Below, one piece after another: positions 1 through 64,000 of a stretch of 64,000 bases of DNA. The notes beneath the pieces are model-generated. The model had not been told where the DNA came from and ran no database searches. It saw only the letters and a list, made by a program, of their open reading frames with translations. Numbering within the stretch: position 1 is the first letter of the stretch; every line of letters starts with the position of its first letter. The DNA is from Candidatus Lokiarchaeum ossiferum. Lineage in GTDB: Archaea > Asgardarchaeota > Lokiarchaeia > Sigyniarchaeales > Promethearchaeaceae. The position numbers were made by a program, and so were the translations under genes. The stretch spans positions 3,233,121 to 3,297,120 of the forward strand of contig CP104013.1 of the NCBI GenBank assembly GCA_025839675.1, written 5' to 3'.

Positions 1-1387
1 TTTTACACGTATAATAAGATAATCCTGGAACTTTGATACCATCTTGCTTACAGCAAGGGCAATTTAAGGTTTCAGGAGAAACATTATAAAAAACCATCAA
101 GCTAGGATACATTGACGTGAAATCGAGTTCAGCAACCCGATCAAACATCCCAACTTGAGGGTTTAAAATGTGTCCCCCTCGATCTGAAAGCAAAAGATTC
201 CATCCATTTCGGAAGATTTCTGCATTCTTTTTTTCCTCTGGAATTAAAATTCCTTGCTTAAAAGCGTGATAAAACTGAATTGACTGAAGAGCTCCCCCAA
301 TAGTTATACGTGTAAGTCTCTGGAGAGTGATATATGAAATACGCGCGATCTCAACGATTCCATTAATATTTCCATCATCGAAATGCAAAGATCCCATGAT
401 GCTAGAATTAATGTGAAGCCTTCCATTCAAATAGAACTGATTTTTGCTTCGATGGATGATTTGTCCGTAAGAAAAATAGCTATCAGCACCATTCATCCTG
501 AACCGGGTTGATTTTAAAGGAGTCGAATCCCGAGAAAGTGTGAATGAATTGATAAGATCCAAAAAAGAACAACGAGATAACAAGTAAGGAAAAATAGTTT
601 CATCACCCTTATGTGTAAAAATGACATCTGGATCGATACGCTTTATTGCAACTTGCAAGAATTCAAGAGTTTCATATTCTGAAGATTCTTGAATAATTAT
701 TTGTTGAGCACCATGTTCATCCTGGAAAATCATATCACGCGAAAATCTTAGAGAAAGATCGATAGGTGAACTATCGGGATCTAATGTTAATTTTATACTA
801 TGGAGAGAATCAGAAGTGCTAGTCACAAAATTATGTGATTTCGATTGAATTTCCATCCAAATAATTCGTAATGGAGGAAGATCATAGTCAATAGCTTCAT
901 TTGAATCAGCTAATTGTATAGAAGAAATAAACAATTGTGAGTTTTTTTTCTTGAAACCAACCCTGACTTTTCCAAATGGAAACAAATCTGTTGAATAAAA
1001 GAAGATCTGTACAAGAGGCAAATCTACATTGAACAGTTCAAAAATGTTCAACCTTCGAATCGTTTCTACTGTTTTTTTAAACTTAAAAGGAGATTGAACA
1101 ACTATTTTTAGACAAGGGGAGGGAATAATTGCTTCAGCTCTAATTCTGCGATCACATATATTAACTTCACAAATATCAGGATGTGATCTGATCTGAGCTA
1201 TTTTTTCTTGATATTTTTGTTCAGAAGATGGAGAAATACTAAAAGGAAAAGAAGCATAGAAAAAAGGATGAAAGGAACGAATTCCTGCAATTACATCACC
1301 TGAAGGAAGTTTAAGCCAAATCTTAATTCCTTCTTTGTGGATTTGGGCATCCAAAATCCATGCATCATATAATTTTGAAGATTTCAT
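1..1387 (-). CDS. polB: Family-B DNA polymerase, N-terminal about 460 aa. The gene runs off the window start; its C-terminus is outside.
   Basis: Hand translation of the minus strand from the ATG at 1387..1385 gives MKSSKLYDAWILD... and ends ...SDRGGHILNPQVGMFDRVAELDFTSMYPSLMVFYNVSPETLNC. This matches the archaeal/eukaryotic B-family motif A (DFxSLYPSII...NVSPDTL). An exonuclease-domain-like region lies upstream (DPDVIFTHKGDETIFPYL versus DPDIIVTYNGDSFDFPYL in Pfu-type enzymes). The ORF is absent from the supplied track because no stop falls inside the window. Confidence 0.7.
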   Translation of the reverse strand, partial: MKSSKLYDAWILDAQIHKEGIKIWLKLPSGDVIAGIRSFHPFFYASFPFSISPSSEQKYQEKIAQIRSHPDICEVNICDRRIRAEAIIPSPCLKIVVQSPFKFKKTVETIRRLNIFELFNVDLPLVQIFFYSTDLFPFGKVRVGFKKKNSQLFISSIQLADSNEAIDYDLPPLRIIWMEIQSKSHNFVTSTSDSLHSIKLTLDPDSSPIDLSLRFSRDMIFQDEHGAQQIIIQESSEYETLEFLQVAIKRIDPDVIFTHKGDETIFPYLLSRCSFLDLINSFTLSRDSTPLKSTRFRMNGADSYFSYGQIIHRSKNQFYLNGRLHINSSIMGSLHFDDGNINGIVEIARISYITLQRLTRITIGGALQSIQFYHAFKQGILIPEEKKNAEIFRNGWNLLLSDRGGHILNPQVGMFDRVAELDFTSMYPSLMVFYNVSPETLNCPCCKQDGIKVPGLSYYTCK

Positions 1388-1458
1388 AATGTCACTTCAT
1401 CTCAAATCATTTTACTTCTTCAAGTAAACAGTAACTTTCTAGTTTTGTTTTTCTTGCT

Positions 1459-2283
1459 TTATCGCATCAATTTTTTTGTAAAAAATGAATCCAAAGTAGT
1501 TGTTTGAGATTTAACACCACCCCGTGATGAATTTAACCTCCCCTTTTTTATTTCAGCAGGTTTCCAAGATCTTTGCACATTATATGAATAAAAAGGATGT
1601 TGATCTAAAGAATATTCAATAAAACGTGGAAATTCTCGAACTCCAATTATAATATTGCTGAAATGTGAAAGTAATTTTCCTCCAGCAGGCCGATAATTTG
1701 ACTTAGAATGACGAGGTCCTGTTAAAACGATGATTGGATTAGAATGCTGGGTAATACGTTTCAATCCCAAAAAAATCCGATTTAAATCGTTATATGTTTT
1801 GATATTCAACAAATTTATCTGTGAGGATGAAACATTTTGAGAGAGATTTTCTTCGAACATCGATGTTAATCCAGCAACTAAGATTAAATCAATCTTTTCG
1901 TCAGTCTGAAGTATCAACTTCTCCTCCATCAATTCAACCATTTGATTCCAAGTAAAAGCCCGAGCAACGAGGATTTGCTGGAGAACAAATTCAGGATTAA
2001 GACCATTTGATATGGCCATCTTTGAAATCCAATATGGATTGAAACGGTTTTCTCCATCAACATATAATACACGATTCGAAGCTAATCCACCATCAACAGA
2101 AGATTTGAATGAATTCACAGCCGTTTTCATCAATATTACAGAAAGGTGTTGTTTGGCCCCATGTAGAAAATGAACCAGCCCTGGAAGAAATCCTCCTCCT
2201 AACAGTTTATTCAAAAAAATATCACCGCTGGACAATGAATGTTGTTTATTAATTTGGCTTAAATATTCAGATGCAGAAATCAT
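1459..2283 (-). CDS. RecA/RadA-fold paralog (RadB/KaiC-like) with a degenerate Walker A
   Basis: LNKLLGGGFLPGLVHFLHG resembles the RadA/RadB LLGGG...G P-loop lead-in, but the GKT is replaced (HGAKQHLS). Size is 274 aa, adjacent to polB. Confidence 0.3.
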   Translation of the reverse strand: MISASEYLSQINKQHSLSSGDIFLNKLLGGGFLPGLVHFLHGAKQHLSVILMKTAVNSFKSSVDGGLASNRVLYVDGENRFNPYWISKMAISNGLNPEFVLQQILVARAFTWNQMVELMEEKLILQTDEKIDLILVAGLTSMFEENLSQNVSSSQINLLNIKTYNDLNRIFLGLKRITQHSNPIIVLTGPRHSKSNYRPAGGKLLSHFSNIIIGVREFPRFIEYSLDQHPFYSYNVQRSWKPAEIKKGRLNSSRGGVKSQTTTLDSFFTKKLMR

Positions 2284-2643
2284 ATTGAGGAAACACTATC
2301 CAACTATAATCTATGTTATATCATCAAGAAGGGTCTGTGAAATATTAAATATGGTGAGCCGACAGAATTTTTTATTTACTTAAAATCCGTCAATTTCTCC
2401 CCATCAATTTGAAATAGCCTAAAAAACAAATTATTTAGCTACAAACATTCATAGGGGTTCGTTAAATGCAAGAGAGAGATAACAATGGAAGTAGAAAAAA
2501 ATATATGCGATTTCAAAAGAATAAATGTCCGACAAAAAATAGACAAGCCATTTGAGAATTAAAAATTCAATATATTCCAAATAGATTAACAAAAAATTAT
2601 TGTCCATTTTTTTTTTTCCATCAAGTGTTCACAAATCTAAATT

Positions 2644-4116
2644 TTGAAATCCGAAAGTGCATTGTTCATTCATATGAAATCAAATTTTGCGTTTATTGGT
2701 TTTATGGGGACAGGAAAATCGACCGTAGCAAAATTATTCTCTCAACAATTTAACCTAAAATTTGTGGAAATTGATGCAGTGATTGAAAAAAAGGCAAAAA
2801 GAACAATTCCTGAAATTTTTCATGAAGGAGAAGAGATATTTCGGAAATATGAATCAGAAGTTATTATTGAAAGCACAAGTTTAAGCAATACTTGTATATC
2901 TTGCGGCGGTGGAGCCATATTAGATAAAATCAATAGAGAGTATTTATCAAAATCATCCATAATCATATTGTTAGAAGCGACACCCTCCACAATTTTTCAA
3001 CGAATAAAAGAAGAAGGGATTAAAAAGAGACCCCTTCTTAATAAAGAAGATCCGATTAAAGAAATTACAAATTTACTCATTTCACGACAAGAATTATATC
3101 ATGAAGTGGCAGATATAATAATTAGTACAGATGACAAGACTTTAGAACAAATTATCAATGAAATTGTCGAAAATCTTGAAAAAAATGATGATGAAAACTT
3201 GGTTGATGTGGATTTGGAAGTAGCATTTAATCAAATTAAAGAAGAAATCTCTCAAAAAAAAGAGACTAATAAAAAAACGATCAATTATTATTGCAAAATC
3301 TGTGGAAAAAAGCAGGAAATGAAGAAAACTAAATTTTGTAAGGTTTGCAAAATTCCTGTATGCAAAAAATGTCGGAATGGTCAATTTTGTATTAATTGTT
3401 GGGTAAATTTCAAAGAAGATCCTCGAAAAACAATCAAATTAACTCAAACTTTGGCATTATTTATTCCCTTTATTACTGTTTTTATTTTGTTAAGTGATGT
3501 AATTCGATATTTTATTACAAATATAGTAATTATTTCTATTTTACTCCTGATTTCCTTTGTTGCAAGGTTTCAGATAATTAAAAATCCAACAAAGTTCATT
3601 GAACTGAGCTGGTGGCAAAATACTCAAACTGAAAAATATCAAGAAATTTTGAATCCTTTGACACCTGAACGTTATATAAATAAAGAATTGATCCAAAATT
3701 ATCAAGATCAAAAACAAAAAAAAATCAAGAAACTAAAAAATTGGATTGAAATGGGTGATCAATTAGCAAATATTCCAATCCCAGCCCATTATGAAGATAA
3801 AAAACTGCATAAGGGAGATATTTCAGAATATTCAGAAGCTGAATTAGTTTCGACAATTGAAAATCTTGACAAAAATGCAGATAGAAAGAAATGGGAATAT
3901 TTGTTAATTGACAAACCTTGTCCAAAGTGCCAATCTATTATTAAATTTGCAGATTTTTGTATTGAGTGTAATGAGAGATATTGCCCTAAATGTGGAGAAA
4001 ATTCCGATTCGTATTCTTTGAAATGTATTTGTGGATATAATTTCGAACCACTCCCTAGCGAGTTCATGAAATGGACTAATACAAATGAAGTTTTATTCCA
4101 AAAAAAAAAAGATTGA
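2644..4116 (+). CDS. P-loop shikimate-kinase/NMP-kinase-like domain fused to multiple zinc ribbons and a two-helix membrane segment
   Basis: N-terminus FIGFMGTGKSTVAK...EIDAVIE...CGGGAIL is AroK-like. The middle has CKICGKK..CKVCKIPVCKKCRNGQFCINC. Hydrophobic helices follow (LALFIPFITVFILL..IVIISILLLISFVA). The C-terminus has CPKCQ..CIECNERYCPKCG. Confidence 0.45.
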   Translation: MKSESALFIHMKSNFAFIGFMGTGKSTVAKLFSQQFNLKFVEIDAVIEKKAKRTIPEIFHEGEEIFRKYESEVIIESTSLSNTCISCGGGAILDKINREYLSKSSIIILLEATPSTIFQRIKEEGIKKRPLLNKEDPIKEITNLLISRQELYHEVADIIISTDDKTLEQIINEIVENLEKNDDENLVDVDLEVAFNQIKEEISQKKETNKKTINYYCKICGKKQEMKKTKFCKVCKIPVCKKCRNGQFCINCWVNFKEDPRKTIKLTQTLALFIPFITVFILLSDVIRYFITNIVIISILLLISFVARFQIIKNPTKFIELSWWQNTQTEKYQEILNPLTPERYINKELIQNYQDQKQKKIKKLKNWIEMGDQLANIPIPAHYEDKKLHKGDISEYSEAELVSTIENLDKNADRKKWEYLLIDKPCPKCQSIIKFADFCIECNERYCPKCGENSDSYSLKCICGYNFEPLPSEFMKWTNTNEVLFQKKKD

Positions 4117-4214
4117 TATGATAATAATAAAAAATGGAATATTAGAGAATTTGAATTATAAAATTTCAGTTGAGGAAAAAATTAAAACCTCAAAAAAACC
4201 TATGTAATTAATGG

Positions 4215-4640
4215 GTGAAGAATTTGTCAGAAATACAACTTGATAAAGATTTGCAAATAGATTTACATCGAATGTTGGAGTTACTTGAAAGTTCGACGGA
4301 TTTAGAGGGAACGGCTTTAGTAACAAAAACAGGCCTTAGAATAGCGAGTTCTACTCACGCTTCTACAGATGTTGATCAACACAGTGCAAGTCCAGCAACT
4401 TTAGTCTCTTTGGCAAATAAAGTATCTCAAGGATTGGATTTTGGAAATTTAAAACAGTTAGTAGTAACGGGCGAAAATGGCTACACAATAATTACAACTA
4501 CTGAAGAAAGCAAATTTATGTTACTTTCCCATAGCAAACGCGCATCTACATTGGGATATTACTTTCATCGCTTGTCAAAAGCTTTTGGAAAATTAGTTGC
4601 CCTCTTGGTTGATATCCAAATCGGGGAAGCGACTTATTAA
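4215..4640 (+). CDS. Roadblock/LC7 (MglB-like) domain protein
   Basis: 141 aa. The GTALVTKTGLRIAS...GENGYTIITTTEESKFMLL pattern is typical of Roadblock/LC7 alpha-beta proteins. Confidence 0.4.
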   Translation: MKNLSEIQLDKDLQIDLHRMLELLESSTDLEGTALVTKTGLRIASSTHASTDVDQHSASPATLVSLANKVSQGLDFGNLKQLVVTGENGYTIITTTEESKFMLLSHSKRASTLGYYFHRLSKAFGKLVALLVDIQIGEATY

Positions 4641-4660
4641 AGATGCTCAAAAAACTCTTA

Positions 4661-6127
4661 TTATTGAGGAATTATTTTTTCGTAGGATTTTGAATAATCC
4701 AGTTTGATATCTTTAAATAATTGTAATTCTACTTCATTTTGACCGGATGAAAGCAAATTTAGTTGAGTTTTATTTACTCTAACTTCAACATTACCTTTTT
4801 GACCAAATGAAGAGACAATTTTATCATATGGAGGTTCAGCATTCAAATTGAGAATGCTTTGAGCACCTTTCAAAGATGCAGCTAATCCTTCAACGATTAC
4901 TGTATTTGGAGAGTAATTTAGTTTAGTTACAATTCCATGCTTCATTTTAATCTTATTCAATAGAGGGGGATTAAAATGCACTTTTTTGATTTTTGCTGAT
5001 CCCATAATTCTCAGAGCTTTAGGTGATAAATCTAATCTACTCAGAAGAAAAACATCAGAGTCTCGAATATATTCTTCAGTAGCCAACCATAAAATGGCAC
5101 GATACTTCTTTTTTGATCGCGGAGGGTGGAAAGCCACGGGATAGCGTTGTCCTGATTTTTGAAGTGTATAAAAAGGAAAAATTCGAGCATTCAATGCCAT
5201 CATGCCATGATTTACATTTATGGATTGACCAAATTTGCACCCCAATTGAAATAATGCTAATTCTTCAACTTGAATCTCAAAAATTTGAGCTTTCTTATAT
5301 TTATCACCTTCATTTGTAGCAAAACATCCTCGATATATTCGATTTGAATCAATTTGAGTAACAGCAATTCCACATCGATCTCCCGCAACAACAAATTGGG
5401 CATTTTCTTTCCATTTTTGAATGGATTTGATGCGTGTAGATATTTTTGGAGGTAAAATTAGTAATTCATCACCAATCTTAACTTGACCACTAATTGCAGT
5501 TCCAGTTAAAATGGTTCCGAATCCTTTTTTGTTAAAATGATGATCAAATAGAAAATGCAGAGGAGTTTCCGAAACACGCTTAATTTTCATGCTTTTAATT
5601 GTTGTTAATAAATAATCTTTAACTACACCAAATCCCCTATTTTGTTTGGCCGAAACATTAAATGTCTTATATTGTGTTTTATATCGAGTTGCTTGCATAA
5701 TTTGCTTCATTTGACCTTCCAAGATAGAAATCTGCTCAGGATTAACCATTTCAATTTTATTAAATAGAACGACAACTTCCTTAATTTCGAGAATATCCAA
5801 AATTAATAAATGTTCACCAGTTTGAACTTGAGGTCCTTGAACTGCATCCACGACAAGAATTGCAAGATCAATGATATTTGCACAACTAACTACACTACGA
5901 ATTAAATCTGCATGACCTGGAGCATCCACCAAAGTAATCATATACTCATCAAGAGGAAAAAAAGTGAAACCCAAATCAATGGTGATTCCGCGTTTTTTAG
6001 ATTGAGGATGTTTATCCAAACCCGCGGTTGAGACAACTTCACTTAAGCATCTGGCGATCGCAGTTTTTCCGGCATCTATATGTCCTAGAAGACCGATGTG
6101 TATAGGAGTGTACTCATTTCTTGTCAT
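4661..6127 (-). CDS. selB: Selenocysteine-specific translation elongation factor SelB-like GTPase
   Basis: HIGLLGHIDAGKTAIA (G1), STAGLDKHPQSKKRGITIDLGF, DAPGHADLIRSVVS (G3) and LFNKIEM (NKxD-like). The 488-aa size and the motif block right after G1 match archaeal SelB rather than EF1A or aIF2-gamma (no zinc ribbon). Confidence 0.55.
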   Translation of the reverse strand: MTRNEYTPIHIGLLGHIDAGKTAIARCLSEVVSTAGLDKHPQSKKRGITIDLGFTFFPLDEYMITLVDAPGHADLIRSVVSCANIIDLAILVVDAVQGPQVQTGEHLLILDILEIKEVVVLFNKIEMVNPEQISILEGQMKQIMQATRYKTQYKTFNVSAKQNRGFGVVKDYLLTTIKSMKIKRVSETPLHFLFDHHFNKKGFGTILTGTAISGQVKIGDELLILPPKISTRIKSIQKWKENAQFVVAGDRCGIAVTQIDSNRIYRGCFATNEGDKYKKAQIFEIQVEELALFQLGCKFGQSINVNHGMMALNARIFPFYTLQKSGQRYPVAFHPPRSKKKYRAILWLATEEYIRDSDVFLLSRLDLSPKALRIMGSAKIKKVHFNPPLLNKIKMKHGIVTKLNYSPNTVIVEGLAASLKGAQSILNLNAEPPYDKIVSSFGQKGNVEVRVNKTQLNLLSSGQNEVELQLFKDIKLDYSKSYEKIIPQ

Positions 6128-6235
6128 ACAAAAAACCCAAGTTTACTAATCATTGGCTCCTAAAAATATTTTAAATCAATTCCCCTAATTAAGCATATAG
6201 CAATTTAGTATCGAAAAAAAAAACAGTGAAATCTA

Positions 6236-7198
6236 ATGGCAAAATTTAAAGAAGTCCAATGTAACTTTTGTGGTCGAATGATAAGAGATTCGGACAAATT
6301 CTGCATTTTTTGTGGATCAAAAGTAGGTCAGACACCCCAAAAACCATCAATATCAAAAGAAGAGAGAGACGAAATTGATAAGGAGCTAGGAACTGGAATG
6401 ATCCAAGGATTGGACAAGAATGATGGAGACTCTAATCATGAAAATGCACCCTTCTTAGTTACTGAAGGTTCTCAAGATCAATTGGATGATAGAATTCTTT
6501 CAGCGGATGAAATTGATGAGAAAAAGAAGACAAAGAAAAAAGATAAGGAGGAAGTTAGTTCTACGGTTGATCTTCCTGAAGAAATTCGAGATCAGCTCAA
6601 AACAAAAATGAAACTTGCAATTGTCGAAAATAAGAAAAAATTGCTTAAGAAAAAGTTAAAAAATCTCACCGATGGATTGGATTCAGAGCGTTATGAATAT
6701 GATATCGAATATGCTCAAGGTATGAATGCAAAATTAAATGCATTTAAAAGTGTAAAAGAAGAGTTAAAACAAGAAGAAGATGATTTACGTGATGAATTAG
6801 GACCATCTGGCCAATTTAGAGTTGATGAATTGGATTCAGAGATGGATGTGTTAAGAGGACAATTGGTTGAGTTAAAAAGATCATTCAAACATCACAAAAT
6901 TAAACGTGATATTTATGAACAATTGAAAATGGAATATTCTACCGCCTTTAGAAAATATGAAGATGAAGTCCAAGGGTTGCGAGTTAATATTATTCGATGG
7001 CTCTCCCAAGAAAAAACAGAAAAAAACAAACTAGAAGGCCGTATCAGATTACTCCAGGCACGATTTAAAACCCATGAAATTGATCAGGACGATTTTGATT
7101 CACAAAAATCCGATTTATCCAAGGAAATTGAACAAATCACTCAGAAAATTAAGATTCTTGAACTTTATTCTAGACCCAAAAGATCAAAATGGTTTTAA
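6236..7198 (+). CDS. Zinc-ribbon plus coiled-coil protein
   Basis: N-terminal CNFCGRMIRDSDKFCIFCG, followed by a long charged heptad-like region. Confidence 0.4.
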   Translation: MAKFKEVQCNFCGRMIRDSDKFCIFCGSKVGQTPQKPSISKEERDEIDKELGTGMIQGLDKNDGDSNHENAPFLVTEGSQDQLDDRILSADEIDEKKKTKKKDKEEVSSTVDLPEEIRDQLKTKMKLAIVENKKKLLKKKLKNLTDGLDSERYEYDIEYAQGMNAKLNAFKSVKEELKQEEDDLRDELGPSGQFRVDELDSEMDVLRGQLVELKRSFKHHKIKRDIYEQLKMEYSTAFRKYEDEVQGLRVNIIRWLSQEKTEKNKLEGRIRLLQARFKTHEIDQDDFDSQKSDLSKEIEQITQKIKILELYSRPKRSKWF

Positions 7199-7447
7199 CA
7201 AAAAAATTGAAATCAAGGGATCGTCACGAAATTTTTTAAAATTTTTTTTGCTTATCAAACTTGTTATGCGCAAAGTAATGATCTCAATTATAGCTTTATT
7301 GGCAGTTTTGACCCTTGTTGCTGTAGGTTTAAATTTAAATCAACATGAATCGATCTCATCTTTCTTTTCACAAATGTCTTATTCATCATAATCGAACTAT
7401 TTGAGATTTAAGGATTTTTAAAAACTGTATAAAAAAAGATTTTTTAT

Positions 7448-7774
7448 TTATTCTAAGAAATTATGTGATTTTTCTCGTTTGGGTGCACTTTTATTTCCGA
7501 AATCTCGAAACTTCGTGTATTTTTCATCTTTATTTTTCAATTTCTTATATTCTTTATAATGTTTTTTACACAAAGCTGCACGTTTTGACTTTTTTTTATC
7601 AATGTCTAAGGTCCATTTTAGTTTTGTCATATAACCATCTAGATTAGATGCTGCTAAATGATGGGACCCTTCTAGTGAACATCCACTAACTGAACACGAA
7701 TCGTTAGTTTTTTTTATTCCCATGTCTCTCGATTGAGTAATTTTTTTTCGATGTTTAGGATTCGAACTTGGCAT
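7448..7774 (-). CDS. Small basic Cys/His-containing protein (putative zinc-binding)
   Basis: 108 aa, K/R-rich, with CSVSGC...H and CKKH motifs. Confidence 0.25.
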   Translation of the reverse strand: MPSSNPKHRKKITQSRDMGIKKTNDSCSVSGCSLEGSHHLAASNLDGYMTKLKWTLDIDKKKSKRAALCKKHYKEYKKLKNKDEKYTKFRDFGNKSAPKREKSHNFLE

Positions 7775-8541
7775 TTATAATCAATTACAATAAATCAAAT
7801 AAGGTAAAATATTTTTTGTTGCTATATATGAAAGAAAGAAAAAATGTTCTAAATAAAAAAGTAATTATTAAAAAAATAACTCAGAATTTGAAAATTGATC
7901 CCCCTGATGAATTTGAAAGTCCTTATCTTAAAAAATCCGCCATTCTAATTTTATTGGTTGAGAAAGATTCTCAGCTTAAGATAATCATGACTTCACGATC
8001 ATCCAAATTAAACAATCATACGGGTGAAATGAGTTTTCCAGGTGGAAAATTTGATGTTTATCTTGATTACGACTTGAAGCATACTGCAATACGTGAAACT
8101 GTCGAGGAAATTGGAATAGAAAAAAATAAAATTTCTATTTTGGGAAGGTTAAACGATCTACCTACAATAACAGGATATTTAATAAGACCCTTTATTGGAA
8201 TATTGGACTGGAATGATTCAGATAATTTCGCGATTAATCATCAAGAAGTGGCCCATTTGGTAGAAATTCCATTAAACTATCTGTTAAGAAAAAACTTATT
8301 CACTGAAACTCCAATGAAAATTTTTGAAGGGACAACAATTCCATTATTAAGCTTCGATTTTAAAGATCCTAATATTAACAAAATATTCCATATTTGGGGT
8401 GCTTCAGCTCACATACTTGCAGAATTCTTAAAAAAAATTTTTGAAATTGATAATATTAGCAATAAGTATAAACGCCCAAACATTTCTGAAATAAATGACT
8501 ATTTTAAAAAAAAATTAAAGGGTAAAAACTTGCCCCATTAA
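7768..8541 (+). CDS. Nudix hydrolase (CoA-pyrophosphatase-like Nudix box)
   Basis: FPGGKFDVYLDYDLKHTAIRETVEEIGI fits the Nudix box Gx5Ex7REuxEExGu in its NudL/CoAse-like variant. Confidence 0.5.
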   Translation: MAFIINYNKSNKVKYFLLLYMKERKNVLNKKVIIKKITQNLKIDPPDEFESPYLKKSAILILLVEKDSQLKIIMTSRSSKLNNHTGEMSFPGGKFDVYLDYDLKHTAIRETVEEIGIEKNKISILGRLNDLPTITGYLIRPFIGILDWNDSDNFAINHQEVAHLVEIPLNYLLRKNLFTETPMKIFEGTTIPLLSFDFKDPNINKIFHIWGASAHILAEFLKKIFEIDNISNKYKRPNISEINDYFKKKLKGKNLPH

Positions 8542-9807
8542 TGGAGTCTCAGTAGTGTAACCTAACTCTTGAATTTCTTTGGCAAAAGCCAATAGAACCT
8601 CGGATTCTCCATGAACACAAAATACTTTTTTCTCACCAGTAAATTTCAACTGATTTAAATAGGCTATCAAATCTGATTTTCCAGAATGAGAACTAAAATC
8701 AAAATGATTCACTTTGGCTTGCACATCTATTGCATCTTCGGGTGAATTTTTGATAAATTTACCATGATCTAATAGATATCTTCCAGGAGTATCTTCAGCT
8801 TGATATGATACAAGATTGAAAGAATTTTTTGGATCCTCGATAATATTTTCCGCATAATAACGGGCAGTTCCACCTTTTAACATTCCGGAAGGAGCTACAA
8901 TCACACCAGGAGAAGTTGCTGCTTTTTTCCTTTCAAAATCTCTTCTTCGTTGATTAATCATATGAGATGCTCGAATAGCTTGATCTAAAGCAGTTCCATC
9001 ACGGAACATTTTTTGATGACGCTGATAAATCGTGGCGATTTTTCTTGCCATTCCATCAACAGTGACATGGAATGAAGAAGAACCATCTCTATTTAACACC
9101 ATTAACATTTCTTGAGATCTAGATACCCCAAAAGCTGGAACAAGAGCAATACCTTTAATTTCCATCACCCGATGAATTTCTTCCATAAATTTATCTTCAA
9201 TTTCAGCTCTGGAAGAATGATCCGTAGTTCCATAAGTCGTTTCAGTAATAATTGCATCAAGAGGTGGAATTTCTTCGGGATTCGCTGGATTCAATAATTG
9301 AGTTTTTATTGTGTTAATATCTCCAGTATACAAGATTTTCTTTCCATCCATCTCTATCAAAATCAAAGCACTTCCAGGAATATGACCAGCATTAAAAAGA
9401 GTGATAAATGACTTCTTCCCAACTCGACGACGTTTTCCATAATCCAAATAATTTACATATTTGCGCATTTTATACAATTCATTTCTTCCGAAAGGAAGAT
9501 AATCTTGACTGATTTTAAACATATCTTGCAAGAGAATTTCCGATACTTGATAAGTTAGCTCGGTGCAAAATAGAGGAACTGAGCCAGAAATATAAAATAG
9601 TGGAATACCACCACAATGATCTATGTGAGAATGCGTTAATACAATTGCAGACAAATCTTTTCCACTTACATGTTCGGGGAAAAGTTGAGTATAATCAGTT
9701 TTGGTCCCATAATCACAGAGAATAGAATCGCCGGTTTCTTCAGATTCAATTAAGACACCACTCCGCCCGACTTCTTGACAAGCCCCTAAAAATCTTATTT
9801 TTACCAT
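8515..9807 (-). CDS. Beta-CASP metallo-beta-lactamase-fold ribonuclease (aCPSF2/RNase J-like)
   Basis: VLTHSHIDHCGG is the HxHxDH motif. The C-terminal beta-CASP-like region contains FSSHSG. Size is 430 aa. Confidence 0.65.
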   Translation of the reverse strand: MVKIRFLGACQEVGRSGVLIESEETGDSILCDYGTKTDYTQLFPEHVSGKDLSAIVLTHSHIDHCGGIPLFYISGSVPLFCTELTYQVSEILLQDMFKISQDYLPFGRNELYKMRKYVNYLDYGKRRRVGKKSFITLFNAGHIPGSALILIEMDGKKILYTGDINTIKTQLLNPANPEEIPPLDAIITETTYGTTDHSSRAEIEDKFMEEIHRVMEIKGIALVPAFGVSRSQEMLMVLNRDGSSSFHVTVDGMARKIATIYQRHQKMFRDGTALDQAIRASHMINQRRRDFERKKAATSPGVIVAPSGMLKGGTARYYAENIIEDPKNSFNLVSYQAEDTPGRYLLDHGKFIKNSPEDAIDVQAKVNHFDFSSHSGKSDLIAYLNQLKFTGEKKVFCVHGESEVLLAFAKEIQELGYTTETPLMGQVFTL

Positions 9808-9969
9808 TTATTGTTCGACCAGATTTATATATACAATAAATCAATCTCACAAAATTTAAGATTTTTTTGAATTATTGAAGTATACAAAATTTTTTTTGGG
9901 AACAAAAGTAAAAATAAAACGTTGTTGAAATAAATTCAAACATTTAGCTTTAGTGGGAAAGAATGAAAT

Positions 9970-10833
9970 ATGACATATGAGAAAAAAGATGTAGAAATTG
10001 GAATAATTGGAGGTACTGGCGCAGATATAGCCTTAGAAAATGTTGAATCATATAAAATATATACACCTTATGGAGCACCTTCAGATGAGGTAAAGATCGG
10101 AACATTTAATGGAAAAAAAGTGGCATTTTTAGAACGACATGGTCCAGGGCATTCACAGCCACCTCATGCATTAAACTATCGAGCAAATATATGGGCTATG
10201 AAAGAAATTGGAGTAAAAAGGATCTTTTCACCATGTGCTGTTGGCGGATTAACTCCTAAGACGGGTAAAGGAGTATTTGTAATTGTTGATCAATATATCG
10301 ACCGCACGAAGGGGCGAAAAGAAACATTTTATGATGGAGGGCAAGTGTGTCACTTGGCTCAAGCTGATCCTTTCTGCCCTGAAATGAATAAGGTCTTCTA
10401 TGAAACTGGAAAAGAATTAGGATTGAACATTATTAAAGGTGGAACTTATGTTTGTATCAATGGACCACGCTTTTCAACACGTGCTGAATCTCGTATGTAT
10501 GCAAATTGGGGGGGAGATGTGATAGGAATGACCGTTTATCCTGAAATTGTGCTTGCCGGTGAATTGAATATGTGCTATAGCTCTATTGCCACGGTCACGG
10601 ATCTGGACGCTTGGGCGTGTGAATGTAAGAAATGTGGAATCGTGATGTATGGAGAAAAATGCCCTTCTTGTGGAGGAAAAATTATACCTTTGTCAGTGTC
10701 TGTTGAAGAAATACTGGAAACTATGGCAAAAAATACTGATAACTTAAGAAAATTATTAGAAACCGCTATTCCTAAAATCCCATCTGATCAGGAATGTCCA
10801 TGCCCACACGCTCGTGATGGTGCAGTTATGTAA
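9970..10833 (+). CDS. mtnP: 5'-methylthioadenosine/purine nucleoside phosphorylase (PNP/MTAP family) with a C-terminal Cys-rich extension
   Basis: IGIIGGTG N-terminus, PNP-fold motifs (FSPCAVGGL, GMTVYPE). C-terminal CECKKCG...CPSCGG...CPCPH zinc-ribbon-like tail. Confidence 0.65.
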   Translation: MTYEKKDVEIGIIGGTGADIALENVESYKIYTPYGAPSDEVKIGTFNGKKVAFLERHGPGHSQPPHALNYRANIWAMKEIGVKRIFSPCAVGGLTPKTGKGVFVIVDQYIDRTKGRKETFYDGGQVCHLAQADPFCPEMNKVFYETGKELGLNIIKGGTYVCINGPRFSTRAESRMYANWGGDVIGMTVYPEIVLAGELNMCYSSIATVTDLDAWACECKKCGIVMYGEKCPSCGGKIIPLSVSVEEILETMAKNTDNLRKLLETAIPKIPSDQECPCPHARDGAVM

Positions 10834-11410
10834 AATGATCTTTTTTTTTATGAACTCAGAAGTGAAAAATAAAATGGTAGACCTATTAAAACTTATAAGA
10901 AATGTGCCAGATTTTCCAATCCCTGGAATACAATTTAAAGATATTACAACTTTAGTCCATGATAAAGAGGGTTTCAAAGAATCTTGTGATAAACTTGCAG
11001 AAATATATAAAAATCGGGGAATCACAAAAGTAGTTGGAATCGAAGCCCGAGGTTATATATTTGGATCCGTCGTGGCATACTTGATTGGAGCGGGATTTGT
11101 ATTAATTCGCAAACCGGGCAAATTACCAGCAGAGACGTATGAAATGGAATATTCTTTAGAATACGGCACGAATAAAATTGAAATTCATAAAGATTCTATA
11201 GCAAAAGGAGAAAAGGTACTCATCGTGGACGATCTTTTAGCTACAGGTGGAACTGCTATCGCTTCAGCACGCTTAATTGAAAAAGCAGGGGGGATTGTTG
11301 AAGAAATGGCCTTTGTTATTGAATTATCTGGATCTCTTAAAGGTCGAGAAGCGATTACTAAAGCAGGGTATAAATTCTCAAGTTTGCTTGAAATTCCTGT
11401 CGATGAATAA
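10814..11410 (+). CDS. apt: Adenine phosphoribosyltransferase
   Basis: VVGIEARGYIFG plus the PRPP-binding motif VLIVDDLLATGGT. Confidence 0.75.
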   Translation: MMVQLCKMIFFFMNSEVKNKMVDLLKLIRNVPDFPIPGIQFKDITTLVHDKEGFKESCDKLAEIYKNRGITKVVGIEARGYIFGSVVAYLIGAGFVLIRKPGKLPAETYEMEYSLEYGTNKIEIHKDSIAKGEKVLIVDDLLATGGTAIASARLIEKAGGIVEEMAFVIELSGSLKGREAITKAGYKFSSLLEIPVDE

Positions 11411-11450
11411 TTGTAATTATAAATTCTTAAAATGAATCGGAGAGAAAACA

Positions 11451-12032
11451 ATGAGCAAAGATGAAAAAAAACCATCAAGTATAAGTGATTCTGAAGAAAT
11501 TTTCTTAAGAAAATTAGCACGAAGGACAGTATTACGACGAACTGGTATTCAAATACATGGAACAGCATATGTTTTCGTCAATGTAATTCTACTGATAATA
11601 AATTATTTGACACCCCCAACATATTTATGGAGTTTATGGGCAATTGTAGGTTGGGGCGCAGGATTAGCATTTCACGGCTTTGCATATTTCAATCCTAAAG
11701 GTAGTGGAATGTCATGGCATGCATTTTCATTTGTAGTTGTTAATTGTTTGCTCTTTTTCATCTTCGTTTTCACTAAAGCTACGACTTACCCATGGTTTCT
11801 ATGGCCTTTCGGAGCATGGTCGGTTGGATTATTGAGTCACTTTATTGTATGGAAAGTACGAAAACCACGAGATGGAGAAGATCCTTCTAAATCTTGGATC
11901 GAACGGAAAATCGATAAAGAACTAAGAAAAGTATCACACACGGATGAAATTCATGGTCGAAAGTGTTCAAAATGTGGAACTGAAGATTTAGAAGGAGCGT
12001 CTTTTTGTGCTCGTTGCGGAAATCAACTTTAA
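11451..12032 (+). CDS. Polytopic membrane protein with a C-terminal zinc ribbon
   Basis: Four hydrophobic helices, then RKCSKCGTEDLEGASFCARCGNQL. Confidence 0.4.
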   Translation: MSKDEKKPSSISDSEEIFLRKLARRTVLRRTGIQIHGTAYVFVNVILLIINYLTPPTYLWSLWAIVGWGAGLAFHGFAYFNPKGSGMSWHAFSFVVVNCLLFFIFVFTKATTYPWFLWPFGAWSVGLLSHFIVWKVRKPRDGEDPSKSWIERKIDKELRKVSHTDEIHGRKCSKCGTEDLEGASFCARCGNQL

Positions 12033-12093
12033 GTTTCATATATCATCCTTTTTTTTGCTTAAATTTTAAAGATCTATCATATTTTATTAAAGT

Positions 12094-12675
12094 ATGTTTG
12101 AAAATATTGAGCATGTAGCAGATACGATTACTGAAAAAGAGCTTAAAAACCTTCTTCTACACAGAAATCGACAGTGGATATATAAAAAAGATGGATCTTC
12201 TTCGGTGAATGGTTCACTAAAAACTGTGGTACTCTCTTGTATAGATTCGCGAGTTCCAGTGGAAAAAATATTTCAGGCTAAGCCAGGAGAATTATTGGTT
12301 TTAAAAAATGCAGGAAATTTGATGACTGATGACATGTTTCGATCCGCCCTTGTTGCTTCGGTTGAATTAGGTGCAAAATTTTTCATTGTATTGGGCCATA
12401 CTCGATGTGGAATGGCCATTAAAAATAATCCTGCAAAAATCGATCACATAGCAACCAAAATAAGTCAAGAGTCGCTTAACAAACTCGCTTCGCGGTCAAA
12501 AAAGGATGTAATAGAGTGGTTTGGATTCTTCAACCAAAATGAATGGAATGAAAATGCAACAACTCAAGCCGAAAAACTTCAAAAGCTGCTAGACGAAACA
12601 GTTTCAAAAGATTTACAGCCCACAATTCTAAAAGCTATTTATGATTTGGACTCTGGAGAAGTAACTTTCATATAG
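12094..12675 (+). CDS. Beta-class carbonic anhydrase
   Basis: SCIDSRVP and HTRCGM zinc-ligand motifs. Confidence 0.6.
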   Translation: MFENIEHVADTITEKELKNLLLHRNRQWIYKKDGSSSVNGSLKTVVLSCIDSRVPVEKIFQAKPGELLVLKNAGNLMTDDMFRSALVASVELGAKFFIVLGHTRCGMAIKNNPAKIDHIATKISQESLNKLASRSKKDVIEWFGFFNQNEWNENATTQAEKLQKLLDETVSKDLQPTILKAIYDLDSGEVTFI

Positions 12676-12972
12676 AATTGAAACTTGTTTTGGTTTTTTT
12701 TTTCTAAATTTTAAAACTCTTTTGATAAGTATAACAGCTTTACCTTATGGCAGTACTTGTGACGATTAATCATGCAGATGGTTATATTGGATTTACTATA
12801 ATTGAATTGTTGTATTATTGTAAATTATTGAAGAAGTGAATGAAATGAATGAAAAAACCAGAAATAAAGTAATAATCACCACCATTTTTGTGTTGAGTTT
12901 TGCAGTTGGGTTGCTTTTTGCATTCGCTAACGGCCACATCCGATCAATAACTGGTTAAGGAAGTTTTAAGAA

Positions 12973-14151
12973 ATGACTCAAAAAAAAGGTTCTAAAAACT
13001 ATTTAAAACAAAAAATCAGTGCTACCATTTTTTTAGCATGGATTTTATTCGGATTTTTTAGTGGATCCGCTCTTGGATACTTAATATTTCAAAATTCTGA
13101 TGATGATGTAATAAAACTTTCAATGGTTTATTCCAGCGAAAAATCAACTTGGATTTCGGAAACTGCAATACTTTTTCAAGAATTTTGGGAAGAAAAACGC
13201 GTGCAGGACAGTTCTTTAAAGAAAATTTCTTTGGATTTTCAGCCATATGGCTCGGGTGATTCATTAATTGCTTTATTGAATGGAGAAACAAAACCCACGA
13301 TCTGGTCCCCTGCATCTAACATATGGGTTCCATTACTGAACACCAAATGGAGCCAATATACATTAACTGATGATTTAATAGTACCAAATTTCACCCGTTT
13401 AATATATTCTCCTGTTGTAATTGCGACATGGGAAGATTTTTATGCAGAGCATTCATTTAATGGCCTAAATGATTTACACGATTTGATTGTGGATAACCCC
13501 GGTCTTATAAACATGGCTCATACTGATCCTCGATCATCAAATAGTGGTTTTATGGCAACCACCATGATGGTTAGTAGCTTTTTAAATATGGATCCTGAGC
13601 TAATGTCTGTTAATAACTTAACTCAAGAACCTTTACAAACTTGGATGTCAGAATTAGAGAGCGCCGCCATTTTTTATGGAAAATCTACAGGATTTTTAGG
13701 GAAATATATGCGAGATCAAGGGCCTGAAGCTCTTCAGGTTGCAATTCTTTATGAAAATCTTGTTCAAGATTATGGTCAGGAAGCCGAAGAACGATATGGA
13801 CAAAAAATTGTAGCGGTTTATCCTGAAGAAGGGGCTTTATTTAGCGATCATCCTTTTTGCATTCTGAATGCTGAATGGGTCTCGGAAGATCAAAGAATGG
13901 TTGCAGAAGAATATCTAAAGTTCATTAGTCAAAAAGAAATAATCACGAAAGCAATTGCCACTGGATTTCGTCCAATTAACACTGAATTTTTGAATGATCC
14001 AATCGTTCAAGAAGTATATAGCCAGTCTTTTAATGCAAACCATGGGGTAACCGCAGATCCAAGTATTATTATTGAATTACAACCCCCTGCTGATGGAACC
14101 GTAATTGGAAGAATTCCAGATTTATGGCTTTTAACTCGGAATTCAGTGTGA
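12973..14151 (+). CDS. ABC importer substrate-binding protein (N-terminal membrane anchor)
   Basis: N-terminal hydrophobic helix, size typical of an SBP, position directly upstream of the permease and ATPases. Substrate unknown. Confidence 0.45.
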   Translation: MTQKKGSKNYLKQKISATIFLAWILFGFFSGSALGYLIFQNSDDDVIKLSMVYSSEKSTWISETAILFQEFWEEKRVQDSSLKKISLDFQPYGSGDSLIALLNGETKPTIWSPASNIWVPLLNTKWSQYTLTDDLIVPNFTRLIYSPVVIATWEDFYAEHSFNGLNDLHDLIVDNPGLINMAHTDPRSSNSGFMATTMMVSSFLNMDPELMSVNNLTQEPLQTWMSELESAAIFYGKSTGFLGKYMRDQGPEALQVAILYENLVQDYGQEAEERYGQKIVAVYPEEGALFSDHPFCILNAEWVSEDQRMVAEEYLKFISQKEIITKAIATGFRPINTEFLNDPIVQEVYSQSFNANHGVTADPSIIIELQPPADGTVIGRIPDLWLLTRNSV

Positions 14152-15830
14152 TTATTATGGGAGAAAGAGAAAAAATGGAGAAAATTTTAATTAAACCAGA
14201 AAAATCTAATTCCTTATTATTGAAAACAGAAACAGAACTTTCGAAAAAGAAGTATAAAATTTTGTTAGAAGTTCTGGTTATCGGCTTTTTTATGATGATC
14301 ATTGCGGCCCCCATCATCAATATCATCAGCAATGTCATTGATAATATTGGTGAGATTCGGATCCGTTTATTTACCGACGAGTTACTCGGAGATTCTCAAT
14401 GGCAAATGATGAAATCAGCACTATGGGAATCGTTTTCAATAGCTTTTATCGCAGTCGGAATTGATCTTATAATAGGTTTCCCCATAGCAGTAATATTAAC
14501 CAGAGGAGAATTCAAAGGGAAAAAAATAGTTGATTTTCTCGTCGATTTACCAATGGCGGTTCCGACCTCAGCTCTTGGATTCTCAGTGATGCTTTTTTGG
14601 ACTATTTTTAATATCTTACCCGGAAGGACCCTAATTATTTTTGTTCATGTTGCCTTTACATATCCCTATATTGTTCGTAATCTAAAAATTGCAATTGAAA
14701 AAGTAAATCCTCTATTAGAAAAGGCAGCCATGACATTATCGGCTTCAAAATTAACCGTGCTGCGTACAATTTCGTTTCCGCTCATTCGAGAAGGGCTTAT
14801 TGCTGGCTCGATTCTTGCATTTACCCGTTCTTTAGGTGAAACGGGAGCGACCATGATTTGTGCAGGATTAGTTGAAACAGCCCCTATTTTGGTGGTAGGA
14901 TTACGCAAGCAATTGCAATTACCAACGGCATCCTTTTTATCTTTAGTACTTATTATAATTTCGTTGAGTTTGCTCTTAATTGTGAAATTGATTGCTCGTC
15001 GAGATACCACTACCAGAAAATTCTGGCAAATTCATTTTGATTGGGAAAAATATCTTTCCAAACCGGTTTTTTCACGAGGGGTCAAAATATTAGCAGTTAT
15101 TCTCATGATCATATTTGTATTAGTCCCTTCCTTCTATATCGTGTCCCAAATCAATCTAGCTAAAGTTCACGAAGAGTTATTTGATGTAGATAATAAATGG
15201 GCCTATCTTTGGGAATCGGTGGTAAATTCATTTCAAGTTGGATTTATAGTCATTGCGATTGATGTAGTCTTTGCAATTGCTTTTGCTTTCATTTTAACGC
15301 GCGAAAAATGGGGAAAAGCGAATGAAATCCTTGATGCAATTTTAGATATTCCATTAACCATACCAAGTGCAGCCTTAGGATTTGCAGTATTTATGTTTTG
15401 GGGTCCCGCAGGTATTAATATCGCAGAACCGGGACTTGGAATGATAATCTTTACACATCTTACATTTACTTTCCCTTATGTTGTTCGACCAATTGCGGCT
15501 CAGATTAAAAATGTAGATGTAGGACACGAAGAAGCCAGTGCAACTCTTGGAGCGGCCCCTTTGACAACTTTTAGAAGAATAACATTTCCAGCCATTAAAA
15601 ATGGAGTTATTGCGGGTATGATTGCGGCCTTTACCCGTTCTCTTGGTGAAACAGGTGCCACCCTCATTGTAATGGGAGCTGATCGGACAGTACCGGTCTT
15701 GATTGTTGATTGGGTTGAAGAGAATGCGTTTATTTCAGCCGCTTTCGCAAGTGTATTGGTAATCATTATCAGTGCCTTCTTACTTGCTCTCGTTCGGATG
15801 TTCACTCCCACCATAAAACAACGATTATAA
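14124..15830 (+). CDS. ABC importer permease with fused duplicated transmembrane domains (FbpB/ThiP-type)
   Basis: Two EAA-loop copies (FTRSLGETGATMICAG and FTRSLGETGATLIVMG) and about 12 predicted helices. Confidence 0.65.
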   Translation: MAFNSEFSVIIMGEREKMEKILIKPEKSNSLLLKTETELSKKKYKILLEVLVIGFFMMIIAAPIINIISNVIDNIGEIRIRLFTDELLGDSQWQMMKSALWESFSIAFIAVGIDLIIGFPIAVILTRGEFKGKKIVDFLVDLPMAVPTSALGFSVMLFWTIFNILPGRTLIIFVHVAFTYPYIVRNLKIAIEKVNPLLEKAAMTLSASKLTVLRTISFPLIREGLIAGSILAFTRSLGETGATMICAGLVETAPILVVGLRKQLQLPTASFLSLVLIIISLSLLLIVKLIARRDTTTRKFWQIHFDWEKYLSKPVFSRGVKILAVILMIIFVLVPSFYIVSQINLAKVHEELFDVDNKWAYLWESVVNSFQVGFIVIAIDVVFAIAFAFILTREKWGKANEILDAILDIPLTIPSAALGFAVFMFWGPAGINIAEPGLGMIIFTHLTFTFPYVVRPIAAQIKNVDVGHEEASATLGAAPLTTFRRITFPAIKNGVIAGMIAAFTRSLGETGATLIVMGADRTVPVLIVDWVEENAFISAAFASVLVIIISAFLLALVRMFTPTIKQRL

Positions 15831-15851
15831 TTAAAATAAAAATGATATAAC

Positions 15852-16991
15852 ATGCCAGATATAGTATTAGAAAAAGTCAGAAAAACCTTTGATCACGGGA
15901 AAGTAGTAGCCGTATCGGATGTGGATTTAGTGATTCATGAAGGGGATTTTGTATTCTTATTGGGTCCTAGCGGTTGTGGTAAAACAACCTTACTCCGGAC
16001 GATATCAGGACTAATTCAACCTACCATTGGAAATGTCCTAATAGATGGACAAGATGTAACCTTAGCCCCTCCTCAAACGCGAGGAATTGCATTTGTTTTT
16101 CAAAATTTCAACATTTTCCCCATTTCAGTCTTTGATAATTGTACTTATGCTTTAAATGTTCAAGGTTTTTCTAGAGAGTATATTATTCAACAAGGAGAAA
16201 AAGCATTACGTGTAGTTGGTTTAGAAGAACGTGGTGATGAAATCCCCATTGGATGGGGAAATGGAGATTTACAAAGATTAGGCATTGCTCGGGCAATTTG
16301 TAGCGGCGCAAAAATTTTAATTATGGATGAGCCATTGGGATCGTTAGATCCCAAAATAGGGGCAGAATTTCGCTGGGAACTTCGAAATATTATTAAAGAT
16401 CAACACTTAACTGCGATTCAAGTTACACACAATCAAGAAGAAGCCATGGCTATAGGTGATAATATTATTATTATGCGTGATGGTAAACTATTACAACAGG
16501 ATACCCCCGAACGTCTGTATAAATTTCCATCATCGATCTTTGTTGGCAACTTTTTGGGTGGACTTAATATTTTGGAAGGATATGTATCCCATATAGAGGG
16601 GAATAACTACTCAGTGAAAGTTCGATTAGGGGGTCCAAAATACATAGTATTTTCAAAAAACACGCAATTTCGATTGGATGAAAATGTGGTAATAGCAAGC
16701 CGTCCTGAAGATATTTACCTTTTTTCAGAAGACTATGACTATAAGGCATCCCAAGCCAATTGGGAGGGTATTTTTCTGGCGGATGCTGTCATAATAGAAA
16801 AATACTTGACTGGAAAGGAACGCCGATTTATCGTAGAATTAGATAATAGCGACACTTTGGATGTTGCTAAACCAGAAGTATTCAAATATGATTTTGAAAT
16901 CGGTGATGAAGTTAAAGTTGGAATTTTTGGTGAAGATCTTCGTATTTTCAAGTATCCTAAAAATCTCCAAAAAGAAATGGATTTACAATAG
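15852..16991 (+). CDS. ABC transporter ATP-binding protein (PotA/MalK-like, with a TOBE-like C-terminal domain)
   Basis: Walker A GPSGCGKTT, signature-like region and Walker B ILIMDEP. Confidence 0.7.
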   Translation: MPDIVLEKVRKTFDHGKVVAVSDVDLVIHEGDFVFLLGPSGCGKTTLLRTISGLIQPTIGNVLIDGQDVTLAPPQTRGIAFVFQNFNIFPISVFDNCTYALNVQGFSREYIIQQGEKALRVVGLEERGDEIPIGWGNGDLQRLGIARAICSGAKILIMDEPLGSLDPKIGAEFRWELRNIIKDQHLTAIQVTHNQEEAMAIGDNIIIMRDGKLLQQDTPERLYKFPSSIFVGNFLGGLNILEGYVSHIEGNNYSVKVRLGGPKYIVFSKNTQFRLDENVVIASRPEDIYLFSEDYDYKASQANWEGIFLADAVIIEKYLTGKERRFIVELDNSDTLDVAKPEVFKYDFEIGDEVKVGIFGEDLRIFKYPKNLQKEMDLQ

Positions 16992-17006
16992 GCTGATGAG
17001 AAAATC

Positions 17007-18248
17007 ATGGTAAAAATACGACTCGAAAATTTAAATTTCAAGAAGGATGGTGTCCAGATCCTTTCTAATGTAAATCTTACAATTGAAGATAAAGAATATG
17101 CAATTTTAGTTGGTCCCACAGGCGCAGGAAAAACGAGTTTGATTGGGCTTATCAGTGGTCTTTATACTCCAACATCGGGAAAGATTTATTTTGATGAAAA
17201 AGATGTGACTAAATTACCATCGAGTGAACGTCATTGCGGAGTAATGTTTGAATCATACGCGTTATTTCCTCATCTTCATATTTTGGATAATGTGAGCTAT
17301 GCTCGCCATATGCACGAATCGAATCACCAAGAGACTTATTCAATTTCCCAGGCAGTGTTGAACTTGGTTAGGTTATCAGACCGCGATTTTGCTTTGCCGA
17401 AGGAATGTTCGGGAGGTATGCAACAGAGAGTGGCACTAGCTCGAGCTATAATGGCATTGGAAGAAGGAGGAGTACTCATTTTGGATGAACCCTTCAAAGC
17501 TTTGGACGCGGGACTTCGTCTAAACCTTCGAAGAGAAGTAAAATCTATTGCAAAAAGCACTCAACTCAATCTTACCACGATCCATGTCACCAACGACATG
17601 CAAGAAGCGATGTTAGCAGATAAAATTATAGTTCTTGATCACGGTAAGATTCGCCAAATTGGGGCTCCAATGGAAATTATGTATTCTCCCATTGACCTCT
17701 TCGTTACCAATTTCTTTAGCACGGAATTAAATCACTTCTCAGGTAAAATTATCCAGAAAGAACCTGTACTTGAAAAAGGTTTTAAAAATGTTTCTCTGGA
17801 GAAGATCATTATCCAATCCGAAGAGGGGTATTTTCTCTATGCTAAAACAGAAAAAAATTTCGAGGTGGGAGATGAAGTCACTTTTCTTATCCGATCTCAA
17901 TATTTCAAATCGCGCCATAAAAGGCGAGATGACAAAGCGAATAAAATTGTCGGTAAAGTCAAACGAGCCAAATTTATGGGTGCTTGGCTTCGATTGGAGA
18001 TCGAAGCAAAATTTAAATATGAAAATTTCCCAGAATATGAAAAATCTTCTTCCCAAGCAGTTGTTTCAGCCAAAATAAAACTTGAAGCACCCAAGAAATT
18101 GATCAAAGTTGAAGTACCCACAACTCGGGTCGCCATACATAATTTTAAGGTAAATGAAACAGTCACGATTTACTTCCCAAGCGAGTATGTGATAGTATTC
18201 CCCCGAATTGCTTCGACCATTCTTGACTCCACACTCCGAATAAATTAA
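17007..18248 (+). CDS. Second ABC transporter ATP-binding protein
   Basis: GPTGAGKTS Walker A, LSGGMQQR signature and LILDEP Walker B. Sits in tandem with the first ATPase. Confidence 0.7.
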   Translation: MVKIRLENLNFKKDGVQILSNVNLTIEDKEYAILVGPTGAGKTSLIGLISGLYTPTSGKIYFDEKDVTKLPSSERHCGVMFESYALFPHLHILDNVSYARHMHESNHQETYSISQAVLNLVRLSDRDFALPKECSGGMQQRVALARAIMALEEGGVLILDEPFKALDAGLRLNLRREVKSIAKSTQLNLTTIHVTNDMQEAMLADKIIVLDHGKIRQIGAPMEIMYSPIDLFVTNFFSTELNHFSGKIIQKEPVLEKGFKNVSLEKIIIQSEEGYFLYAKTEKNFEVGDEVTFLIRSQYFKSRHKRRDDKANKIVGKVKRAKFMGAWLRLEIEAKFKYENFPEYEKSSSQAVVSAKIKLEAPKKLIKVEVPTTRVAIHNFKVNETVTIYFPSEYVIVFPRIASTILDSTLRIN

Positions 18249-18361
18249 CCCAAGATGTCAACTTTTTTAAAATTTAATTATATTATAAAATAAACTACCA
18301 GGTGATATGAATTTCACTCAAAAATTTCCTACAAGACCGAAATAATGCAAATACTTTAGAA

Positions 18362-18991
18362 ATGGCTATTGCCCATATGCAAAAAACCCTTGAAACCGTG
18401 GTTGAATTTGAACGTGGATTTACCATTTATGTCGAAGAAAAAAACCCGACACTTGCCTTAGAGATTTTTCAACGAGTAGACCAATTAGAAAATGAAGCAG
18501 ACACTTTGCGTCGGGATATTTTAATGCATATTGCACAAAGTGAACTTTCTCCTCAAATGCGAGAGGATTTATCTCATTTAGTAAAACGTATTGATCGAAT
18601 TGCAAATACAACGGATGGAGCGGCACGAAGAATATCTGGAATAAATCATGAACACTTTGCAGCTCTTGGAGATAATATATTAGCTAAGATGGTTGAAATC
18701 ATCCGCTTATCGGTTGAAGCCACAAAAATTCTGTTCAATCTAATTAAGAAAATGGATGATATGTTGAATCGCGAAACCTTTCGTGTGTGCGAAAAAATTC
18801 AACACATCGAACATAAATGCGATCAGTTGCATTCCACTATCTATGAAATGTTAAATAAACTTGAACTCGCGCCATTCAATCACTTTGTAGCGATTCAAAT
18901 TTCCAATTTCGTCGATATGATCGAAACAATTTCCGACAAAGTAGAAGATGTCTCCGATTATATTGAAGTTTTAAAAACAGCTAAACGGTAA
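18362..18991 (+). CDS. DUF47/PhoU-like helical regulator
   Basis: About 205 aa, all-helical, with paired repeats typical of PhoU-like/DUF47 proteins. Adjacent to a transporter. Confidence 0.35.
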   Translation: MAIAHMQKTLETVVEFERGFTIYVEEKNPTLALEIFQRVDQLENEADTLRRDILMHIAQSELSPQMREDLSHLVKRIDRIANTTDGAARRISGINHEHFAALGDNILAKMVEIIRLSVEATKILFNLIKKMDDMLNRETFRVCEKIQHIEHKCDQLHSTIYEMLNKLELAPFNHFVAIQISNFVDMIETISDKVEDVSDYIEVLKTAKR

Positions 18992-19008
18992 CAAAGGTTA
19001 GTTCATCA

Positions 19009-19938
19009 ATGGTCAAGCGCAGCAACAAGATTTTTTCTTTTTTCCTTATATTCATTTTTGTTCTATCAACAACAGGTTTGGGTTATTATTACTTCATCTA
19101 TGAAGCGGAACCAAATACAATATCGAAGCCTAAGCAATATTTTGGATTGGGTGGATGGAGCTATGAGTTTGATGAAAATACGTCGCAAGAAATCATTAGT
19201 TCCTGCTTGGCGAAGAATTGGACATTTCTACTAATATCTATCAATACTCATGAATTAAACCAATCTCACTCCCAATATTCCTCGCAATCAGAAACTAAAG
19301 CGCTTGATCTTATTAAACAAGCTCATGAGGAAAATATTTCCATTCATATCATGACTTTAGAAGACCCGGTCTTTTGTGAACGCGCTTTTCATGATAATGC
19401 CCTTCAACGTATTAGTGAAATTTTGGCCTTCAACACAAAATATCCGCGCACGCCCTTTGATGGGATCCATCTTGATGTGGAACCCCATGGTCATCCAAAC
19501 TGGAATAGTACCGCGTCTTGGACTGAAAAAAATTTAATTTTTGAGCACTGGTTGGAATTACTTTCAAAAATTCGAGTTTTACTAGATGATTATAAAGCGG
19601 ATTATGAATGTGTGCCAGTATTGTCTGCTGCTGTCGCCTATTGGTACAATGAACGAACTATAAATAATTCCCTTGAACGAGGAGACCCCACAACATTGCA
19701 CTCTTACTTAGACGTTATTATCCCAATGGTCTACGGAGGAATTGGAAAGACTGCTGAAGATATTTATGCCAAGATTGAGGATGAACTTCCTTATTCACCC
19801 ATGGTCATTGGTATTGGGTATGAGGAATTTTCTTCGCACTCCGCTATGTTGGAGACCATTGCAGCATTTTCGTTGAAATGCGAAAATTCCACGAATTTTA
19901 TAGGAATTTCAATCTATCACGCATCTTTGATTGAATAG
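19009..19938 (+). CDS. Membrane-anchored hypothetical protein, possibly a TIM-barrel glycosidase-like fold
   Basis: N-terminal TM helix. GIHLDVEPHGHP-type acid motif. No secure family match by eye. Confidence 0.2.
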   Translation: MVKRSNKIFSFFLIFIFVLSTTGLGYYYFIYEAEPNTISKPKQYFGLGGWSYEFDENTSQEIISSCLAKNWTFLLISINTHELNQSHSQYSSQSETKALDLIKQAHEENISIHIMTLEDPVFCERAFHDNALQRISEILAFNTKYPRTPFDGIHLDVEPHGHPNWNSTASWTEKNLIFEHWLELLSKIRVLLDDYKADYECVPVLSAAVAYWYNERTINNSLERGDPTTLHSYLDVIIPMVYGGIGKTAEDIYAKIEDELPYSPMVIGIGYEEFSSHSAMLETIAAFSLKCENSTNFIGISIYHASLIE

Positions 19939-20043
19939 TCGTTAAAATGAAATTATCAGATGAAAATGCCTCCTTAATAGATTTAATTCCCTAAAACCGT
20001 CAATAAAACCATCTGTAAAATATGCAGTCAAAATAAATGAAAG

Positions 20044-20094
20044 AGACCATTTCCGACAAGGCTGAAGATGTCTCAGATAATGGTGAAGATTTTT
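20044..20094 (+). pseudogene. Decayed duplicate of the 3' end of the DUF47/PhoU-like gene
   Basis: The stretch atttccgacaaggctgaagatgtctcagataatggtgaag (20047..) matches atttccgacaaagtagaagatgtctccgattatattgaag (18937..). The fragment translates to TISDKAEDVSDNGEDF*, versus the intact gene's ETISDKVEDVSDYIEVL. Confidence 0.45.
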
Positions 20095-20202
20095 AAACTG
20101 CTATAAGGTAATAACAGAGAATAATAAGAATGCAACAAAAAACTGAATCTGATCTAGTGAATCCTTATTATCAAAGCTCATCTAATGTATTCATATTTTT
20201 CA

Positions 20203-23200
20203 TTATTTTTTTCCATTCAAAATTTTCCAGAGATTTTTATAATCTTCTCCTTTCATTTTACTTTTTTTCTTGGGATCTATCCACTTAGAAGATTCTAGAT
20301 CACTTAACCAATTTACTACCTCGTATGAATTAACATCATATATTTTTTTATTGCTCTTACAATATATTTTACCTATTCTATTTGCAATAGTTCGCGGTAC
20401 ATTATTAATTCTCATCAGTATTCCTTCGTCAGTATTCACACCATAGTATATCATTGCTGGTAAATTGCTAAGTTTTCTTTGCTCATCGATAGACATCAAC
20501 TGCCTATCTTTATCATTATAGGTTAACTTTTGAATTGAGGATAAACCCCAAGTTGATAAATTAATAATCTTACTATATATTACAGAAATACATTTTGTTA
20601 TTGAATTTATATCTATACCACTGAAATGTAAATTAGAAATCTCATCAATTTTTTTACCACCTACCCAATCATTTATTATACTTGCAATATATGAGCCTTG
20701 TCGAAACTCATCAGCTTTTATAGAGTTCAAATCTTGACTAATTTCAGGAATTTTATCAATCATTATACCAACCATATCTGCTAAAACTCCACTCTCACTT
20801 GAAAAAATATGACTACTTGTCCAGTCTATCTCCTTTAGGTTTTTATCTTTTACTGATTTTAATGTCTTCTTAATTGTTTCTGGACAAAAACCTGTTAAAT
20901 CCGATAATTTTGCTATTCCTTTGTTTTTATCTAATTTCATTACATATTTTTCAACTGCTTCTAATAATACTTCTTTTTTCTCTTCCTCAAGTTGTCTATA
21001 TCCATACGTAGAATTTAAAGTAATTTCAAGATTTGAAAGAAAATTGCTTAAAGAATCAGCTTGATTATACATATGGGAAATATATTGAGCAAATGTTGAC
21101 CATTCCGGAAGGTAAGTAAAATCTTGTAATTCTTTGTTTTCGCCTAAAGCAATGAATTCATTTACCATTTTTACCAAAATGGATATTATTGCTTTGATGG
21201 ATTCATGAATAAATTTTGATGCTTTAATTTTCTCCTTATCATTTGTTACTATTATACCGACTGTACCTATAATACTTTGATATATTCGACCAACTCTACC
21301 AGTTAAATTCATGAAATCTGACGCAGGCATTGTTTTATATGGGTAAGAATAAGATGCCATGATTATGGATGAAACAGGAAAATTTATTCCTGCTACTATT
21401 GTCGTGGTTGATATGAGTATACTCAAATCATTATTTTTCATTAACCATTCCATTAAATATCTTATTTCATCTGGAAGACCAGCATGATGAATCCCAATCC
21501 CTTTTTCAAGAAGTTTTATTAATGGAAATTTTTCACTTATCTCATCACTTATATAGTTCATTACAAGAGATGTGTTCGCGGAATTTTTTTTCTTTTTAGG
21601 TAAAACTTGATAAAGCTCTTCAGCAAGCTTCCATGTACTATCTTTAGTTTTTACCGTAATTATAATATTCTCATTGTTTTTCTTCTTCTCTATGACTTTC
21701 TGAGCGATATATGAACTCAAAATATATTTTGTATTTTTATATTTTGAAAAAGGGTATTTTGAATGAGTTTCTTCACTTAATTTTATTTTACTCTTTATTT
21801 TTATCTTTTTATCGCTAGTTATTTTTGGTTCAAAATAGCTACTTACATTACGTTTTGATCCTTCAATACTATATAAACCAATTATACTCTGATTTGGTTG
21901 CCAATCCATTTGAATTTTTATTGAACGAGGGTTTTGTGGATCAAGCCATTCGGCAATCTGATGATTATTTGGGATAAAAGGTGTTAGAAGTAGAAATCTA
22001 TTTTTTGGGCAATCCCTCATTATCACAGATAAGAGTAACTCCAAGTTCAGCCCCCTTGTTTCATCTCCAATATTATGAGCTTCATCGATAATAGTTAATA
22101 CAAGATTTCTCTGTAGATTTTTCTCAATATCCTGTCTTACCAACAAACTAAATTTTTCTGGGGTTGTCACTAAAATATCAAAGAAATTTCTTTGATTGAT
22201 TAAATTATCTTCAAAAGAATCAATTTCCAAAGCCCCACTCATCTTTTCAACCTTTATTGAGAGTGGTTCAATACTTAAATCTCGTCTTAAATCATTTGTT
22301 ACTTGATTAACGAGAGTTCTTGTAGGTACAATATATGCAATCCAGCCCTTTTCTTCCGCAAATTGATTTAAAGCTTGGAGAATTCTAAACTTCGCAATTA
22401 AAGTTTTTCCACTCGAAGTTGGCAGATTAACAACAATTGCTTTGCTAACTGGGTTTAATAGTCCTTGTTCTAATAATGCAATTCTCTGAGGATACATGAA
22501 TTCATAAATTGGTTTAGAGGATTCTGGATTTGTTAGGATATTCGCATATTTTGAAAAACGTGAATTAATTCTATTTGCTGTATACCAAATTGAATTGAAA
22601 ATCATTTTTTTATATGTTAAATGGATTAACCTTTGAAGATAATTAAGATCTTGAAGTTGTCCTTTTTCACTATGAATTAGAGAATTTTTTTTATGAAACT
22701 CTAGTGTTTCGATAATATTTGGAGGTTTACCATGTGTCAAATATAAGGAAATTAATTCCGTTGATTTAGCAAGATGATATAGTGATGCTAGCTCATGCGC
22801 AGATTGGAATTTTTGATTTTCTGGCTTGTTATCAAGATAATTTCTTTCAAACTCGTGTTGATTTTTTCTGAGTTCAACTATCATATCAATTGATTTGCTT
22901 AAATCTTCCCATGTGTTTTTTTTAATTAAATAAAAAAAAGAATGAAAAATAGTATAAAATAATTTTTTATCCCATTTCTCCTCTTCATCTAAGTTAAAAA
23001 TAATTTTTGATTCATTTTTTGTTAGGTATCTTTGAATATCTTCCCATTTTTCCCCTAAATATGCGTATGAGGCAAGTTTAATAATAAATTTAATCTTTCT
23101 TAATGGTTTTTCTGGTATTGGCAATGTTTCCATTAATTTAAATTGATCAAAACATAATTTGGAGAATTTCTCTTTTTCAACATTTCTCTCATCTTTAGTT

Positions 23201-23418
23201 TCAAAAGCAAAATTCCAATTTTCTATAATGGCAAATTCATTTATAAAGATTAAGTTCTCAATTGATTTCAATTCTGATATGGAAAGTTGTTTTTGTTCAT
23301 TAAAATTATTGTAAATTTGCTTTTCTTTAATTATCTGGAACATTTTTATTTCTTCAGACTCATTTTTCAAATTTAAAATTTTAAAATTTTCAGCTTCCAT
23401 CTGGATTTTCTCCATCAT
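20203..23418 (-). CDS. SF2 DExH helicase (Ski2/Hel308-like core), HamB-like candidate
   Basis: Motif I LPTSSGKTLIA, Ia IVPTRTLVNQ, II IIDEAHNIG (DEAH), V ISTTTIVAGINFP and VI NLTGRVGR. An N-terminal region of about 330 aa and a C-terminal region of about 330 aa lack recognisable helicase motifs. The start overlaps the upstream gene's stop by 29 nt. Confidence 0.6.
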   Translation of the reverse strand: MMEKIQMEAENFKILNLKNESEEIKMFQIIKEKQIYNNFNEQKQLSISELKSIENLIFINEFAIIENWNFAFETKDERNVEKEKFSKLCFDQFKLMETLPIPEKPLRKIKFIIKLASYAYLGEKWEDIQRYLTKNESKIIFNLDEEEKWDKKLFYTIFHSFFYLIKKNTWEDLSKSIDMIVELRKNQHEFERNYLDNKPENQKFQSAHELASLYHLAKSTELISLYLTHGKPPNIIETLEFHKKNSLIHSEKGQLQDLNYLQRLIHLTYKKMIFNSIWYTANRINSRFSKYANILTNPESSKPIYEFMYPQRIALLEQGLLNPVSKAIVVNLPTSSGKTLIAKFRILQALNQFAEEKGWIAYIVPTRTLVNQVTNDLRRDLSIEPLSIKVEKMSGALEIDSFEDNLINQRNFFDILVTTPEKFSLLVRQDIEKNLQRNLVLTIIDEAHNIGDETRGLNLELLLSVIMRDCPKNRFLLLTPFIPNNHQIAEWLDPQNPRSIKIQMDWQPNQSIIGLYSIEGSKRNVSSYFEPKITSDKKIKIKSKIKLSEETHSKYPFSKYKNTKYILSSYIAQKVIEKKKNNENIIITVKTKDSTWKLAEELYQVLPKKKKNSANTSLVMNYISDEISEKFPLIKLLEKGIGIHHAGLPDEIRYLMEWLMKNNDLSILISTTTIVAGINFPVSSIIMASYSYPYKTMPASDFMNLTGRVGRIYQSIIGTVGIIVTNDKEKIKASKFIHESIKAIISILVKMVNEFIALGENKELQDFTYLPEWSTFAQYISHMYNQADSLSNFLSNLEITLNSTYGYRQLEEEKKEVLLEAVEKYVMKLDKNKGIAKLSDLTGFCPETIKKTLKSVKDKNLKEIDWTSSHIFSSESGVLADMVGIMIDKIPEISQDLNSIKADEFRQGSYIASIINDWVGGKKIDEISNLHFSGIDINSITKCISVIYSKIINLSTWGLSSIQKLTYNDKDRQLMSIDEQRKLSNLPAMIYYGVNTDEGILMRINNVPRTIANRIGKIYCKSNKKIYDVNSYEVVNWLSDLESSKWIDPKKKSKMKGEDYKNLWKILNGKK

Positions 23419-24232
23419 CCATTATTATTTGTTCTAGGCTTTTAATACTAAAAGGCAAGTAACAACCAATTAATTCAAGAACCATTTTTTTTTTTATAAT
23501 GCTATTTAATTTTTTAAATCGTTTTTCCAAATCCATTTTATTTGGATTGACATCTCTTATTAAAATTCCGACTATTTTATATCCACATTTGTCTGTTTCT
23601 AAGAAATATTTTAAAGCTCGAAAATAATTTTTTTTTAACTCATTATTAATGTTCAAATTAGTTGTTTTTATCGCTATGGTTCTAATTAAGTTATTTACAA
23701 CTTCTTTTTCCTCTATCAAATCTGTAAGCTGACCTTCCAATCCAGATTTTCCATAAACTACATTAGGAGGATATTTATCTGAAGAAGATGTTTTAACTTC
23801 ACCAAATAGAAACATAATAGATGATTTACCATGATTATGAAAGCCTACAATATCTGCACCTTGAATATTTGCATTTATATTCCTTGCATCATCTATATTG
23901 TCATAATAGAACTTGGCATTTCTTTCCTCTTCTAAAAAGCATTTTGCCAATGTTTCACCAATTTTCCAGTCTTTAGGTTTAAGATTGCTTGTAAATATAT
24001 CGGAAAGATTATTAACAGAAAAACCTGTTGAATCTAGCCCAAATTCAATCCAATTTTCTTCATGATCTTGTATAATTTCATTAGTACTTTCCACCGAAAA
24101 ATATTTTTCTTTTACGGTTGTTTTAACATAATCTAAAATATCATTCTCTTCAAATTCTACTCCAAAATATAATGAATCATTATTCTTTTCTTGATATACA
24201 ATCTTATAATTATTTAATCCATTAGTTACCAT
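23390..24232 (-). CDS. HamA-like (DUF1837-type) protein with a PD-(D/E)xK-like nuclease motif
   Basis: GADIVGF followed 17 residues later by LFGEVKT, i.e. D...(E)xK spacing. 280 aa, translationally coupled to the downstream helicase. Confidence 0.4.
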   Translation of the reverse strand: MVTNGLNNYKIVYQEKNNDSLYFGVEFEENDILDYVKTTVKEKYFSVESTNEIIQDHEENWIEFGLDSTGFSVNNLSDIFTSNLKPKDWKIGETLAKCFLEEERNAKFYYDNIDDARNINANIQGADIVGFHNHGKSSIMFLFGEVKTSSSDKYPPNVVYGKSGLEGQLTDLIEEKEVVNNLIRTIAIKTTNLNINNELKKNYFRALKYFLETDKCGYKIVGILIRDVNPNKMDLEKRFKKLNSIIKKKMVLELIGCYLPFSIKSLEQIIMDDGENPDGS

Positions 24233-24583
24233 AATAATTCCACATTTTTCTGCCTTTTCTAATAAATAATCTTAGAGTTATCTTTAATTAAAAGAACTTT
24301 TTCGTTTTTAGTAAAAAGATATTTATCTAAACTTTGAGTCAATTTAATATATATTCATATCTTGATACTTATAAACATACATGTAAGTATGAGAATTCAA
24401 CTTTTTTCTTGAAATACTGTATAATCATTTTTTATTCGGATGATTATCGATTGATTTAAGGATTCTATCTTATGAATTGTAATTGATCTGAAATTCCTGT
24501 TTTATTTTTAAAATTTGATACTAACTTAATTTAAATTTTCTATAAGATGGTAAGGCTCAATTTTGGTTTATTTTAATAAATGA

Positions 24584-24790
24584 AAAAAAAATAAGATTTA
24601 TAGTTTCCTAAATGCTCAATTTAAGAGTTTTAGCGAAGAAAAAACCTATTTGGAACAATTTAAAAAAATATTAGCAATTTCAAATAAGATCTCTCAAACA
24701 CAAATAGCAGATATGATGAATATATCTGAAAAACAATTGTTGTCTCTGCTAATGAACTGGAGTGATACCATTTCGTTCAAAAGTAAGTGA
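24584..24790 (+). pseudogene. Start-less gene fragment encoding an HTH-like C-terminus
   Basis: An open frame with no initiator runs from the stop codon at 24581-24583 to the stop at 24788-24790. It reads ...EEKTYLEQFKKILAISNKISQTQIADMMNISEKQLLSLLMNWSD... and contains the 39-bp repeat. Confidence 0.3.
24635..24673. repeat. 39-bp perfect direct repeat, left copy (gaagaaaaaacctatttggaacaatttaaaaaaatatta)
   Basis: Identical to 29135..29173, exactly 4500 bp away. Confidence 0.9.
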
Positions 24791-24889
24791 AAGAAAATTT
24801 TTTCAATATATTTTGAAAGGAAGGATGGCAAGATGAATTTCAACTCTCACTTCGAAAATTATTTATAGGTATTCATTAGATACTCTCCC

Positions 24890-25759
24890 ATGAAACCCAT
24901 TAAAAAAATATGGGGAATTGCATTTCTCGTACTGGGGATTGCTTCTGGAATCCCATTGGGAGAGTGCGAGGTAACCGAAGTTCCTTTGATTGCTGACACA
25001 TTTATTTCCATATCTAGCTCCTCTGGAACGGATGTTATTGCCAACTATGGCCTTTCCGAATATTTATACATAGGAGATGGATTTAACGGAGTGAGTATCA
25101 CTGCCTTACGCTTTGGTTTTTCAGGCATTAGCACCCAAGATTTGAAGTTCTCTTTTTCTGCGAAGTGCACTGTTTATGGGGATCATACTCGGAAAGTGAA
25201 GGTGTTTCAAATCCAAGATGTGTCTTGGGATGAAATTAATGTTACAGGAATCGAGAACCCTTGGGATCTTGTGGATTTATGGACAGCTAATGAAACTCAA
25301 GCAAATTTGACCTCACTTGTGGTGGGGGGAAGTACGGATTCTTTAGAATTTAATTTCACCACTGCTTTTCGCGGGGAATTAACTTTGATCCTCTGCACAG
25401 ATCCATTAGATACGAGCTGGATCACATTGAATGCTAAGGAGAATGAATATTCTTGGATGTCCCCTGCAAGCATCACCTATGAAGCATCGGCATCTACATC
25501 AACAACTTCAAGTAGTTCCCCAAATGGTTCTTCAGATGATGATTTCTCCTGGAGTGTTTTATTAGTCCCTGCTGTGATTATAGGAGGGGTGGTTCTGATT
25601 GTAAAGCTAGGAAAGAAAAAAACTGTTTCTGCCCCGAAGGCGCGCAATTTTCCCTCAAGCCCAACAGCTGCAACCTATTCAAGTAAGACGTGTATCCATT
25701 GCGGGAAATTTCTCGAAGGGACCAGTAGATTTTGTAAATATTGCGGGAAAGAATCTTAA
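24890..25759 (+). CDS. Type-I membrane/secreted protein with a C-terminal cytoplasmic zinc ribbon
   Basis: Signal peptide, Ser/Thr-rich stalk, TM helix LLVPAVIIGGVVLIV, then CIHCGKF...FCKYCGK. Confidence 0.45.
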   Translation: MKPIKKIWGIAFLVLGIASGIPLGECEVTEVPLIADTFISISSSSGTDVIANYGLSEYLYIGDGFNGVSITALRFGFSGISTQDLKFSFSAKCTVYGDHTRKVKVFQIQDVSWDEINVTGIENPWDLVDLWTANETQANLTSLVVGGSTDSLEFNFTTAFRGELTLILCTDPLDTSWITLNAKENEYSWMSPASITYEASASTSTTSSSSPNGSSDDDFSWSVLLVPAVIIGGVVLIVKLGKKKTVSAPKARNFPSSPTAATYSSKTCIHCGKFLEGTSRFCKYCGKES

Positions 25760-25854
25760 ACCCCTTTTTTATCAAAAGAAAAACTTAATCAATTTGCCCA
25801 AAAATATCAAAACAAGTACTCAGATAAAAATGCAAATTTAGAGAGTGATAACCT

Positions 25855-26928
25855 ATGAACATCTTCGAACAATATATTCAGTTTTATACCATGCATCAAA
25901 CTTGTGAACCCTTGGGATTGAACATTTGTCGCCAGTTCAGTAAATTCAGACCAGAAACCATATATCCGTTTCTAGAAGACAGTATCAAATTGTTCATCCA
26001 AATGACTCGAGATTCTAAAGAAAATTTGGTCCGATTCCGCAAATTATACAACACGTTTACTAAAAAAAATAAAATTAATGATTTAATCTATAATAATGAC
26101 TTATTACGGGCGATCTCCGAAGACATCAAATATCACCACACTCAAGTGGGCAAGATTCTTAACGCAGATATTGATTTATCCAAAGAAATGAAATATGTCG
26201 GTGTTTCAGATGATGAAATATCGATCAAAGTTAAAAAAATGCAATCCTTAGTAGAAAAAACCATACAAATGGGGAAACAAGGAGATCAAATCCCTGCAGA
26301 ACAGAATAAAAAATTCAAGGAATTAGTTTTCGAGGCCCGAGAAGATCCCCTTCATATTGAGAGAGATGTGGATCAGGTTATGCAAGACATTAAGAATCGC
26401 TATGAAAGTTTTCGGTATATTATTGGTTTTTATTTGGCTGTGTTTGATACCATCGATTCCAAATTCAAAAAAAATATTAATAAATGCTATTTCAACCCCA
26501 AACTTTCGGGATTTAGTAATATGTATCGGTATCCTGATAAATACAAATATAGTAAGTATAATCCGAGACGTGAATTACCGTGTTTAAGAACATATTTAAG
26601 AAATCCGCATAATCCCTATCCAAATATTGAACAAATTTTCAATTGGGTGTATCACAAGCAAAAAGTCAAGATGTTTCGTTTAACTGAAGCCCATAATATG
26701 CGAGATGTCAAGCAAGATCGATTGGATGAAAAGTTGTATGCAATCTATACTGGAAAAACTTTCAAGTATATTCATTTTGAGGAGATCTATACCATTCAAA
26801 ATGATCTGAGCGTGCTTTCTCAACTCATAAATTGGAATATCTTGATGGTGGGGTTGAAAATGAATTTGAGAGCGTTACATAAAGCTATTTTTGGGGTTGA
26901 TGTTTTGAAGAAAGAAAAAAAGGACTAA
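25855..26928 (+). CDS. Hypothetical protein
   Basis: Complete 357-aa ORF with no recognisable motif. Confidence 0.35.
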   Translation: MNIFEQYIQFYTMHQTCEPLGLNICRQFSKFRPETIYPFLEDSIKLFIQMTRDSKENLVRFRKLYNTFTKKNKINDLIYNNDLLRAISEDIKYHHTQVGKILNADIDLSKEMKYVGVSDDEISIKVKKMQSLVEKTIQMGKQGDQIPAEQNKKFKELVFEAREDPLHIERDVDQVMQDIKNRYESFRYIIGFYLAVFDTIDSKFKKNINKCYFNPKLSGFSNMYRYPDKYKYSKYNPRRELPCLRTYLRNPHNPYPNIEQIFNWVYHKQKVKMFRLTEAHNMRDVKQDRLDEKLYAIYTGKTFKYIHFEEIYTIQNDLSVLSQLINWNILMVGLKMNLRALHKAIFGVDVLKKEKKD

Positions 26929-26968
26929 ATTCTCTTTGCTATAGTTCATCGGAACCACAATCAATAGT

Positions 26969-27844
26969 TTATTTGATATTCTTAATGAACGATGAAGAGA
27001 AGTCTAAGATTATTCCTATGAGTGCTCCGATAATAAAAACGATGACTTCCAACCAGATTTTCTCCCATAATGATCGTATTTTTCCTGAGGGATTCACCTT
27101 TCGATGAGGCGGGAATTGATCAAAAAAAGGATCTCGGGAATATTTTTTTGGTAAATCATAATCATGGAGAACTTGATTTCCGAGTGTTTTATCCATGTCA
27201 AAACTAAACACACGAGACCGTCTACGGATTCCATGGGCCCCAATATAGATATCCTTCCATTTATCATCTGGTTGCTTCTCTTCTTTACCCTCTGGTTCAA
27301 TTTGAACCTGAAGTAAATGCGCAGTTTTTGATATCAGGAACCCTATTTGCTTGAGGTAACCGGAGGGAATTTTAATATATGGCGCCCATTTACGATTATT
27401 AACATATGGATTTATATCAGCGGCATCGAATCGTGCTTGAATAGTTTTTGGGAGATAGTTGGCTATAAAGAGATCATGCCCAAATTTTTGCTTCAACCTC
27501 CACTCTTTCTTCTTTTTTCGTGGAAACTTTGAAACCATATTCCCTTTTACTTTGGTGCTATCAGCATTAGTGTCAATCAATAAAATACGTTTATCAGGCG
27601 AATCTGTTGGAAAAAGTGTTTGATCCGATTTGTCGTCCAATTTTATTTGGATATTTGATTTCATATCTTGAATTTCAAACTCAGAAAACGATTTAGATTC
27701 CTCTTCTGTAATTTGCAGTTTTGATGATTGGGGTATAGTAAATTTTAGTTGGTTATTTTTATCACAAATCTTTAAATCCCACTTTGAAAAATTGAAGATC
27801 CAAAAATGAGAGGCATTCGTTTTATTTTCGTTTTTTCTTAACAT
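26969..27844 (-). CDS. Hypothetical protein with a C-terminal TM helix
   Basis: 291-aa ORF with a C-terminal hydrophobic segment IWLEVIVFIIGALIGIIL. Confidence 0.35.
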   Translation of the reverse strand: MLRKNENKTNASHFWIFNFSKWDLKICDKNNQLKFTIPQSSKLQITEEESKSFSEFEIQDMKSNIQIKLDDKSDQTLFPTDSPDKRILLIDTNADSTKVKGNMVSKFPRKKKKEWRLKQKFGHDLFIANYLPKTIQARFDAADINPYVNNRKWAPYIKIPSGYLKQIGFLISKTAHLLQVQIEPEGKEEKQPDDKWKDIYIGAHGIRRRSRVFSFDMDKTLGNQVLHDYDLPKKYSRDPFFDQFPPHRKVNPSGKIRSLWEKIWLEVIVFIIGALIGIILDFSSSFIKNIK

Positions 27845-28149
27845 CAGAAAGTCTCCTTGCAGTATAAATTTGGATATTTAGTTATTTTTGAGATATAGTA
27901 TTTAAACTTTTATTATTAGGGAGATAAGAAAAGAACTCGGGAGAGGGACCAATATCATTTCTGGCTATAATTTAATAGACAAGACACAATGCAAAATGAA
28001 ATCATGATAGGTTTTAAGGGGTATTACCCCCGTAACATCTGTATTTGCCCTTCATGAGGGCAAACCATATAGACATAAACTTTAACCAGCGATATGAGTA
28101 AATTTATCATTATACTAAAATTAACATGAGAATTATTCCTATATCTTCA

Positions 28150-28407
28150 TACTCTCTCTAATAATATTTTATCAAAAACTCCGAATTTTTTACTGCTGAA
28201 TATATCCAATATCATTTTCATTAATTTCTTTATTATACTTGTATTTGGAGTGAACATACCATGATAGTCCCGTTTGAGCGAGATCCCAAAAAAAAATCTC
28301 GCATTAGGCGATACTAAGGCCCAGTATCCCTCATCTGGCCAATTGGCATATATTTTAGCTTCAGTATCAGCATCATTTTTTTTTCCAAATATTCATTATT
28401 CACCTAG
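28150..28407 (-). CDS. Possible unannotated small ORF (GTG start?) or gene fragment
   Basis: Minus-strand frame open for about 85 codons (VNNEYLEKKNDADTEAKIYANWPDEGYWALVSPNARFFFGISLKRDYHGMFTPNTSIIKK...ILLERV*). No ATG at the 5' end, and the composition is non-random. Confidence 0.2.
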
Positions 28408-28506
28408 AAGAATAGGGCTGTTTACACTTTAAAACGGGAAAGGCTAAAATTTTTTATGGGAAGTAGAAGATAACTTCAAAAGGAGTTAACCGAGCAAATA
28501 GGAAAA

Positions 28507-29127
28507 ATGACAATGGAAAAAAAATTCGGAGAAGTATTCGGGAAATATAGAATTACAGACAAAGAATTTTGGTTTAAAACCAATGAGAAGGAATATCGAT
28601 TTCCCGTAAAGGATGTGAGGATTGAAATTCAAAGACCCAAATATTCAGGACCCTTCTATTTTGTTCAATATAACGACAAATCCATTGATTTGGAGGATCT
28701 GAGGACTTATTGCTCAGAAATAAACAAAAGTCTTTTGAAATATCATGTATTCATGAAAAAAAAGAAGTATATCCGGATCATCAAAGAATTAGTCTCTGAA
28801 TTAAAAGAAGGGGATGAAGTAAAACTCGAGGAAGCCCTTAGTGTGGTTAAGGAAGAATATAAAATTTTACATGCAAAGGAGATTCGGGGAGTGTCCAAAA
28901 AAGTTTGGTCTAAACATCCTCAACGAACAATCTTAATTCCCGATTCCTTTCTTGAAAATTTCTTTCGTTTAATAGGGGAACATATTTCAGGGTTTGAATT
29001 CGTGAGGTTGAAAAAAACTATTCGCATGAAGTCTGATATCTCCACTTCCCTCGATCAGATCGATGTGTTATTTGCAGACTGGGATTCGAATCCCCAAAAA
29101 TATAAAAAAAGAACACTGGTTGATTGA
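28507..29127 (+). CDS. Hypothetical protein, paralog of the C-terminal half of 32104..32856
   Basis: GFEFVRLKKTIRMKSDISTSLDQIDVLFADWD aligns with GFQYIRLKESIRYSKEILPLSANLAQLDNLFIEWD. Confidence 0.4.
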   Translation: MTMEKKFGEVFGKYRITDKEFWFKTNEKEYRFPVKDVRIEIQRPKYSGPFYFVQYNDKSIDLEDLRTYCSEINKSLLKYHVFMKKKKYIRIIKELVSELKEGDEVKLEEALSVVKEEYKILHAKEIRGVSKKVWSKHPQRTILIPDSFLENFFRLIGEHISGFEFVRLKKTIRMKSDISTSLDQIDVLFADWDSNPQKYKKRTLVD

Positions 29128-29134
29128 AACGGAA

Positions 29135-29173
29135 GAAGAAAAAACCTATTTGGAACAATTTAAAAAAATATTA
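29135..29173. repeat. 39-bp perfect direct repeat, right copy
   Basis: Identical to 24635..24673. Confidence 0.9.
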
Positions 29174-31322
29174 ATCTCTTTCTGTTTTTCCCACAATCTC
29201 TCTTCTAATTCTTCATATATATCTTTACTCAGTTTTAAGTTCAACTTCTCCGACACATTCTTGTTGTGCCGAAGGGTTTAAAAAAAATAAGTAAGTCCCA
29301 TTATTTATTTTTGATGTAAATAGAAAAGTTCAATATCTAAAGATTAAAGTGAAATTAAGTGAATTAACTTAGCTGAAAAGTAAACATTAAAATAGGGAGG
29401 TTTCCTTATTATTGTTTCGGGTAATTTTAGCATAGTTTTAAATAGGCGTCGTGTTTTTAGTAACTTGTAAAAATGATTTCTATAGATTATGTCCAAATCA
29501 CGTAAATTCTGGAAGAGATGTGCCTCATGGGTGAAGGAGAACATCTTTGATTTGATATTTTTATCTCTTGTAATCTACGAACTCTTCATTAAGTAGGTTT
29601 TCTAAGAGATTAGTCACCCACCATTTTTTTTCTCTTTAGACTAATTTATTGGTCCACCAACATCATTGCTTTTAAATAATTATTCTCTCTGGAAGTGTAC
29701 GATGACTCCTAAAAGAGTGAAAGCTGGTGCTGGTCCTTTTTCCTTTGAATGGGAAAATTGGATGAAAGATGATAATGCAGATATCAAACGAATTAAAAGA
29801 ATCGTTGATTCGTGGATTATCGCAATTGATATGGGTGGAGCAAGTATAACTGATGCAGAAATGACAAGTTTTTTTAAAATAATGCGTAGTTATGGACATC
29901 TTGTGAAATTGAAGGATGATAAGGATTACTTAGAAAAATACAAAAAACTAAATGATTACTATAAAGAAAATTTCGAGTTCGGTGCGATTACCGTACGTAG
30001 AAGGCGGTAGTTATTTAAGATATTGTTTGTTTCGCCTTCCAGCAATTACTATACCATTTTTACAGTAATTACAAATACACTGCTTATGGTATTCATGTCC
30101 CACTGTAGTATAACATCCACAGGCATCACATATTACAGGGTCATCATAGTGTTTTTCTTCAATCATATTTCCATAGGCAAAGGGGAAAACATATGCAAGG
30201 AAATGACAGCGTTTACAGAGGCGTTCAAAATAAATGGAGATTTCATTGTTGTATCAGATATTGAAGAATTTACAAAAAATTTAGACTCGATTGAGGAAAT
30301 TGTTCGATTGGTTTCGAATTGATTCTAAAAGTACTAAAAAAGAAAATGAACATCCAAATGTTGCCAAGATCTTTCAAACTCCTTCAATCGATCTAAATGT
30401 AATTCTTTTCAAGTGGTTCTATTACATGACTCAACATGATTGGAAAAATGTGATTAAATTTTGTAGAAATTTGACATACAAAAATATTATTCTAAATTTC
30501 TTTGAGGGAAATTCACACAATCCAGGGATTGCTACTGGTGCTGATAGAGTTCGGTTTTATTCTGGAACTTTCAATTTTATTTGTAACATGAAAAATTCCA
30601 CAACTTTGCTACCAAATTCTATGGGGAGAGAGATTGACGAGGTGAGAGATATCAAAAGCTTCAATATTGTACTACAAGAAAAATTAAGTTAATTTAAGGA
30701 AATTTATTCTCCTTTGCATCTTGTCGATCTAATTAAAGAAATTGAAGAATTTCGGGACAATTTGATTCTAAATAACTATCACTATGCTTTTATACCCGAA
30801 AATCGTTCTAAATTAGAAACAATTTGCAAATTAATCGATTTTACATGCGTAATAAAAAAAAATAGAATAAATATTGATCAAGGAAGAAGTCATATACATA
30901 TCTCTAGAAATGAATTGAATGAATTTGATCTTCATTTAATTTTCTTTTCAAGAGAAATAAACGTTGTATGTGTGAGAAAATTAAATTTAGACACTGGAAA
31001 CTATTTGATCATAATGCAGCTTCTGCTCCTTCTCAAAAAATAATCGCTTCCTTTTGTAATTTGATGATAAATAAAATCAAGGAACTTTTTTTTTCTGATT
31101 AAGGAAATACAAAATAATAAAGAGCAAAATTATTAATTTAAAATGTCTGTAGATAAAAAACGTGATAATTTATGAACATCTTTGAACAATAAATTCAGTT
31201 CTATACTATATTTAACTATGATCATAAGTCTGAATTCATAAACTAGGACATTTTTGGGAGAATTACAAAAAAATTAGCTGAAATAATCTAAACAAGACAG
31301 AACAAGATGAAAAAAGAATTTT

Positions 31323-31541
31323 TTAAAAAGTATTATTATTGACTATCATAAAAAAAATGAAAATGACAATTATTATCACACAAATGCTAGTGTATGTCGA
31401 CTTAATTCCAGGCGAGGATGAATCGTCACTATCTTCATCTGGGCCATGTTCCCAAAAATCAAAAAGATCACCGTCATCATGATCAACGTCATTATCAAAA
31501 CTATCTGGGATACCATCCCCATCTCTGTCCCAACTTGTCAT
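31323..31541 (-). CDS. Small acidic Ca-binding-motif protein with a C-terminal TM anchor, possibly a remnant of a surface-protein gene
   Basis: DRDGDGIPDSFDNDVDHDDGD (DxDxDG-type) followed by ICVIIIVIFIFFMIV. Confidence 0.25.
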   Translation of the reverse strand: MTSWDRDGDGIPDSFDNDVDHDDGDLFDFWEHGPDEDSDDSSSPGIKSTYTSICVIIIVIFIFFMIVNNNTF

Positions 31542-31693
31542 TACTTCTTTCCCTTGTGGTATTTTGATTTAATTAAAATATAAATTAGTATTACATTTCA
31601 GTATATACTAGGTGGACTAAATGGCCATCGATCAAATCGCTTATTGTGATTTAGATACTTAATATTCCAATTCCTTTTTTTTAGTCATTATGT

Positions 31694-31792
31694 TTATTCC
31701 AAGGAAAAGACCAATGTGGTAGGATGATGAGCCAAAGGTTCCAGTATGGAACAATGCTCAAGGTAGAAGGGGAAATAGGAGGGATTGGGCAT
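31694..31792 (-). pseudogene. 5' stub of the PIN-like cassette gene (MPNPSYFPFYLEHCSILEPLAHHPTT...*)
   Basis: The first 25 residues align with MPPFAEFPFCLENCHVLEPLPHHPKV of 36374..37102. The frame stops after 32 codons. Confidence 0.4.
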
Positions 31793-31870
31793 GAATCACC
31801 ACTTTATTTTAAAGGATTATAAAAAGATCACCATTGTGACAGTTATTCTTCCATTTTGAGATCCTTAAAT
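31787..31870. promoter_or_regulatory. Conserved divergent promoter/leader module, copy A (partial)
   Basis: gggcatgaatca...attataaaaagatcaccattgtgacag, the same block as at 37098, 41036 and 45001. Confidence 0.5.
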
Positions 31871-32103
31871 GAGCAACAGTTATTCTTCCATTTTGAGCAT
31901 CATTATATTGAGAGTCAGTTGACTCGTACCATCCCACCTTCGGCTATTTTATCGATCACTTCGCAAGGGATTGAGTTTTTGCAAATTCATGAAATTAATT
32001 TTGATCGAATTAGGGACTTTTTTATCCTAATTGATAAAGAAAAATCTGACTGTCGATTATTAATTCACAACTTTTATTTTCTTCTTCAACAGAGTTAATT
32101 TTC

Positions 32104-32856
32104 ATGGGAAAAAATGCACTCTTTGATGCTCTTCACACCTACTGGAAAACAGAAAGTAAAAAATATAACGGAAATGTACAAAGTAGGCAAAGTTTTGAAG
32201 ATTATCAAAAAGAAACTTTTTCTCGAATTTTAGGAGTTAACATGTTGCAAGAAAACATTTTTACGTCCGATGGAGTAAATCTTGCATGGGAAAAACGGAG
32301 TTCTAAAGAGTTGATGGAATATCAGTATCGATATCAGCCCATCCAAATTAAGAAAGGGCCAAATGTTAAAATATGGCAAGACCAACTGACTTTTTCTGGA
32401 GAAAGAGGAACTCATACCCATCCTTTACTGGGTTTAAATAAAATCCCCGAGATAATTCAGAATGGTGCATTTGATCGTATTCCAGATCATTATATGAAGA
32501 AAATTCAAAACTTTCTAACACCCAAATTATTAGCTGCTGAAAAACAAAAACTAATCAAGTTAATAAGTGAATTATTTGGAGAACTCATGCCGGGCGATGA
32601 AATTCCGCTCGTTCAAGCTGAAAAAATCATAAGACAAGAATTTTCATTCAATACTCTGACATCCAAGGATATTCTTGGATTTTTAAAAGAAATCGGAACA
32701 AAACTCAATGGATTTCAGTATATACGATTGAAAGAATCTATTCGGTATAGCAAAGAAATCCTTCCATTATCAGCCAATCTTGCTCAATTGGATAATTTGT
32801 TCATTGAATGGGATCAAGCAATACAAACTAACAATCACAATAAGAAGAAGAAATAG
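32104..32856 (+). CDS. Hypothetical protein (paralog family with 28507..29127)
   Basis: See the paralog alignment above. Sits directly upstream of the stand-alone peptidase-domain gene. Confidence 0.4.
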   Translation: MGKNALFDALHTYWKTESKKYNGNVQSRQSFEDYQKETFSRILGVNMLQENIFTSDGVNLAWEKRSSKELMEYQYRYQPIQIKKGPNVKIWQDQLTFSGERGTHTHPLLGLNKIPEIIQNGAFDRIPDHYMKKIQNFLTPKLLAAEKQKLIKLISELFGELMPGDEIPLVQAEKIIRQEFSFNTLTSKDILGFLKEIGTKLNGFQYIRLKESIRYSKEILPLSANLAQLDNLFIEWDQAIQTNNHNKKKK

Positions 32857-32861
32857 TTGAA

Positions 32862-33530
32862 TTGGAAACATTCACCCCAAGTTGGGAAAATTATTACTAT
32901 CGATTTTTCGATGGCTTAGGATATGATGTTGTTCATGTATATACAGGATATACTCGAAATCAGTTTTATAATGAACTTTATCAATGGACACCTCTCATTC
33001 AATGGGATGATGAATTGTTTATTATGATCCAAGGGCACGGGCTTGTGATGGATGATGAAGAAGAGACACCTTTACCGTATTTTACTCTCTATGATGGAGA
33101 TACTTTATATAATGGAGATAATGGTGAAATTTCAGGACAAGACTTCATAAATCGATTGATGTTATTTAGTGCTTTGAGGAAATGTGTATTTTTTGATACT
33201 TGCTATGCTGGAAAAGTGTTAGAAAGTTTTAATTCCGAAATTACCAAAGTTTTTCAAACTACTGATGCTACTCATGCAGCTGTGATGACATGCACTTATT
33301 ATGATGAAGCAATCGAAAATGCAAAATGGGAGAAAAGAAATACTCGGTTGGCAATTTTTTTTTTCCAAACTTTGAGTGCAACAACTTTAAGTGAGGATGG
33401 AATCTTCAATTATTTTCAGTTAGAACTAGCTTTAGAATCGTTATTACCATGGAATGATTTTTGTTACCAAGGAGGCACAATTCTGAATCCAGGTTGGAAT
33501 TTTTTGACTAAATATGGAATGTTATCATAA
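32862..33530 (+). CDS. Stand-alone caspase-like (clan CD-type His/Cys dyad) peptidase-domain protein
   Basis: A hydrophobic strand plus QGHG (LFIMIQGHG), then about 57 aa later a hydrophobic strand plus DxCxAG (KCVFFDTCYAG). About 80% identical to the C-terminal 220 aa of 41250..44498. Confidence 0.5.
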   Translation: METFTPSWENYYYRFFDGLGYDVVHVYTGYTRNQFYNELYQWTPLIQWDDELFIMIQGHGLVMDDEEETPLPYFTLYDGDTLYNGDNGEISGQDFINRLMLFSALRKCVFFDTCYAGKVLESFNSEITKVFQTTDATHAAVMTCTYYDEAIENAKWEKRNTRLAIFFFQTLSATTLSEDGIFNYFQLELALESLLPWNDFCYQGGTILNPGWNFLTKYGMLS

Positions 33531-33558
33531 TATTTGGGATATTAAACAATATTTCCCT

Positions 33559-33891
33559 CTATTTTTTTTTTTTAATAGCATTTTTTAATTCCCCAAAGGA
33601 GGTTTCTTTTCGCTTGTTATCATACCAACGTAAACTCCCAGTAAATCTTGACCCATGGTACCAAGTATCTAATAACTTTTTTCCTCCCAGTAAGTGGTCC
33701 CATGATTTTAGTATTTTTAATTCTTTTACGGTTCTTTTAGCAATGCATGAGTTACAGAAATAGATAGGAAGCGAAAAATAAGGGGTGTTTTCCGATGTTT
33801 GTTCGTTTACCGTGATAAATGGGTCCATATCAGTATACCATCTATGGCAAAAGTAGCATAGATTTTTGGAAGGTTCCTCATTTTTGACCAT
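33559..33891 (-). CDS. Small CxxC...CxxC zinc-binding protein. The start is probably the internal Met (MVKNEEPSKN), not the track's 33984.
   Basis: Aligns with paralog 44526..44864 from MMAKNKVPSKNLCYICQQW. The track's N-terminal 31 aa overlap the decayed PIN-like stub. Confidence 0.4.
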   Translation of the reverse strand: MVKNEEPSKNLCYFCHRWYTDMDPFITVNEQTSENTPYFSLPIYFCNSCIAKRTVKELKILKSWDHLLGGKKLLDTWYHGSRFTGSLRWYDNKRKETSFGELKNAIKKKK

Positions 33892-33959
33892 CAATACTAA
33901 TAAGATGGGTTGACAATTGAATTTTTTGGAGAATTTAGGATGCTCAAATAGGCATGAAC

Positions 33960-34187
33960 CTAAAAGATGTTGTTCATGAAACACCCGTAGTGTTGTTCAT
34001 CGAGAGCAAACTTCGCCGACGGGACCGAAAGGGTAAAAAGTTCCTGGAATGTGGATGGGAGGACATTCAATCCATGAAGAAAATCCACGGTGGTCGGATG
34101 GTGATCTAAGGATTCCAGCATGTGACAATTCTCGCTGTCCGTTAAATGTTCTGTGGGGCAGGAGCCACCGTGATCTACCTGTGGCAA
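33960..34187 (-). pseudogene. Decayed N-terminal fragment of the PIN-like cassette gene
   Basis: DSENCHMLESLDHHPTTVDFLHGLNVLPSTFQELFTLSVPSAKFALDEQHYG aligns with LENCHVLEPLPHHPKVVDFLRGLNVPPRILPDLYTLSVPAAKLALYEQHYG. The stretch is GC-rich like the intact gene and is truncated at 75 aa. Confidence 0.45.
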
Positions 34188-34563
34188 GCCGATTTCTTCA
34201 TGTAGTGGTATCCGACGATGCCGATCTTGATCGAAAGAAATCGTTTCCCTATCATCGCATCAAGAGTCCTTCTTCTCTTCAAGCGAGAAATACTATGAAA
34301 GCGGTTTCATTACCCCGATCGACCCTTATTGGTTTTTTTGAATCCGTCCACAATCGATCAATCAAACTTCCGTTTCCCTTATCGGTAAGCTATCTTCCGT
34401 GATTGCAATAATGCCATCATGGGAGCAGTTTTTTTTATTTTATAATTCAATGTATTTTTTATACAGAAAATTCTGGTTAATTGTATTTTTGATTCAGTTA
34501 ATTTAAATATTTAGTGTATAATATAGTCATAAGAAAGGGGTTGAAGGGAATCTCCCCCTTTTT

Positions 34564-35442
34564 TTGAAGGTATACAAAATGAACGAAAACCGATTGAAAA
34601 CTAAAAATACAATAACGCCTTTGCTAGGCTTTGTATTTTTATTTCTCCTGCTTGCAGGACAATTTTCCGAAGGAAATGCCGCCTATCAACCTCCGGTGGA
34701 ACCTCCTGAAGTAAATTTGAATGCGCCGTCTACCGTCATCGCGGGAACCTCCTTTACTGCCTCTATCTATATCCAAAATTATCCCGGAAGCAGTTATGGG
34801 TATGTTCAATGTTATGAAAATGGTGTATGGCAAAATGTCAAACGAGTTACGATCTCCTCGTCCCATGTGAGTGTGAGTCTTCCGACGAGCCCATACTATG
34901 AAAGATCAGTTTTATATCGCGTAAGGTATCGGGCTCCTTCTCGTTGGATTTACAGTAATACGGATAGCGTCAAAATTAATTTTGGTAGAACAATGTATCT
35001 TGAAGGACGAACTTGGGAAAAACAAATTCGTGATCAAAGCGGATTAAATGATTATTATGCGAGTGAATCCCATCACTACACTTGGGCTGCAAATACCAAT
35101 GAAATTTCGGTGAGTACTACTGGGATAAATTATAACAGGTTTATTGGAATGTCCACAACTTTTGTCGCTCAAAGCACGAGTATTCGAATTGACTTCGATT
35201 CCAAAGAATCGACGAACAAATATAGCGGAGTAGGCCAATATTCAATTATTTATGATCTCGATTGGGAAGTTGTTGGTTGGCTCTACTTTAGCGATTCCAC
35301 TTCCTATACTCATCACACTCACTTGTTTACAGAATTAGATGTAGGACAATCCTACTACTATTTTCATGCAAGTCGCGATAATTCCGTTTATCAAGGGTTC
35401 ACAATTACTTCCAAGAATTTTGTGTTGGATTTAACCCCTTAA
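34564..35442 (+). CDS. Secreted beta-rich protein, tandem paralog 1
   Basis: Signal peptide. AAYQPPVEPPEVNLNA...IQNYPGSSYG...RWIYSNTDSV...FVAQSTSI is shared with the next gene. Confidence 0.45.
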   Translation: MKVYKMNENRLKTKNTITPLLGFVFLFLLLAGQFSEGNAAYQPPVEPPEVNLNAPSTVIAGTSFTASIYIQNYPGSSYGYVQCYENGVWQNVKRVTISSSHVSVSLPTSPYYERSVLYRVRYRAPSRWIYSNTDSVKINFGRTMYLEGRTWEKQIRDQSGLNDYYASESHHYTWAANTNEISVSTTGINYNRFIGMSTTFVAQSTSIRIDFDSKESTNKYSGVGQYSIIYDLDWEVVGWLYFSDSTSYTHHTHLFTELDVGQSYYYFHASRDNSVYQGFTITSKNFVLDLTP

Positions 35443-35446
35443 ATAA

Positions 35447-36349
35447 TTGGAGGAACAAACAATGACAAAAACAAATTTAAGCAAATCAAAAACGATGATT
35501 CGTGTCCTAGGAACTTTAGTGGTGTTCATGACTCTATTTGGGGAAATGTCGGGGGTTTTAGCTGCCTACCAACCTCCCGAAGAACCTCCGGAAGTGAATT
35601 TTAATGCTGCATCCTCCGTCGAAGCGGGAAAGACTTTTTCCGCAACCGTAGCAATTCAGAATTATCCTGGAAGTAGTTATGGAAATGTTCAACGATATGA
35701 GAGTGGGACCTGGCGAAATGTAAAAAGTGTGAGTTTTTCATCCTCCTACATGACTATCAGTGGAATCCCAAGTCATACTTTTCAAGGATCCGCTTCCTAT
35801 CGATTAAAATATCGTCATAATGGACGATGGATTTATAGTAATTCTGACAGTGTGAATGCCTATTTCGGAAGAATTATGTATGTGGATGGAATTGCTTGGA
35901 CCAAAGAAGTACGGGATCTTTGGGGTTGTTTTGATTATTATGCGACTGATGCTTCCAAGGTAGATTGGACCGTGTCGGGGAATGAAATACGAGTCGAACA
36001 AGTCTCCTATTCTGGTAGAACTTTTGGAATGTCCACGAATTTTGTTGCCCAAAGTACAAGTGTCAAAATCAGCGTTGATGAGCGAAGTACCTGCTATCCA
36101 GGGTATGCATTGACCCCGGCGGTTCGTGTATATAAATCAAATTGGGGCTATCCCATCGTTAACAATGAACATCCTATTATCGATAAAGAATATTTCACCC
36201 AGTCAAGTAATTACGTCTACTCAGAAAAAATCCTTTCAGGTTTAACAGTAGGTGAAACATACAATATCTATCTTTGTTATCAAGATACTCATGGGTACGT
36301 GGATTTTACCATGTATTTCAAGAACATAGTGATTGACACTACGCCCTAA
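35447..36349 (+). CDS. Secreted beta-rich protein, tandem paralog 2
   Basis: AAYQPPEEPPEVNFNA...IQNYPGSSYG...RWIYSNSDSV...FVAQSTSV. Confidence 0.45.
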   Translation: MEEQTMTKTNLSKSKTMIRVLGTLVVFMTLFGEMSGVLAAYQPPEEPPEVNFNAASSVEAGKTFSATVAIQNYPGSSYGNVQRYESGTWRNVKSVSFSSSYMTISGIPSHTFQGSASYRLKYRHNGRWIYSNSDSVNAYFGRIMYVDGIAWTKEVRDLWGCFDYYATDASKVDWTVSGNEIRVEQVSYSGRTFGMSTNFVAQSTSVKISVDERSTCYPGYALTPAVRVYKSNWGYPIVNNEHPIIDKEYFTQSSNYVYSEKILSGLTVGETYNIYLCYQDTHGYVDFTMYFKNIVIDTTP

Positions 36350-36373
36350 GAGAAATTCTTACTTTCCCTTTTT

Positions 36374-37102
36374 TTAATAATTTTCGACCATGCGTTCCCA
36401 CTTCGTTTTCCTAGGATATTTGGATTGTATTAGAGTCTTTTGGCGCGCTTTTCGTTTCCGACGTGCCTTTCCACTTTCAAAACGACCAAAATCTTCCACA
36501 AACACGGCGATGTCCGTTTCCTTTACCTGATAGGAAGGAGTTTTAAGCGAGGACGGAAGAGCCGATCGATCAAATTTCCGATGATAGACCCGCCCCATCT
36601 CCTCTAAAATATTCGCTGAGAGAATGAAGGTCACACTCGGATTGGATGTAAACATCTGTCGAATCCGCTCCCGTTGTGATCGCTGGTGATCACAAAAATG
36701 CAGCAGGATATTGGAATCGATCAAAACCATTGCATCCGCGGGTAAGTTGGCAATGTCTTCGGGCCAATAGGCTTCATAGTCCAAAAATTCCCGGAGGTTG
36801 ATCAACAGATGATGATCCAAAGACGCCACCCCCCATTGGTTTTCGGCGGCCAGATAGGCCACGATCCAATCATCCACCCCAAAGGCCAAGGGACGATAAG
36901 GATGTTGTTCTTGAATAACCCCGTAATGTTGCTCATAGAGGGCTAACTTTGCGGCAGGCACCGAGAGCGTATAGAGGTCAGGAAGAATTCGTGGAGGTAC
37001 ATTTAAACCTCGGAGAAAATCTACAACCTTCGGATGATGGGGGAGAGGCTCCAACACATGACAATTTTCGAGACAGAAGGGAAACTCGGCAAAGGGGGGC
37101 AT
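36374..37102 (-). CDS. PIN-like nuclease-domain protein with an unknown N-terminal domain and a basic tail. This is the intact copy of the cassette gene.
   Basis: The C-terminal half has the PIN-like acidic quartet: VLIDSNILL (D), ILEEMG (E), ETDIAVF (D), VEDFGRF (D). The tail is RRKRKARQK. The gene looks markedly GC-richer by eye than its surroundings. Confidence 0.35.
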   Translation of the reverse strand: MPPFAEFPFCLENCHVLEPLPHHPKVVDFLRGLNVPPRILPDLYTLSVPAAKLALYEQHYGVIQEQHPYRPLAFGVDDWIVAYLAAENQWGVASLDHHLLINLREFLDYEAYWPEDIANLPADAMVLIDSNILLHFCDHQRSQRERIRQMFTSNPSVTFILSANILEEMGRVYHRKFDRSALPSSLKTPSYQVKETDIAVFVEDFGRFESGKARRKRKARQKTLIQSKYPRKTKWERMVENY

Positions 37103-37270
37103 GAATCATCTTTTGGTTTCTAAGAAACTATAAAAAGATCACGATTGTGACAGAATTGAGATTTGCGAGTGGTTTTTATAGATCAAAAGCAGTAGTATGG
37201 ATGTAACCATTTGAATACAAAAGGATGAAATGACAAAAGTGGCATTCAAACTTTAGTCCACATCTCTTTA
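37098..37270. promoter_or_regulatory. Conserved divergent promoter/leader module, copy B
   Basis: A TATA-like ctataaaaag (37128) abuts the dyad tcacgattgtga. An oppositely oriented ggtttttatag (37171) follows. The conserved leader ends about 85 bp before the ATG at 37356. Confidence 0.5.
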
Positions 37271-37355
37271 AGACCTAAGGATAATTTTCAGAAAATGTAT
37301 TCGAAACTGGAAACATGAAATTACTAATAACGCAAAACCAAAAAGTGAAAAAAAT

Positions 37356-40300
37356 ATGAAACCAAAAAAATTAATCTTCATCTTTTTTGTAGGAATCCTC
37401 ATGGTCCCCATCTTCCCCCAAGCGCAACTTTCCTTCGCAAGTGCAACGGTGGGTCAAAGTAATGGAGTCTGGGAAATAACCTATAATACTGATGATAGTG
37501 CAAATGTTGGTCCACTCTATGATGCCAACGGATATACTGCAATTTCCGAGTTAGATCCTGCAAGTTCAACCAATACATGGTACGATTATTCCCCATTAGA
37601 AGCAGGACATCAAGAATTAGACTTTGAATGCAATATCAAATTTGAAAATGGAGGTCGGAAACACATTTATCTGTATTTGGATAACGATCCCTCCCAATAT
37701 TTCCTACTGCAATATGAAAATGGGGATGTGTTTTCATACACTACAGATAATTGGGTAAAACAAAGCCAAAATATGGATTATAGTTATAATACTTGGCTGT
37801 CGTTTCAGTTAGAACTGATTCAAACCAGCTCCACCACAAAATTATTAACCGTAACTTTAGGAACCGATTCTTTTTCGATCGAACTGGATAGTGACAGTAC
37901 TGTTGACGCACTCAAAATGCGCACAATGACGGCCGGAAGTTCCGTCTTCTTTTCTGACGTCGAAGTGTCTTATTTGGAGGAATCCTGGCAAAGAATTTAT
38001 CCTGCGGAAAGCTCTGCATCTGCAATACCCCTTAATGATGAAACGGACGATGGACAGCTGTATTCAGATATTTATGAATTGGAGATGGACGTGGGACTGA
38101 ATACGTGGTATGAATATACCAAATCGGGAATTGAATACAATTTCTTGCATTTTGATTGCAATTTGAAATTTCTGGATGGAGGAGCTAGAAAATGGTATTT
38201 TTATTTTGATGATGGGGCTTATTTCATTATCAACTTCGAAAATCAATGGATCAGATCATATGTTTCGAATGCTGACGTGCCAAACTGGGTTTCTCAGAGG
38301 TCTTACGGCTATGGGGATTGGAATCATATCGAATTTGATATCGTTCAAAAGAATTCTGTAACGAAAGAATTAAAAATGAGCATAAATGGGCTCCCATTTA
38401 CTTATCCTGTCCTTATGTCTAGTGGATTCAATGTGAAAATTGAATACTTAAGAGTGCGTCTTCAAACTAGCGGAAGTCTTTTGATTTCCGATATGGCAGT
38501 CGATAATGATCAGGATGGATTGGATGAGGTTGAGGAAGCTATGCTAGGGTCTGATCCTCTCCTTAAAGATACTGATGGCGATTTTGCTTATGATGGGGAA
38601 GAAGCCTCTATCTATGGAACGGATCCAACGGTTCCCGATGAGGCAAATGGTTTTACACTGATCTATCCAGAAGGTGGTCCAGGCAGAGTTGATATTTCCA
38701 CAGATTCATCTACCGGTTCAAAGATATATCAGCTAAATTCGGAAGGTTCATCTAATACTTGGTTTCAACATCGATTGAATGGCCTAAGAGCTCAATCTGT
38801 CGGATTTCATTGTAAAATAAAAGTGCATGATTCTCAAGAAAAATACTTGTACTTCTATTTTGACGATGGTGATTATTTCATAGTTCGATTTATTAATCTA
38901 CATCTCTATACCACCTATATTCATAATGGGGTTGGCAACGGGTGGAGGGATCAGTATATTTATTATGGGGACCAGGATTGGTTGGATTTATCAATCACTA
39001 TTACTGGAGGACCCAATATCAAAACATTAGATGGATCTTTAGATGGAAATCCCTTTGATGATTCCGAATTCATGTATTCGAAAGGTGTTTTTGACAAGCT
39101 TAAAACCCGCCAAACTGGAACGGATAATTTGTGGAGTTTCACGGAGTTTATGATTGATTCGGATTTGGATGAGTTATCTGATGTAGAGGAACTTGATTTA
39201 GGCACCGACCCGACGGATGCGGATTCGGATGGGGATGGGTTAACCGATGGAGAAGAAGTCAATAATCATGGCACTAACCCTCTAGTGGCGGATTCGGATG
39301 GTGATAAATTTTCTGATCTCCTCGAAATTCGTGGGAAATTAAATCCTATGGATCCCAGCGATGTATTTACAGATGAATGCACCCTTGGAGGTTATGTTCC
39401 AAGCGAATGGGTGATTCCAAGCTCAGATGTGGGCATCCAAGCAATACCAAATGATTGGGATGATACTAGTTATTTAAGCGACAATTTTATGCTCTCTATC
39501 AGTCCCACATATCGGCACGATTCTCGCAGTATAGAAATTCCATTACAACAACTAGATGTCATGGAAAATTTTGCATTTTCATGTTATGTTGGGCAAAATT
39601 GGTTAGGAGGTGAAGAATCATGGCAAATTTATATTAAAGATACTTCAGGAAAAGGTTTTGCTTTGAACTATAAAGGTGATCAATTCTACATTAGTGATAC
39701 TACACTTCTTTCTTTCAGCTCGGATATTATTCAAGTACCTAATCCAAATAAAATTATGCATGAAATGAGGATAACCTTAAAATTTGTTGGCGATCATACC
39801 GATATTTTCCTATATTTTGCAGATACTTCAATGGGTAACTACTCCATCGAGATGGGAAAAATGTTATCCAAAATCATTGTTACTCGAACAACGACTTTTA
39901 ATACTCCTGAGATACCCTCCTTTGGATTTGATAATTTTAAAATAATCCAATGGAAATGGCCTTATTATAAATTGATGGAAACTTATCCTTCTAATGAAGG
40001 GAGAGATGGGCATTTAACCATTAATAACGTCCAAAAAGGCGTTGGTAAAGGACCTGGGTTCTATGAAATAATGTCCTCTGTCGATTTTGATCGGAATTGG
40101 AATGATGATGGTTTGGAAGGGATGCACTTGGATGGTTCTTTTTGTGATACAGGTTCCTTCAATTTTGTTTCTCATGCAAAATTATTTGATATATTCGGGA
40201 CTGGAATTACCCAACCTCAATCAAGTATAACTAAAATGGAACTTGATTTAAAGATCAATGGTCCTGATGGTCCTATCGATTTATCTACAGCAAATGGAAT

Positions 40301-40841
40301 CAGTAATCTAATAGATCCATACTTAATTAACATGATTGAAAATTTGGACACTATTACAGATTTAAATGAGGTTACTGAAATTCTTGAAGGAGTTGGGACA
40401 CTCTACCAAGTAACAGAACAATTATTAGATATGTATGATACCGTACCTGAATCACTTCAAGATGTTTTGGGACCAATTTCCCTGGTTATGGATCTTGTGG
40501 GTTTTTATTCTGAGGAAAATACACCACATCCCGAGTGGACTTGTGATACATTAGATAATGATCCTTATACCTATCAAGTCAAATATGACTTTGATTTCGT
40601 ATCTGGAGTTTCTTGGGGTAGTACAAATTTTGCTATGGGATTTAATTTAAATTTTTACGAAGTAATTGAACATCTTGAAGAAACAATGGATATTGGTGAC
40701 AGATACACTTTTACGATAACTCAAAGAACATTCTTGACTGGGATTTCCTATAATTGGATCTTTGGAAGATGGGAAGAATCCACAGAAATTATGGTTGAAG
40801 ATACTTTTAAATTTGAACTCACATCCACCGATTCTTTTTAG
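37356..40841 (+). CDS. Giant secreted protein with three roughly 190-aa jelly-roll/LamG-like repeats separated by Ca-binding DxDxDG (TSP3-like) linkers
   Basis: Signal peptide MKPKKLIFIFFVGILMVPIF. Internal repeats carry NTWY.Y...FDCNLKF..GG.K.Y.YFDDG.YF. DTDGDF, DSDGDGLTDGEE and DSDGDKFSD motifs. Confidence 0.55.
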   Translation: MKPKKLIFIFFVGILMVPIFPQAQLSFASATVGQSNGVWEITYNTDDSANVGPLYDANGYTAISELDPASSTNTWYDYSPLEAGHQELDFECNIKFENGGRKHIYLYLDNDPSQYFLLQYENGDVFSYTTDNWVKQSQNMDYSYNTWLSFQLELIQTSSTTKLLTVTLGTDSFSIELDSDSTVDALKMRTMTAGSSVFFSDVEVSYLEESWQRIYPAESSASAIPLNDETDDGQLYSDIYELEMDVGLNTWYEYTKSGIEYNFLHFDCNLKFLDGGARKWYFYFDDGAYFIINFENQWIRSYVSNADVPNWVSQRSYGYGDWNHIEFDIVQKNSVTKELKMSINGLPFTYPVLMSSGFNVKIEYLRVRLQTSGSLLISDMAVDNDQDGLDEVEEAMLGSDPLLKDTDGDFAYDGEEASIYGTDPTVPDEANGFTLIYPEGGPGRVDISTDSSTGSKIYQLNSEGSSNTWFQHRLNGLRAQSVGFHCKIKVHDSQEKYLYFYFDDGDYFIVRFINLHLYTTYIHNGVGNGWRDQYIYYGDQDWLDLSITITGGPNIKTLDGSLDGNPFDDSEFMYSKGVFDKLKTRQTGTDNLWSFTEFMIDSDLDELSDVEELDLGTDPTDADSDGDGLTDGEEVNNHGTNPLVADSDGDKFSDLLEIRGKLNPMDPSDVFTDECTLGGYVPSEWVIPSSDVGIQAIPNDWDDTSYLSDNFMLSISPTYRHDSRSIEIPLQQLDVMENFAFSCYVGQNWLGGEESWQIYIKDTSGKGFALNYKGDQFYISDTTLLSFSSDIIQVPNPNKIMHEMRITLKFVGDHTDIFLYFADTSMGNYSIEMGKMLSKIIVTRTTTFNTPEIPSFGFDNFKIIQWKWPYYKLMETYPSNEGRDGHLTINNVQKGVGKGPGFYEIMSSVDFDRNWNDDGLEGMHLDGSFCDTGSFNFVSHAKLFDIFGTGITQPQSSITKMELDLKINGPDGPIDLSTANGISNLIDPYLINMIENLDTITDLNEVTEILEGVGTLYQVTEQLLDMYDTVPESLQDVLGPISLVMDLVGFYSEENTPHPEWTCDTLDNDPYTYQVKYDFDFVSGVSWGSTNFAMGFNLNFYEVIEHLEETMDIGDRYTFTITQRTFLTGISYNWIFGRWEESTEIMVEDTFKFELTSTDSF

Positions 40842-41035
40842 ATTTTTATTGCTTTTTTTTTCTCAGGCTATAAGTATATTTTTTTTCTCATTTTTGATAA
40901 TATTTTCTTGATTTAAACGGAGAAAATATGAGTTATGAAATTTTGATGAAAATCAAGAAATTCTTTTCATTATGAAAACCCGAAAAATAAGAAGAAAAAC
41001 ATCTTTCCGAAACATCCATTGATATCTCATCAAGC

Positions 41036-41190
41036 ACCTATAAAAAGATCACGATTGTGATAGTTGTGCAAATTGCGAGTGGTTTTTATAGATCAAAAGC
41101 AGTATTATGGATGTAACCATTTGAATACAAAAGGATAAATGGACAAAAGTGAGAAACCGATTTTTGTTCCACATCTCCTTAATAGTAATT
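41036..41190. promoter_or_regulatory. Conserved promoter/leader module, copy C (lacks the minus-gene stub)
   Basis: cctataaaaagatcacgattgtgatag...ggtttttatagatcaaaagcagtattatggatgtaaccatttgaatacaaaaggat. Confidence 0.5.
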
Positions 41191-41249
41191 TTTCAATATC
41201 CTTTTTGTATTCTACTTGAACAATATTTAAAAGAAAAAAGGTAAACATA

Positions 41250-44200
41250 ATGAATCAAAAAAAAAGACTGCTATCGTTATATGCGTTGCTTCTTTTGACC
41301 TGTTCCGCCTTAATATATACTAATATGGGAACTGGGGTCGCAGAAATCAATATTTCAGAATGGACAAATGTGCCAAATTATGGTCCTTCGGAATTATCCA
41401 ATTTCATGGATGAAGATCGAGGGGAGGTAATGAAAATATATGATGCCGGATGGGGATTAGTCCAAAAGGATATAATTCCGCAATATATTGCAGGAAACAA
41501 AATTTGGTATTCCTATTGCGTGAAAGTAACTGGTGGGGAATCGAATGATTATGGGGGGGTGAATTTAAGCCCATCTACCATCAACACTGGGGCCGTAGGA
41601 ATGCGAATTCATGCGGGAACGAGTTTAAAATATTGGCTTGGAGATGGACAAGAGCATGATACATTCATTGACGTAGAAACAGATCAATGGTACCACATAG
41701 GATGTTCATATGAGTCTGATGGTCAATTCGAAGCATATTTGGATGGGGAGATGATCCTTTCAGAACAAGCCAAGCCTATCAGCAATTTAAATTATGTTTA
41801 TGCTGCAACATGCTCCCAATCAACTTTTCTGGATGATATCTATGTTGGAGTTTCTAAGGATGAAGCATTTAATAGTTTCCAAGATGAAGTAACTACCATA
41901 CTAATTGATGATTTTTCGGAAGATTCGATTGGGTTTTTACCCTTAGATTGGGAACTAACTGCAGGCGGATATTCATCTTTTAGAACTGTAGAACTAGCCG
42001 AATCTCCATATGATCAGGTTTTAAGAATCTATGATTATGGACAAATTCCCACCGTATACTCAAAAGTGGAAAAAAAAATTCCCGCTGGTTTTGGATCTAT
42101 TGAATGGGATTTAAAAACAGATTCACCAGGAAATAATAATGGTTATTTCGGATTGATGGAAGGGGATAATTGGTTGATATCGATTGGGATAATAAATAAT
42201 CAATTCAGAGTTTATTACCACAATGATCATGCTTCGTATAGTGTCTACGACACAAACGTTGTTGCTTCAAATCAATGGACCCACCTTAAAATGGAGTATG
42301 ATGGCGAGCAAGATGATTGTCGAATATTTGTTAATGGGGTTGAGGTAAGAAGTACACCATTCAATACAAAATATGCCTCTTTTGTTGATGGTCTATATTT
42401 ACACTCAGGAGAAACTGGATCTGGAAAAAGTTATTATGACAACATTCAAGTGAACTGGGTAAAACAGCGTGTGGATTCTTTTATGGAATATGCTGGCATT
42501 ATCAATTTTGATGATAGTTACAATCAAGATCCTCTAGCAAGCTGTCAAGAATGGTCTTCCGATGTTAATTCGGGCTATCAAATCCTAGATGCAGTGACCA
42601 CACACTCAAGTGTATTGGCAATAACCGATTTAGTTTCTTCTTCGAGCTGCTTTACAAAACTAAACATTAATACTCCTTTAGGGGTTGGAGGCTGTGTAGA
42701 AGGATGGATATCTGGATCGAGTATCATAAATAATGCGTATATGGGCATTAATTTTGGGGATAATTACTGGTTATTGTCCGTGGGGATCAATAATGGTCAT
42801 TTTAAAGTTTATCATCGAACGAGCTATTCAACATATAGTACCGCTGTTTCTACCATAGAAGCAAATCCAAATCAATGGTATTTTGTTTGTTTATATTATG
42901 ATGGTATGTCTGATATTTGTACTGTATCGATAAATGGTGTTACTATTGGACAATATAGTCTTTATGACGTTGCTGGAATTACATCAATATATCTCCATTC
43001 GGGAGAAAATGGGGGGGGTACAAGTTACTATGACTCAATTTCGTATGATTGGGCAAATGAATATGATGCAGGAGATGCAAGAATAATAGACTTCGATAGG
43101 GACCATTTAAGCCACAAGTATGAAGAGACCCATATTTATGAATCTGGATTAAAAACTTCTCCTTGGAAATGTGATTCTGATAATGATAGGGTAAATGATT
43201 GGGATGAAATCTGTGGTATCTACGGATATATTACTGATCCAACTCGGATTGACTCTGAACCGATTGGATCTGAAGATGGGCTGAATGATTATTTAGAATT
43301 ATTTAGATATCATACCGATCCAACTCACTATGATTCTGACCGTGATGGGCTGACTGATGGAGATGAAGTCAACTTATATGGCACCGACCCGACCACGGCG
43401 GATTCGGATGGGGATGGGTTGACCGATGGGGAAGAAATAAATGGGTATGATATGATGTATCTAGACGAGCTTTATCATGAACATAAATATGCAACATATT
43501 ATACAAATCCGCTTCTTGTTGATTCAGATAATGATAATTGGAGTGATAAGCAAGAACTTGATTTGATACAAGCTGATTTAGATCAAATTCATGAACCTAA
43601 TCCTGCGGTAGATAACTATCGGTATTTAGATCCAATGTGCCGAGATAGTGATTTAGATTTTCTTCCCGATGGATGGGAAGAATATTATGGACTCGATCCT
43701 TGTGAATATAATTCAGAGCTGGAATTAATCGAAAACAATGTTCCTGATATATATTATTTCTTTGCGCCAATTCAAGAACCAGATCAAGAACGGGTCTCGG
43801 GATTGCGAATTGCCTTGATATTCATTAATCCAGACATAGTTTCGCCAAGTTGGGCAAATTATTACTCTCGAGTCTTCGATAAGCTAAATTATGATGTAGT
43901 GCATGTTTATACAGGTTACACCCGAAATCAGTTTTATAATGAATTGTATCAGTGGACACCCCTTATTCAAGCGGATGATGAATTATTTATAATGATCCAA
44001 GGACATGGGCTGGTGGAGGACAATGAAGAAGAAACTCCGTTGGCGTATTTCACTCTTTATGATGACGATGAGGTGTTTGACCAGGATGTTGGTGAAATTT
44101 CGGGACAAGAGTTTTTAAATCGATTGAAGTTATTTAGTGCCTACAGGAAATGTGTGTTTTTTGATACCTGTTTCGCTGGAAAAGTGCTTGAAAATTTCGA

Positions 44201-44498
44201 TTCGGAAATAACTAAAGTCTTTCAAACTACTGATGCCACCCACGCACAGTATAGAACAGTCAGCAAATTTGATAAGATTATGCAGAATGCTAAGTGGGAG
44301 AAAAGAAATACTTATGTTGCATCATTTTTCTGGGATACTTTAGGTGCAACCACTCTAAGTGAAGATCCAATTTTCAAATATATTCAGGCGGATTTGGCAT
44401 TTGGTTCTCTTTTACCGTGGAGTCGAACGGGTTATCAAGGAGGAACTATTTTGAATCCGGGCTGGAATTATTTGGAACGTTATAATATATTTGTCTAA
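41250..44498 (+). CDS. Giant secreted LamG/jelly-roll protein with TSP3-like Ca-binding repeats and a C-terminal caspase-like peptidase domain
   Basis: Signal peptide. WYHIGCSYESDG.FEAYLDGEMI is LamG_3-like. DSDGDGLTDGEE is present. The C-terminus has LFIMIQGHG ... KCVFFDTCFAG. Confidence 0.55.
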   Translation: MNQKKRLLSLYALLLLTCSALIYTNMGTGVAEINISEWTNVPNYGPSELSNFMDEDRGEVMKIYDAGWGLVQKDIIPQYIAGNKIWYSYCVKVTGGESNDYGGVNLSPSTINTGAVGMRIHAGTSLKYWLGDGQEHDTFIDVETDQWYHIGCSYESDGQFEAYLDGEMILSEQAKPISNLNYVYAATCSQSTFLDDIYVGVSKDEAFNSFQDEVTTILIDDFSEDSIGFLPLDWELTAGGYSSFRTVELAESPYDQVLRIYDYGQIPTVYSKVEKKIPAGFGSIEWDLKTDSPGNNNGYFGLMEGDNWLISIGIINNQFRVYYHNDHASYSVYDTNVVASNQWTHLKMEYDGEQDDCRIFVNGVEVRSTPFNTKYASFVDGLYLHSGETGSGKSYYDNIQVNWVKQRVDSFMEYAGIINFDDSYNQDPLASCQEWSSDVNSGYQILDAVTTHSSVLAITDLVSSSSCFTKLNINTPLGVGGCVEGWISGSSIINNAYMGINFGDNYWLLSVGINNGHFKVYHRTSYSTYSTAVSTIEANPNQWYFVCLYYDGMSDICTVSINGVTIGQYSLYDVAGITSIYLHSGENGGGTSYYDSISYDWANEYDAGDARIIDFDRDHLSHKYEETHIYESGLKTSPWKCDSDNDRVNDWDEICGIYGYITDPTRIDSEPIGSEDGLNDYLELFRYHTDPTHYDSDRDGLTDGDEVNLYGTDPTTADSDGDGLTDGEEINGYDMMYLDELYHEHKYATYYTNPLLVDSDNDNWSDKQELDLIQADLDQIHEPNPAVDNYRYLDPMCRDSDLDFLPDGWEEYYGLDPCEYNSELELIENNVPDIYYFFAPIQEPDQERVSGLRIALIFINPDIVSPSWANYYSRVFDKLNYDVVHVYTGYTRNQFYNELYQWTPLIQADDELFIMIQGHGLVEDNEEETPLAYFTLYDDDEVFDQDVGEISGQEFLNRLKLFSAYRKCVFFDTCFAGKVLENFDSEITKVFQTTDATHAQYRTVSKFDKIMQNAKWEKRNTYVASFFWDTLGATTLSEDPIFKYIQADLAFGSLLPWSRTGYQGGTILNPGWNYLERYNIFV

Positions 44499-44525
44499 AT
44501 TTCGGGATAGTGAGTAGTTTTGCTC

Positions 44526-44864
44526 TCACTTTTTTTTTATTTCTTCTGCATTTAATGAATCCCCAAAAATGATTTCCTTACGCTTTCTATCAACCAACCG
44601 CAAATTTCCCGTAAATAAGGGCATATGAAGCCACGTATTTAATAATTTTTCCCCTCCCAGTACATGATCCCATGATTTTAATATTGTTCTTTCGTTTTTC
44701 GATATTTTCGCAAGGCACGAGCTACAAAAAAAAATAGGTAATGGATATGGAATGGAATTATTGGGTCTTTTTTCGGTTACCGTAATAAATGGGGACATAT
44801 CAGCACGCCACTGTTGACATATGTAACATAAGTTTTTGGAAGGTACTTTGTTTTTGGCCATCAA
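44526..44864 (-). CDS. Small CxxC...CxxC zinc-binding protein (cassette partner)
   Basis: LCYICQQW...FFCSSCLAK. Paralog of 33559..33891. Confidence 0.45.
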   Translation of the reverse strand: MMAKNKVPSKNLCYICQQWRADMSPFITVTEKRPNNSIPYPLPIFFCSSCLAKISKNERTILKSWDHVLGGEKLLNTWLHMPLFTGNLRLVDRKRKEIIFGDSLNAEEIKKK

Positions 44865-44934
44865 TGTTAGCTATGAAGGGCAGACTATTGAAATTTTTGG
44901 CGAACTTCTACTCCTTGGTCTTTCTGAAATTCAC

Positions 44935-45006
44935 TTAGTTTATATTGATGATGAGCCGTAAATTCCAATTCTCGAGATCGAAGGGGACCTCGGAGGGGAG
45001 GGGCAT
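44935..45006 (-). pseudogene. 23-codon stub of the PIN-like cassette gene (MPLPSEVPFDLENWNLRLIININ*)
   Basis: Starts at the conserved gggcatgaatc position of module D. Aligns with MPPFAEFPFCLENCH. Confidence 0.35.
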
Positions 45007-45165
45007 GAATCGCCCTATGTTTTTGGGATGCTATAAAAAAAACTCGCTTGTGACAGAAGTGTAAATTTCGTGTGGTTTTTATAGATCAAAGTCAATATTA
45101 AGCATGTAGCCATTTGAATGCAAAAGGATGAAATGACAAAACTGGAATTCAAGCTATCGTCTTTG
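45001..45165. promoter_or_regulatory. Conserved divergent promoter/leader module, copy D (more diverged)
   Basis: gggcatgaatcgcc...gctataaaaaaaactcgcttgtgacag...gtggtttttatagatcaaag...catttgaatgcaaaaggatgaaatgacaaaa. Confidence 0.45.
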
Positions 45166-45230
45166 CCTCTTCCATTCCTCACCTTGATTTTCTGCCAAAA
45201 GTTCTTCAATGGGATACAGTGTGATAAAAA

Positions 45231-48029
45231 ATGTTGGATAAAAATAAAAAAGGCAAGAAGAAATTGTCCTTGGGATCTAAAATCGGAATGTGCCTCTTCA
45301 TTGTTGCGATGATCTCTACCAATAGCCCAAATCTGATAAAAAGCGCTTCAGCAATTTCCGTGAATGATTGGGAATTAAATCCTGAATGGGAAGGGTGGGA
45401 AGAGGATTCTACTCTTGGAAATCAATATACACGCGTCGCTGAATATTCAGATTTAGGCTCACGAGATCCGGTGTTGGGACTCCGCGATGGTTCCTATTAT
45501 GGAGAAGCGAAAATAAAGAATGAATTTCCCAACCAACCTGCGGGGGCTTTTTCCACCGAATTGAAAATCGTTGAAACCTCTTATGGAAATGAGGATTGTT
45601 CTTTTATTCGATTTTATTCAGGAACAACAATTGCTGCTGCTTTAATTATTGATAATAATTTTAGATATGCTCCTGACCAAGGAGTATCCGATGCCCCTAT
45701 AAGATCGATCAATGTGGAATTGGAGACGTGGTACCACTTTGCTGCTGAATGGAATAGTCAAGCAACTGGAACTAATGAGTGGACATTTTACATTAACGGT
45801 CAAATTATTGCTCAGTTCGATTCGACCAATCCGTTTTCAGGAATTAATAATATCACAATTAGTACATATCTTGGCGATATAACTCATAATCTGACCTTAC
45901 ATAACCTACGACATATGGATGATTCTTCCACAATTAACCAAATTTGGGAAGAAGATAAATTTTTTGAATGGACTAGCGGTGGGACGAATCAATGGTGTCA
46001 TATTTCGACTAACATTTTTGAAGATCGAAACGTGTTAAAACTAAACGATGGTTCATGGGTCGGGGAAGCAATCGCAACAGCGAACTTTGATTTATCCGAA
46101 AAGGGATCGTTTTCTACAAATATTCGAATTGTTGATTCTGGTTATGGAGAAACAGATTGTTTCCTAATTAGATTTCTCTCAGGATCGACTGTGAGCAGCT
46201 ATATGACCATGTGGGAAGATCAAGGTGTAAATACGATCAGATTTTGTGGATCTGACGGCAATTCTTACCCCACAGGATCAACATACTCTACTAATGTGTG
46301 GAATGATGATTTCAAAGCCGAATGGGATTGCTCAGGAAGTGGTAAAGACCAATGGGTTTTTTCTCTGGGAGGCACAGTAATAAAGACATTTGAATCTGAA
46401 AAATACACTTCAGGAATTAATCAAATTTCGATTCGCTCTTTATATAGCAAACCAACCAATTATGTCTATTTTAATGATATTCAAATCGATTCGGATGATG
46501 ATGGTCTATCACGTAAAGAAGAATTGCTCTTTGGCACCGACCCGACCACGGCGGATTCGGATGGGGATGGGCGCGAGGACGGGGTGGAGATTAGATATAT
46601 GACAAATCCTATAATAAATGAAGTCTTTTGGGAAGATTTTGAAGAAATTTCTTTACCAAGTGGATATATTGATAATGGAGATACTATCGGAGAGTGGCAA
46701 GTGGCTAAAGATAATGATGATTTTTGTGATCTATATGTCGATCAGAGTCCAAGCTATTGGGGAGAATCTTCTCAAGTTTTATGGCTTCATACTACTGATG
46801 AAAGTCTCATTGATATTTATAAAAATGATATCGCTTCATCTGGAGATAATTTGGTTTATTTTCGCTCCTCTATTAGTATAGGACAGCTTCAGTATCAACA
46901 GTTTTATGTTGATTTTACCTATGGAACTTCTTCACGCTTGCATTTTCTGTTTTCTAGTGGAGAATTATTTTTCTGGGATTCCTATTATATATATGGGAAA
47001 CACCTTACTGCTTATAAACCTGTATATGATGCAGCGAGCAATGTTGTTGTTTATAGTGAAGATCAAAAAATTGATTTCGAAGTATTCATTGATAAGGACC
47101 AATCCACTTGGACTCTGAAATGGAATGGACAAGCAATAATGAAGCAATATGATCTTGATTTTGGTAATACTTTTAATCGAGTGATTTTAGGCACACCATC
47201 AACATCTTCTGGACGAGTTTTTCTTGATGATCTCGTTTTTGAACATGGGAAAATCACTAAAGATGATTCGAAGACCTTATACAATAAAATAGTTCCGAAT
47301 ATAGTCGCCTGTTTACCTGGGTTCAATGAGGAATTCTCTGAAGATTCTATTGGCGATACTAGCCTTGTAGGATTAGAAATATCATCAATCGTTTCTCGAG
47401 ATACTGAGTATTCCTTCAATTTTCCTTTTGTTTCAGTTAGTTATGATGATGAAATTGAAACGGGTCCACATCATGATGAGGTTCGAACAATTGGTCAAGA
47501 ACATTGGTATTGGTACTATAAAATTTATGGAGATATTGAATTTTACTCAATCGACTTAACAGAGTATTCATATTCTGCTTCCTTTTTGGCATTTTATTCA
47601 TTTGACCCATATTCAACTCAAAACACCGTACTTACCAATCATCCCTATTCAGATCTCCGCGATGATTGCTCGTATTTAAATCAGGAAACATTTGATTATT
47701 GGGTCCAGCCATCATATACTTCTGAATACTCTTGTCCTCAACAATACACGGATTCTGGGAGTCAAACTCAAAAAGGATGGGATTACACCATTAGTAAACA
47801 AACCACATTAGGATTGAATTTTGAGTTATCCTTTGCCACACCAGTCCAATCAATTTCTCTTCCCCTTGGCATATCTTTTGCATTCAATGTTGAACGAGAT
47901 TTAGATTTCTGGTACTATCTGATATTGAAAGATACCCATACTTCTACTAAATCAGTAACTTATAATATGAATGCCAATGTAGCTAAAGGTTTTTATACTT
48001 TTTTTATTAGTGATTTTAAGATTCACTAA
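45231..48029 (+). CDS. Giant secreted LamG/jelly-roll surface protein with one TSP3-like Ca-binding motif
   Basis: Signal/anchor region (KIGMCLFIVAMISTNSP). Repeated ETDCFLIRF..G motifs. DSDDDG...DSDGDGREDG. Confidence 0.55.
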   Translation: MLDKNKKGKKKLSLGSKIGMCLFIVAMISTNSPNLIKSASAISVNDWELNPEWEGWEEDSTLGNQYTRVAEYSDLGSRDPVLGLRDGSYYGEAKIKNEFPNQPAGAFSTELKIVETSYGNEDCSFIRFYSGTTIAAALIIDNNFRYAPDQGVSDAPIRSINVELETWYHFAAEWNSQATGTNEWTFYINGQIIAQFDSTNPFSGINNITISTYLGDITHNLTLHNLRHMDDSSTINQIWEEDKFFEWTSGGTNQWCHISTNIFEDRNVLKLNDGSWVGEAIATANFDLSEKGSFSTNIRIVDSGYGETDCFLIRFLSGSTVSSYMTMWEDQGVNTIRFCGSDGNSYPTGSTYSTNVWNDDFKAEWDCSGSGKDQWVFSLGGTVIKTFESEKYTSGINQISIRSLYSKPTNYVYFNDIQIDSDDDGLSRKEELLFGTDPTTADSDGDGREDGVEIRYMTNPIINEVFWEDFEEISLPSGYIDNGDTIGEWQVAKDNDDFCDLYVDQSPSYWGESSQVLWLHTTDESLIDIYKNDIASSGDNLVYFRSSISIGQLQYQQFYVDFTYGTSSRLHFLFSSGELFFWDSYYIYGKHLTAYKPVYDAASNVVVYSEDQKIDFEVFIDKDQSTWTLKWNGQAIMKQYDLDFGNTFNRVILGTPSTSSGRVFLDDLVFEHGKITKDDSKTLYNKIVPNIVACLPGFNEEFSEDSIGDTSLVGLEISSIVSRDTEYSFNFPFVSVSYDDEIETGPHHDEVRTIGQEHWYWYYKIYGDIEFYSIDLTEYSYSASFLAFYSFDPYSTQNTVLTNHPYSDLRDDCSYLNQETFDYWVQPSYTSEYSCPQQYTDSGSQTQKGWDYTISKQTTLGLNFELSFATPVQSISLPLGISFAFNVERDLDFWYYLILKDTHTSTKSVTYNMNANVAKGFYTFFISDFKIH

Positions 48030-48593
48030 TATTTTTTTTTAACCTAGCCAAATTTTTAGTATATTTTGAAGCCCTAGAGAAAAAGAATAGTCCTGAATTT
48101 CTTAACTCGAAAAAAAACTTTATAGGAAAAACTTGCCAAAGGGGTTAAAAAAAGATTTTGATCCCAAAGGGGAAGAAAACTGACAGGTGTGGAATTGGAA
48201 GCGATTTTGTGACTGTTTCATCGGTTTTGATCAAATGATAAAAGATCAGTTATTAGGAAGGGATGAATGACTATCTGAAAAATCACTTTTGGGACTGAAT
48301 TAAGCGGAGTATTAGATAATATAGAAAGTGTATAGAGGTTGAAAAAGATTCGAGGAAGCATAGCGAACCAACAGGATTTGCAAAAGAAAGGACCGCCAAC
48401 ATGAGAAATCAAGGTTATGAGACTACCACCATCCAAAATGACTACATGAAATTCATATCGCGTCTATAATTGAAGATATTTTTTGGTGTGAATCTTTATC
48501 CTAAGAAAAGTCAAACCTAGCAAAATAAAGCGGTTTTTTTTAATACTTCTACTTTACATTTCAATCCGATAGGAAAAGTAGTGGATGGATGCT

Positions 48594-48752
48594 TTACTCG
48601 TTCTCTGGTATTAAAGCAGCCTTCAATTTCCGAACCGCTTCCTTGATCACTTCTGCCCGTGAACTATACCCAAATTTGGGATTCTCGAGGATTTTATCAA
48701 TATATTCTTCCACAAAAGGTTCAGGCAACGAAATCGAAGCAAATTTTCCCAT
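48594..48752 (-). CDS. CopG/Arc/MetJ-type ribbon-helix-helix protein (52 aa). Missed by the ORF track because it is under 60 aa.
   Basis: Hand translation gives MGKFASISLPEPFVEEYIDKILENPKFGYSSRAEVIKEAVRKLKAALIPENE*. The strand SISLP...Y, the FGYSSRAEVIREA helix and its length are the classic RHH signature. Confidence 0.55.
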   Translation of the reverse strand: MGKFASISLPEPFVEEYIDKILENPKFGYSSRAEVIKEAVRKLKAALIPENE

Positions 48753-49435
48753 ATTTGCTCTAGAGATGCCCTACTATTTATGTTTGTTGCTTGGTTTAAG
48801 TTCAATTATGTATCCATGATATATAAGTGAAGTATGATAGATCGATAAATTATATTTATAAGGATGCGTTTCATACAATTATGTATCAAACACAGATCAA
48901 GCACGAGTAATGCTGATTCTTTTTGAACATGTCTTCCGAGTTTATAAGTTTCAAAAAGTAATTACAGTATCATAAATCTGGAAAAACAGATCTGTTTGGT
49001 AACCTATAGATTAGCGACAAACGTCCCAAGAGGTCTCATTATGTCTCAAAAACCTAGAATATCAATAACAACAGGGCAAAGGTCAACATCCTGTGTCAAT
49101 CCTACCAAGTCTCCGTCAGAACCGCACGGATCTCCCATATCTGCCATCAATCCATTGGCAGATCAATCGCTTTCTCCTTCTGGATCTAAATTTTATTATC
49201 AGTATTTTAACGATCAAAATCATATTGAATGTTTTTGAACGTGAGCGATTATTATGGGAAAGCACTCATGAGGAACTCAGCTACTTACTTTTACATGTAT
49301 CCAATAAAAATGACCTTATATCATCTCTATCAACAAAAAAGAGCTTCAAAATTAAAGGATCAGATAATCTTACCTTATGCTAGATTTCAATAAAAAATCA
49401 TGATCAGATTTAATTTTGGAATATTAGAAAAAGAT

Positions 49436-49541
49436 TGGTGGGAAAGGTGGGCTTCGGACCCACGACCTCTGCCTTATCAGGGCAGCGCTCGATTGCCTTC
49501 ATATGAAGAGATACATACAATCCAGGCTAAGCTACTCTCCC
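49436..49541 (-). tRNA. tRNA-Ile(GAU) candidate with a roughly 28-nt non-canonical (D-loop) intron and a genomically encoded 3' CCA
   Basis: Minus strand: GGGAGAG-TA-GCTT-AGCCTGGAtt[GTATGTATCTCTTCATATGAAGGCAA]TC-GAGC-G-CTGCC-CTGATAA-GGCAG-AGGTC-GTGGG-TCCGAAG-CCCAC-CTTTCCC-A-CCA. The acceptor stem is 7 bp with one G-U. The anticodon loop CUGAUAA gives GAU. The T-loop reads TCCGAAG, which is atypical (no U55). About 30 extra nt lie between the D-loop and the D-stem 3' strand, flanked by GATTG/CAATC pairing. Confidence 0.55.
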
Positions 49542-50124
49542 GTTTCTGTTTTTACAAAACTGTCTGATATTTAACAATTTTATAATAGTCGGGATAAACA
49601 GACTATAATTGTCACTCATGATGGAACAATTAAAAAATTTCCGATTTTCATTCCATAAAAAGTTCTCTGTTTCAATCCGAACAGTGGTTTGACAGTTTTA
49701 GGGGATTCAATTTACATGGGTGGCATTTGCTTCGTGGGGGGGAATTGTCGAAAGTATATAAGAATCTAGGATCTAAAAAAAAAGTCGAGTTGTGCGAAAA
49801 AAACCAAGAAATCGCAATGTGAGAAGGACAATTTTTTACAACAACTGAGCAAAGAAAAACCATAGAATACTAGGAATTATAAAATGGATTTCAGAGATTT
49901 GAGTGAAGAAGGGGTAAAGTTTTAAAAAAAATTGAAAGAAATAGTTTTTTGAAAGAAAGTGGGAAGATTCCACATAATTCTTCAAGTAATTTATTATTTA
50001 CAAGCGTCTCAAGTTCTACATCGGTGGAGGATTTTAAAATCAAAGAGATTTTTTCATTTGTCATGGATCTTTTTTGATCGAATCTTTTTTAATTATTTAT
50101 GACTAAATATAAATTAAGATAAAA

Positions 50125-50589
50125 ATGAAAGACAAACAAAATGTAGGAAATTCTGGAGAATATTATATTGCAGCTTTCCTTTCTGCACGAAATTTTATAG
50201 TAACCATCACCCTAGGAAGAGCTATTGGCTATGATTTATTAGCGGTCAATCCAAGCGGAAAGTTAATCAAAATATCTGTAAAAACTCGCGATTCAAACTC
50301 AACTCATAGATTTGTGTTATCAGAAAAATCTGAGTCATTAAAATCCGAGGATCTGTTCTATGCATTTGTTAGAACGAATAAATTTGAATCTCTACCCGAT
50401 TTTTGGATGATTCCATCAAAAATTGTTGCTGAGCAAACATATAATAGCCATAAGAAATGGCTTCAAGAAGATAGCAATCACAAGGATAATACAATGCGAA
50501 CATTTTGGGTGAAAAATCATGATCTTTTCCCAAAGAATTGGGGAGAAACAATGGAGCAATATCATAATAGTTATTCTAGTTTGCTATAG
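50125..50589 (+). CDS. PD-(D/E)xK restriction-endonuclease-fold protein, Hjc-like
   Basis: GEYYIAAFLSARNFIV...GYDLLAVNPSGKLIKISVKTRD follows the Hjc pattern E...(P)DLIA...K.IEVKS, with S in place of the second acid. Confidence 0.35.
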   Translation: MKDKQNVGNSGEYYIAAFLSARNFIVTITLGRAIGYDLLAVNPSGKLIKISVKTRDSNSTHRFVLSEKSESLKSEDLFYAFVRTNKFESLPDFWMIPSKIVAEQTYNSHKKWLQEDSNHKDNTMRTFWVKNHDLFPKNWGETMEQYHNSYSSLL

Positions 50590-50840
50590 TTTTTTTTTAA
50601 GAATATTATCTCAGATAATGTTTTTTCATATTGATCATTCATAGAATGCAAGAAGAAATTGGATTTTTCCAAAGATAAAGAGGTCTGGAAAAAAAGTTGG
50701 ACTTCTTTTTTAGAATTTTTTCTCATTTTGAGGAAAAATTTCTTTCAGGGAAAATCTCAGTTCATCCTTTTGCATTCAATATTTGAACACTATTCATAGG
50801 GTGATATTTCTATTTAAACACCGTGGTAATAGCAAAATAA

Positions 50841-51107
50841 TCACTCATGTGATCTTTTTATATTTATCCATTGTTTCAAATCGAGCATATCTTCCTCGTA
50901 TTTTTCAACGAGAGTCCGATATTTCTTTTGATAGATGCGTTCGGGAAGCAAGCCAACACTCCGGAACAACAACATCATATTCAAAAATTCCAGTTTCATT
51001 TCAAACGGCCAACTATCGATGGGGTCATCCTTATAAACGGAGACTCGAGAGATCCCCGCCGATCCCAAGTTGATTTCAAAATGGCACTTTTTATGCGGTT
51101 TGTTCAC
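50841..51107 (-). CDS. Hypothetical protein. One of three mutually overlapping ORFs; the minus-strand one looks most protein-like.
   Basis: Balanced composition (MNKPHKKCHFEINLGSAG...KYRTLVEKYEEDMLDLKQW). The two overlapping plus-strand frames are low-complexity. Confidence 0.2.
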   Translation of the reverse strand: MNKPHKKCHFEINLGSAGISRVSVYKDDPIDSWPFEMKLEFLNMMLLFRSVGLLPERIYQKKYRTLVEKYEEDMLDLKQWINIKRSHE

Positions 51108-51489
51108 TTTTTTCCCTCTTGCCCATCCAAAATGTTCTTATAGTATTTATTAGATCCCCACCTTTTAAAATAGATTTTGAAAAGAAAATAAGGAAAAAAA
51201 AATCCAGCAAAAAGATAGAAAGATATAAATAAATTATCGGTAACTTGCTACGGTAGTATAAACATAGTGAAATGTTGCCCCAGCATTGATACATTTGGGG
51301 TAGATTTCTTTAGGAATTGTATTAATCGAAGATATTATTTCCGTTAACGCTAAAACGAAACTTTTATACCGTCAAACTCCCGTATGAGAGTAAAAGTGCA
51401 GCCAAACCAGATAGGAATAAAATGGAGTTGAATGATGTAATAAAAAAAAATTTGTAATAAAAGGGGTTTTGGGAAATTGAAAGGGAGTT

Positions 51490-51762
51490 TTATTTCTTCA
51501 TTTTATTCCCAGAGGGTTTGTTGTTCTTTAAACGACGATTCTCAATAGAATTTGCTTGAGCTCGAGTTTTTGTAGTCTTCACAGATACTTTTGAAAAGTG
51601 TTTACTTGGATCCTGATGATGTTCTTTGATCCTTCTGTTAAGATTATTCGTCATCCCAGTATAAGCGGTTTTTCCTGATTTAGACTTTAAATTATATACA
51701 CCAGGGGATTTTGGAATTTTAGAACGACTTTTTTTTGTGTTAGAATATGTTTTCGATGTCAT
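51490..51762 (-). CDS. Small stand-alone GIY-YIG nuclease-domain protein (YhbQ/UPF0213-like)
   Basis: GVYNLKSKSGKTAYTGMTNNLNRRIKEH matches GIY-x10-YIG...N...R...H. 90 aa. Confidence 0.6.
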   Translation of the reverse strand: MTSKTYSNTKKSRSKIPKSPGVYNLKSKSGKTAYTGMTNNLNRRIKEHHQDPSKHFSKVSVKTTKTRAQANSIENRRLKNNKPSGNKMKK

Positions 51763-51876
51763 ATTAATTATTTCCTATTTTTTTTTACATTTATTGTGAG
51801 TGTCAAGGGGCATTAGCCGATTCCTCGCCTCAAATAAAGATTCAATTTAAATTTCTGCGAGATAAGGAATGTCAAA

Positions 51877-52014
51877 TCACTTGTATTCATAAGATTTTTT
51901 TGCATCCTTTCTCTTCTTACGCCATGAACCATCTTTGTTTCGGGTTCGGGGTTCCATTCCACCTTTTGAAGGTACATGAGGTCCAGAACGTTTTCCAGCG
52001 CGTCTATCTACCAA
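51877..52014 (-). CDS. Possible 45-aa highly basic protein with a TTG start
   Basis: aggtga lies 7 nt upstream of the TTG. The frame reads VDRRAGKRSGPHVPSKGGMEPRTRNKDGSWRKKRKDAKKSYEYK*. Confidence 0.2.
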   Translation of the reverse strand: MVDRRAGKRSGPHVPSKGGMEPRTRNKDGSWRKKRKDAKKSYEYK

Positions 52015-52384
52015 ATTTTAATTCACCTGAAAGTTGTGGTAACAATAAGTTGATGTATTGAAAGCTTTTCGCTGTAATCAATCTCAAACATTATTGATGT
52101 TATTTTGTGAATATTATACTTCACCAGAGATCTAGGGGAGATGTTCCAAGTAATTTCGGTGAGGTTTCAATGTAACCGAAGTCCGAACTTCCTTGAATTG
52201 AGTTTTCCTTCCAATCTCTAAATATATTATAACGTACCTCTTTTTAAAACTAAGTAAGATTTTGTCAAATATTTTTGTCAGTTATTGTCGATTTTGAATT
52301 TAATTAAGTTCTTTCATTGTGTTCAATAGAAAAATCATAATTTATATATACATATAAAAACAATAAACACGCTAGAGTGTTTAT

Positions 52385-53179
52385 ATGAATAATATAATTC
52401 CTCAAGAACGAAATATTTTAATTGTACCAATTGGATTAGAAATAGACCGCGTAATTGCAGGATGCAAACTATATCCAATTAATGTTATATATCTCTTACA
52501 TAATCCGCTTGTGGATTCAACCAAATTTGCAGTAGAACGATATTCAAGTTATTTTGCAAAAGAAGTTAAGAATAGGATAGGGAGTTCTTTCAATAAAATA
52601 GAAGAAGAAATTACAAATTTAGGTTCTTTTCATGATTCATTAACATGTTTGAACAGAATAATGAAATTGGAAGAAAAAATAGAAAGATTGGGACATATCT
52701 ACATAAATATATCGACAGCATCAAAAACCTTCGCAATGGCAGCTTATTTATTTGCAAGTAGAAAACCAGAACTTTTCACCTTATTCTATTTACAATCAAA
52801 CAAATACATCCTACTAGAGCATTTTAATAAAGAAAATTCTTCTTTGGATAAACTGGAAGAAGAATTTAGAAAATCTGGTTTAACTCAAGGCGATTTTGAA
52901 GTAGAAGAAATTCCAATTTTGAAAACAGAATGGTTCAATAAAGAGGAAGCAGAAATTTTACGTATTTTCGATGGAAATAGATCTTTTGATTCATTATTGG
53001 AGTTGATAGCTAATCTGAAACAGGAAAATAATCCAAAAAACAGAATGAAGATCAGAAGAATACTTAACAAATTTGAAGATCTTGGAATCATTCAGATGAA
53101 AAAACGTGGAAAAAATTTAATTATAACTCCTACAAAAAAACACAGCAGTATTTCAAATATGACTGGAGTTTTTTACTAA
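52385..53179 (+). CDS. Putative regulator with an N-terminal Rossmann-like (CARF/Csa3-like or DUF6293-like) domain and a C-terminal winged helix
   Basis: ILIVPIGLEIDRVIAG...INISTASKTFAMAAYLFA is the Rossmann-like core. The C-terminal EAEILRIFDGNRSFDSLLELIANL...LNKFEDLGIIQMKKRGKNLIITPT is wHTH-like. Confidence 0.3.
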   Translation: MNNIIPQERNILIVPIGLEIDRVIAGCKLYPINVIYLLHNPLVDSTKFAVERYSSYFAKEVKNRIGSSFNKIEEEITNLGSFHDSLTCLNRIMKLEEKIERLGHIYINISTASKTFAMAAYLFASRKPELFTLFYLQSNKYILLEHFNKENSSLDKLEEEFRKSGLTQGDFEVEEIPILKTEWFNKEEAEILRIFDGNRSFDSLLELIANLKQENNPKNRMKIRRILNKFEDLGIIQMKKRGKNLIITPTKKHSSISNMTGVFY

Positions 53180-53464
53180 TCCTCACATTTTTAGATAGAA
53201 AAAAACCCCCCTTGATGTTATTTGTGCTGATGCAGTCTCAACAGCATAAGGTTTCAAAAGGTGTGCATTAGCTAGTATTAGATTTTTAATGCATTACACT
53301 CAATGAATTAGCCCATTAATCGAATCTCAAATTTCATAATTATTTTGGAGTAAAAATGCAATATCACGAGCTCGAGTAGAGATTGAGTAAAATAAATTGC
53401 CTTCCAACTGAAAATATAAAAGAATAAATTTCAAATTAAATATGTCCATTTTTTGATTGATCGT

Positions 53465-53572
53465 ATATTGAATGCCTACTCATAAAAAATAAAACCATAA
53501 ATACTTCCTCAGCGAAGTAATCACATACTTTTTTGATGGAATAGATACTTAAGTATGACCCCATGGACCAAT
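53465..53572. repeat. Direct repeat of about 108 bp, copy 1, at the 3' flank of the giant minus-strand gene
   Basis: atattgaatgcctactcataaaaaataaaaccataaatacttcct...gtaatcacatac...ttgatggaa...tacttaagtatgac is about 93% identical to 57597..57712. Confidence 0.85.
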
Positions 53573-53668
53573 TTTCTCTCATTTCAAATTTCGAATTAGG
53601 ATCTTTGCTCCTTTAAATATTTTTCATAGATACTGGAAAGAAAGAAAAAAGAAAAGAAAAAAGAATAA

Positions 53669-56600
53669 TTAGCCTCGTATTGTTGAAATAGTCATGAAAT
53701 TTGAAGTAAATCTTCCATCTAATGGTTGGTTCGTACCATCAATGCTCATATAGAAACCTGTAGTTATTTCGAAATTAACAATATAGGAAATTGCACTAGA
53801 TTCAGAAACTAGATCAGTAAAGAAATGCTTCATTGTTATTTCTCCATTAAAATATTTCGCTGGATTCATTGTCAAATATCGTGAACCTAAATCAAAATCC
53901 CAAGAAAAATAGTTCCCTTGAATTGATTTTGTTAGAAAATTTGGTTGAAAAGCAGAAACCATCCCACCTCCAACATTTAATGCGCCAACTAACTCGTCTA
54001 ATGGCCCTAAGGGACCATCTGCTATATTACTACCGAATAGTAATAATAATTCAAAAATTGCATAGGCCTCTGTTCCGACGCTTGCATCATATTCATCACC
54101 AAGATTGATACCATCGGTCTCATAATTGATTTCAGCATCCCCTGAACTGGTCCTGGACACATCAAGGTCCAATGGATGTACTGGAACACCATCAATAAGA
54201 ATTCCCATTGATATGGTTAATCCTTGAAGATATGCCCACACATCGAAACCATTATAGTCTGGATGATTGATCTTCGTAGATTCAACACCAGTTTGGAACC
54301 TTAAATCAACTTCTCCATTTGTAGCACTAAAATCATGAAAACCTCCATCTTCTTCAAGCAAACCCCAATCATATTGGAGACCAAAATGACCTCCCAAATA
54401 TCCAGAGCGAGGATCTGAACTGGAAAATTCGTGTTTGGGTCCAGCCGTCATATCATCATGTAAATTATAATAATTATTATCAAGAAATTGATAGGTTGTT
54501 GGATTAGAATAGCAATTTTCATAATAATTAGAGATTTTTCCAAATTTGATGTTATCTACAAGAATATCTTGGGTTCCTTTAAAATAGAAACTTAAATAAC
54601 TATACGAACTATCAGGAAGAACAGCTATCATAGGATAAGACACACGGCTTACCCCATCAATTCGAAAATCATAAGTATTGGTGTATCCATTCATTTCGAC
54701 TTGAATGTTGTATAATGAATTCGGAGACAACTCTATTTGCTGAATTTTCTCACCTGTAGGAGTGAAAAAACCGATACTGTATCCATAAAACTTTATAAAT
54801 AGATTATAGTTCGTCTGAGGAATCATATTTGACCAGCCTAATTGTAACCACATTTCATCTATTCGAGTGCTTGTAAATAAATCAAAGCTAATTACATTAT
54901 TCTCAAAATTCTTTGAAGGATACACTTTTTTATTGAATCCCATAAATCCTTCAGACACATGGACCTTTAAGGCTTTTGAAGATTCTGTACCAAAGCCAAC
55001 AGAATCTGCAACTACTTCAGTATATTGGTTTGAATTTTCTGAGAAACTAATTTCCCATCCATCTGGATTTGATCCGATGCTATCATATTCAAAATGTCCA
55101 ATATTCCAGCTTAAATCACCTCTGTCGTACCCATTTTTAGGATCTGTTTTAAAAATTTTCACTTCTAATCCATCATTGAACCCATCCTCATCCGAATCAG
55201 CATCCATCGGGTCGGTACCCAAGGCAATTTCTTCCCCATCTAAAAGTCCGTCATCATCCGAATCAGAATCTAAAGGATCCAATCTATTTGATGAAATAAT
55301 CACATTATCTAGGTAAGTACTATATCCAGAATAACTGTTATAAGTTTCAAAAACAACACGTGAAATATAGGAAGCAGGTGAATAAAAAGCAAGATTTGAA
55401 CCTATAGAGGAGGAACCTAGGAAAACCGAAAATGTATCCGTTGCAGTATCCCAACTGATTTTGAGATCTTTTTTCCATTCATTACTCGCAATATTTTCCA
55501 ACAAATGCCAAGAAGATCCGTCGTGATACTGCAGCCCATTATGGCCTCCATAACTTACAATTGCCATTAGAATTGCATTTGAACTACCTTGCCGTAAGAG
55601 TATATAAGTTATTTTCGCAGTATCAGTGGACATAATATCAAAAATCATTGATCCTTTTGTAGTATATTCAAAATTTTCATAAATACCTGCAGAACCTGTT
55701 CCATGATCATACAATATAGCAGTATCATCATTCGGCCATGCTCCTGATCCAACGATGCATCCAGACCCTTGAATTTTCGTCCATCCTCCAAAAGGATTTT
55801 CATTCGCAGGGAATTCCCAAGAATTTAACTCGCGATTTCCATTTATATATGAAAATTCCACACAATCGCTTAATCCATCGTTGTCAGAATCAGAATTTGT
55901 TGGATCAGTATGTTCTCTAATTATAACATCGTCCACGTAGGCAGAATAACCGGTTTGGCTACTATAGGTTTGGAACTGCATTCGAGAAATGGAGCTGACA
56001 GGATTATAGAAATCAAGGTTTTCAAATTTTTCTCCCGAATCTGGAAAATATATATTACAGGTGTCTGATAAGGTGTTCCATGATATCTTGATAGATAACC
56101 AATCAGTATAGCTACATTCTTTCAACAAATTCCATTGGGTACCATCATGATATTGTATGCCATCTCCTTCTGCTGTACGATAATTTGCCATTAATATCGC
56201 ATTTGTGCTTCCTTGCTTCAAGAGAATATAGGTTAATTTAAAATTCGCATCAGTCCTGAATTCGAACTCCGCTGAACCAGAAATTAAGGAAGAATCAAAA
56301 TTAGCATAAATTCCAGCGGTTCCCGTGCCATAATCATAAAGGCGAACGGCATTTGGATACGGCGTATTAACGCTATCTACCACTGCACAACCGGATCCTG
56401 TAACGATGTTCCAATCCATCCCTAAGTCATCATCTACGCCATTATCTGTAAAATCCCAATCATAGAGTAAATTACTTCCTCCGATTCCACACATCTCATC
56501 AAAATCGGTCAATCCATCCCCGTCAGTATCGAAATCCTGTTCATAAAGAATTTCCATTTCCTCTTCAGAGAATGCTCTATTAAACAAACCAATTTCATCA

Positions 56601-57295
56601 ATTTTTCCATCAAACCATCGATTATCAGCTGATCGATAGGTTCCGATATTCATGCTAGTAATCGGTTCTAAAGATCCACCTGTGGAGACTTGTCCTTCCA
56701 ATTGACCGTTTAAATATAATTTAAATCCATTGGTAGTATCTTTCTGATAAGTTGCCGCTAATTGATACCACTGGTTTGGAACAATTATTGTGGTTCCTGA
56801 AGCGACTCGCGTACTTGAATCTCTAAGATATCCTTTTGCAATGGGTGTTGGACCTTTTTCGATGCATATCGAAATGGACCACAATGGGGTTGTTTCTAAT
56901 ATAAAGCGCCTACCTTCTAATCCCCCTCCTCCTCCATCCCATTTAAACCATGCGGAGATTGTATATTCTGTAGAACCATCGGGAAGAGTCTTATGTGGCA
57001 CCGAAACATAATCATTGGAACCATCAAAATTATAACAAGAACTTGATCTTCCCAACCGATCGGTGGCAGGGGTTGCACCATGAAAAACACCATTAAAATC
57101 GTTTACAGGCTCATTAGCATTTCCATCCAAATCCCACCGCGCATATAGATCATCAGCATAAGATAGAAGAGCGGAACTTGGTTGTAGAAATTGTTGAATA
57201 GTTAAGGGTAAGCACAAACATATCAACAAAGTGGCAGTAATTTTTGTTTTATATTTCATTTTTCTCATTTTTGAGTTGTTTTCTATTCTTATCAA
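53669..57295 (-). CDS. Giant secreted LamG-domain surface protein with duplicated internal modules and a TSP3-like Ca-binding motif
   Basis: Signal peptide. Textbook LamG_3-like region (ATDRLGRSSSCYNFDGSNDYVSVPH...NQWYQLAATY...LYLNG). Internal repeats (ILL(K/R)QGSTNAILMA). DADSDEDGFNDG. Confidence 0.55.
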   Translation of the reverse strand: MIRIENNSKMRKMKYKTKITATLLICLCLPLTIQQFLQPSSALLSYADDLYARWDLDGNANEPVNDFNGVFHGATPATDRLGRSSSCYNFDGSNDYVSVPHKTLPDGSTEYTISAWFKWDGGGGGLEGRRFILETTPLWSISICIEKGPTPIAKGYLRDSSTRVASGTTIIVPNQWYQLAATYQKDTTNGFKLYLNGQLEGQVSTGGSLEPITSMNIGTYRSADNRWFDGKIDEIGLFNRAFSEEEMEILYEQDFDTDGDGLTDFDEMCGIGGSNLLYDWDFTDNGVDDDLGMDWNIVTGSGCAVVDSVNTPYPNAVRLYDYGTGTAGIYANFDSSLISGSAEFEFRTDANFKLTYILLKQGSTNAILMANYRTAEGDGIQYHDGTQWNLLKECSYTDWLSIKISWNTLSDTCNIYFPDSGEKFENLDFYNPVSSISRMQFQTYSSQTGYSAYVDDVIIREHTDPTNSDSDNDGLSDCVEFSYINGNRELNSWEFPANENPFGGWTKIQGSGCIVGSGAWPNDDTAILYDHGTGSAGIYENFEYTTKGSMIFDIMSTDTAKITYILLRQGSSNAILMAIVSYGGHNGLQYHDGSSWHLLENIASNEWKKDLKISWDTATDTFSVFLGSSSIGSNLAFYSPASYISRVVFETYNSYSGYSTYLDNVIISSNRLDPLDSDSDDDGLLDGEEIALGTDPMDADSDEDGFNDGLEVKIFKTDPKNGYDRGDLSWNIGHFEYDSIGSNPDGWEISFSENSNQYTEVVADSVGFGTESSKALKVHVSEGFMGFNKKVYPSKNFENNVISFDLFTSTRIDEMWLQLGWSNMIPQTNYNLFIKFYGYSIGFFTPTGEKIQQIELSPNSLYNIQVEMNGYTNTYDFRIDGVSRVSYPMIAVLPDSSYSYLSFYFKGTQDILVDNIKFGKISNYYENCYSNPTTYQFLDNNYYNLHDDMTAGPKHEFSSSDPRSGYLGGHFGLQYDWGLLEEDGGFHDFSATNGEVDLRFQTGVESTKINHPDYNGFDVWAYLQGLTISMGILIDGVPVHPLDLDVSRTSSGDAEINYETDGINLGDEYDASVGTEAYAIFELLLLFGSNIADGPLGPLDELVGALNVGGGMVSAFQPNFLTKSIQGNYFSWDFDLGSRYLTMNPAKYFNGEITMKHFFTDLVSESSAISYIVNFEITTGFYMSIDGTNQPLDGRFTSNFMTISTIRG

Positions 57296-57455
57296 AATGT
57301 AGTCAACATATTTTTCTAAGATTCTTGCAAATTTTGAGAAAAAATATACTTCTTTTAATCATGTAGGCTTCAAAAATTAGTGACTACTTTGCATTTTGGT
57401 TTTGAACATATATATTATAGAAAAAAATCTATTTAAACTCGGTGGTGTTAGCAAA

Positions 57456-57488
57456 ACTGACACAATCATGATCTTTTTATAGATTCCT
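57456..57488 (-). promoter_or_regulatory. Cassette promoter motif on the minus strand (ggaatctataaaaagatcatgattgtgtcag)
   Basis: Reverse complement of the TATA-plus-dyad motif seen upstream of the plus-strand giant genes. Lies about 160 bp upstream of the ATG at 57295. Confidence 0.5.
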
Positions 57489-57596
57489 AGAACACAAAAT
57501 ACGCAAGAAGTTATATTACAAGATGAAAAAAATAGAAAATTTCATAGATATAATGGATGGAGAATGGAAAAATCGGTTTTAACGATTTTTTTTGAA

Positions 57597-57712
57597 ATAT
57601 TGAATGCCTACTCATAAAAAATAAAACCATAAATACTTCCTTATCGAAGTAATCACATACATTTTTGATGGAAAAGTTACTTAAGTATGACACCGTATGG
57701 TGGGTTGACCAA
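57597..57712. repeat. Direct repeat of about 116 bp, copy 2, beyond the promoter of the giant minus-strand gene
   Basis: See copy 1. It ends at the ATG of 57712..58035. Confidence 0.85.
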
Positions 57713-58035
57713 TGAAAATAAATCGATTCATAGATAGAAACGTTTCACGCATTAGCATCTTTGAAGAAATGGTGCGAAACATCAGTAAAGAGACAAATCT
57801 AAGCCGGGATTCTATCAGTTCGGTGGGAGAGGAGGCTTTAAGATCATGGGAAGAAGCGACAAATCGAGATCCTCAACGATTATTTTTTCAAAGCAAAGAA
57901 GTAATTTTGGTAGAGATTGATAAGATGATTCAGGAATTTAGAGAGAAAATTACTCCGATGATAGATTCTGATGTTTCTATCAAAAAAAGTGTAGATCTTT
58001 TCCAAGATTCGTTGGGTAAAATGTTTGAAATCTAA
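57712..58035 (+). CDS. Hypothetical small helical protein
   Basis: 107-aa charged ORF. Confidence 0.3.
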   Translation: MKINRFIDRNVSRISIFEEMVRNISKETNLSRDSISSVGEEALRSWEEATNRDPQRLFFQSKEVILVEIDKMIQEFREKITPMIDSDVSIKKSVDLFQDSLGKMFEI

Positions 58036-58048
58036 TTTTTTAATTTCT

Positions 58049-58786
58049 TCAATTAATTTTACCCTTAGTATCTTTATCGTTTGAATAAAACGCTGGTATA
58101 ATAAAACCCAATCCAATTATGATAAGAGTTCCGAATTCTATAAGTTCTCCAATCCATGTAAGACCCCATACTCCAGATCCAAGGTCTTGCCAAAAATTGC
58201 GAAGAAACTGTGAAACAGCAAATAAAAACCACCCAATCGACAGAAGGAGTGAATTAATCTGCGGAAATCGCTTATTATAATTTATTATTGCGAAAGATAT
58301 GATTGAAAGAATAATCACAGGAAACGCAACAATTTGATTTATCAGAAGCATATGTGCATAAGTTTTTGCAACCATTACTGATGTGATACTCACAATGAAC
58401 CAAAGAGAACTCAAAATTACCCTGAGCCTAGGTTTTTCATTTAACCAAATAATTGTCATTAGTATAAGATAAGGAAGAACAACTAAAATTGGGCTAACGA
58501 TGAACCGAATCCTAAAAAGTATCTCAATATAAATATCTTGAGTATAAATTTCATTAAGATTACTTACATTTTGGTACTTAACATAAACATACATGTCAAT
58601 CCCTTTTCCGATTGCGTAAATAATAAATGTAATTGCATTGAGGAAAGGAAAGTCTGAATAATAACGTTTTTCTTGGTGCAACCAGTTAAAAAATAAATAT
58701 CCAGAGATACAAAGAAGGGTTATTATTTTTAACCCGGTACAAAATAATAAAATGAAGAGATTAGATTCCATATAATATTTCACCAA
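58049..58786 (-). CDS. Polytopic membrane protein (about 7 helices)
   Basis: Repeated hydrophobic stretches throughout. Confidence 0.4.
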   Translation of the reverse strand: MVKYYMESNLFILLFCTGLKIITLLCISGYLFFNWLHQEKRYYSDFPFLNAITFIIYAIGKGIDMYVYVKYQNVSNLNEIYTQDIYIEILFRIRFIVSPILVVLPYLILMTIIWLNEKPRLRVILSSLWFIVSITSVMVAKTYAHMLLINQIVAFPVIILSIISFAIINYNKRFPQINSLLLSIGWFLFAVSQFLRNFWQDLGSGVWGLTWIGELIEFGTLIIIGLGFIIPAFYSNDKDTKGKIN

Positions 58787-58919
58787 TCACTTTCTCTACC
58801 AGAATATATAATCTTCTTGGATCTTGCTTTTTTCTAGACAGAAAATATTAAACATAAAATGAATTAAGATAAATATATTAAAAGCGCTTGATTCAAAAGC
58901 AAAAAAATGAGGGAAAACT

Positions 58920-59543
58920 ATGGCAATACTAGGCTTAATGGGAGCAATGAACGTAGGAAAAACCGCCGTCTTGAAAATGTTTGTCGATTATGTGGAAAAA
59001 AATAAAATTGGCAAAATAAAGGGTGGAATGGATTGTCAAATTGAGAAACAAGATTTTAAAGGAGAATCTGAGATTGAAGTTGATGGTGATGATGGATATT
59101 CTAAAACGATAACCCCTAATAAAGTCGTATTTACCGAAAATAAATCGGGAGCATCTCATACTTTGTTCGCACCAGGTGGTGACCGGGATCGAGCAGTCAT
59201 TCGAATGGGAATTATTACAATTTCGCGAATAGCACGCCAAATTGTGGGATTATTTGCCTTAGATCAGCCATTAAAAGAGCAATTTAAGTTATATGATTTA
59301 ATCCGTTATATGCCCAAAACAATCTATGTGTGTTTAAATAAATATGATTTGTTAGAAGGATCTGAAGATGACAAAGTGAAAAAAGTGGAAAGTATTAAAT
59401 CAGAAATTGAAGCTTATTTCAAGAAACGAAGAATCACTGTCAAAGGCTTTTTCCAAACCTGTGCTATTGATAAACCCGATTTTATCGATTATAATGATAA
59501 TACTGCCCGAATGATTTTAGATTTAGCTCTAGGTCGAATTTAA
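58920..59543 (+). CDS. Small P-loop GTPase (Ras/Arf-like superfamily)
   Basis: GAMNVGKTAVL is the P-loop. CLNKYDL is the NKxD motif. About 200 aa. Confidence 0.45.
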   Translation: MAILGLMGAMNVGKTAVLKMFVDYVEKNKIGKIKGGMDCQIEKQDFKGESEIEVDGDDGYSKTITPNKVVFTENKSGASHTLFAPGGDRDRAVIRMGIITISRIARQIVGLFALDQPLKEQFKLYDLIRYMPKTIYVCLNKYDLLEGSEDDKVKKVESIKSEIEAYFKKRRITVKGFFQTCAIDKPDFIDYNDNTARMILDLALGRI

Positions 59544-59602
59544 TTTTTTCATTCTTTATTGTTTTTTTCAAATTACCTATTAATGATTCTGGTTGAAATC
59601 CA

Positions 59603-60355
59603 ATGTCAGAAGAGATATCTCCACGTATAAATGAATTAAATAGTCTAAATGAGCAATTTTTCTTCTTAGGAACAATGCACATCGCTCAATCCAGTTCTGA
59701 AGCAGTCCAAAAAACCATTGAAGAATTGGATCTTGATTGTGTAATGATTGAACTAGATCAAATGCGATACCAAAGCCTAATCGATGCATCTCAAAATGTA
59801 GAAAGCAATCCTTCTATATTAGAAGGAAAAAACATTTCAGATTCGAACAATTCTCATAAAAAAAAGGATTTTATGGAAAGTCTAAAAGAAATTCAAGAAA
59901 GTATTGGTAAGTTACTTGGAATTACACCGGGAATAGAAATGATCTCAGCGATTGAGACAGTGAAAAAACTTCAAATTCCCCTCCGTTTTATTGATCGCCC
60001 AATTCTAGATACTTTTCAAAGGATGCAAGATATTCACGAGGATGTGCAAAAGGAACAAGAAGATTTGCTTGAAAGTTTAGAAGAAAATTCAATTGATTCT
60101 AATTCATCTGAAATACAAGACTTGATGGAAGAAATGCAAAAACCAGGATTTTTGGCCGAACTGATCGAAGATTTTAAGAAAAATTATCCCAATATTGCAA
60201 CTGTCTTATTGACCGAGCGAAATGAATATATGGTGGATCAAATAATGGAATATTATCAAAACCACCCAAATCATCGCATTTTAATTGTGACAGGAGCAGG
60301 ACACACCCAAGAAATGTTTTTGATGGTTCAAAAAAATCTTCCTGTCAAACCTTGA
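59603..60355 (+). CDS. TraB/GumN-family-like protein
   Basis: FFLGTMHIAQSS...LDCVMIELDQMRY at the N-terminus and ILIVTGAGHTQEM at the C-terminus. Confidence 0.4.
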   Translation: MSEEISPRINELNSLNEQFFFLGTMHIAQSSSEAVQKTIEELDLDCVMIELDQMRYQSLIDASQNVESNPSILEGKNISDSNNSHKKKDFMESLKEIQESIGKLLGITPGIEMISAIETVKKLQIPLRFIDRPILDTFQRMQDIHEDVQKEQEDLLESLEENSIDSNSSEIQDLMEEMQKPGFLAELIEDFKKNYPNIATVLLTERNEYMVDQIMEYYQNHPNHRILIVTGAGHTQEMFLMVQKNLPVKP

Positions 60356-60413
60356 TAAACACGTAAAATTTTATTTCCTATCCCATCACATTAAATTAAT
60401 TAAGTGACGAAAA

Positions 60414-60839
60414 ATGGGAAAATTAAGTTTTAATATTGTAGGGTTACAAGAATTTATCATTTCTTTTGAAGATTATTGTGTGACTTGTGAATATCAAGCA
60501 AAATGCAAGTATGGAAAAGCAGCCCCCTTTCAAGTAAGTATCGATTGTAAAGAAATAACAACTGCTTTAGATTTCAAGAAAGCGGAAGCGATGGAAAAGC
60601 TGGGGAAAAAGCATCCAGAATGGGATTGGGATAAACGCGAACAAAAAGCAAAAGTATCTAAAGCGCAAATCTTCTCGAAATTGTGGAACGATAAAGTAAA
60701 AAATTTAAAAGACGATATTTTATGCATGGATAGCCGAAAATTGGATAGTATGCTTACAAGTCAAAGGGGAGAAGAATGGTGGAGTGACTTTCGAGAAGTT
60801 ATGACAGAAATCGATCAAGAATGTTCTAAAATCTGTTAG
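60414..60839 (+). CDS. Hypothetical Cys-containing protein
   Basis: 141-aa ORF with CVTCEYQAKCKYG. Confidence 0.3.
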   Translation: MGKLSFNIVGLQEFIISFEDYCVTCEYQAKCKYGKAAPFQVSIDCKEITTALDFKKAEAMEKLGKKHPEWDWDKREQKAKVSKAQIFSKLWNDKVKNLKDDILCMDSRKLDSMLTSQRGEEWWSDFREVMTEIDQECSKIC

Positions 60840-60856
60840 GAGAAAGAGAATCTATC

Positions 60857-62164
60857 ATGTGTGATACAATCGTAGCAACTCCAAAAGCCACAAAAGAAGG
60901 TGTAATGTTATTCGGAAAGAATTCTGATAGAGAAGCCGATGAAGCACAGAATATAGATATACGGGAACGTCAGAAATATGAATTAAATTCAACAGTAAAA
61001 TGCACTTACATTGAGATCCCACAAGTAAAGGAAACTAATCGCATCTTATTATCTAAACCATACTGGATGTTTGGTGCAGAAATTGGCATGAATGAACATG
61101 GCGTCACTATTGGAAATGAAGCGTTAATGACTCGAGTGAAGCCCGCCAAAACAGGATTAACTGGAATGGATCTACTGCGATTAGCATTGGAACGGAGCAG
61201 TAACGCGATTGAAGCTCGAGATGTAATAATAAATTTATTGGAAACTTATGGTCAAGGAGGCAATTGTGGATATCGGGATAAACTCTATTATATGAACGGA
61301 TTTATTATCGCCGATTATCAACAAGCAATTGTTTTAGAAACCGTTGAAAAAAATTGGGCTTGGAAAGAAATTAAAGGAGTGTGGAGCATTTCCAATAAAA
61401 TCTCTTTGGAACATGATTATGACGCCAGATCTGAAGGATTAATTACGCACGCCATTAATAACGGATGGTGTAAATCAGAGGATGACTTTAACTTTACAAA
61501 AAACTATTCCAACAAACTCATAACTTGGGGAGCTGCGGGAAAAAAGCGAGAACAGACAAATCGGTGTCATTTACAAGAAAAGAAGGGCCGTCTAACAATT
61601 CAGGATTTGATGCAAATGTTACGTTTCCATACCAATGACTCTAATTGGAGACCTTATCAAGGATTGCGTATGACCGTCTGTGCTCATGCAGCGAATAATC
61701 TTACCAAACACACTCAAACAACAAATAGTTTGGTTTCACAGATGAGCAGTACAAATTTCAGCGGTTTCACCACAGGATCTGCAAATCCTTGCATGAGTCC
61801 ATTCTTTCCCATTTTTGCACCAGGTACAACACTTCCTTCGGGATACAAACCAAGTGGAGAATTTTATAATCAAGAACATTTCTGGTGGTTTGCTGAAAAA
61901 ATTCATCGACAAGTAGTCCTTAATTATCTCCCAATGATGAATCTTTTATACAACCCGATGGCAAAATATGAAAGGGAAATGATTTCTGAGATCGAATCTG
62001 AGAATTTTATTTTAGATCAAAAGGAAATTAATAACTATTTTGAAAAAGCAAGAATATTAATTAAGAACTGGGGGGAAAACATCCCCACTAACCCTGTATT
62101 GAAAACTCCTATATTATTTCGTAGATTTTGGAGAAAATATAATAAATTAAATAAAATAGATTAA
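60857..62164 (+). CDS. Secernin/peptidase C69-family Ntn-hydrolase
   Basis: MCDTIVATPKATKEGVMLFGKNSDREADEAQ. Cys2 is the nucleophile, and the FGKNSDR..DE.Q block matches the C69/secernin family. Confidence 0.6.
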   Translation: MCDTIVATPKATKEGVMLFGKNSDREADEAQNIDIRERQKYELNSTVKCTYIEIPQVKETNRILLSKPYWMFGAEIGMNEHGVTIGNEALMTRVKPAKTGLTGMDLLRLALERSSNAIEARDVIINLLETYGQGGNCGYRDKLYYMNGFIIADYQQAIVLETVEKNWAWKEIKGVWSISNKISLEHDYDARSEGLITHAINNGWCKSEDDFNFTKNYSNKLITWGAAGKKREQTNRCHLQEKKGRLTIQDLMQMLRFHTNDSNWRPYQGLRMTVCAHAANNLTKHTQTTNSLVSQMSSTNFSGFTTGSANPCMSPFFPIFAPGTTLPSGYKPSGEFYNQEHFWWFAEKIHRQVVLNYLPMMNLLYNPMAKYEREMISEIESENFILDQKEINNYFEKARILIKNWGENIPTNPVLKTPILFRRFWRKYNKLNKID

Positions 62165-62234
62165 TTTTTTTACAGTGTAATGGACTTTGAATGTGAAAGT
62201 TCAGAAAAAGATAAAAAATAACACGAAAAACATC

Positions 62235-63581
62235 CTATTCATTCATTTTTTCCAAAGCTTTATTCCGTTCTTTTGAGAAACTTCGGATTTTGCCTTTATC
62301 TTCCGCGATTTCAGCCAATTCGACACTTCTATCGTATAATTTATAAGCTTCTTCATAATTTTTGGCTTTATAAAGTTCATCCCCTTCAGCATTAATATTT
62401 TTTGCAAGATTGAGACAGGCTTTATGGTATTCTGCTGTGAAATTTTTAATTTTTCCAGCATTTCCAGAACGGGTGACGATATTGACAGATCTCTTGTATT
62501 TATCCATAGCTTTTTCAAATTCTTTGGCTTTCATAAATTGGTCTCCAAGTTTATTTTCTTCTACGGCATATTTTTCAAGGCATTTCTCGTATTCCTTTTG
62601 GAAATTTTTAATCAGTCCTTTATTTTTTGATTCTTTTGCCACTTCCACGCTATTCTCATAAATTTTCGCAGCTTCTTCATAATTTTTGGCTTTATAAAGT
62701 TCATCCCCTTTATCATTTATCATCTGAGCAAATTTTTCAAACGCTTTATTCATTTCTTTAGTATAATTATCAATTAACTTTTGATTCCCCGCTTCGGTGG
62801 CAATATTGACACTTTGAGCGTATAATTCGGAAGCTTTCATATACTCTTTTTCCTTCATCAATTTATCACCCAATGCGTTAATTTCCTCGGCGTGTTCCGT
62901 GAAAGCTTTTGAAAGCTCCTTTTTAAAAGATTTCTTCTTCTTTTCATTATCCGATTTTTCAATTAACCGGACTGCTTCAGAATAAAGCTGAATAGCATCC
63001 TCGAAATTTTTCTCCTTATAGAGGGCATCCCCTTTATCGTTGACCTCTTGAGCCCATCGTTCATAAACCGTCATTTGATCATGAACCATAGATTTATTCA
63101 TTTTTTCATCCACTTCGGGAGTAACGATTGATAATACATTTCGATAAATTTTGTTTGCCTCTTCCCAATTATGATTTTTCACATGATCTTCGGCTGTTTC
63201 TTGGACCTGTTTAGCAAAAGCTACTTTTGATTTATTTAACTCTTTTAAAAACTCTTTTCCACGCTTTTTGATCCATTTATCACCCGCTTTTTGCAGAAAA
63301 TCATAAGCATGCTGATATTTGGCGATGGCTTCTTCATAAAGCTTTTGTTTATACAAATCATCGGCTTCATTATTCAAGATTTCACTTTGTTTTCCCACTG
63401 CAGCATCTAATTCTTCTTGATATTTACTGGCTTTCTTTTCTTCCCCTGCCATTTGCATGAGTTTGACTGATTCAACATATAATTTTATTGCTTCAGTATA
63501 TTGCTTGTTTTTATAGAATTTATCGCCTTGCTTATTGACAGCTTTTGCTTCTTTAATCATTTCATTTCCCATTGTTCTCAC
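62235..63581 (-). CDS. TPR-like helical-repeat protein
   Basis: Units of about 40 aa repeated many times (G(D/E).(L/F)YK.KNYEEA(I/A)KLY..SV). Confidence 0.5.
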   Translation of the reverse strand: MRTMGNEMIKEAKAVNKQGDKFYKNKQYTEAIKLYVESVKLMQMAGEEKKASKYQEELDAAVGKQSEILNNEADDLYKQKLYEEAIAKYQHAYDFLQKAGDKWIKKRGKEFLKELNKSKVAFAKQVQETAEDHVKNHNWEEANKIYRNVLSIVTPEVDEKMNKSMVHDQMTVYERWAQEVNDKGDALYKEKNFEDAIQLYSEAVRLIEKSDNEKKKKSFKKELSKAFTEHAEEINALGDKLMKEKEYMKASELYAQSVNIATEAGNQKLIDNYTKEMNKAFEKFAQMINDKGDELYKAKNYEEAAKIYENSVEVAKESKNKGLIKNFQKEYEKCLEKYAVEENKLGDQFMKAKEFEKAMDKYKRSVNIVTRSGNAGKIKNFTAEYHKACLNLAKNINAEGDELYKAKNYEEAYKLYDRSVELAEIAEDKGKIRSFSKERNKALEKMNE

Positions 63582-64000
63582 CTATTTTATTCTTGTTACT
63601 TGTTAAACGTATGAATTTTTATTTTTTCCCTTTACTAAAAATTTTTGAAACTGGGGAATATATTAATATTAAATCATGGAACAAAATTCGAATACTCAAC
63701 CAGATGGAACAAATGAAGATTACACAACAACAGATCCTCAAAAAGAAGAAAAAAAAAAAATTAAGAAATCCTACGTTGAAAGAGCTCTTTATAATTTTGT
63801 AGAAAATCAATTACTGGGGGGGTATAAAGTCTTATCAACCAAAAAATATCTCCCTTATTTCATTTATGTTATTGCATTAACTTGTTCTTCAATTGGTTTT
63901 GTAGTTTTAGAATTTTTTAAAGTTCCAATACCAACCGAAATTTTACAATTATTGCTTATTTTGGGACTTTTTAGCGGACTATCCCTTATTTTAGGCGGGA

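Follow-up and report, generated by a model that had tools for sequence, protein, structure and literature searches.

On the joint evidence of profile alignments and invariant motifs, the gene NEF87_002776 of “Ca. Lokiarchaeum ossiferum” (36374..37102, minus strand) encodes a PIN-like nuclease of 242 aa whose domain is circularly permuted. It also forms the GC maximum of the window, by which we mean the whole 64-kb stretch of DNA analysed here. We consider it likely that the gene belongs to a permuted PIN family found only in Lokiarchaeota, that it stands in an old array whose other copies have decayed, and that its base composition is a long-standing bias and not the mark of foreign DNA. A preliminary description of the locus had recognised the PIN-like identity, which both the profiles and the motifs bear out, but had missed the permutation; its proposal of a horizontal origin is not borne out by the relatives and their composition.

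The permuted PIN domain and its family

Few nuclease folds are as abundant as PIN domains, which share a three-layer alpha/beta/alpha architecture in which a five-stranded parallel sheet gathers acidic residues. Canonical members (Pfam PF01850 and relatives) carry their motifs in the order 1-2-3-4, whereas the order in the family of NEF87_002776 is 3-4-1-2. Residues 33-117 (36752..37006, minus strand; about 43-119) are the counterpart of a canonical PIN's C-terminal half, with motif 3 (D78), motif 4 (S94-x-D96), and the last two strands, while residues 118-182 (36557..36751, minus strand; about 125-178) correspond to the N-terminal half, with motif 1 (D129-x-N131) and motif 2 (E168). The remaining residues 183-242 (36377..36556, minus strand) form a poorly ordered linker and basic tail (FESGK-RRKRK ... 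KW; pLDDT 51-92 in predicted model 2) that is kept among close homologues. In the proposed fold, the PIN elements would thus be swapped, with the third-Asp helix, the T/S-x-D strand, and the last strand coming first and a short linker leading to strand-D-x-N, two helices, a strand, and the Glu helix, before the basic tail closes the chain. NEF87_002776 has D78, S94, D96, D129, N131, and E168, none of which varies among 46 family sequences. Since all four metal-binding acidic residues are kept, the protein is most likely a metal-dependent (Mg2+/Mn2+) endonuclease, and its substrate is probably RNA.

The permutation is most evident from profile comparisons. In native order, the family profile matched solved PINs crosswise, its N-terminal part aligning with their C-terminal half and its C-terminal part with their N-terminal half; the segment of residues 33-117 fell on residues 83-123 of VapC, FitB, and HARP chains. 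Before re-permutation, the profile matched a solved VapC PIN over 27 columns (hhalign, 65.6% probability in the native-order control); afterwards, the match extended over 112 columns and the full domain (89.8% probability). The re-permuted profile aligned to residues 3-123 of 1w8i (E 4.9e-5), collinear with the whole PIN domain, and all but one of its 21 matches (20/21) were PIN nucleases. Re-permuted single sequences brought no gain against Pfam, where the match still ended at the half-domain. Pfam PIN models matched 35 of the 46 family members with an E of 1 or better, PF01850 reaching up to 41.8 bits in distant members against a gathering score of 23.6, and these matches cover only model positions 1 to ~55 at the extreme C-terminus of the proteins (e.g. 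156-214 of 219 aa). Likewise, in NEF87_002776 only model positions 1-55 are matched, by the segment 36557..36751. The protein itself had no significant family in Pfam, NCBIfam, PADLOC, or PHROGs, its best Pfam/NCBIfam score being PIN_3 with 16.5 bits against a threshold of 27, and phmmer with the single sequence gave no relevant match in the PDB. A different three-layer alpha/beta domain (Rossmann-like or RecA-like) with convergent matches to the PIN motifs is hardly credible, given that the six invariant residues fall exactly on the PIN catalytic motifs, that family members exceed the Pfam PIN gathering score, that re-permutation makes the profile run collinear with entire PIN domains, and that Walker motifs are absent.

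The predicted protein is an exact match to UYP46491.1 of this Asgard archaeon, and five close homologues align over the full length with 50-65% identity. The family, whose proteins have ~240 aa, is small, comprising ~45 clusters (45 representatives) among the 1.84e9 proteins searched, and L. ossiferum encodes three paralogues. BLAST, which the preliminary description had suggested as a guide to taxonomic affinity, points to no foreign relative, all named members belonging to the Lokiarchaeota/Promethearchaeota. The family profile found no match in viral and metagenome collections, and neither the family nor the promoter motif described below was found in a collection of genome contigs that does not contain the L. 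ossiferum genome. The closest homologue, P0001, is located in another Lokiarchaeon on a different, AT-rich contig (locus L003). Between the two genes, pN is 0.26 and pS 0.76, and judging from these rates NEF87_002776 is a real gene on which purifying selection acts. The family is masked in annotations by half-domain Pfam matches and a truncated RefSeq model, the RefSeq form of NEF87_002776 having 148 aa. A permuted form is not mentioned in the 2017 classification of the PIN superfamily (PMC5499597), and the phrase “permuted PIN” was not found in a search of about 8 million papers. The family may be a previously undescribed, Lokiarchaeia-specific, circularly permuted PIN family.

Decayed copies and shared promoter modules

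A profile search of the six-frame translation of the window found only 5' remnants of sister copies, and together with BLAST it supports the earlier view that a single copy is intact and others have decayed, with three stubs recognised. Stub A (33963..34157, minus strand), the remnant of a former paralogue, covers aa 4-68 with a frameshift near aa 62; it no longer has a start codon, and its promoter is decayed (tblastn 67% identity, E 5e-18; six-frame profile search E 1.6e-14). Stub B (31706..31792, minus strand) keeps aa 1-29 (tblastn E 1.8e-4; six-frame profile search E 0.003) and stub C (44966..45006, minus strand) about aa 1-14, followed by a 10-nt deletion and a frameshift; the region 44966-45161 around the latter aligns to 37062-37258 in blastn with 78% identity. 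The start codon had been described as preserved inside GGGCATGAATC in the stubs, which is true for B (31787) and C (45001), both outside the region originally considered, but not for stub A. An GGCATGAACC at 33951 sits at the truncated 3' end of stub A; it was rejected as a fourth stub, being an isolated 8-mer with dissimilar flanks whose local alignment was no better than that of shuffled sequences. Differences between stub A and the intact copy are distributed over codon positions as 11/10/32 of 51 (p 6e-7), and this mainly third-position divergence indicates a once functional paralogue. Judged by this pattern, constraint at the protein level acted on stub A during most of its evolution, and its 3' part was lost later. 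Stubs B and C may instead be products of partial duplication that were never functional.

Several decayed copies of a PIN gene might also suggest that the gene encodes a toxin of the VapC type, belonging to a toxin-antitoxin or defence module. Its antitoxin, either a small protein or antisense RNA made from the divergent promoter, would have gone unrecognised, and its copies would have multiplied and decayed because it was a selfish addiction element. VapC toxins are the top structural matches, a distant family member is named “type II toxin-antitoxin system VapC family toxin” by NCBI, and genes for CARF, PD-(D/E)XK, and helicase proteins occur in the neighbourhood. However, a small upstream or overlapping partner gene is absent in all seven loci (the window, L001-L004, L007, and L008), PADLOC gave no match, and the protein is ~100 aa longer than VapC toxins and permuted. 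Moreover, two paralogue groups of the family have conserved, housekeeping-type synteny with metabolic genes across genomes. We therefore regard a toxin as quite improbable and return to the reading of an old, decaying gene array.

The intact gene is divergent from a gene for a secreted protein of 1161 aa with a TSP3 repeat (37356..40841, plus strand), and between the two lies module m37 (37122..37271, plus strand). It consists of a TATA box (37129-37136), an operator ATCACGATTGTGAC (37138-37151), an inverted TATA box (37173-37180), and a conserved leader of ~90 nt of the 1161-aa gene. The inverted box reads TATAAAAA on the minus strand and points to the PIN gene, so that the module contains two inverted TATAAAAA boxes 36 bp apart and a 5-4-5 palindrome that follows immediately after the plus-strand TATA. 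TATA/BRE-type promoters are relevant here because the host is an Asgard archaeon. We propose that m37 is a compact bidirectional promoter, its TATA, operator, and inverted TATA being predicted elements, and that NEF87_002776 would be read from the minus-strand TATA and the large secreted-protein gene from the plus-strand one.

Six copies of the module were found within 26 kb, mostly ahead of genes for secreted proteins of 930-1200 aa, and the motif count was 5 against 0 expected. Two copies, 85% and 78% identical to m37, lie upstream of 41250 and 45231, respectively: m41 (41032..41182, plus strand) precedes a 1082-aa gene (41250-44498), has no PIN stub, and carries a perfectly palindromic operator (ATCAC-GATT-GTGAT), and m45 (45007..45161, plus strand) precedes a 932-aa gene (45231-48029). 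Module m57 (57400..57490, minus strand) is upstream of a 1208-aa gene (53669-57295, minus strand), while m50 (50750..50870, minus strand) is an orphan: its palindrome, ATCAC-ATGA-GTGAT, is perfect, and no large gene follows it. In m31 (31793..31842, plus strand), with a TATA at 31818-31825 and the operator ATCACCATTGTGAC, homology stops right after the operator. The operator consensus is palindromic, ATCAC-N4-GTGAY. Scanning metagenomes with the motif gave one chance match (L009) that had no other similarity, and the viral collection gave none. RNAalifold on three leaders predicted weak structure only, to which the inverted TATA pair contributed most. Visual inspection of small ORFs in the conserved leader led to their rejection, since they are not kept between copies.

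The earlier suggestion that the nuclease gene seeded the duplication of the cassettes finds no support here. The promoter modules are 78-85% identical despite the divergence of the large proteins (932-1208 aa), which are barely similar to each other and have only TSP3 or LamG stretches in common. All copies of the nuclease gene had been placed at divergent promoters of giant-protein genes. This applies to the intact gene, if proteins of 932-1208 aa are what is meant by giants, whereas the genes after stub A encode two paralogous secreted proteins (292 and 300 aa; 34564..36349, plus strand; 41% identical) and occupy the space up to the intact gene. To the right of stub B, a 222-aa ORF (32862..33530, plus strand) shares 73% identity with the last 219 aa of the 1082-aa protein and represents the remnant of a decayed cassette. 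The locus is thus probably an old array of units in which a permuted-PIN gene and a secreted-protein gene were read in opposite directions from a shared promoter. Three module copies keep the first 14-68 codons of probable former nuclease paralogues, the nuclease copies having presumably been deleted except for one, with their promoter-proximal 5' ends remaining.

One could go further and tie the GC-rich paralogue functionally to the large surface proteins, the shared operator co-regulating both and the nuclease cleaving the leader (~90-100 nt) while its own GC-rich mRNA is spared. We rate such post-transcriptional control of a surface-protein regulon by a Lokiarchaeia-specific permuted PIN ribonuclease as a long shot.

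Base composition and the question of foreign origin

With a GC content of 0.476 and a GC3 of 0.481, the ORF of NEF87_002776 stands apart from the 37 other window ORFs of at least 150 aa (mean GC 0.348, sd 0.035; mean GC3 0.277, sd 0.050), corresponding to z-scores of 3.7 and 4.1, respectively. GC along the window is not uniform, and the impression that the gene is GC-richer than its surroundings is confirmed: the GC-richest 729-nt segment of the 64 kb begins at 36382, and a GC of at least 0.46 over 250 nt is reached in only five places, including 36383-37134 and 33921-34402. The second of these includes the region 33990-34400, which had been called a GC-rich fragment of the gene; it is indeed GC-rich, but homology to the gene is confined to 33963-34157, i.e. 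stub A (GC 0.467). The adjoining stretch 34158..34400 (GC 0.45) is not derived from the PIN gene, and no relatives of it were found in the window, the homologue loci, the family profile, or PHROGs. Rfam and tRNA scans revealed no structured RNA that would account for the GC peak.

Such a composition might indicate recent horizontal transfer from a GC-richer donor, the gene having spread with the cassettes and now decaying with its foreign composition un-ameliorated. The GC3 deviation from the window genes fits this explanation, as do the host-like GC of the syntenic paralogues and the non-syntenic, variable contexts of the gene and P0001 (large secreted proteins here, LRR proteins in L003). 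On the other hand, its relatives are exclusively Lokiarchaeial, none being viral or from PHROGs or the defence library, and P0001 is equally GC-rich although its contig is AT-rich. With pS values of 0.76-0.86, synonymous sites among the intact copy, stub A, and P0001 are saturated; GC3 is nevertheless still ~0.5 in all three. Purifying selection during the divergence of stub A further implies that the array is old, and the GC3 of the adjoining large genes (0.28-0.31) is near the mean of the window. Thus, the composition is atypical, but the gene has affinity to Lokiarchaeial sequences only, links to mobile elements or viruses are absent, and the anomaly is of long standing, which makes recent transfer unlikely. 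Because P0001 and the stubs are GC-rich too despite saturated synonymous sites, the high GC (GC3 ~0.5) is, as far as sequence comparison can tell, an old and maintained trait of this nuclease subfamily and not a recent import. Its cause may be selection that acts on codons or on the mRNA, or gene conversion with a GC bias within a recombining repeat locus. In other respects, the GC-rich gene and its decayed copies reflect the usual turnover of gene families and give no evidence of foreign DNA.

Comparison with known nucleases and promoters

The family offers a protein that can be expressed to study how RNA is processed in the prokaryotes most closely related to eukaryotes, among which L. ossiferum has been cultured, and the repeated TATA-operator-leader module delineates a candidate regulon of large secreted proteins in L. 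ossiferum, whose cell-surface biology attracts wide interest. Compared with VapC-type PINs (PF01850; AF_1683 1w8i, M. tuberculosis VapC21 5sv2, VapC11 6a7v, and FitB 2h1o), the halves of the domain occur in swapped order, an N-terminal element of ~40 aa and a basic tail of ~60 aa are added, an antitoxin gene is lacking, and Pfam models cover only half of the domain. Fcf1/Utp24 and Nob1, the pre-rRNA PIN endonucleases of archaea and eukaryotes, align to the family only over the first PIN half with an E of 0.1 or worse, and PF04900 (Fcf1) matched one of the 46 members (E 0.015). The family differs from both in its permuted order and its restriction to Lokiarchaeia, and from Nob1 also in the lack of a zinc ribbon. 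HARP, the protein-only RNase P of the PIN_5 type (7e8j, 7og5), was the second-best match of the re-permuted profile (25.4 bits, motifs 2-4); however, HARPs have the canonical order, form dodecamers, and carry their own insertion, while the family is permuted and gives no sign of tRNA 5' processing. Archaea are known to have bidirectional TATA promoters whose operator lies between the TATA box and the start site. In contrast to these, the whole module including a leader of ~90 nt is repeated here in six copies ahead of divergent genes for large secreted proteins.

The intact PIN-like gene and its relatives

The open reading frame at 36374-37102 (-) is the gene NEF87_002776 of Candidatus Lokiarchaeum ossiferum B-35; its product has the same sequence as UYP46491.1 and is labelled "PIN domain-containing protein" in UniRef. 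In RefSeq the protein is shortened to 148 aa (WP_457916281.1), beginning at residue 95 and so lacking PIN motif 3 (D78) and S94; this start looks wrong, since all homologues align end to end with the 242-aa GenBank model. Four further close relatives (50-65% identity, about 245 aa, end-to-end alignment) turned up among 5.8 billion proteins, and a profile search that covered all 1.84 billion cluster representatives yielded 45 family proteins. All members with an organism name belong to Lokiarchaeota/Promethearchaeota. Comparison with the closest homologue, P0001 (63-65% identity), gave a non-synonymous proportion of 0.26 and a saturated synonymous proportion of 0.76, so NEF87_002776 is under purifying selection.

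L. ossiferum carries at least three paralogues (NEF87_002776, P0003, and P0042). P0003 (NEF87_000089) is 56% identical to NEF87_002776 and shares with its orthologue P0004 a conserved neighbourhood of acetyltransferases, RidA, and a succinyl-CoA-ligase-like gene, host-like GC3 (0.31 and 0.28), and a dN/dS of 0.13. The distant paralogue P0042 is flanked by M24 peptidase and hemerythrin-like genes and by FlpD/Hdr-like genes. The order M24 peptidase, hemerythrin-like, permuted PIN, FlpD/heterodisulfide-reductase-like recurs in L. ossiferum and two further Lokiarchaeial genomes (nuclease gene at 6001-6732, 6001-6846, and 6001-6660 of loci L007, L004, and L008), and this conserved synteny suggests a housekeeping role for the P0042 branch. 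A faster-evolving, GC-rich branch comprises NEF87_002776 and P0001, which lie in variable, non-syntenic contexts and whose contigs have only the gene itself in common.

GC content and decayed copies

The preliminary description proposed a horizontally acquired GC-rich nuclease gene with decaying copies that travelled with, or seeded, the duplication of large-gene cassettes. The elevated GC content was confirmed with corrections of detail: the 242 codons of NEF87_002776 have a GC of 0.476 and a GC3 of 0.481, versus 0.348 (sd 0.035) and 0.277 (sd 0.050) in the remaining 37 ORFs of 150 aa or longer in the window (z-scores 3.7 and 4.1; window mean GC 34.1%). The richest 729-nt stretch of the entire 64 kb begins at 36382, and 36383-37134 and 33921-34402 are among only five places where GC over 250 nt reaches 0.46 or more. 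Scans detected neither Rfam families nor tRNAs in the window, so structured RNA does not explain the peak. The P0001 gene is similar (GC 0.456, GC3 0.50; other genes of its contig GC3 0.32-0.35). The GC3 of about 0.5 in this subfamily, compared to genomes of 32-37% GC, might reflect selection on codons or mRNA, or gene conversion biased towards GC at a repeat locus that recombines.

BLAST and family-profile searches of the six-frame translation bore out the presence of decayed copies, with exactly three remnants in the window. Stub A (33963-34157, -) covers aa 4-68 with 67% identity over aa 12-62, is frameshifted near aa 62, and has lost start and promoter. Stub B (31706-31792, -) covers aa 1-29 and retains its ATG, and stub C (44966-45006, -) spans about aa 1-14 up to a 10-nt deletion. 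All three are GC-rich (0.46-0.58) 5' ends, and no 3' fragment was found anywhere in the window. The stretch adjoining stub A (34158-34400, GC 0.45) had no relatives in the window, the fetched loci, the family profile, or PHROGs and is, on these searches, unrelated to NEF87_002776. Stub A differs from the intact copy at 11/10/32 of 51 codons at positions 1/2/3 (p 6e-7), so it derives from a paralogue that stayed functional during most of the divergence and was truncated afterwards; stub B shows the same trend more weakly (12/7/17 of 29). The element gggcatgaatc, described as holding the start codon of the stubs, does so at 31787 in stub B, at 45001 in stub C, and at 37097 in NEF87_002776, and is missing from stub A. 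A similar GGCATGAACC at 33951 was rejected as this element and treated as chance because it lies at the truncated end of stub A, the wrong one, without flanking similarity. A 141-aa ORF (33559-33984, -) starts in the frameshifted end of stub A, runs into unrelated AT-rich sequence, has no family match, and may be spurious or chimeric.

A repeated, probable promoter module and the proposed history of the locus

Directly upstream of NEF87_002776 lies a module present in six copies (named by position in kb), which are 78-85% identical, with TATA boxes predicted by sequence motif at 31818, 37129, 41039, and 45032 (+) and at 50849-50862 and 57457-57481 (-). Its 25-nt motif has 5 matches versus 0 expected. 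Every copy contains TATAAAAA directly followed by ATCAC-N4-GTGAY, which is a perfect palindrome in m41 and the orphan copy m50; the arms are kept while the spacers differ (GATT versus ATGA), which argues for a candidate protein-binding operator. Three copies (m37, m41, and m45) have another TATA box in inverted orientation 36 bp further on (37173-37180 in m37), which on the minus strand reads TATAAAAA in the direction of the nuclease gene, and then a conserved leader of about 90 nt (37185-37271, 41095-41182, 45088-45161; also 50750-50800, -) with the box TGAATRCAAAAGGAT. RNAalifold gave only a weak structure for this leader, and small ORFs in it are not conserved. That the modules act as promoters, with start sites and a bound operator, is inferred here from archaeal promoter architecture.

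The large genes behind the modules (37356-40841, 41250-44498, 45231-48029, and 53669-57295 (-); 932-1208 aa) encode proteins with signal peptides, TSP3 repeats, and LamG domains that have only short repeat stretches in common, and the six-copy TATA-operator signal is a candidate regulon signal for them. Right of stub B, a 222-aa ORF (32862-33530, +) shares 73% identity with the last 219 aa of the 1082-aa protein (41250-44498) and is thus a remnant of a decayed cassette; that C-terminal region weakly matches the NCBIfam EACC1-associated caspase domain. Two tandem paralogous secreted proteins (34564-35442 and 35447-36349, +; 41% identical, GC mildly raised at 0.39-0.40) have in common a YQPP-EPPEVN motif that follows the signal peptide; neither was assigned to a family. 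The window also encodes a PD-(D/E)XK endonuclease-like ORF (50125-50589, +), a CARF-domain protein (52385-53179, +; Pfam HFX_2341_N, PADLOC CARF3), and a 1071-aa DEAD/ResIII helicase (20203-23418, -), which may represent defence-island content.

The best-supported reading of these sequences is an old array in which each unit would have comprised a permuted-PIN gene and a secreted-protein gene diverging from a shared bidirectional promoter. All nuclease copies other than NEF87_002776 would have been deleted from their 3' sides, leaving only promoter-proximal 5' ends beside modules whose conservation probably reflects regulation of the secreted-protein genes. Horizontal acquisition is not supported, given the purely Lokiarchaeial affinity and the lack of viral or mobile-element links in PADLOC, viral sequences, and PHROGs. 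The GC excess is also common to copies with saturated synonymous sites, and the flanking large genes have near-average GC3. The initial interpretation thus holds in part, for a PIN-like gene with decaying copies, and is unsupported for horizontal acquisition and a seeding role in cassette duplication.

A probable circularly permuted PIN domain

The NEF87_002776 protein passed no Pfam or NCBIfam threshold, and a first, shallow structure model gave only generic helicase-like matches, none at E <=0.001 in Foldseek. Its proposed PIN-like nature is borne out by motifs and family-level profile matches. Exactly six columns are invariant among 46 family members (D78, S94, D96, D129, N131, and E168), and these reproduce, in changed order, the four PIN catalytic motifs: the usual third (D-x-x-LAY-AA) and fourth (V-x-S-x-D) precede the first (LLDTNILL) and second (Glu helix). 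Pfam PIN models match 35 of the 46 members at E <=1, with PF01850 exceeding its gathering score in distant members (up to 41.8 versus 23.6 bits). The match is always limited to model positions 1 to about 55 at the extreme end of the protein (e.g. residues 156-214 of 219), leaving no space downstream for the second PIN half.

Against all PDB sequences, the N-part of the native-order profile aligned with the C-terminal half of PINs (1w8i 94-123, FitB 83-122, HARP 126-175) and the C-part with the N-terminal half of solved PINs. When the C-part was placed before the N-part, with the residues and the 43 sequences unchanged, the profile became collinear with entire PIN domains (1w8i 3-123, E 4.9e-5; VapC 2-111; FitB 1-122; VapC11 4-124), and 20 of its 21 matches were PIN nucleases. 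Likewise, hhalign against AF_1683 gave 89.8% probability over 112 columns, versus 65.6% over 27 columns for the matched native-order control. Together with the Pfam half-matches, these profile comparisons make a strong case for circular permutation.

An identity as VapBC toxins is disfavoured, as none of seven family loci (0/7) contained an antitoxin-like partner gene, and the members therefore look like stand-alone nucleases. The 2017 PIN-like superfamily classification (PMC5499597) is silent on permutation, and the phrase "permuted PIN" was absent from the literature searched, for which reasons we regard the architecture as undescribed. Within the limits of these literature searches, this apparently new family of circularly permuted PIN proteins, confined to Loki-type Asgard archaea, is our most interesting result and extends beyond the preliminary description.

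Follow-up and report, generated by a model that had tools for sequence, protein, structure and literature searches.

A repeated promoter element upstream of giant secreted protein genes in a strain-specific island of Candidatus Lokiarchaeum ossiferum

The cassette and its proposed organization

A repeated promoter motif was identified in the genome of Ca. Lokiarchaeum ossiferum B-35, in a 64-kb stretch of DNA that includes genes NEF87_002770-002788 (hereafter the window). The motif is real and probably regulatory, and is of a familiar kind (a promoter combined with a transcription-factor site). We give about an even chance to the reading that the element at position 37128 belongs to a set of repeated ~100-bp cassettes, each a promoter with its leader, that drive independently transcribed genes for giant secreted LamG/TSP3 proteins in an island of B-35. 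All copies of the cassette are inside 26 kb of this one strain-specific island, and the whole island is absent from a second Lokiarchaeum genome. The preliminary description of an archaeal promoter-regulatory module common to the giant genes, with two opposite TATA-like boxes and a divergent gene on one side, is supported by the results below.

In the organization that we propose, an upstream element would consist of an invariant octamer (box 1, TATAAAAA), then GA, then the dyad TCAC-N4-GTGA. The true core-promoter TATA would be box 2, TTTWWATA(G), placed exactly 44 bp from the start of box 1. Transcription would begin at an Inr-like TG 22-23 nt past box 2 (~37203) and yield a 5' UTR of 125-155 nt, the first ~25 nt of which would hold a conserved block, TTGAATRCAAAAGGATGAA. 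Ancestrally, the upstream element may also have been the promoter of a divergent, near-leaderless PIN-domain gene. A dimeric transcription factor on the dyad would occlude TFB/TBP at the PIN promoter, and the same bound factor would be positioned to activate or co-regulate the giant-gene promoter from upstream; the BRE of that promoter is G-rich and probably weak.

Copies of the cassette and their conservation

The motif CTATAAAAAG-A-TCAC-N4-GTGA-CAG was found at all five sites where it had been reported, and a sixth, overlooked copy is present on the minus strand (50862..50809). With up to three mismatches, CTATAAAAAGATCACGATTGTGACAG matches at 37128(+), 41038(+), 31817(+) and 57482(-), and dinucleotide shuffles gave no matches. 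The diverged copy at 45031 was recovered with a profile (E=3e-14) and is also readable by eye in the sequence. An nhmmer search of the window returned exactly six copies, and nothing further at E<0.9.

The copy upstream of NEF87_002777 (c37128, plus strand) comprises box 1 at 37129..37136, the dyad TCAC-GATT-GTGA at 37139..37150, box 2 at 37173..37181 and a leader block at 37211..37229. NEF87_002777 (37356..40841, plus strand) encodes a giant secreted TSP3-repeat protein of 1161 aa from the first ATG (1146 aa in the annotation). Also on the plus strand, c41038 (41039..41139; box 1 41039-41046, dyad 41049-41060 with 5+5 half-sites ATCAC/GTGAT, box 2 41083-41091, leader block 41121-41139) precedes the giant gene NEF87_002778 (41250-44498), and c45031 (45032..45132; box 1 45032-45039, half-dyad ACTC GCTT GTGA 45042-45053, box 2 45076-45084, leader block 45114-45132) precedes the giant gene NEF87_002780 (45231-48029). 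On the minus strand, c57482 (57429..57481; box 1 57481-57474, weakened dyad TCAT GATT GTGT 57471-57460, box 2 57437-57429) stands before the giant gene NEF87_002787 (ATG at 57268). The other two copies are c31817 on the plus strand (31818..31870; box 1 31818-31825, dyad 31828-31839, degenerate box 2 31862-31870) and c50862 on the minus strand (50761..50862; box 1 50862-50855, dyad ATCAC ATGA GTGAT, box 2 50818-50810, leader block 50779-50761).

An association with every giant gene, as originally claimed, holds for the four LamG/TSP3 giants (37356, 41250, 45231 and, on the minus strand, 53669). The gene for a 1071-aa helicase has no copy. Copy c31817 precedes the non-giant NEF87_002770 (250 aa), which is followed by a fragment of 222 aa that matches the C-terminus of the giant at 41250 with 73% identity. 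Downstream of c50862 there is only a truncated remnant, a 51-codon ORF.

Alignment of the six copies, as had been suggested, confirmed a conserved core; the orthologous copies that were to be added to it were not found. Identity between the copy sub-families is 1.00 in box 1, 0.75 in GA plus dyad and 0.64 in box 2, and the flanks (0.23-0.39) are at background, the random expectation being 0.275. The protein sequence common to the giants is limited to short TSP3/LamG stretches. Thus, the promoter core has been maintained and is not simply left over from duplication. No homologue of NEF87_002777 was identified beyond the TSP3 repeats, and the protein homologue search yielded no orthologous loci.

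No cassette copy was found outside this strain in the sequences searched, and hence no orthologous copies for footprinting. An exact-pattern scan of genome contigs returned only six single bacterial chance matches. Matches to the box-plus-dyad and leader patterns in viral contigs all lacked the rest of the cassette, and none of 14 matches to box 1-N30-32-box 2 in metagenome contigs had a dyad or leader. The motif is also absent from the three PIN paralogue/orthologue loci (L008, L009 and L010). In the literature searched there was no mapped TSS, described promoter or described operator for Asgard archaea. The cassette bears no sequence or contextual resemblance to a dif/Xer site, a CRISPR leader or an origin-recognition box.

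Transcript boundaries and the core promoter

Three contigs of RNA-derived appearance, from SRR27313660, SRR27313661 and SRR32148621, bound the NEF87_002777 mRNA (37269/37229/37223 to 40859/40859/40858). They are gene-bounded, carry Illumina adapters or foreign/chimeric ends, and have their 3' end in an oligo-T run past the stop codon. The first two of these runs probably belong to PRJNA1054498. From this contig structure and one paper, we infer that these are RNA-seq runs; a pair of L. ossiferum B35 RNA-seq replicates has been published (PMC11216029). The transcript as assembled from the three runs spans 37223..40859 on the plus strand and ends in a T9 run 17-18 nt past the stop codon. NEF87_002777 termination is monocistronic and occurs in this oligo-T run.

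The 31-mers from 37197 on are all unique (37197-37222 were checked). A contig from a genomic run breaks at the repeated 31-mers (37197..41102), unlike the RNA-like contigs. The latter start at least 43 nt after the end of box 2; these starts are not mapped primary ends, but set an upper bound on the 5' end, and may reflect a processed 5' end. They are compatible with a TSS near 37203 together with the usual 5' under-coverage, which for calibrator genes in other contigs (SRR321486xx runs) amounts to ~0-45 nt relative to the predicted TSS. The bounds on the abundant transcript place its start most probably downstream of box 2, and not ~23 nt after box 1 (~37159) as first supposed. NEF87_002777 is the only one of the giant genes assembled full-length from RNA-seq-like runs, despite the near-identical promoter of c41038. 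At least one giant gene appears to be well expressed.

The second TATA-like box expected in opposite orientation ~40 bp further on was found, 44 bp start-to-start from box 1 in five of six copies. Box 2 is TTTTTATAG in the copies at 37128, 41038 and 45031, TTTAAATAG in those at 57482 and 50862, and a degenerate TCCTTAAAT in that at 31817. Toward the giant gene it reads TTTWWATA (TTTTTATA or TTTAAATA) in 5/6 copies, which is a canonical archaeal TATA. Other promoters in the window have the same form (for example, AAAAG-TTTAAATA before 26969(-), and TTTAAATA before 34564). Across ~97 kb of Lokiarchaeum sequence (the window, L008 and a relative's contig, L009), co-directional intergenic TTTWWATA outnumbers its complement by 9 to 4, a ratio that is suggestive but not decisive.

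The sequence before box 2 is GAGTGG, ACCGAG or ACGGTG, and so departs from the A-rich BRE rule for archaeal promoters (PMC7289017). We read this as a probable weak BRE and not as the absence of a promoter. An Inr-like TG occurs 22-23 nt after box 2 in five copies (37202..37203(+) in c37128). It conforms to a pyrimidine-purine initiator, although this is weak evidence, since TG is common and is also present 22 nt after box 1. The predicted TSS of the giant gene is ~37203, with the exact position extrapolated from these motifs. A separate GGTGA-like site precedes the ATG of each gene by 8-10 nt.

Box 1 and the divergent PIN-domain gene

Box 1 of c37128 reads TTTTTATA on the minus strand, and the octamer is invariant in 6/6 copies. 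On that strand it is located at -34..-27 from the ATG (37102) of a divergent PIN-domain gene (36374..37102, minus strand), a spacing of 26 nt. The gene encodes a 242-aa protein of FCF1-like form with an N-terminal extension; the AlphaFold model of its N-terminal domain is poor (pLDDT 54). Truncated PIN remnants lie on the minus strand beside c31817 (32 codons, ATG 31792) and c45031 (23 codons, ATG 45006), and both retain the 25-26 nt spacing to box 1. The ancestral repeat unit included the PIN 5' end at this spacing. Archaeal TATA boxes canonically read with the T-rich half first, and on this criterion box 1 is directed away from the giant gene. The promoters had been described as overlapping and divergent; the two boxes are instead back-to-back, with box 1 facing the PIN gene and box 2 the giant gene.

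A role as the PIN TATA cannot fully explain the conservation of box 1, because it is perfect in the three copies with no PIN gene or remnant (41038, 57482 and 50862). Read on the minus strand, box 1 is preceded by GTGATC, which is not A-rich. On the plus strand, a purine-rich stretch just before box 1 (AGAAAC and GATAAA, among others) is a better BRE than any sequence before box 2, and in 5/6 copies a TG lies 22 nt downstream. With this BRE-like run and TG, box 1 could also fire toward the giant gene.

The dyad and the leader

TCAC-N4-GTGA is perfect in four of six copies (31828, 37139, 41049 and 50841) and occurs nowhere else in the window. It extends to 5+5 (ATCAC/GTGAT) in two copies, and is damaged in c57482 and in c45031, where the left half-site is lost. 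Substitutions affect 4/48 half-site positions and 6/24 spacer positions, counts that come from only six, phylogenetically dependent copies. In c50862 both 5-nt half-sites are retained and the spacer is replaced at 4/4 positions. Palindromes of the 4-N4-4 type are common in the window (397 versus 250 expected), so that dyad symmetry alone is not beyond chance; conservation of the block is.

The dyad had been placed between the TATA box and the TSS. With a transcript start after box 2, the dyad instead most likely lies upstream of the giant-gene core promoter, at ~-75 to -50 from the TSS, where it also covers the BRE position for PIN. At this distance (50-75 bp) from the giant-gene start it would serve as a shared or upstream site of regulation, and not as a TATA-to-TSS operator. 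We infer protein binding to the dyad, and likewise the sign of regulation. In known precedents, a palindromic site upstream of BRE/TATA activates and one downstream represses (PMC4706686), and promoters with a weak BRE need an upstream factor (PMC5937170). Of the two proteins proposed earlier as candidate binders, the RHH protein (48594..48752) is sub-threshold in Pfam. For that at 52385..53179, labelled as a wHTH regulator, Pfam matched no wHTH; its N-terminal domain is HFX_2341-like.

The conserved leader of ~190 nt initially described is shorter and more restricted: 174 nt are shared at 71-76% among the three tandem copies, and the part retained across the sub-families is limited to a 19-nt block, TTGAATRCAAAAGGATGAA, present in four copies. 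In c37128 the block is TTGAATACAAAAGGATGAA. Also present in the leader is AAAGGATGA, which is unlikely to be a Shine-Dalgarno sequence: it lies ~130 nt upstream of the start codon, and every gene has the GGTGA-like site noted above.

Alternative explanations

One alternative, which we regard as unlikely, though by no means negligible, is an arrangement in which box 1 is the giant-gene TATA with a purine BRE upstream, the TSS lies ~22-25 nt on (~37159), the dyad is a classic repressor operator, and box 2 faces the opposite way or lies within the 5' UTR. In a variant, box 1 is bidirectional (BRE-TATA-BRE) and yields both a PIN transcript and, in the other direction, one for the giant gene. In favor of this arrangement, no element other than box 1 is 100% conserved across the six copies, those without PIN among them, and in c31817 box 1 and the dyad persist while box 2 is lost. 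Positions -7 to -5 before box 1 are purine in 6/6 copies, the A-rich BRE match is better than that of box 2, and the TG at 22 nt would serve as initiator. Bidirectional TATA firing in Pyrococcus gives TSS pairs ~50 bp apart (PMC6640164), and here the distance from the PIN ATG to 37159 is 57 bp. However, the RNA-like contigs stop at 37223-37269 even though unique 31-mers would have allowed extension to 37197 or 37165, and a TSS at 37159 would mean that all three runs lack 5' coverage over at least 58 nt of a well-covered gene. Furthermore, TATAAAAA, read in the direction of the gene, has the opposite polarity to the T-first form at other promoters of this genome, and a location in the UTR does not explain why box 2 is a perfect TATA, in two versions, at fixed spacing. 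It also seems unlikely that no dedicated regulator is involved, and that the cassette is a core promoter shared by paralogous units and kept by purifying selection on TBP/TFB contacts and/or by gene conversion, with a fortuitous palindrome. The abundance of 4-N4-4 palindromes in the window, the imperfect dyad in 2/6 copies, the confinement of all copies to a single island and the occurrence of the motif in no other genome searched fit such an explanation, as do exact runs of 32 and 31 nt common to c37128 and c41038, which are consistent with recent conversion. Against it, the block GA-TCAC...GTGA-CAG lies outside any TATA and is 0.75 identical, versus 0.39 for the stretch up to box 2; half-sites persist in c50862 around a replaced spacer; and the two sub-families (A and B) are at background elsewhere, so that conversion would have to be confined to ~25 bp.

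The remaining alternatives shift the emphasis from the promoter. It is quite improbable, in our judgment, that RNA is the key part, with TTGAATRCAAAAGGATGAA as a 5'-UTR processing site, a protein or sRNA binding site or an attenuator and the DNA boxes ordinary, although this would be compatible with the cassette reading that we prefer. Both sub-families retain the block at +50/51 from box 2, two contig 5' ends fall inside it (37223, a chimeric junction, and 37229), the UTR length of the cassette genes is held at 125-155 nt, and oligo-T runs occur 45-90 nt into every leader. A structured RNA leader is rejected, as the RNAalifold consensus is -3.5 kcal/mol with 0 compensatory pairs and no Rfam family matched the window at gathering score. 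In addition, no small leader ORF is conserved between copies, and the block is degenerate in c57482 although the giant gene there is intact. Very improbable, finally, is a primary function in recombination or mobility, as a portable promoter or crossover site for swapping, inverting or deleting giant-gene cassettes (phase or antigenic variation). Copies do occur in both orientations, the island is missing from the second genome, and boxes 1 and 2 form a 9-bp inverted repeat, the only one in the cassette. A 98-nt direct repeat unlike the cassette (D7) brackets one giant gene and coincides with a strain breakpoint. However, the variant junction (L034/L035), which joins 53559 to 57597, passes through D7 and not through the cassette, and may be a chimera of RNA assembly. 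The homology boundaries vary from copy to copy, and neither defined ends nor target duplications are seen; the giant genes each carry a copy, which leaves no single expression site; and no recombinase or integrase domain was identified among the window proteins scanned.

Comparison with known systems

PIN-domain (VapC-type) toxin genes can have promoters overlapped by palindromic operators. The cassette is similar in that a small dyad lies over the BRE/TATA of a PIN-domain gene promoter, but there is no antitoxin partner here, the PIN protein is the 242-aa FCF1-like form, and the dyad is kept where PIN has been lost. In the Mycoplasma vsp/vlp loci, conserved 5' promoter/leader cassettes occur in multigene families of variable surface proteins. 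Both there and here, highly conserved upstream non-coding DNA precedes clustered, fast-diverging surface-protein genes in a variable region. In contrast to vsp/vlp, the genes here have neither a poly-A/poly-GA slippage tract nor an invertase and share no single expression site; each has a complete promoter.

The system of TrmBL1 and the Thermococcales glycolytic motif (TGM) in Pyrococcus furiosus (TATCAC-N5-GTGATA; PMC4706686) resembles the cassette in that TCAC/GTGA cores adjoin BRE/TATA, one site is common to several transcription units, and position decides between activation and repression, which is the ambiguity encountered here. The cassette differs from the TGM consensus, with an N4 spacer in every copy and distinct outer bases (gATCAC/GTGAca versus TATCAC/GTGATA). 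Furthermore, TrmBL1 targets sugar metabolism whereas the cassette precedes giant secreted proteins in a strain-specific island, and no TrmB-family protein or TrmB domain was identified among the window proteins scanned. TFB-RF1 (PF1088), which recognizes TCTG-N5-CAGA (PMC5937170), also involves a short palindrome upstream of a promoter with a non-A-rich BRE, and by analogy the logic may be the same, an upstream factor aiding TFB recruitment. However, the TFB-RF1 site abuts the BRE, while the cassette dyad adjoins box 1 and ends ~15 bp short of where the BRE of box 2 would be, and the sequences are unrelated. In the BRE-TATA-BRE promoters of P. furiosus (PMC6640164), an AT-rich, near-symmetric TATA serves both strands; box 1 likewise is at PIN distance on one side with a purine run on the other. 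Unlike those promoters, the cassette has a conserved dyad flanked by two separate boxes that are 44 bp apart, and the RNA-like contigs show no abundant box 1 transcript toward the giant gene.

The cassette offers a compact, naturally replicated test case (six copies, two sub-families and two decayed controls) for how Asgard TBP/TFB reads back-to-back TATA boxes and how an upstream palindrome regulates. The giant LamG/TSP3 proteins, encoded in a strain-variable island, could plausibly act at the cell surface or in partner contact in this syntrophic archaeon. A bolder proposal, which we consider improbable, is that the cassette is the portable expression module of a hypervariable "giant adhesin" island, where a switch protein encoded by the island would land on box 1 and the dyad, choose which giant is made and control the PIN nuclease gene in the opposite sense. 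If so, this would represent an antigenic-variation-like or partner-recognition program in the closest cultured relatives of eukaryotes. Hints in this direction, none of them decisive, are the full-length assembly of NEF87_002777 alone from the RNA-like runs, the absence of the island from the second genome, and the decay of 2/6 copies.

Cassette copies and their conservation

The cassette consists of a TATA-like box (box 1), GA, the dyad TCAC-N4-GTGA, a second TATA box of opposite polarity (box 2) and a leader block, and its copies are named by the position of box 1. Three plus-strand copies (37128, 41038, 31817) and one on the minus strand (57482) were recovered with a 26-mer, none differing from it at more than 2 positions; shuffled sequences gave 0 matches. 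The diverged copy at 45031 is readable in the sequence, so the motif is borne out at all five sites of the preliminary description. Repeat finding and a profile search identified a sixth copy at 50862-50809 (−), and none beyond these six in the 64 kb. Anchored on box 1, all six copies align without gaps to about +95, and the starts of the two boxes are exactly 44 bp apart in five of them. Sub-family A (37128, 41038, 45031) has TTTTTATAG as box 2, sub-family B (57482, 50862) has TTTAAATAG, and at this position copy 31817 shows no more than TCCTTAAAT. A perfect TCAC-N4-GTGA is present in four copies and nowhere else in the window. It is extended to ATCAC/GTGAT in two copies and damaged in 57482 (TCAT...GTGT) and 45031 (ACTC...GTGA).

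Mean identity between sub-families (random expectation 0.275) is 1.00 for box 1, 0.75 for GA plus dyad, 0.64 for box 2, 0.39 for the interval between dyad and box 2, 0.32 for the 30 nt upstream of box 1, 0.23 further upstream and 0.25 beyond +116. Because the proteins of the giant genes are barely alignable, and identity in box 1, dyad and box 2 exceeds that of the flanks, the cassette core is selectively maintained rather than simply left over from duplication. Palindromic symmetry alone is weak evidence, as the window contains 397 perfect 4-N4-4 palindromes. Substitutions are found at 4/48 half-site positions versus 6/24 spacer positions, and copy 50862 retains both 5-nt half-sites with 4/4 spacer bases changed, a pattern that lends modest support to a putative dimer site.

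Genes of the locus

All four giant genes (37356, 41250, 45231 and, on the minus strand, 53669) follow a cassette. Copy 31817 now precedes an unrelated 250-aa gene and a 222-aa fragment (73% identity to the C-terminus of giant 41250). Downstream of copy 50862 nothing is left but a 51-codon remnant, which begins with MRK..., similar to the start of giant 53669. These two copies are decayed loci. The ORF at 37356-40841 is 100% identical to NEF87_002777; remaining ORFs were identified as NEF87_002770, 002778, 002780, 002787 and 002788 of strain B-35. The four giants have signal-peptide-like N-termini, TSP3 calcium-binding repeats and LamG/ConA-like domains; alignments between them are confined to the TSP3 repeats and to short segments at 24-35% identity. 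A search of 5.8 billion proteins returned no homologue of NEF87_002777 except via TSP3 repeats. The divergent 242-aa ORF beside the motif (PIN; 36374..37102, −) is 99% identical to a fragment from Ca. Lokiarchaeum ossiferum and matches "hypothetical/PIN domain-containing" proteins. Other genes of the window encode archaeal aSelB domain III and beta-CASP aCPSF-like proteins, and thus the archaeal promoter framework is applicable.

Transcript start and promoter polarity

Looking up the exact NEF87_002777 protein sequence gave four Logan contigs. The contig from genomic run SRR22273277 covers 37197-41102, and its neighbour ends at 37192. The 31-mers repeated between copies 37128 and 41038 start only at 37163, 37164 and 37196, and the genomic contig breaks there, a pattern usual for genomic reads. 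The remaining three contigs are confined to NEF87_002777: 37223-40858 in SRR32148621, where each end carries 31-33 nt of fused, GC-rich foreign sequence; 37229-40859 in SRR27313661, with the reverse complement of the Read-1 adapter fused at its 3' end; and 37269-40859 in SRR27313660, with the Read-2 adapter fused at its 5' end. All three share a 3' end at 40858/40859, within a T9 run 17-18 nt past the stop codon. Given the gene-bounded extent, the adapter or chimeric junctions and the common 3' end, we infer from contig structure that these are RNA-seq products and that their source was an abundant monocistronic mRNA. For B35, a transcriptome in two replicates (PRJNA1054498) has been published (PMC11216029).

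The dyad had been placed between TATA box and transcription start site (TSS) of the giant gene, and this geometry is probably wrong. No 31-mer that starts at 37197-37222 is repeated, and the 5' boundaries of the contigs therefore reflect loss of coverage, not repeats. At three other genes used for calibration, contigs of the related runs SRR32148622 and SRR32148623 reach to within about 0-45 nt of the predicted TSS. Thus, the 5' end of the abundant RNA is either 37223 itself or lies a few tens of nt further upstream. This fits a start at ~37203, 23 nt past box 2, or an end at 37223 that is processed or primary; for a TSS at ~37159, coverage of 58 nt or more would have to be missing in 3/3 runs. 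The 5' boundary therefore argues for box 2 being the TATA of the giant gene, with the dyad upstream of the core promoter. What stands of the original interpretation is an archaeal promoter with a candidate operator and divergent promoters.

Other promoters in the window have an A-rich BRE and TTTAAATA, TTTATATA or TTTATAG oriented toward the gene, and co-directional intergenic spacers in ~97 kb of Lokiarchaeum sequence show a weak excess of TTTWWATA over its complement (9 vs 4). By this T-first rule, box 2 would aim at the giant gene and box 1 (TTTTTATA, minus strand) at PIN. Box 1 lies at −34..−27 relative to the PIN ATG, as in archaeal mRNAs that are leaderless or nearly so. A TG resembling an Inr occurs 22-23 nt past box 2 in five copies, from which the giant-gene TSS is predicted at 37203. 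Against a simple two-box polarity are the G-rich BRE positions preceding both box 2 and box 1 (−), a second TG 22 nt past box 1, and the invariance of box 1 also at copies without PIN; on the plus-strand side of box 1 there is a purine/A-rich run (RRR at −7..−5 in 6/6 copies). Since TBP binding is near-symmetric, with direction set by TFB-BRE contacts (PMC7289017), and bidirectional firing from a single TATA is documented in Pyrococcus (PMC6640164), polarity is not settled by sequence alone.

Two features of the transcript ends were also observed. The GC-rich foreign sequence of the SRR32148621 contig (contig positions 1-31 and 3668-3700) is joined exactly at 37223 and 40858, as if template switching or ligation had produced chimeras at true RNA termini. 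The 3' terminus common to the three independent runs, which falls in the T9 run within 40851-40862, resembles an intrinsic oligo-T terminator, here in an Asgard archaeon.

Leader

A conserved leader of about 190 nt had been described. Within sub-family A homology does extend over 174 nt at 71-76% (repeat D1), but across sub-families only TTGAATRCAAAAGGATGAA is kept, 50 or 51 nt past the start of box 2. Two of the seemingly RNA-derived contigs start inside this block (at 37223 and 37229), which may be an initially-transcribed/downstream promoter element, a processing site, or a protein/sRNA target. The leader has no Rfam match and no small ORF conserved among copies, and its fold is neither stable nor covarying (−3.5 kcal/mol, 0 compensatory pairs). 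The length of the giant-gene UTR (~125-155 nt) is kept, and every giant gene carries a GGTGA-like ribosome-binding site of its own.

Proposed regulation

A dimeric factor on the dyad would hold two positions simultaneously. As a half-site is 2 bp from box 1, the dyad overlaps the PIN promoter BRE, which the bound factor would cover; TrmB likewise represses the TM promoter by a BRE-overlapping arrangement. The same factor would lie ~50-75 bp upstream of the giant-gene TSS, where TrmBL1 activates from the TGM upstream of BRE/TATA (PMC4706686) and TFB-RF1 from a palindrome upstream of a weak BRE (PMC5937170). Such upstream or overlapping palindromic sites (TrmB/TrmBL1 or TFB-RF1), combined with a back-to-back divergent promoter, are the closest working likeness of the cassette. 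The perfect conservation of box 1 at copies lacking PIN suggests a role beyond PIN, either as part of the recognised upstream element or through TBP/TFB bound there aiding giant-gene control. We rejected the TGM as an identity for the dyad, which departs from its N5 spacing and outer bases. Candidate binders include an RHH protein (sub-threshold Pfam call, E=0.025) and a protein (52385..53179) with an HFX_2341-like N-terminal domain, in which Pfam matched no wHTH. The AlphaFold model of the PIN protein is too poor for judging its N-terminal domain.

Ancestral repeat unit and decay

The PIN start is 25-26 nt from box 1, on the opposite strand, in three copies: the intact gene (37102) and remnants of 32 codons at 31695-31792 (−; ATG 31792) and 23 codons at 44935-45006 (−; ATG 45006). 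A further 75-codon remnant of the PIN 5' region (33960-34187, −) has no cassette in front. Also duplicated are a CxxC Zn-ribbon-like small ORF (33559-33984 and 44526-44864, both −) and a giant C-terminal domain (32862-33530 and 43845-44498; 73% amino acid identity), such that 32862-34190 matches 43845-45010. The ancestral unit was therefore a giant gene, the Zn-ribbon ORF and PIN (both minus), the cassette and a second giant gene, in this order. An H-G...D-x-C motif in the C-terminal domain recalls caspase-like proteases, but the domain has no Pfam hit. In copy 57482, 17 nt of the spacer on the PIN side survive but PIN does not, and copies 41038 and 50862 keep nothing of the unit upstream of box 1. 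Edges of homology thus vary by copy, as would be expected of decaying duplicates and not of a mobile element with defined ends.

A strain-variable island

Exact-pattern scans of species-representative genomes, viral contigs and JGI metagenomes, which detect near-identical copies only, found no cassette elsewhere. Another complete genome of Lokiarchaeum (CP163304.1) shows synteny on both sides, at 14682-19961 (87% identity), 49426-49743 (92%) and 57595-64000 (99%). It lacks 19962-49425 and 49744-57594, ~37 kb of B-35-specific DNA with all six cassettes and all four giants, and has an unrelated 1107-aa gene in their place. Thus, the cassette is part of a strain-variable island. In this cultured Asgard archaeon it forms a cis-regulatory module with natural replicates, attached to a strain-variable family of giant secreted proteins that appears well expressed. 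The very uneven flank identity (87% left, 99% right) suggests recombination between lineages.

A 98-nt direct repeat (D7; 94% identical; 53465-53562 and 57597-57694) brackets giant 53669-57295 and its cassette, and the right-hand synteny starts exactly at this repeat. Contigs from SRR32148623 and SRR32148621 join 53559 straight to 57597, either as an RNA-assembly chimera via a shared 45 nt or as a real deletion variant without the giant gene. A tRNA-like fragment at 49439-49497 (−) scores 23.6 bits against Rfam RF00005, below the gathering score of 29, and ARAGORN finds none; it lies where the variable region has its edge, within the 318-bp segment that CP163304.1 shares at 92%, and may be a remnant integration target. 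Also present is a 39-nt perfect direct repeat (GAAGAAAAAACCTATTTGGAACAATTTAAAAAAATATTA) at 24635-24673 and 29135-29173, 4.5 kb apart and just after/before small ORFs, with a third, looser copy at 24891. Between the cassette clusters (48594-53179) are small nuclease/regulator-like ORFs: RHH-like (sub-threshold), PD-(D/E)XK (E=2.4e-5), GIY-YIG (E=1e-7) and the one with the HFX_2341-like N-terminal domain. Together with a DEAD/ResIII helicase (20203-23418) and the PIN genes, these give the island a defence-island flavour.

Follow-up and report, generated by a model that had tools for sequence, protein, structure and literature searches.

A short GC-rich block of near-identical DNA in the TSP3 linkers of clustered LamG-type genes of Candidatus Lokiarchaeum ossiferum: probable short-tract gene conversion

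At the protein level, the closest described counterpart of the element reported here is the bacterial-type TSP3 repeat (Pfam PF18884), with its GTDPxxxDSDGDGLxDGEE motif and DxDxDG loop, which occurs as tandem repeats linking globular domains of secreted proteins. At the DNA level, the nearest cases are those of concerted evolution by short-tract conversion among surface-protein paralogs, in which an island of DNA identity with mosaic ends lies between saturated flanks and the exchanging partners are close together. Cassette-based antigenic variation, as in Neisseria pilE/pilS and Borrelia vlsE, involves short conserved DNA segments in variable surface-protein genes, and polymorphic toxins of the Rhs or CdiA type combine a conserved junction motif with displaceable C-terminal domains. 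GC-biased gene conversion is known mainly in eukaryotes and has been proposed for bacteria.

The locus described here lies in a 64-kb stretch of the Candidatus Lokiarchaeum ossiferum B35 genome (the window, meaning the whole stretch analyzed). Its proteins resemble bacterial TSP3 proteins in all the respects named above, but one repeat is written in rare G- or C-ending codons that are identical across paralogs. The features of concerted evolution were likewise all present, whereas the putatively converted tract is very short (approximately 40 nt) and strikingly rich in GC at third codon positions (GC3) for a 33%-GC archaeal genome. As in cassette systems, a short conserved DNA segment sits within otherwise variable surface-protein genes; however, the locus has neither silent cassettes nor a single expression site, one block is conserved instead of segments flanking a variable one, and neither a recombination machinery nor an initiating element was found here. 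With polymorphic toxins the locus shares a junction motif before unrelated C-terminal domains and a nearby stand-alone copy of one of these, but it has no immunity genes, the junction sequence is missing from the orphan copy, and no domain was recognized as a toxin. Enrichment of GC at synonymous sites coincides with an apparently converted tract, as in GC-biased gene conversion, yet Asp codons stay GAT and only four copies are available.

The gene cluster and its TSP3 linkers

Four clustered genes of strain B35 (g1–g4; Table 1) encode large, signal-peptide-bearing secreted proteins of the LamG type. Each of them is intact, with a start codon, a signal peptide and a conserved upstream element of its own. 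An RNA structure in this upstream element was not supported (−4 kcal/mol, no covariation). The N-terminal parts of the proteins are partly related, while the C-terminal parts have no significant mutual similarity. A stand-alone copy, 75% identical, of the g2 caspase-like domain and its 3′ flank lies at 32877–33692.

Table 1. Genes, upstream elements, TSP3 repeats and block copies in the 64-kb window
Feature	Positions	Strand	Description
g1	37356–40841	+	NEF87_002777, 1161 aa; signal peptide; TSP3 the only Pfam match
g2	41250–44498	+	NEF87_002778, 1082 aa; LamG domains, TSP3 linker, then caspase-like C-terminal domain
g3	45231–48029	+	NEF87_002780, 932 aa; N-terminus distantly LamG-like, TSP3 linker, orphan C-terminus
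g4	53669–57295	−	NEF87_002787, about 1200 aa; LamG and sialidase-like CBM, TSP3 linker, orphan C-terminus
Upstream element, g1	37116–37289	+	conserved, promoter-like
Upstream element, g2	41026–41199		conserved, promoter-like
Upstream element, g3	45019–45192		conserved, promoter-like
Upstream element, g4	about 57427–57500		inverted copy
Upstream element, orphan	about 50757–50862	−	further copy
TSP3 linker, g1	39156–39338	+	degenerate R1, block-bearing R2, degenerate R3
TSP3 linker, g2	43308–43445	+	R1 in ordinary codons, then block-bearing R2
R1 repeat, g3	46488–46532	+	DSDDDGLSRKEELLF; nearest to g4 R1
R1 repeat, g4	55220–55264	−	DSDDDGLLDGEEIAL
Block copy, g1	39201–39239	+	GTDPTDADSDGDG = GGC ACC GAC CCG ACG GAT GCG GAT TCG GAT GGG GAT GGG
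Block copy, g2	43380–43418	+	GTDPTTADSDGDG
Block copy, g3	46533–46589	+	block 46533–46571, then GC3-rich continuation to 46589
Block copy, g4	55219–55181	−	GTDPMDADSDEDG; diverged, 31/35 specified bases the same

The block encodes GTDPxxADSDGDG, the turn and calcium-binding loop of the bacterial-type TSP3 repeat. Against the curated TSP3_bac (PF18884) cutoff of 25 bits, g1 and g4 scored 47 and 50.7 bits, respectively, and g2 and g3 fell just under it (24.5 and 22.5 bits); the DxDxDGxxDxxE motif after the (G)TDP turn was legible in all four genes. From this motif, the repeat is predicted to bind calcium. The repeats are tandem units, with 22–23 residues from R1 to R2, in linkers of two to three repeats, and the block-bearing R2 is the most canonical and nearest the family consensus. 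In all four genes the block is in frame and in the same codon phase, within the linker between N- and C-terminal domains. R1 and R3 of g1 likewise contain GAT TCG GAT.

The cluster appears to be specific to strain B35. Searches for orthologues of g2, g3 and g4 found none, returning only the B35 protein and matches confined to TSP3 or LamG and spanning no more than 23% of the query, so that comparison across species does not separate purifying selection on nucleotides or codons from conversion. No homologue of these three genes was returned for strain B36 (average nucleotide identity to B35 97.2%), and the identical flanking proteins, used as a route to the B36 locus, matched only B35 read assemblies. 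Our literature searches turned up no account of L. ossiferum proteins with TSP3 or LamG domains. The published description of its strains reports no S-layer and unordered surface densities.

Sequence and codon composition of the block

The 39-nt block, with the pattern GGCACCGACCCGAC....GCGGATTCGGATGGGGATGGG, occurs in the window as three plus-strand copies and one diverged minus-strand copy; matches expected from dinucleotide shuffles were 0. Genes g2 and g3 share an exact repeat of 40 nt, consisting of the block and the preceding T, and the g1 block differs from theirs solely in four adjacent middle bases (GGAT vs. CACG). The g4 copy retains ACC GAC CCG and TCG. The continuation in g3 (CGC GAG GAC GGG GTG GAG) is absent from g1 and g2. 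Independent read-based Logan contigs (SRR22273277) were 100% identical to the window wherever they overlapped it, one of them ending at 46542, the first unique 31-mer past the 40-nt repeat; these contigs rule out an assembly artefact as the source of the block. The earlier note on this DNA had correctly recognized three near-identical plus-strand copies, with coordinates 1–3 nt off, and a minus-strand copy, which it misplaced at about 55195–55260. Its term "giant genes" was an overstatement for proteins of 932–1208 aa, and it missed the nature of the encoded peptide as a standard TSP3 calcium-binding repeat. The GC-rich island that it described holds for third codon positions: about two-thirds of the GC-richness at codon positions 1 and 2 is set by the amino acids G, T, D, P, A and S.

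The true anomaly of the block is its third codon positions, with 9–10 of 13 codons ending in G or C against gene averages for GC3 of 0.28–0.31. The three plus-strand copies are the GC-richest three 39-mers of the 64 kb, that of g1 ranking third, and no 57-mer of the window has a higher GC (0.74) than positions 46533–46589 of g3 (16/19 codons G- or C-ending). By the codon usage of this 33%-GC genome, most of the block is written in rare codons. The eight non-Asp codons all end in G or C, while GAT, which makes up 86% of Asp codons in the genome (Asp and Glu codons being nearly invariant), is kept in 4/5 Asp codons (3/4 in g2/g3). Given the peptide, the probability of the codon string was 5e-10, and the string is present three times; the GTDPT at residue 421 of g1 is encoded otherwise (GGA ACG GAT CCA ACG). 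The five CpGs of the block are about the number that base composition predicts, by our own count, and are uninformative.

Rare codons are not a general property of such repeats. In one strain B36 protein, 19 TSP3 repeats use common codons, and the TSP3 repeats of B36, of a Heimdallarchaeaceae locus, of a Thorarchaeota locus and of a locus related to a Sigynarchaeota protein match the genes that contain them in GC3, leading us to reject the idea that AT-rich Asgard archaea, or Lokiarchaeum, encode such repeats in GC-rich codons as a rule. A codon-context effect on Ser between two Asp was also rejected, since DSD motifs of the B36 protein have AGT, TCA and TCT.

Scans of 185,579 species genomes, of JGI metagenomes and of viral contigs gave no match to the full block pattern. 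Matches to the half-block and to a relaxed pattern were confined to isolated TSP3 repeats in unrelated, largely mid- to high-GC organisms. Locus GC was 0.33–0.73, mostly above 0.5, for the 62 genome loci carrying a half-block, and 0.43–0.66 for the 18 metagenome matches. None of these matches came from an Asgard archaeon or shared its locus with a second copy, and the searches brought up neither a donor nor a relative. The best external match to the block (34/39) was in a Myxococcaceae MAG.

Codon identity and gene conversion

Where two genes have the same residue, the codons were identical at 60/68 sites (88%) within the block and at 442/898 (49%) outside it, where codon usage predicts 51%. 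At four- and six-fold degenerate residues the contrast was larger, with 35/43 identical codons (81%) in the block and 103/404 (25.5%), the chance level, outside (Fisher p = 7e-13, in a test that treats six non-independent gene pairs as independent). For each of the six pairs, a contrast as large as that observed arose in 0/300 permutations. Genes g2 and g3 were identical at 40/40 positions inside the block and at 47/140, about random, outside.

The boundaries of similarity are sharp and mosaic. The best high-identity segment varied by pair (1..63 for g1/g2; −47..39 for g1/g3), and three segments gave three different groupings, albeit with few informative sites: g1 with g4 and g2 with g3 in the middle four bases, g3 with g4 in R1, and g1 with g2 in the downstream 27 nt.

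We consider recent short-tract gene conversion, or ectopic recombination, among the clustered paralogs to be the probable source of the block identity (probability approximately 0.6). The block would then be ordinary coding sequence for the GTDP turn and DxDxDG loop of R2, in paralogs old enough for synonymous sites to be saturated everywhere outside it. Given that saturation, its DNA is most likely near-identical because short, non-reciprocal exchanges took place recently between copies in genes 3–16 kb apart, with tract ends that differ between gene pairs. The identity would thus be upheld by conversion rather than by selection on codons, and the rare GC-ending codons would record the history of the converted tract. 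Their GC may have come from a GC-richer source copy or from GC-biased repair of heteroduplexes; alternatively, pairing may simply be stable enough nowhere but in the GC-rich stretch, the rest of these genes being AT-rich and diverged.

Two observations count against gene conversion as a full account. Because g1 departs from g2/g3 at four bases in mid-block, a single simple, recent tract does not account for this comparison, which calls for a pair of very short patches, for patchy repair or for a multi-base change at a later time. Moreover, conversion alone does not account for G- or C-ending non-Asp codons beside GAT Asp codons, and the retention of GAT is not the pattern that plain GC-biased conversion predicts.

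The earlier note had proposed either gene conversion or recombination between cassettes or, alternatively, a recombination or switching site. Its check, the comparison of synonymous divergence between block and flanks, did not refute it, and the flanks were as diverged as it had stated. Exchange is favored by the excess of identical codons; a dedicated site is not, in view of the lack of a recombinase domain in the 24 ORFs scanned, of promoterless cassettes, of a shared fold, and of exact copies in the other genomes, metagenomes and viral contigs searched.

As it stands, the locus is a case of routine concerted evolution in a well-known repeat: real, tidy and ordinary. It offers a LamG/TSP3 secreted-protein cluster in a cultured Asgard archaeon whose otherwise saturated paralogs are apparently still exchanging sequence, and, on a small scale, a clear instance of extreme GC3 falling together with a converted tract in the genome of an AT-rich archaeon. 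Should long reads yield chimeras at the block, this would be a first hint of recombination-driven variation of surface proteins in Asgard archaea.

Alternative explanations

The strongest alternative, which we nevertheless regard as unlikely, is purifying selection on the codons themselves, with rare codons clustered so as to slow translation at the linker, or on another element acting at the mRNA or DNA level within the coding sequence. In g1, g2 and g3 no rare-codon cluster is stronger than the block, which falls within the top 24 of 15,130 13-codon windows ranked for rare codons over 38 ORFs, and it lies at the boundary of N- and C-terminal domains in every gene. Common GAT for Asp beside rare G- or C-ending codons for the other residues looks codon-specific rather than compositional, and selection would also fit the two identical halves on either side of the four-base difference in g1. 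However, alternative rare codons were available (GGC/GGG, ACC/ACG etc.), yet the same one is used at 7/8 such positions in g1–g3, which differ at 1/8. The other TSP3 repeats of g1–g4, like those of B36, are in common codons; the predicted RNA fold of the block was neither significant nor conserved (z −1.09 to +0.37, with a structure that differed per copy), with no Rfam match reaching the gathering threshold; and the pattern was absent from the other genomes, metagenomes and viral contigs searched.

Less probable again is that the TSP3 repeat was recently imported from a GC-richer donor, copied into the linkers of the four genes, and has yet to drift toward the AT-rich codon usage of its host. 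Its codon choice fits the mid- to high-GC organisms in which half-blocks were found, the GC3-rich stretch of g3 runs for 19 codons and past the shared tract, R2 is the repeat nearest the family consensus, and the failure to retrieve B36 homologues suggests that the cluster is part of the flexible genome. Against import, no donor candidate was found beyond the 34/39 match in the Myxococcaceae MAG, and whole-gene GC3 is ordinary (0.27–0.31). In-frame placement in four old paralogs would still require conversion, so that import refines rather than replaces the preferred explanation.

Two versions of a role for the block as a junction were considered, both of them improbable. In the first, which is very doubtful, the block is kept identical as a homology junction for the exchange of C-terminal domains, by homology-driven shuffling, with GC-biased repair giving its composition. 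The second, to which we attach even less weight, is a functional in-frame recombination junction at which C-terminal swaps, by deletion or duplication among g1, g2 and g3 or by inversion with g4, would generate surface-protein variation. The common codon phase in all four genes, the position of the block between partly related N-termini and dissimilar C-termini, and the inverted copy in g4 all fit such a junction, and the stand-alone caspase-like copy indicates that C-terminal modules do move in this region. The block is missing from that copy (32862–33530), however, and homology with g2 sets in approximately 430 nt downstream of the g2 block. A Pfam scan of 24 ORFs revealed no recombinase domain; all that lies nearby is a PD-(D/E)XK-like ORF and a small GIY-YIG ORF. 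Promoterless silent cassettes were absent, g1–g4 all being full length with a promoter-like element and signal peptide, and no immunity-like gene or other small same-strand ORF follows their C-terminal domains. A programmed switching site is unsupported.

Chance codon identity under conservation of the protein alone, for which the strongly conserved motif and nearly invariant Asp and Glu codons might have spoken, is refuted by the improbability of a string seen three times, the 0 matches in shuffles, the differently coded GTDPT of g1, and the excess of identical codons in the block.

Antisense ORFs over the block (38963–39262 on the minus strand; 54867–55316 on the plus strand) were judged to be by-products of Asp/Ser/Gly codon repeats.

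Block copies and the repeat they encode

The near-identical GC-rich nucleotide block described in the earlier note was confirmed as a 39-nt string (GGCACCGACCCGAC....GCGGATTCGGATGGGGATGGG) present on the plus strand at 39201-39239, 43380-43418 and 46533-46571, in three genes for secreted-protein paralogs of Candidatus Lokiarchaeum ossiferum B35, g1 (NEF87_002777), g2 (NEF87_002778) and g3 (NEF87_002780). The string had no match in dinucleotide-preserving shuffles. An exact run of 40 nt is common to g2 and g3, and the g1 block differs from theirs solely in four adjacent middle bases (GGAT versus CACG). The minus-strand relative previously placed at about 55195-55260, in the fourth paralog g4 (NEF87_002787), does exist, with 31/35 specified bases identical, but lies at 55219-55181. 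The next g1 repeat, at 39270, is a weaker relative (26/35). The three plus-strand copies are also the GC-richest 39-mers of the 64-kb window (0.69-0.74; mean 0.34, sd 0.09). Independent Logan assemblies of run SRR22273277 were identical to the window where they overlapped it, and one contig begins at 46542, the first unique 31-mer past the 40-nt repeat, indicating that the repeat was present in the reads and not merely in the finished genome.

The block is in frame in all four genes and has the peptide GTDP(T/M)(D/T)ADSD(G/E)DG. Judged from sequence, it specifies the turn and predicted calcium-binding loop of a thrombospondin type 3 (TSP3) repeat of the bacterial kind (Pfam PF18884; 47 bits in g1 and 50.7 bits in g4, with g2 and g3 slightly under the cutoff of 25 bits). 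The TSP3 module of each gene comprises two or three successive repeats (R1 to R3), among which the block-bearing R2 is nearest to the family consensus. A second, degenerate TSP3 pair upstream in g1 (38496-38645, residues 381-430, DNDQDGL...GSDPLLKDTDGDF...YGTDPTVPDE) is written in ordinary codons and was used as an internal control.

All four proteins have a signal-peptide-like N-terminus. In their N-terminal parts, g2, g3 and g4 have distantly related jelly rolls of LamG-like type (24-28% identity), to which g1 showed no detectable similarity, and the C-terminal parts had no significant similarity in any pair. At the DNA level, the coding sequences were significantly similar only around the TSP3 module. 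Successive starts of g1-g3 are 3.9-4.0 kb apart, which identifies these three genes as old tandem duplicates. Apart from the B35 protein itself, protein searches with g2, g3 and g4 gave only matches confined to the TSP3 or LamG portions, with at most 23% query coverage. No match came from strain B36 (97.2% ANI to B35; bioRxiv 10.64898/2026.02.13.705702), even though the database includes proteins of that strain, so the cluster appears to be specific to B35.

Codon identity and mosaic relationships

Most of the 13 block codons are minor ones in the window (GGC 7.6%, TCG 8.7%, CCG 9%, ACG 10.5%, GCG 13%, GAC 13.6%, GGG 15%, ACC 18.5%), and for this peptide such a codon string has a probability of 5e-10. 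Comparing synonymous codons inside and outside the block, as suggested with the earlier note, supported its observation: pairwise-identical residues had the same codon in 60/68 cases inside vs. 442/898 outside. Codon usage predicts 454/898 for the latter, so that the flanks, described earlier as strongly diverged, are saturated. At four- and sixfold degenerate residues the values were 35/43 inside (23/25 for g1-g3 alone) and 103/404 outside (Fisher p = 7e-13, the gene pairs being non-independent). ACC GAC CCG occurs in all four block copies, whereas the other xTDP turns of g1-g4 use GAT with CCA or CCT, and GTDPT at g1 residue 421 is coded GGA ACG GAT CCA ACG, unlike the block. The DNA identity of the block thus exceeds what protein conservation gives.

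The relationships along the repeat module are mosaic. Between g2 and g3, 40/40 positions were identical in the block vs. 47/140 outside. Relative to the block start, the best segments were 1..63 for g1/g2 (55/63), -47..39 for g1/g3 and -45..62 for g1/g4; for each of the six pairs, 0/300 permutations reached the observed contrast. In R1, g3 goes with g4 (21/27); over the four middle bases of the block, g1 pairs with g4, and g2 with g3; over the 27 nt downstream, g1 goes with g2 (20/27), g3 being unrelated there (11/27). These groupings require at least one recombination event or convergent multi-base change.

In control Asgard loci, GC3 of the TSP3 repeats was at the level of their own gene: Heimdallarchaeaceae (33% GC), Thorarchaeota (33%), a 38%-GC locus whose protein is related to a Sigynarchaeota match, and the B36 protein orthologous to NEF87_004127 (35%), with 19 repeats. 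Their DSD serines are AGT, TCA or TCT. The non-block repeats of g1-g4 are mostly AT-rich; the rare TCG is used at eight DSD serines in this family, which suggests that homogenisation extends to R1 and R3.

The full block pattern had no match in 185,579 species genomes or in JGI metagenomes, and viral contigs had no block match. A 20-nt half-block occurred at 62 genome loci and a relaxed pattern in 18 metagenome contigs, always as one copy, none from Asgard archaea and mostly in organisms of mid to high GC; the best external whole-block match was 34/39. Judged against these collections, which appear to lack the B35 genome itself, the presence of three copies within 7.4 kb is thus a local feature; further copies may exist elsewhere in that genome. 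The codons chosen are similar to those of GC-richer organisms, but no donor was identifiable among the genomes, metagenomes and viral contigs searched.

Probable gene conversion and alternative explanations

The simplest account of the block identity is gene conversion among neighbouring paralogs, as the earlier note had proposed and as the codon-identity excess and mosaic boundaries support. Conversion would have acted in short, possibly patchy tracts between old paralogs, at the sole stretch that combines conservation with a GC content high enough for pairing. Rare-codon selection could also maintain such a block, which lies at a domain linker, is the strongest rare-codon cluster in g1-g3 (top 24 of 15,130 windows) and has G/C-ending codons at all non-Asp residues, most Asp codons remaining GAT. 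However, eight block positions have alternative rare codons and only one of these differs among g1-g3, so that such selection is insufficient alone. G/C-ending non-Asp codons together with mostly GAT for Asp are not what plain GC-biased conversion or a very GC-rich donor would give. The GC3-rich stretch of g3 spans 19 codons (16/19) and reaches past the shared tract, which hints at a GC-rich source state carried only partly by g1 and g2. The alternative of a programmed recombination or switching site is unsupported, since each of the four genes is complete and has a promoter-like element of its own, no recombinase domain was found in the 24 ORFs covered by the Pfam scan (the ORFs between g3 and g4 include a PD-(D/E)XK-like one and a small GIY-YIG one), and the sole orphan C-terminal module (32862-33530) lacks the block. 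The block RNA gave no significant fold and none common to the copies, and Rfam had no match at the gathering threshold. The block is real and statistically solid, its explanation, by a repeat and an evolutionary process that are both known, is ordinary, and its interest is modest; the remaining puzzle is its GC-rich third positions.

Upstream element and neighbouring features

The non-coding element conserved upstream of all four genes carries a pair of inverted TATA-like boxes (CTATAAAAA / TTTTTATAG), with a further conserved ~60 nt 3' of the second box. Neither RNA structure nor covariation was detected in it, and a role as a shared promoter or operator, possibly acting in both directions, is probable.

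Genes, upstream elements and ORFs around the block copies (window positions)
Feature	Position	Strand	Remark
g1	37356-40841	+	block in frame
g2	41250-44498	+	block in frame
g3	45231-48029	+	block in frame
g4	53669-57295	minus	block in frame
Upstream element (~175 nt), g1	37116-37289		71-86% identity among the copies of the four genes
Upstream element, g2	41026-41199		
Upstream element, g3	45019-45192		
Upstream element, g4	~57427-57500		inverted copy
Upstream element, fifth (orphan)	~50757-50862	-	no long ORF downstream
PD-(D/E)XK-like ORF	50125-50589		
GIY-YIG ORF	51490-51762	minus	90 aa
HFX_2341-like regulator	52385-53179		after ORF-poor stretch

The interval 48030-52384, with few long ORFs and the orphan element, resembles a fifth unit of the gene family that has decayed or been disrupted. 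Within the ORF-poor 48-52 kb stretch, a GC-rich tRNA-like fragment (49439-49497, minus strand) combines an Ile-like anticodon arm (GAU) and a T arm with an encoded CCA end; it lacks a D arm, was not called by ARAGORN and scored below gathering in Rfam (tRNA, 23.6 bits, E 0.12). It may represent a tRNA pseudogene or what is left of an integration site. A 98-nt direct repeat (53465-53562 and 57597-57694; 94% identical) brackets g4 and its upstream element at a spacing of 4132 nt, similar to the g1-g3 unit, and could mark either the ends of units in an old tandem array or the flanks of an insertion.

Divergent from g1, an ORF of atypical composition (36374-37102, minus strand; GC 0.476, GC3 0.48) had no Pfam match. 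Its first ~13 codons (MPPFAEFPFCLEN) and adjoining DNA recur upstream of g3 at 44966-45023 (MPLPSEVPFDLEN), with no comparable full-length ORF there, indicating that the duplicated unit once contained this divergent gene start. The stand-alone gene NEF87_002771 (32862-33530) is a diverged duplicate of the g2 caspase-like C-terminal domain (32877-33692 vs. 43845-44662), with 75% DNA identity over 838 nt, including ~160 nt of g2 3' flank, and 72% protein identity; 63% of identical residues have the same codon, and the duplication is therefore younger than the g1-g4 split. Further away, an ORF at 4661-6127 (minus strand) combines EF-Tu-type GTPase domains with a match to archaeal SelB domain III, in keeping with a selenocysteine-specific elongation factor in this Lokiarchaeon.

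Follow-up and report, generated by a model that had tools for sequence, protein, structure and literature searches.

The window, a 64,000-nt stretch of the Candidatus Lokiarchaeum ossiferum genome, carries on its minus strand a tRNA-Ile(GAU) gene of 106 nt, which includes an intron and an encoded 3′ CCA (Table 1). A SelB-like protein with 100% identity to that of Candidatus Lokiarchaeum ossiferum identifies the organism. Read 5′ to 3′, the tRNA gene runs through the 5′ strand of the acceptor stem (GGGAGAG), UA, the 5′ strand of the D-stem (GCUU) and the D-loop segment AGCCUGG into 29 nt of inserted sequence, and resumes with UC, the 3′ strand of the D-stem (GAGC), G, the anticodon arm (CUGCC, CUGAUAA, GGCAG), the variable loop (AGGUC), the T arm (GUGGG, UCCGAAG, CCCAC), the 3′ strand of the acceptor stem (CUUUCCC), A and CCA. 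The anticodon GAU thus sits in a 7-nt loop on a 5-bp stem, accompanied by a 7-bp acceptor stem and a discriminator base. A preliminary description of this DNA had proposed a tRNA-Ile(GAU) about 30 nt too long, with an encoded CCA and a T-loop reading UCCGAAG, i.e., with C at position 55. All of this was confirmed, the excess being exactly 29 nt because the gene measures 106 nt against 77 nt in spliced form. The sequence of the TATA-box-like element upstream of the gene is not conserved among orthologues.

Table 1. Features of the tRNA-Ile(GAU) gene and its surroundings, in coordinates of the window
Feature	Positions	Strand	Evidence or remark
tRNA-Ile(GAU) gene	49436..49541	-	Sequence read; ARAGORN call after intron removal; compensatory stem changes in orthologues
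Exon 1: acceptor 5′ strand, U8 A9, D-stem 5′ strand GCUU, D-loop AGCCUGG to G19	49522..49541	-	5′ splice site after G19 in the BHB scan; same junction in orthologues without this intron
Exon 2: D-loop UC, D-stem 3′ strand GAGC, anticodon arm, variable loop, T arm, acceptor 3′ strand, A73, CCA	49436..49492	-	
Anticodon GAU	49476..49478	-	Sequence and ARAGORN on spliced form
Genomic 3′ CCA	49436..49438	-	Discriminator A73 at 49439
T-loop UCCGAAG	49452..49458	-	Near-universal U55 replaced by C55 (49457)
BHB intron, 29 nt, AUUGUAUGUAUCUCUUCAUAUGAAGGCAA, between D-loop positions 19 and 20	49493..49521	-	BHB scan, shuffle test, MFE fold, orthologue junctions
Central helix H, 5′ strand (G15 C16 C17 U17a of the D-loop)	49524..49527	-	4/4 pairs with 49495-49498
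Central helix H, 3′ strand AGGC, near intron 3′ end	49495..49498	-	
Bulge 1 (G18 G19 ^ A)	49521..49523	-	Predicted 5′ splice site at 49522/49521
Bulge 2 (A A ^ U)	49492..49494	-	Predicted 3′ splice site at 49493/49492
Inner helix h′, 5′ strand UUGUAUG	49514..49520	-	7 bp with 49499-49505
Inner helix h′, 3′ strand CAUAUGA	49499..49505	-	
T5 run, likely archaeal oligo-T transcription stop	49428..49432	-	Read from sequence; 3 bases past CCA
Putative TATA-box-like element TTAAATAT	49567..49574	-	Read from sequence, -33 to -26 from G1; genome AT-rich
Variable block, 30.4 kb, PhoU_div stop to tRNA 3′ end	18992..49435		Synteny by blastn/tblastx and gene tables
Free-standing PD-(D/E)xK nuclease gene, I-Ssp6803I-like	50125..50589	+	PDDEXK_5, 24.8 bits (cut-off 26.1); neighbour of the tRNA gene, not part of it
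GIY-YIG protein, single 90-aa domain	51490..51762	-	32.5 bits

Detection of the gene

No tRNA was called at 49436-49541 by ARAGORN in default, intron or low-threshold mode, nor was one found there by Rfam in a scan of the whole window at the gathering score and at E ≤ 1; a local Rfam E-value scan of the locus returned a partial tRNA match of 23.6 bits, below the 29-bit threshold. After in silico loss of 26-37 nt from the D-loop, ARAGORN calls tRNA-Ile(gat), and it makes the same call, with the cloverleaf restored, for the sequence spliced at the two bulges of the intron motif. Elsewhere in the window, the low-threshold mode of ARAGORN gave a weak tRNA-Asp call at 36796-36889, inside an ORF, which was treated as a false positive.

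A bulge-helix-bulge intron in the D-loop

The top motif of a strict bulge-helix-bulge (BHB) scan was GG^A...AA^U (^ marks the predicted cut). In full it reads GCCU(GG^A)...AGGC(AA^U), a 4-bp central helix, H (GCCU/AGGC), being set between two 3-nt bulges, one on each strand. The outer helix, h, is the 4-bp D-stem. The base that follows bulge 2, C at 49491, opposes A14 in an A·C mismatch ahead of the D-stem, and because the outer helix is imperfect at this point adjoining bulge 2, the motif is slightly relaxed. When the insert was shuffled, an equally good BHB at an acceptable junction arose in 44 of 50,000 trials. Minimum free energy folding of the entire precursor yielded H, bulge 1 and the inner helix h′ as proposed, and the full structure combining BHB and cloverleaf (-35.6 kcal/mol) is 3.8 kcal/mol less stable than the predicted minimum. 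Two orthologues, at loci L014 and L009 (L numbers denote collected loci), fold as a textbook hBHBh′ in which h is a continuous 5-bp helix. Both the BHB scan and the orthologue junctions described below place the intron in the D-loop after G19 and not at 37/38, as had been proposed, and the intron is non-canonical in this respect only, its motif being close to canonical hBHBh′. The BHB-compatible structure on which the preliminary description had made its reading depend is thus present, as a strict and conserved 3-nt/4-bp/3-nt motif.

A different fold had been put forward for the insert, with GATTG...CAATC flanks around an internal hairpin. This complementarity and the palindrome CTTCATATGAAG both exist in the sequence, but the GATTG/CAATC stem with its CTTC/GAAG hairpin reaches -3.9 kcal/mol against -11.3 kcal/mol for the BHB fold, contains no BHB and is not conserved, with just 2-4 of the 5 pairs retained in orthologues. 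It was rejected and replaced by the helices GCCU/AGGC and UUGUAUG/CAUAUGA.

Conservation of the junction, the intron site and the stems

In five Lokiarchaeial orthologues without a D-loop intron (L018-L022), which all keep synteny with PhoU_div, the sequence is TAGCTTAGCCTGGTCGAGCG, identical to the junction predicted to result from splicing. The sequence at the junction of orthologues lacking the D-loop intron is AGCCTGGTCGAGC, and the junction AGCCUGG^UC-GAGC matches the prediction exactly. An intron at or near the same site was found in 12 genome loci of other archaea (Woesearchaeota, Aenigmatarchaeota, Nanoarchaeia, Bathyarchaeota and others), in three metagenome contigs and in L017. The genome loci and contigs, together with the window, formed a set of 16 scanned genes with a D-loop insert, in all of which, as well as in L017, H is paired at 4/4 positions; the insert follows G19 directly in 14 of the 16. 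The 3′ strand of H is AGGC, GGGU or AGGU in Lokiarchaeial genes, with GGGC as a fourth variant in other archaea, and each variant pairs with GCCU, and the sequence of h′ varies between species with the pairing kept in every one. These figures come from a scripted, register-aware count, which was used in place of an abandoned covariance model of D-loop-intron tRNA-Ile genes; the intron 3′ ends were out of register in MAFFT alignments, owing to the D-loop bases downstream of the intron, which number 2 or 3.

The stems of the exons show compensatory change. Among seven distinct spliced orthologues, 147 of 147 stem cells were paired and two-sided changes were present in 10 of 21 pairs, a level reached by none of 500 shuffles. 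The stems of the window tRNA differ from those of its closest relatives only at pairs 7-66 and 49-65, with both members replaced each time: pair 7-66 is A-U in L017 and U-A in L015, and in the latter 49-65 is C-G. The 3′ CCA is also encoded in L009, L014, L015, L017, L018, L020, L021 and L023 and is absent in L019 and L022. Among orthologous tRNA-Ile genes the site of the intron changes with the species, being at 37/38, in the D-loop or in the T-loop.

Deviations in the tRNA elbow

The elbow of the tRNA conforms to the consensus at G18, G19, U54, C56 and A58, with C at position 55 and, in a 9-nt D-loop, C where A21 is expected. U55 is close to universal in tRNAs. The T-loop UCCGAAG recurs in L015 and L017, with UCCGAAU in L023, while UUCGAAG was read in L019, L021 and L022; sister lineages have A54 (AUCGAAG) at the same locus. 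C55 and the absence of A21 both recur in orthologues and are therefore lineage traits. In an isolated sequence, the two together would be grounds for suspecting a pseudogene. Other tRNAs of the same organisms, sought in the collected loci to see whether C55 is lineage-wide, were not present in them, and a literature search on C55 in archaeal T-loops returned nothing relevant.

A decaying pseudogene, in the form of a tRNA-Ile gene hit by a random 29-nt insertion plus a damaging U55-to-C mutation, would fit the missing ARAGORN and Rfam calls as well as the deviations at positions 55 and 21, but is exceedingly improbable, since the insert forms a BHB that chance rarely gives, lies at or adjoining the same site in 15 other archaeal sequences and in L017, and is flanked by stems whose differences from orthologues are all compensatory. 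In addition, C55 is kept in three other organisms with altered stems, and the gene keeps its position by PhoU_div across Lokiarchaeia. The locus is a real, working-looking tRNA-Ile gene, its D-loop split by a 29-base intron of the ordinary archaeal BHB type. Such introns are well known in archaeal tRNA genes, and the find is an ordinary one except for the C at the near-universal U55 position.

That same near-universality of U55 raises the possibility that C55 is not found in the working tRNA, either because it is edited to U or because this copy is specialised or non-translational and another gene supplies a canonical tRNA-Ile(GAU). Editing of C to U is known in archaeal tRNA at position 8, in Methanopyrus kandleri (PMC5829648), and our scan for tRNA genes covered the 64-kb window of the genome. 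We found no evidence of editing, however, its syntenic orthologues in relatives are tRNA-Ile(GAU) genes of ordinary appearance, and A54 in sister lineages suggests relaxed constraint rather than editing, so that we consider either version unlikely.

The variable region around the tRNA gene

The tRNA gene lies inside a roughly 40-kb lineage-specific block that includes defence candidates, secreted-protein paralogues and an I-Ssp6803I-like nuclease gene. The relatives L014, L015, L017, L018 and L020-L023 lack, at this place, the 30.4 kb that lie 3′ of the tRNA. This DNA holds a low-GC PDC-M23 defence candidate and paralogous LamG/TSP3 genes, and much of it is made up of paralogues in tandem that have a repeated leader element of their own. 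The end of the last large paralogue gene, at 48029, is where a preceding cassette region had been said to end. On the 5′ side of the tRNA there is about 9 kb of extra DNA, absent in L014, L017, L018 and L020-L023. Among relatives, the intergenic space that separates PhoU_div from a gene of 207 aa (gene207) measures anywhere between about 0.5 and 40 kb, with the tRNA gene adjoining PhoU_div across Lokiarchaeia.

The preliminary description had suggested that the tRNA might mark an island boundary or integration hotspot and that a partial duplicate of its 3′ end might be present as an att site. The tRNA could indeed be an attachment site that bounds an integrative island of 30 kb on its 3′ side: compared with L017, the extra 30.4 kb fills exactly the interval from the PhoU_div stop to the tRNA 3′ end, the classical side of integration, the block carries the low-GC PDC-M23 candidate and lineage-specific genes, and the spacing between PhoU_div and gene207 varies widely. 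Against this, a blastn-short search with the tRNA region across the whole 64-kb window found no partial tRNA copy or direct repeat longer than 12 nt (best matches 9-12 nt, the level of chance), and Pfam detected no integrase or transposase domain in ORFs of at least 150 aa between 19 and 58.8 kb. Moreover, the extra DNA is not confined to the 3′ side, and the tandem paralogues with their repeated leader suggest local duplication rather than a single integration. An integrative island accordingly carries a low probability. The hotspot part of the suggestion stands, as DNA on both sides is missing in relatives; since the window has no partial tRNA duplicate and the ORFs of at least 150 aa no integrase, the tRNA is best described as lying within a variable hotspot, not at an att-type boundary.

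Neighbouring nuclease genes

Two nuclease genes had been noted within 2.5 kb of the tRNA, one for an Hjc-like PD-(D/E)xK protein and one for a GIY-YIG protein. Both ORFs are there. The AF2 model of ORF 50125-50589 (pLDDT 93.4) has its best PDB match in I-Ssp6803I (2OST, E 9e-6, TM about 0.55), and the predicted protein resembles this homing endonuclease more closely than Hjc. The two share the Pfam family PDDEXK_5, the score of the ORF being sub-threshold, yet their identity is just 13-16% and the ORF is free-standing, with no group I intron found by Rfam in the whole window (gathering score and E ≤ 1) and an insert of just 29 nt in the tRNA. The gene for I-Ssp6803I itself sits in a group I intron of a tRNA gene, and its natural target is a tRNA gene. 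ORF 50125-50589 begins 584 bp from the tRNA 5′ end and is absent at this place in L017, in which the GIY-YIG gene and a CARF-like gene (52385-53179 in the window) also lie beside the tRNA. Some homologues of the PD-(D/E)xK protein are named 'group I intron-associated PD-(D/E)XK endonuclease' by NCBI; in the surroundings of homologues at three loci no tRNA or group I intron was detected, and two of the three adjoin integrase-like genes. Nothing links the PD-(D/E)xK protein to tRNA splicing.

The tRNA gene, or the RNA made from it, might nevertheless be a target of the neighbouring nucleases; the I-Ssp6803I-like enzyme, for instance, could be a free-standing homing endonuclease that cleaves intron-less tRNA-Ile alleles and is kept off the resident copy by its D-loop intron. 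The structural match, the tRNA target of I-Ssp6803I, the NCBI names, the recent insertion of the ORF so close to the tRNA and the varying intron positions among orthologous tRNA-Ile genes are all in keeping with such an action. We regard it as very improbable all the same, because L017 has the same intron and C55 without the PD-(D/E)xK gene, many lineages have D-loop-intron alleles whose neighbours are unrelated, no tRNA or group I intron was detected in the three homologue contexts, the window has no group I intron, and the GIY-YIG protein is a single 90-aa domain. On a wider scale, the tRNA-Ile locus of Lokiarchaeia could be imagined as a site of conflict with selfish nucleases, in which I-Ssp6803I-like (possibly GIY-YIG) genes target tRNA-Ile, the intron shifts and C55/A54 are escape changes, and breakage and repair have grown the spot to 40 kb, which seems quite improbable to us. 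Milder, and likelier than such a conflict, is the reading of C55 in which several Lokiarchaeia have a working tRNA-Ile(GAU) that truly lacks U55 and hence pseudouridine-55.

Predicted processing of the precursor and comparison with known introns

We hold with high confidence that Candidatus Lokiarchaeum ossiferum has at 49436-49541 a functional tRNA-Ile(GAU) gene in syntenic position, encoding a 106-nt precursor with a 29-nt D-loop intron between G19 and U20. In the transcribed precursor, D-loop bases G15-U17a would pair with AGGC near the intron 3′ end to form the 4-bp central helix of the BHB, h′ would close the intron with 7 bp, and the D-stem would act as the outer helix h after one A·C mismatch. 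The archaeal tRNA-splicing endonuclease, EndA, would then cleave each bulge behind its second base, and the exons would presumably be joined by an RtcB-type ligase, giving a 77-nt tRNA with a 9-nt D-loop (AGCCUGGUC), anticodon GAU, T-loop UCCGAAG and encoded CCA, probably for use in translation. No EndA gene is present within the 64-kb window. Splicing of D-loop BHB introns by an EndA with a Crenarchaea-specific L1 loop is documented for Aeropyrum pernix tRNA-Thr2 (PMC3241643), and the L1 loop has been reported to be conserved in Asgard EndA (PMC5829648).

[quoted passage not shown] It is, however, a different tRNA from a different phylum (Crenarchaeota versus Asgard), and in Lokiarchaeum the outer helix has an A·C mismatch and splicing is predicted. 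[quoted passage not shown] Within the Asgard archaea, tRNA genes are rich in introns at non-canonical positions: in Atabeyarchaeia and Freyarchaeia, 92-95% of tRNA genes bear introns, often at such sites and often several per gene, and some of these genes are missed by tRNAscan-SE (PMC11291895). Lokiarchaeum is outside the coverage of that survey.

Close counterparts are also the DPANN and Bathyarchaeota tRNA-Ile(GAU) loci (L002-L013), of which 10 of 12 have the insertion right after G19, with the same H (GCCU with RGGY) followed by the bulge AA^U or a close variant; in L003 and L005 it is shifted by 1 and 3 nt. The mature D-loop of the DPANN and Bathyarchaeota tRNAs is of the usual 10-nt AGCCUGGUUA type and their T-loop reads UUCRAAU, in contrast to the Lokiarchaeial genes with their 9-nt D-loop without A21 and T-loops UCCGAAG, AUCGAAG or UUCGAAG.

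Implications

The current picture of archaeal tRNA splicing is unchanged by these findings. For annotation, the locus is an essential tRNA-Ile isoacceptor gene (anticodon GAU) overlooked by ARAGORN and the Rfam tRNA model; it illustrates how Asgard genomes can come to show incomplete tRNA sets and yields a simple search pattern for recovering such intron-split tRNA genes. The conserved C55 (or, in sister lineages, A54) and the lack of A21 are deviations rarely seen in the tRNA elbow. Finally, the orthologue series is a compact natural experiment, in which the intron of one syntenic gene occupies the D-loop in some Lokiarchaeia and the anticodon loop or T-loop in others, and this shifting intron site bears on the gain, loss and movement of introns in the closest archaeal relatives of eukaryotes.

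An intron in the D-loop of tRNA-Ile(GAU)

The gene reads GGGAGAG-UA-GCUU-AGCCUGG-AUUGUAUGUAUCUCUUCAUAUGAAGGCAA-UC-GAGC-G-CUGCC-CUGAUAA-GGCAG-AGGUC-GUGGG-UCCGAAG-CCCAC-CUUUCCC-A-CCA, with all four cloverleaf stems, the anticodon GAU, encoded A73 and CCA, and a D-loop holding 29 nt beyond normal tRNA length. ARAGORN, run on the entire window in default and intron modes, called no tRNA, Rfam gave no match in the window at the gathering score or at E ≤ 1, and a local Rfam scan of the gene returned a partial tRNA match of 23.6 bits, against a threshold of 29 bits. Upon in-silico removal of 26-37 D-loop nucleotides, ARAGORN called tRNA-Ile(gat). The preliminary description of the sequence, namely a tRNA-Ile(GAU) with a D-loop insert, C55 and an encoded CCA, is thus correct in all details, and its main interpretation of the insert as an intron was borne out by a bulge-helix-bulge (BHB) motif, orthologue junctions and stem covariation.

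The BHB scan sought two 3-nt bulges on opposite strands with a 4-bp helix (H) between them, each bulge being cut between its second and third bases. A single clear best solution was obtained, which defines the intron and its flanking outer, exon-side (h) and inner, intron-side (h') helices (Table). The minimum free energy fold of the whole 106-nt precursor (-39.4 kcal/mol, z = -2.4) contains H, bulge 1 and h' as proposed, and the complete BHB plus cloverleaf structure evaluates to -35.6 kcal/mol. When the insert was shuffled with the exons fixed, 44 of 50,000 trials produced a motif as good as the real one with an acceptable junction.

A GATTG/CAATC stem with an internal CTTC/GAAG hairpin had been proposed instead; the complementarity is present, but as an intron fold it is weaker (-3.9 versus -11.3 kcal/mol locally for the BHB) and is not a BHB. 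Nor is it conserved: no more than 2-4 of the five GATTG/CAATC pairs persist in orthologues, versus 4/4 for H in all.

Table. Features of the tRNA-Ile(GAU) gene, its orthologues and its surroundings (window coordinates unless a locus is named).
Feature	Position	Strand	Details
tRNA-Ile(GAU)	49436-49541	-	window gene
Intron	49493-49521	-	29 nt, D-loop position 19/20; BHB scan
Helix H			4 bp; D-loop G15 C16 C17 U17a with AGGC near insert 3' end
Bulge 1			G18 G19 | A
Bulge 2			A A | U
Helix h'			7 bp; UUGUAUG/CAUAUGA
Helix h			D-stem, one A14.C mismatch before it
TATA-like element	-33 to -26 of gene		TTAAATAT; read from sequence only
T5 run	3' of CCA		read from sequence only
tRNA-Ile(GAU), L018	10999		no D-loop intron
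tRNA-Ile(GAU), L019	13636	-	no D-loop intron
tRNA-Ile(GAU), L020	6982		no D-loop intron
tRNA-Ile(GAU), L021	6982		no D-loop intron
tRNA-Ile(GAU), L022	6965		no D-loop intron
tRNA-Ile(GAU), L023	6708-6829	-	ENA bin Prometheoarchaeum_2; two introns
PDC-M23 candidate defence system	20203-24232	-	two-gene operon, full-length PADLOC match; in extra DNA
Leader/promoter-like element	31752-31842, 37062-37289, 41026-41199, 44966-45192	+	core CTATAAAAAGATCACGATTGTGACAG, up to 174 nt; before each large LamG/TSP3 gene
Inverted leader copies	57428-57499; 50716-50862		
GIY-YIG and CARF-like gene pair	51490-53179; L017 8554-10241		90 aa; 264 aa, divergent (HFX_2341_N, PADLOC CARF3)

Recurrence of the insertion site

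A pattern scan (GTAGCTYAGCCTGG, a gap of 12-42 nt, then GAGCG-N5-CTGATAA) of archaea and bacteria, each species represented by a single genome, yielded 12 tRNA-Ile(GAU) genes carrying an insert in this part of the D-loop, in Woesearchaeota, Aenigmatarchaeota, Nanoarchaeia, Bathyarchaeota, two bins labelled Methanosarcinales and one uncultured archaeon. The pattern fits the window gene, yet no Lokiarchaeum ossiferum record was among the matches, the stretch presumably being masked in or absent from the collection. Three further genes with D-loop inserts came from a metagenome scan. In each of the 16 sequences (12 from genomes, three from metagenomes and the window gene) H is fully paired (4/4) and both 3-nt bulges are present; the BHB scan places the 5' splice site immediately 3' of G19 in 14. 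The sequence of h' varies from species to species, with pairing kept throughout. Five of these genes, from DPANN and other archaea (L002, L008, L010, L011 and L012), carry two introns, after G19 and at 37/38; two of the five bins are labelled Methanosarcinales, which seems unexpected for such a tRNA and could be a binning error.

Differing intron positions in Lokiarchaeial orthologues

Additional Lokiarchaeial loci were obtained through homologues of the upstream PhoU_div gene. The L017 orthologue has a D-loop intron, also of 29 nt, with another sequence and the same motif. Five orthologues without a D-loop intron (L018-L022) read TAGCTTAGCCTGGTCGAGCG, exactly the junction predicted for the spliced window gene; they have introns of 34-56 nt at 37/38 and, in L018 and L020, additional T-loop introns. 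L023 combines a 15-nt D-loop intron, its central helix paired at just 3/4 positions, with a 30-nt intron at 59/60 in a perfect hBHBh' motif, whose outer helix is the T-stem and whose central helix involves T-loop U54-G57. ARAGORN called none of the unspliced L018-L022 genes and assigned all spliced orthologue forms to tRNA-Ile(gat); among all Lokiarchaeial loci only L015 and L022 attained the gathering score of the Rfam tRNA model.

Could the window locus be a decaying tRNA pseudogene? When seven distinct orthologues are aligned in spliced form, all 147 stem cells are paired and 10 of 21 pairs changed on both sides, values attained by none of 500 shuffles; sliding the partners lowers pairing to 42-58%. 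The window gene differs from its closest relatives in the stems only at pairs 7-66 (A-U in L017, U-A in L015) and 49-65 (C-G in L015), both members being changed each time. Full pairing and compensatory differences argue against decay, which we regard as very improbable.

For a functional gene, transcription would run from the TATA-like element to the T5 run, the BHB would form in the precursor, EndA would cut within both bulges and the exons would be ligated. EndA on its own excises the D-loop BHB intron of A. pernix tRNA-Thr2, given the Crenarchaea-specific loop (PMC3241643), a loop (L1) reported to be conserved across TACK and Asgard EndA (PMC5829648). M. kandleri tRNA-Glu has a D-loop intron at 20b/21 (PMC5829648), and in the Asgard classes Atabeyarchaeia and Freyarchaeia introns occur in 92-95% of tRNA genes, often at non-canonical positions (PMC11291895). 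The published D-loop splicing, the Asgard EndA loop and the abundance of Asgard introns make ordinary archaeal BHB splicing the most likely mechanism.

Deviant T- and D-loops

U55 is, to our knowledge, near-universal in tRNA; as pseudouridine-55 it contacts G18. C55 (position 49457; T-loop UCCGAAG) is shared by the window gene, L015, L017 (also UCCGAAG) and L023 (mature T-loop UCCGAAU), in which T-stems and acceptor stems changed compensatorily. The deviation, as yet unexplained, is therefore real and conserved. At the same locus, the sister lineages L009/L016 and L014 have A54 (AUCGAAG). The T-loop UUCGAAG can be read straight from the sequences of L019, L021 and L022; for L018 and L020 it was assumed on splicing out their T-loop introns. 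All Lokiarchaeial tRNA-Ile(GAU) genes have a 9-nt D-loop without A21; that of L023 is AGCCUAGUU, with A at position 18. No other tRNAs were found in the window or in the relatives' loci examined.

A hypervariable, defence-rich neighbourhood

The tRNA and PhoU_div share a strand in L014, L015, L018 and L020-L022, where the tRNA is ~150-300 bp downstream; they have opposite strands in L023, the window and L017, with a distance of at most ~25 bp in L023. Several of those relatives have the homologues of window 58.9-63.6 kb no more than 0.5-4 kb further on. L017 is colinear with window 10896-18991, continuing with the inverted tRNA and the GIY-YIG and CARF-like genes (51490-53167). Compared with L017, the window contains an additional 30.4 kb between the PhoU_div stop (18991) and the tRNA 3' end, and ~1.5 kb on the tRNA 5' side, including ORF 50125-50589.

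The extra DNA includes the candidate PDC-M23 system (GC 0.28 versus ~0.34 for the window), comprising a 1071-aa helicase (1167 bits to M23B, also resembling Hachiman HamB) and a 280-aa partner (234 bits to M23A), as well as a CARF-like protein and several LamG/TSP3 paralogues encoding secreted proteins, with a repeated ~174-nt leader element ahead of each gene. Between the PD-(D/E)xK and GIY-YIG genes is an orphan inverted copy of the leader that no large gene follows. A 1208-aa LamG/TSP3 gene (53669-57295, minus strand) looks as if it arrived or was duplicated as a cassette, because 98-nt direct repeats, 94% identical, flank it (53465-53562 and 57597-57694). The 222-aa ORF 32862-33530 is probably a fragment or C-terminal cassette copy, judging by its match (32877-33453 versus 43845-44421, 71-83% DNA identity) to the 3' end of a 1082-aa gene (41250-44498). 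Elsewhere in the window, a SelB-like selenocysteine-specific elongation factor (ORF 4661-6127, minus strand) is 100% identical to an L. ossiferum protein, its next matches being in Promethearchaeota bins.

The tRNA had been suggested to mark an island boundary or integration hotspot. The extra DNA relative to relatives agrees with a variable hotspot, but a partial copy of the tRNA, including a duplicate of its 3' end, was not found in the 64-kb window, nor was an integrase domain in a Pfam scan of ORFs ≥150 aa in 19-58.8 kb. We therefore place the tRNA within an intergenic hotspot of very high variability rather than at an attachment site that can be demonstrated.

PD-(D/E)xK and GIY-YIG proteins do neighbour the tRNA as described, although the former is not best likened to Hjc: the AlphaFold model of ORF 50125-50589 (pLDDT 93.4) has its top match in I-Ssp6803I, a homing endonuclease (2OST, E 9e-6), with Hjc next (~E 1e-3). 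Its homologues (45-58% identity) occur in DPANN archaea and CPR bacteria, some named by NCBI group I intron-associated PD-(D/E)XK endonuclease. We see no functional link to splicing, because the gene is free-standing here and in the three other contexts examined, none of those three showed a tRNA or a group I intron, and L017 has the same intron without the gene. Integrase-like genes adjoin the homologue in two of the three contexts. A homing-type relationship to the tRNA gene has little support. The GIY-YIG/CARF-like pair is conserved beside tRNA-Ile in a second Lokiarchaeial genome, L017.

Significance

The gene adds one more case to the well-known archaeal BHB introns that occupy non-canonical positions, already reported to be abundant in Asgard archaea. 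Modest extra interest lies in the T-loop variants C55 and A54, which are conserved, and in the lack of A21; in the variable, defence-rich neighbourhood; in the recurrence of an intron no more than 3 nt from 19/20 in tRNA-Ile(GAU) of DPANN, Bathyarchaeota and Lokiarchaeia; and in an orthologous gene whose intron has moved between the D-loop, the anticodon loop and the T-loop.
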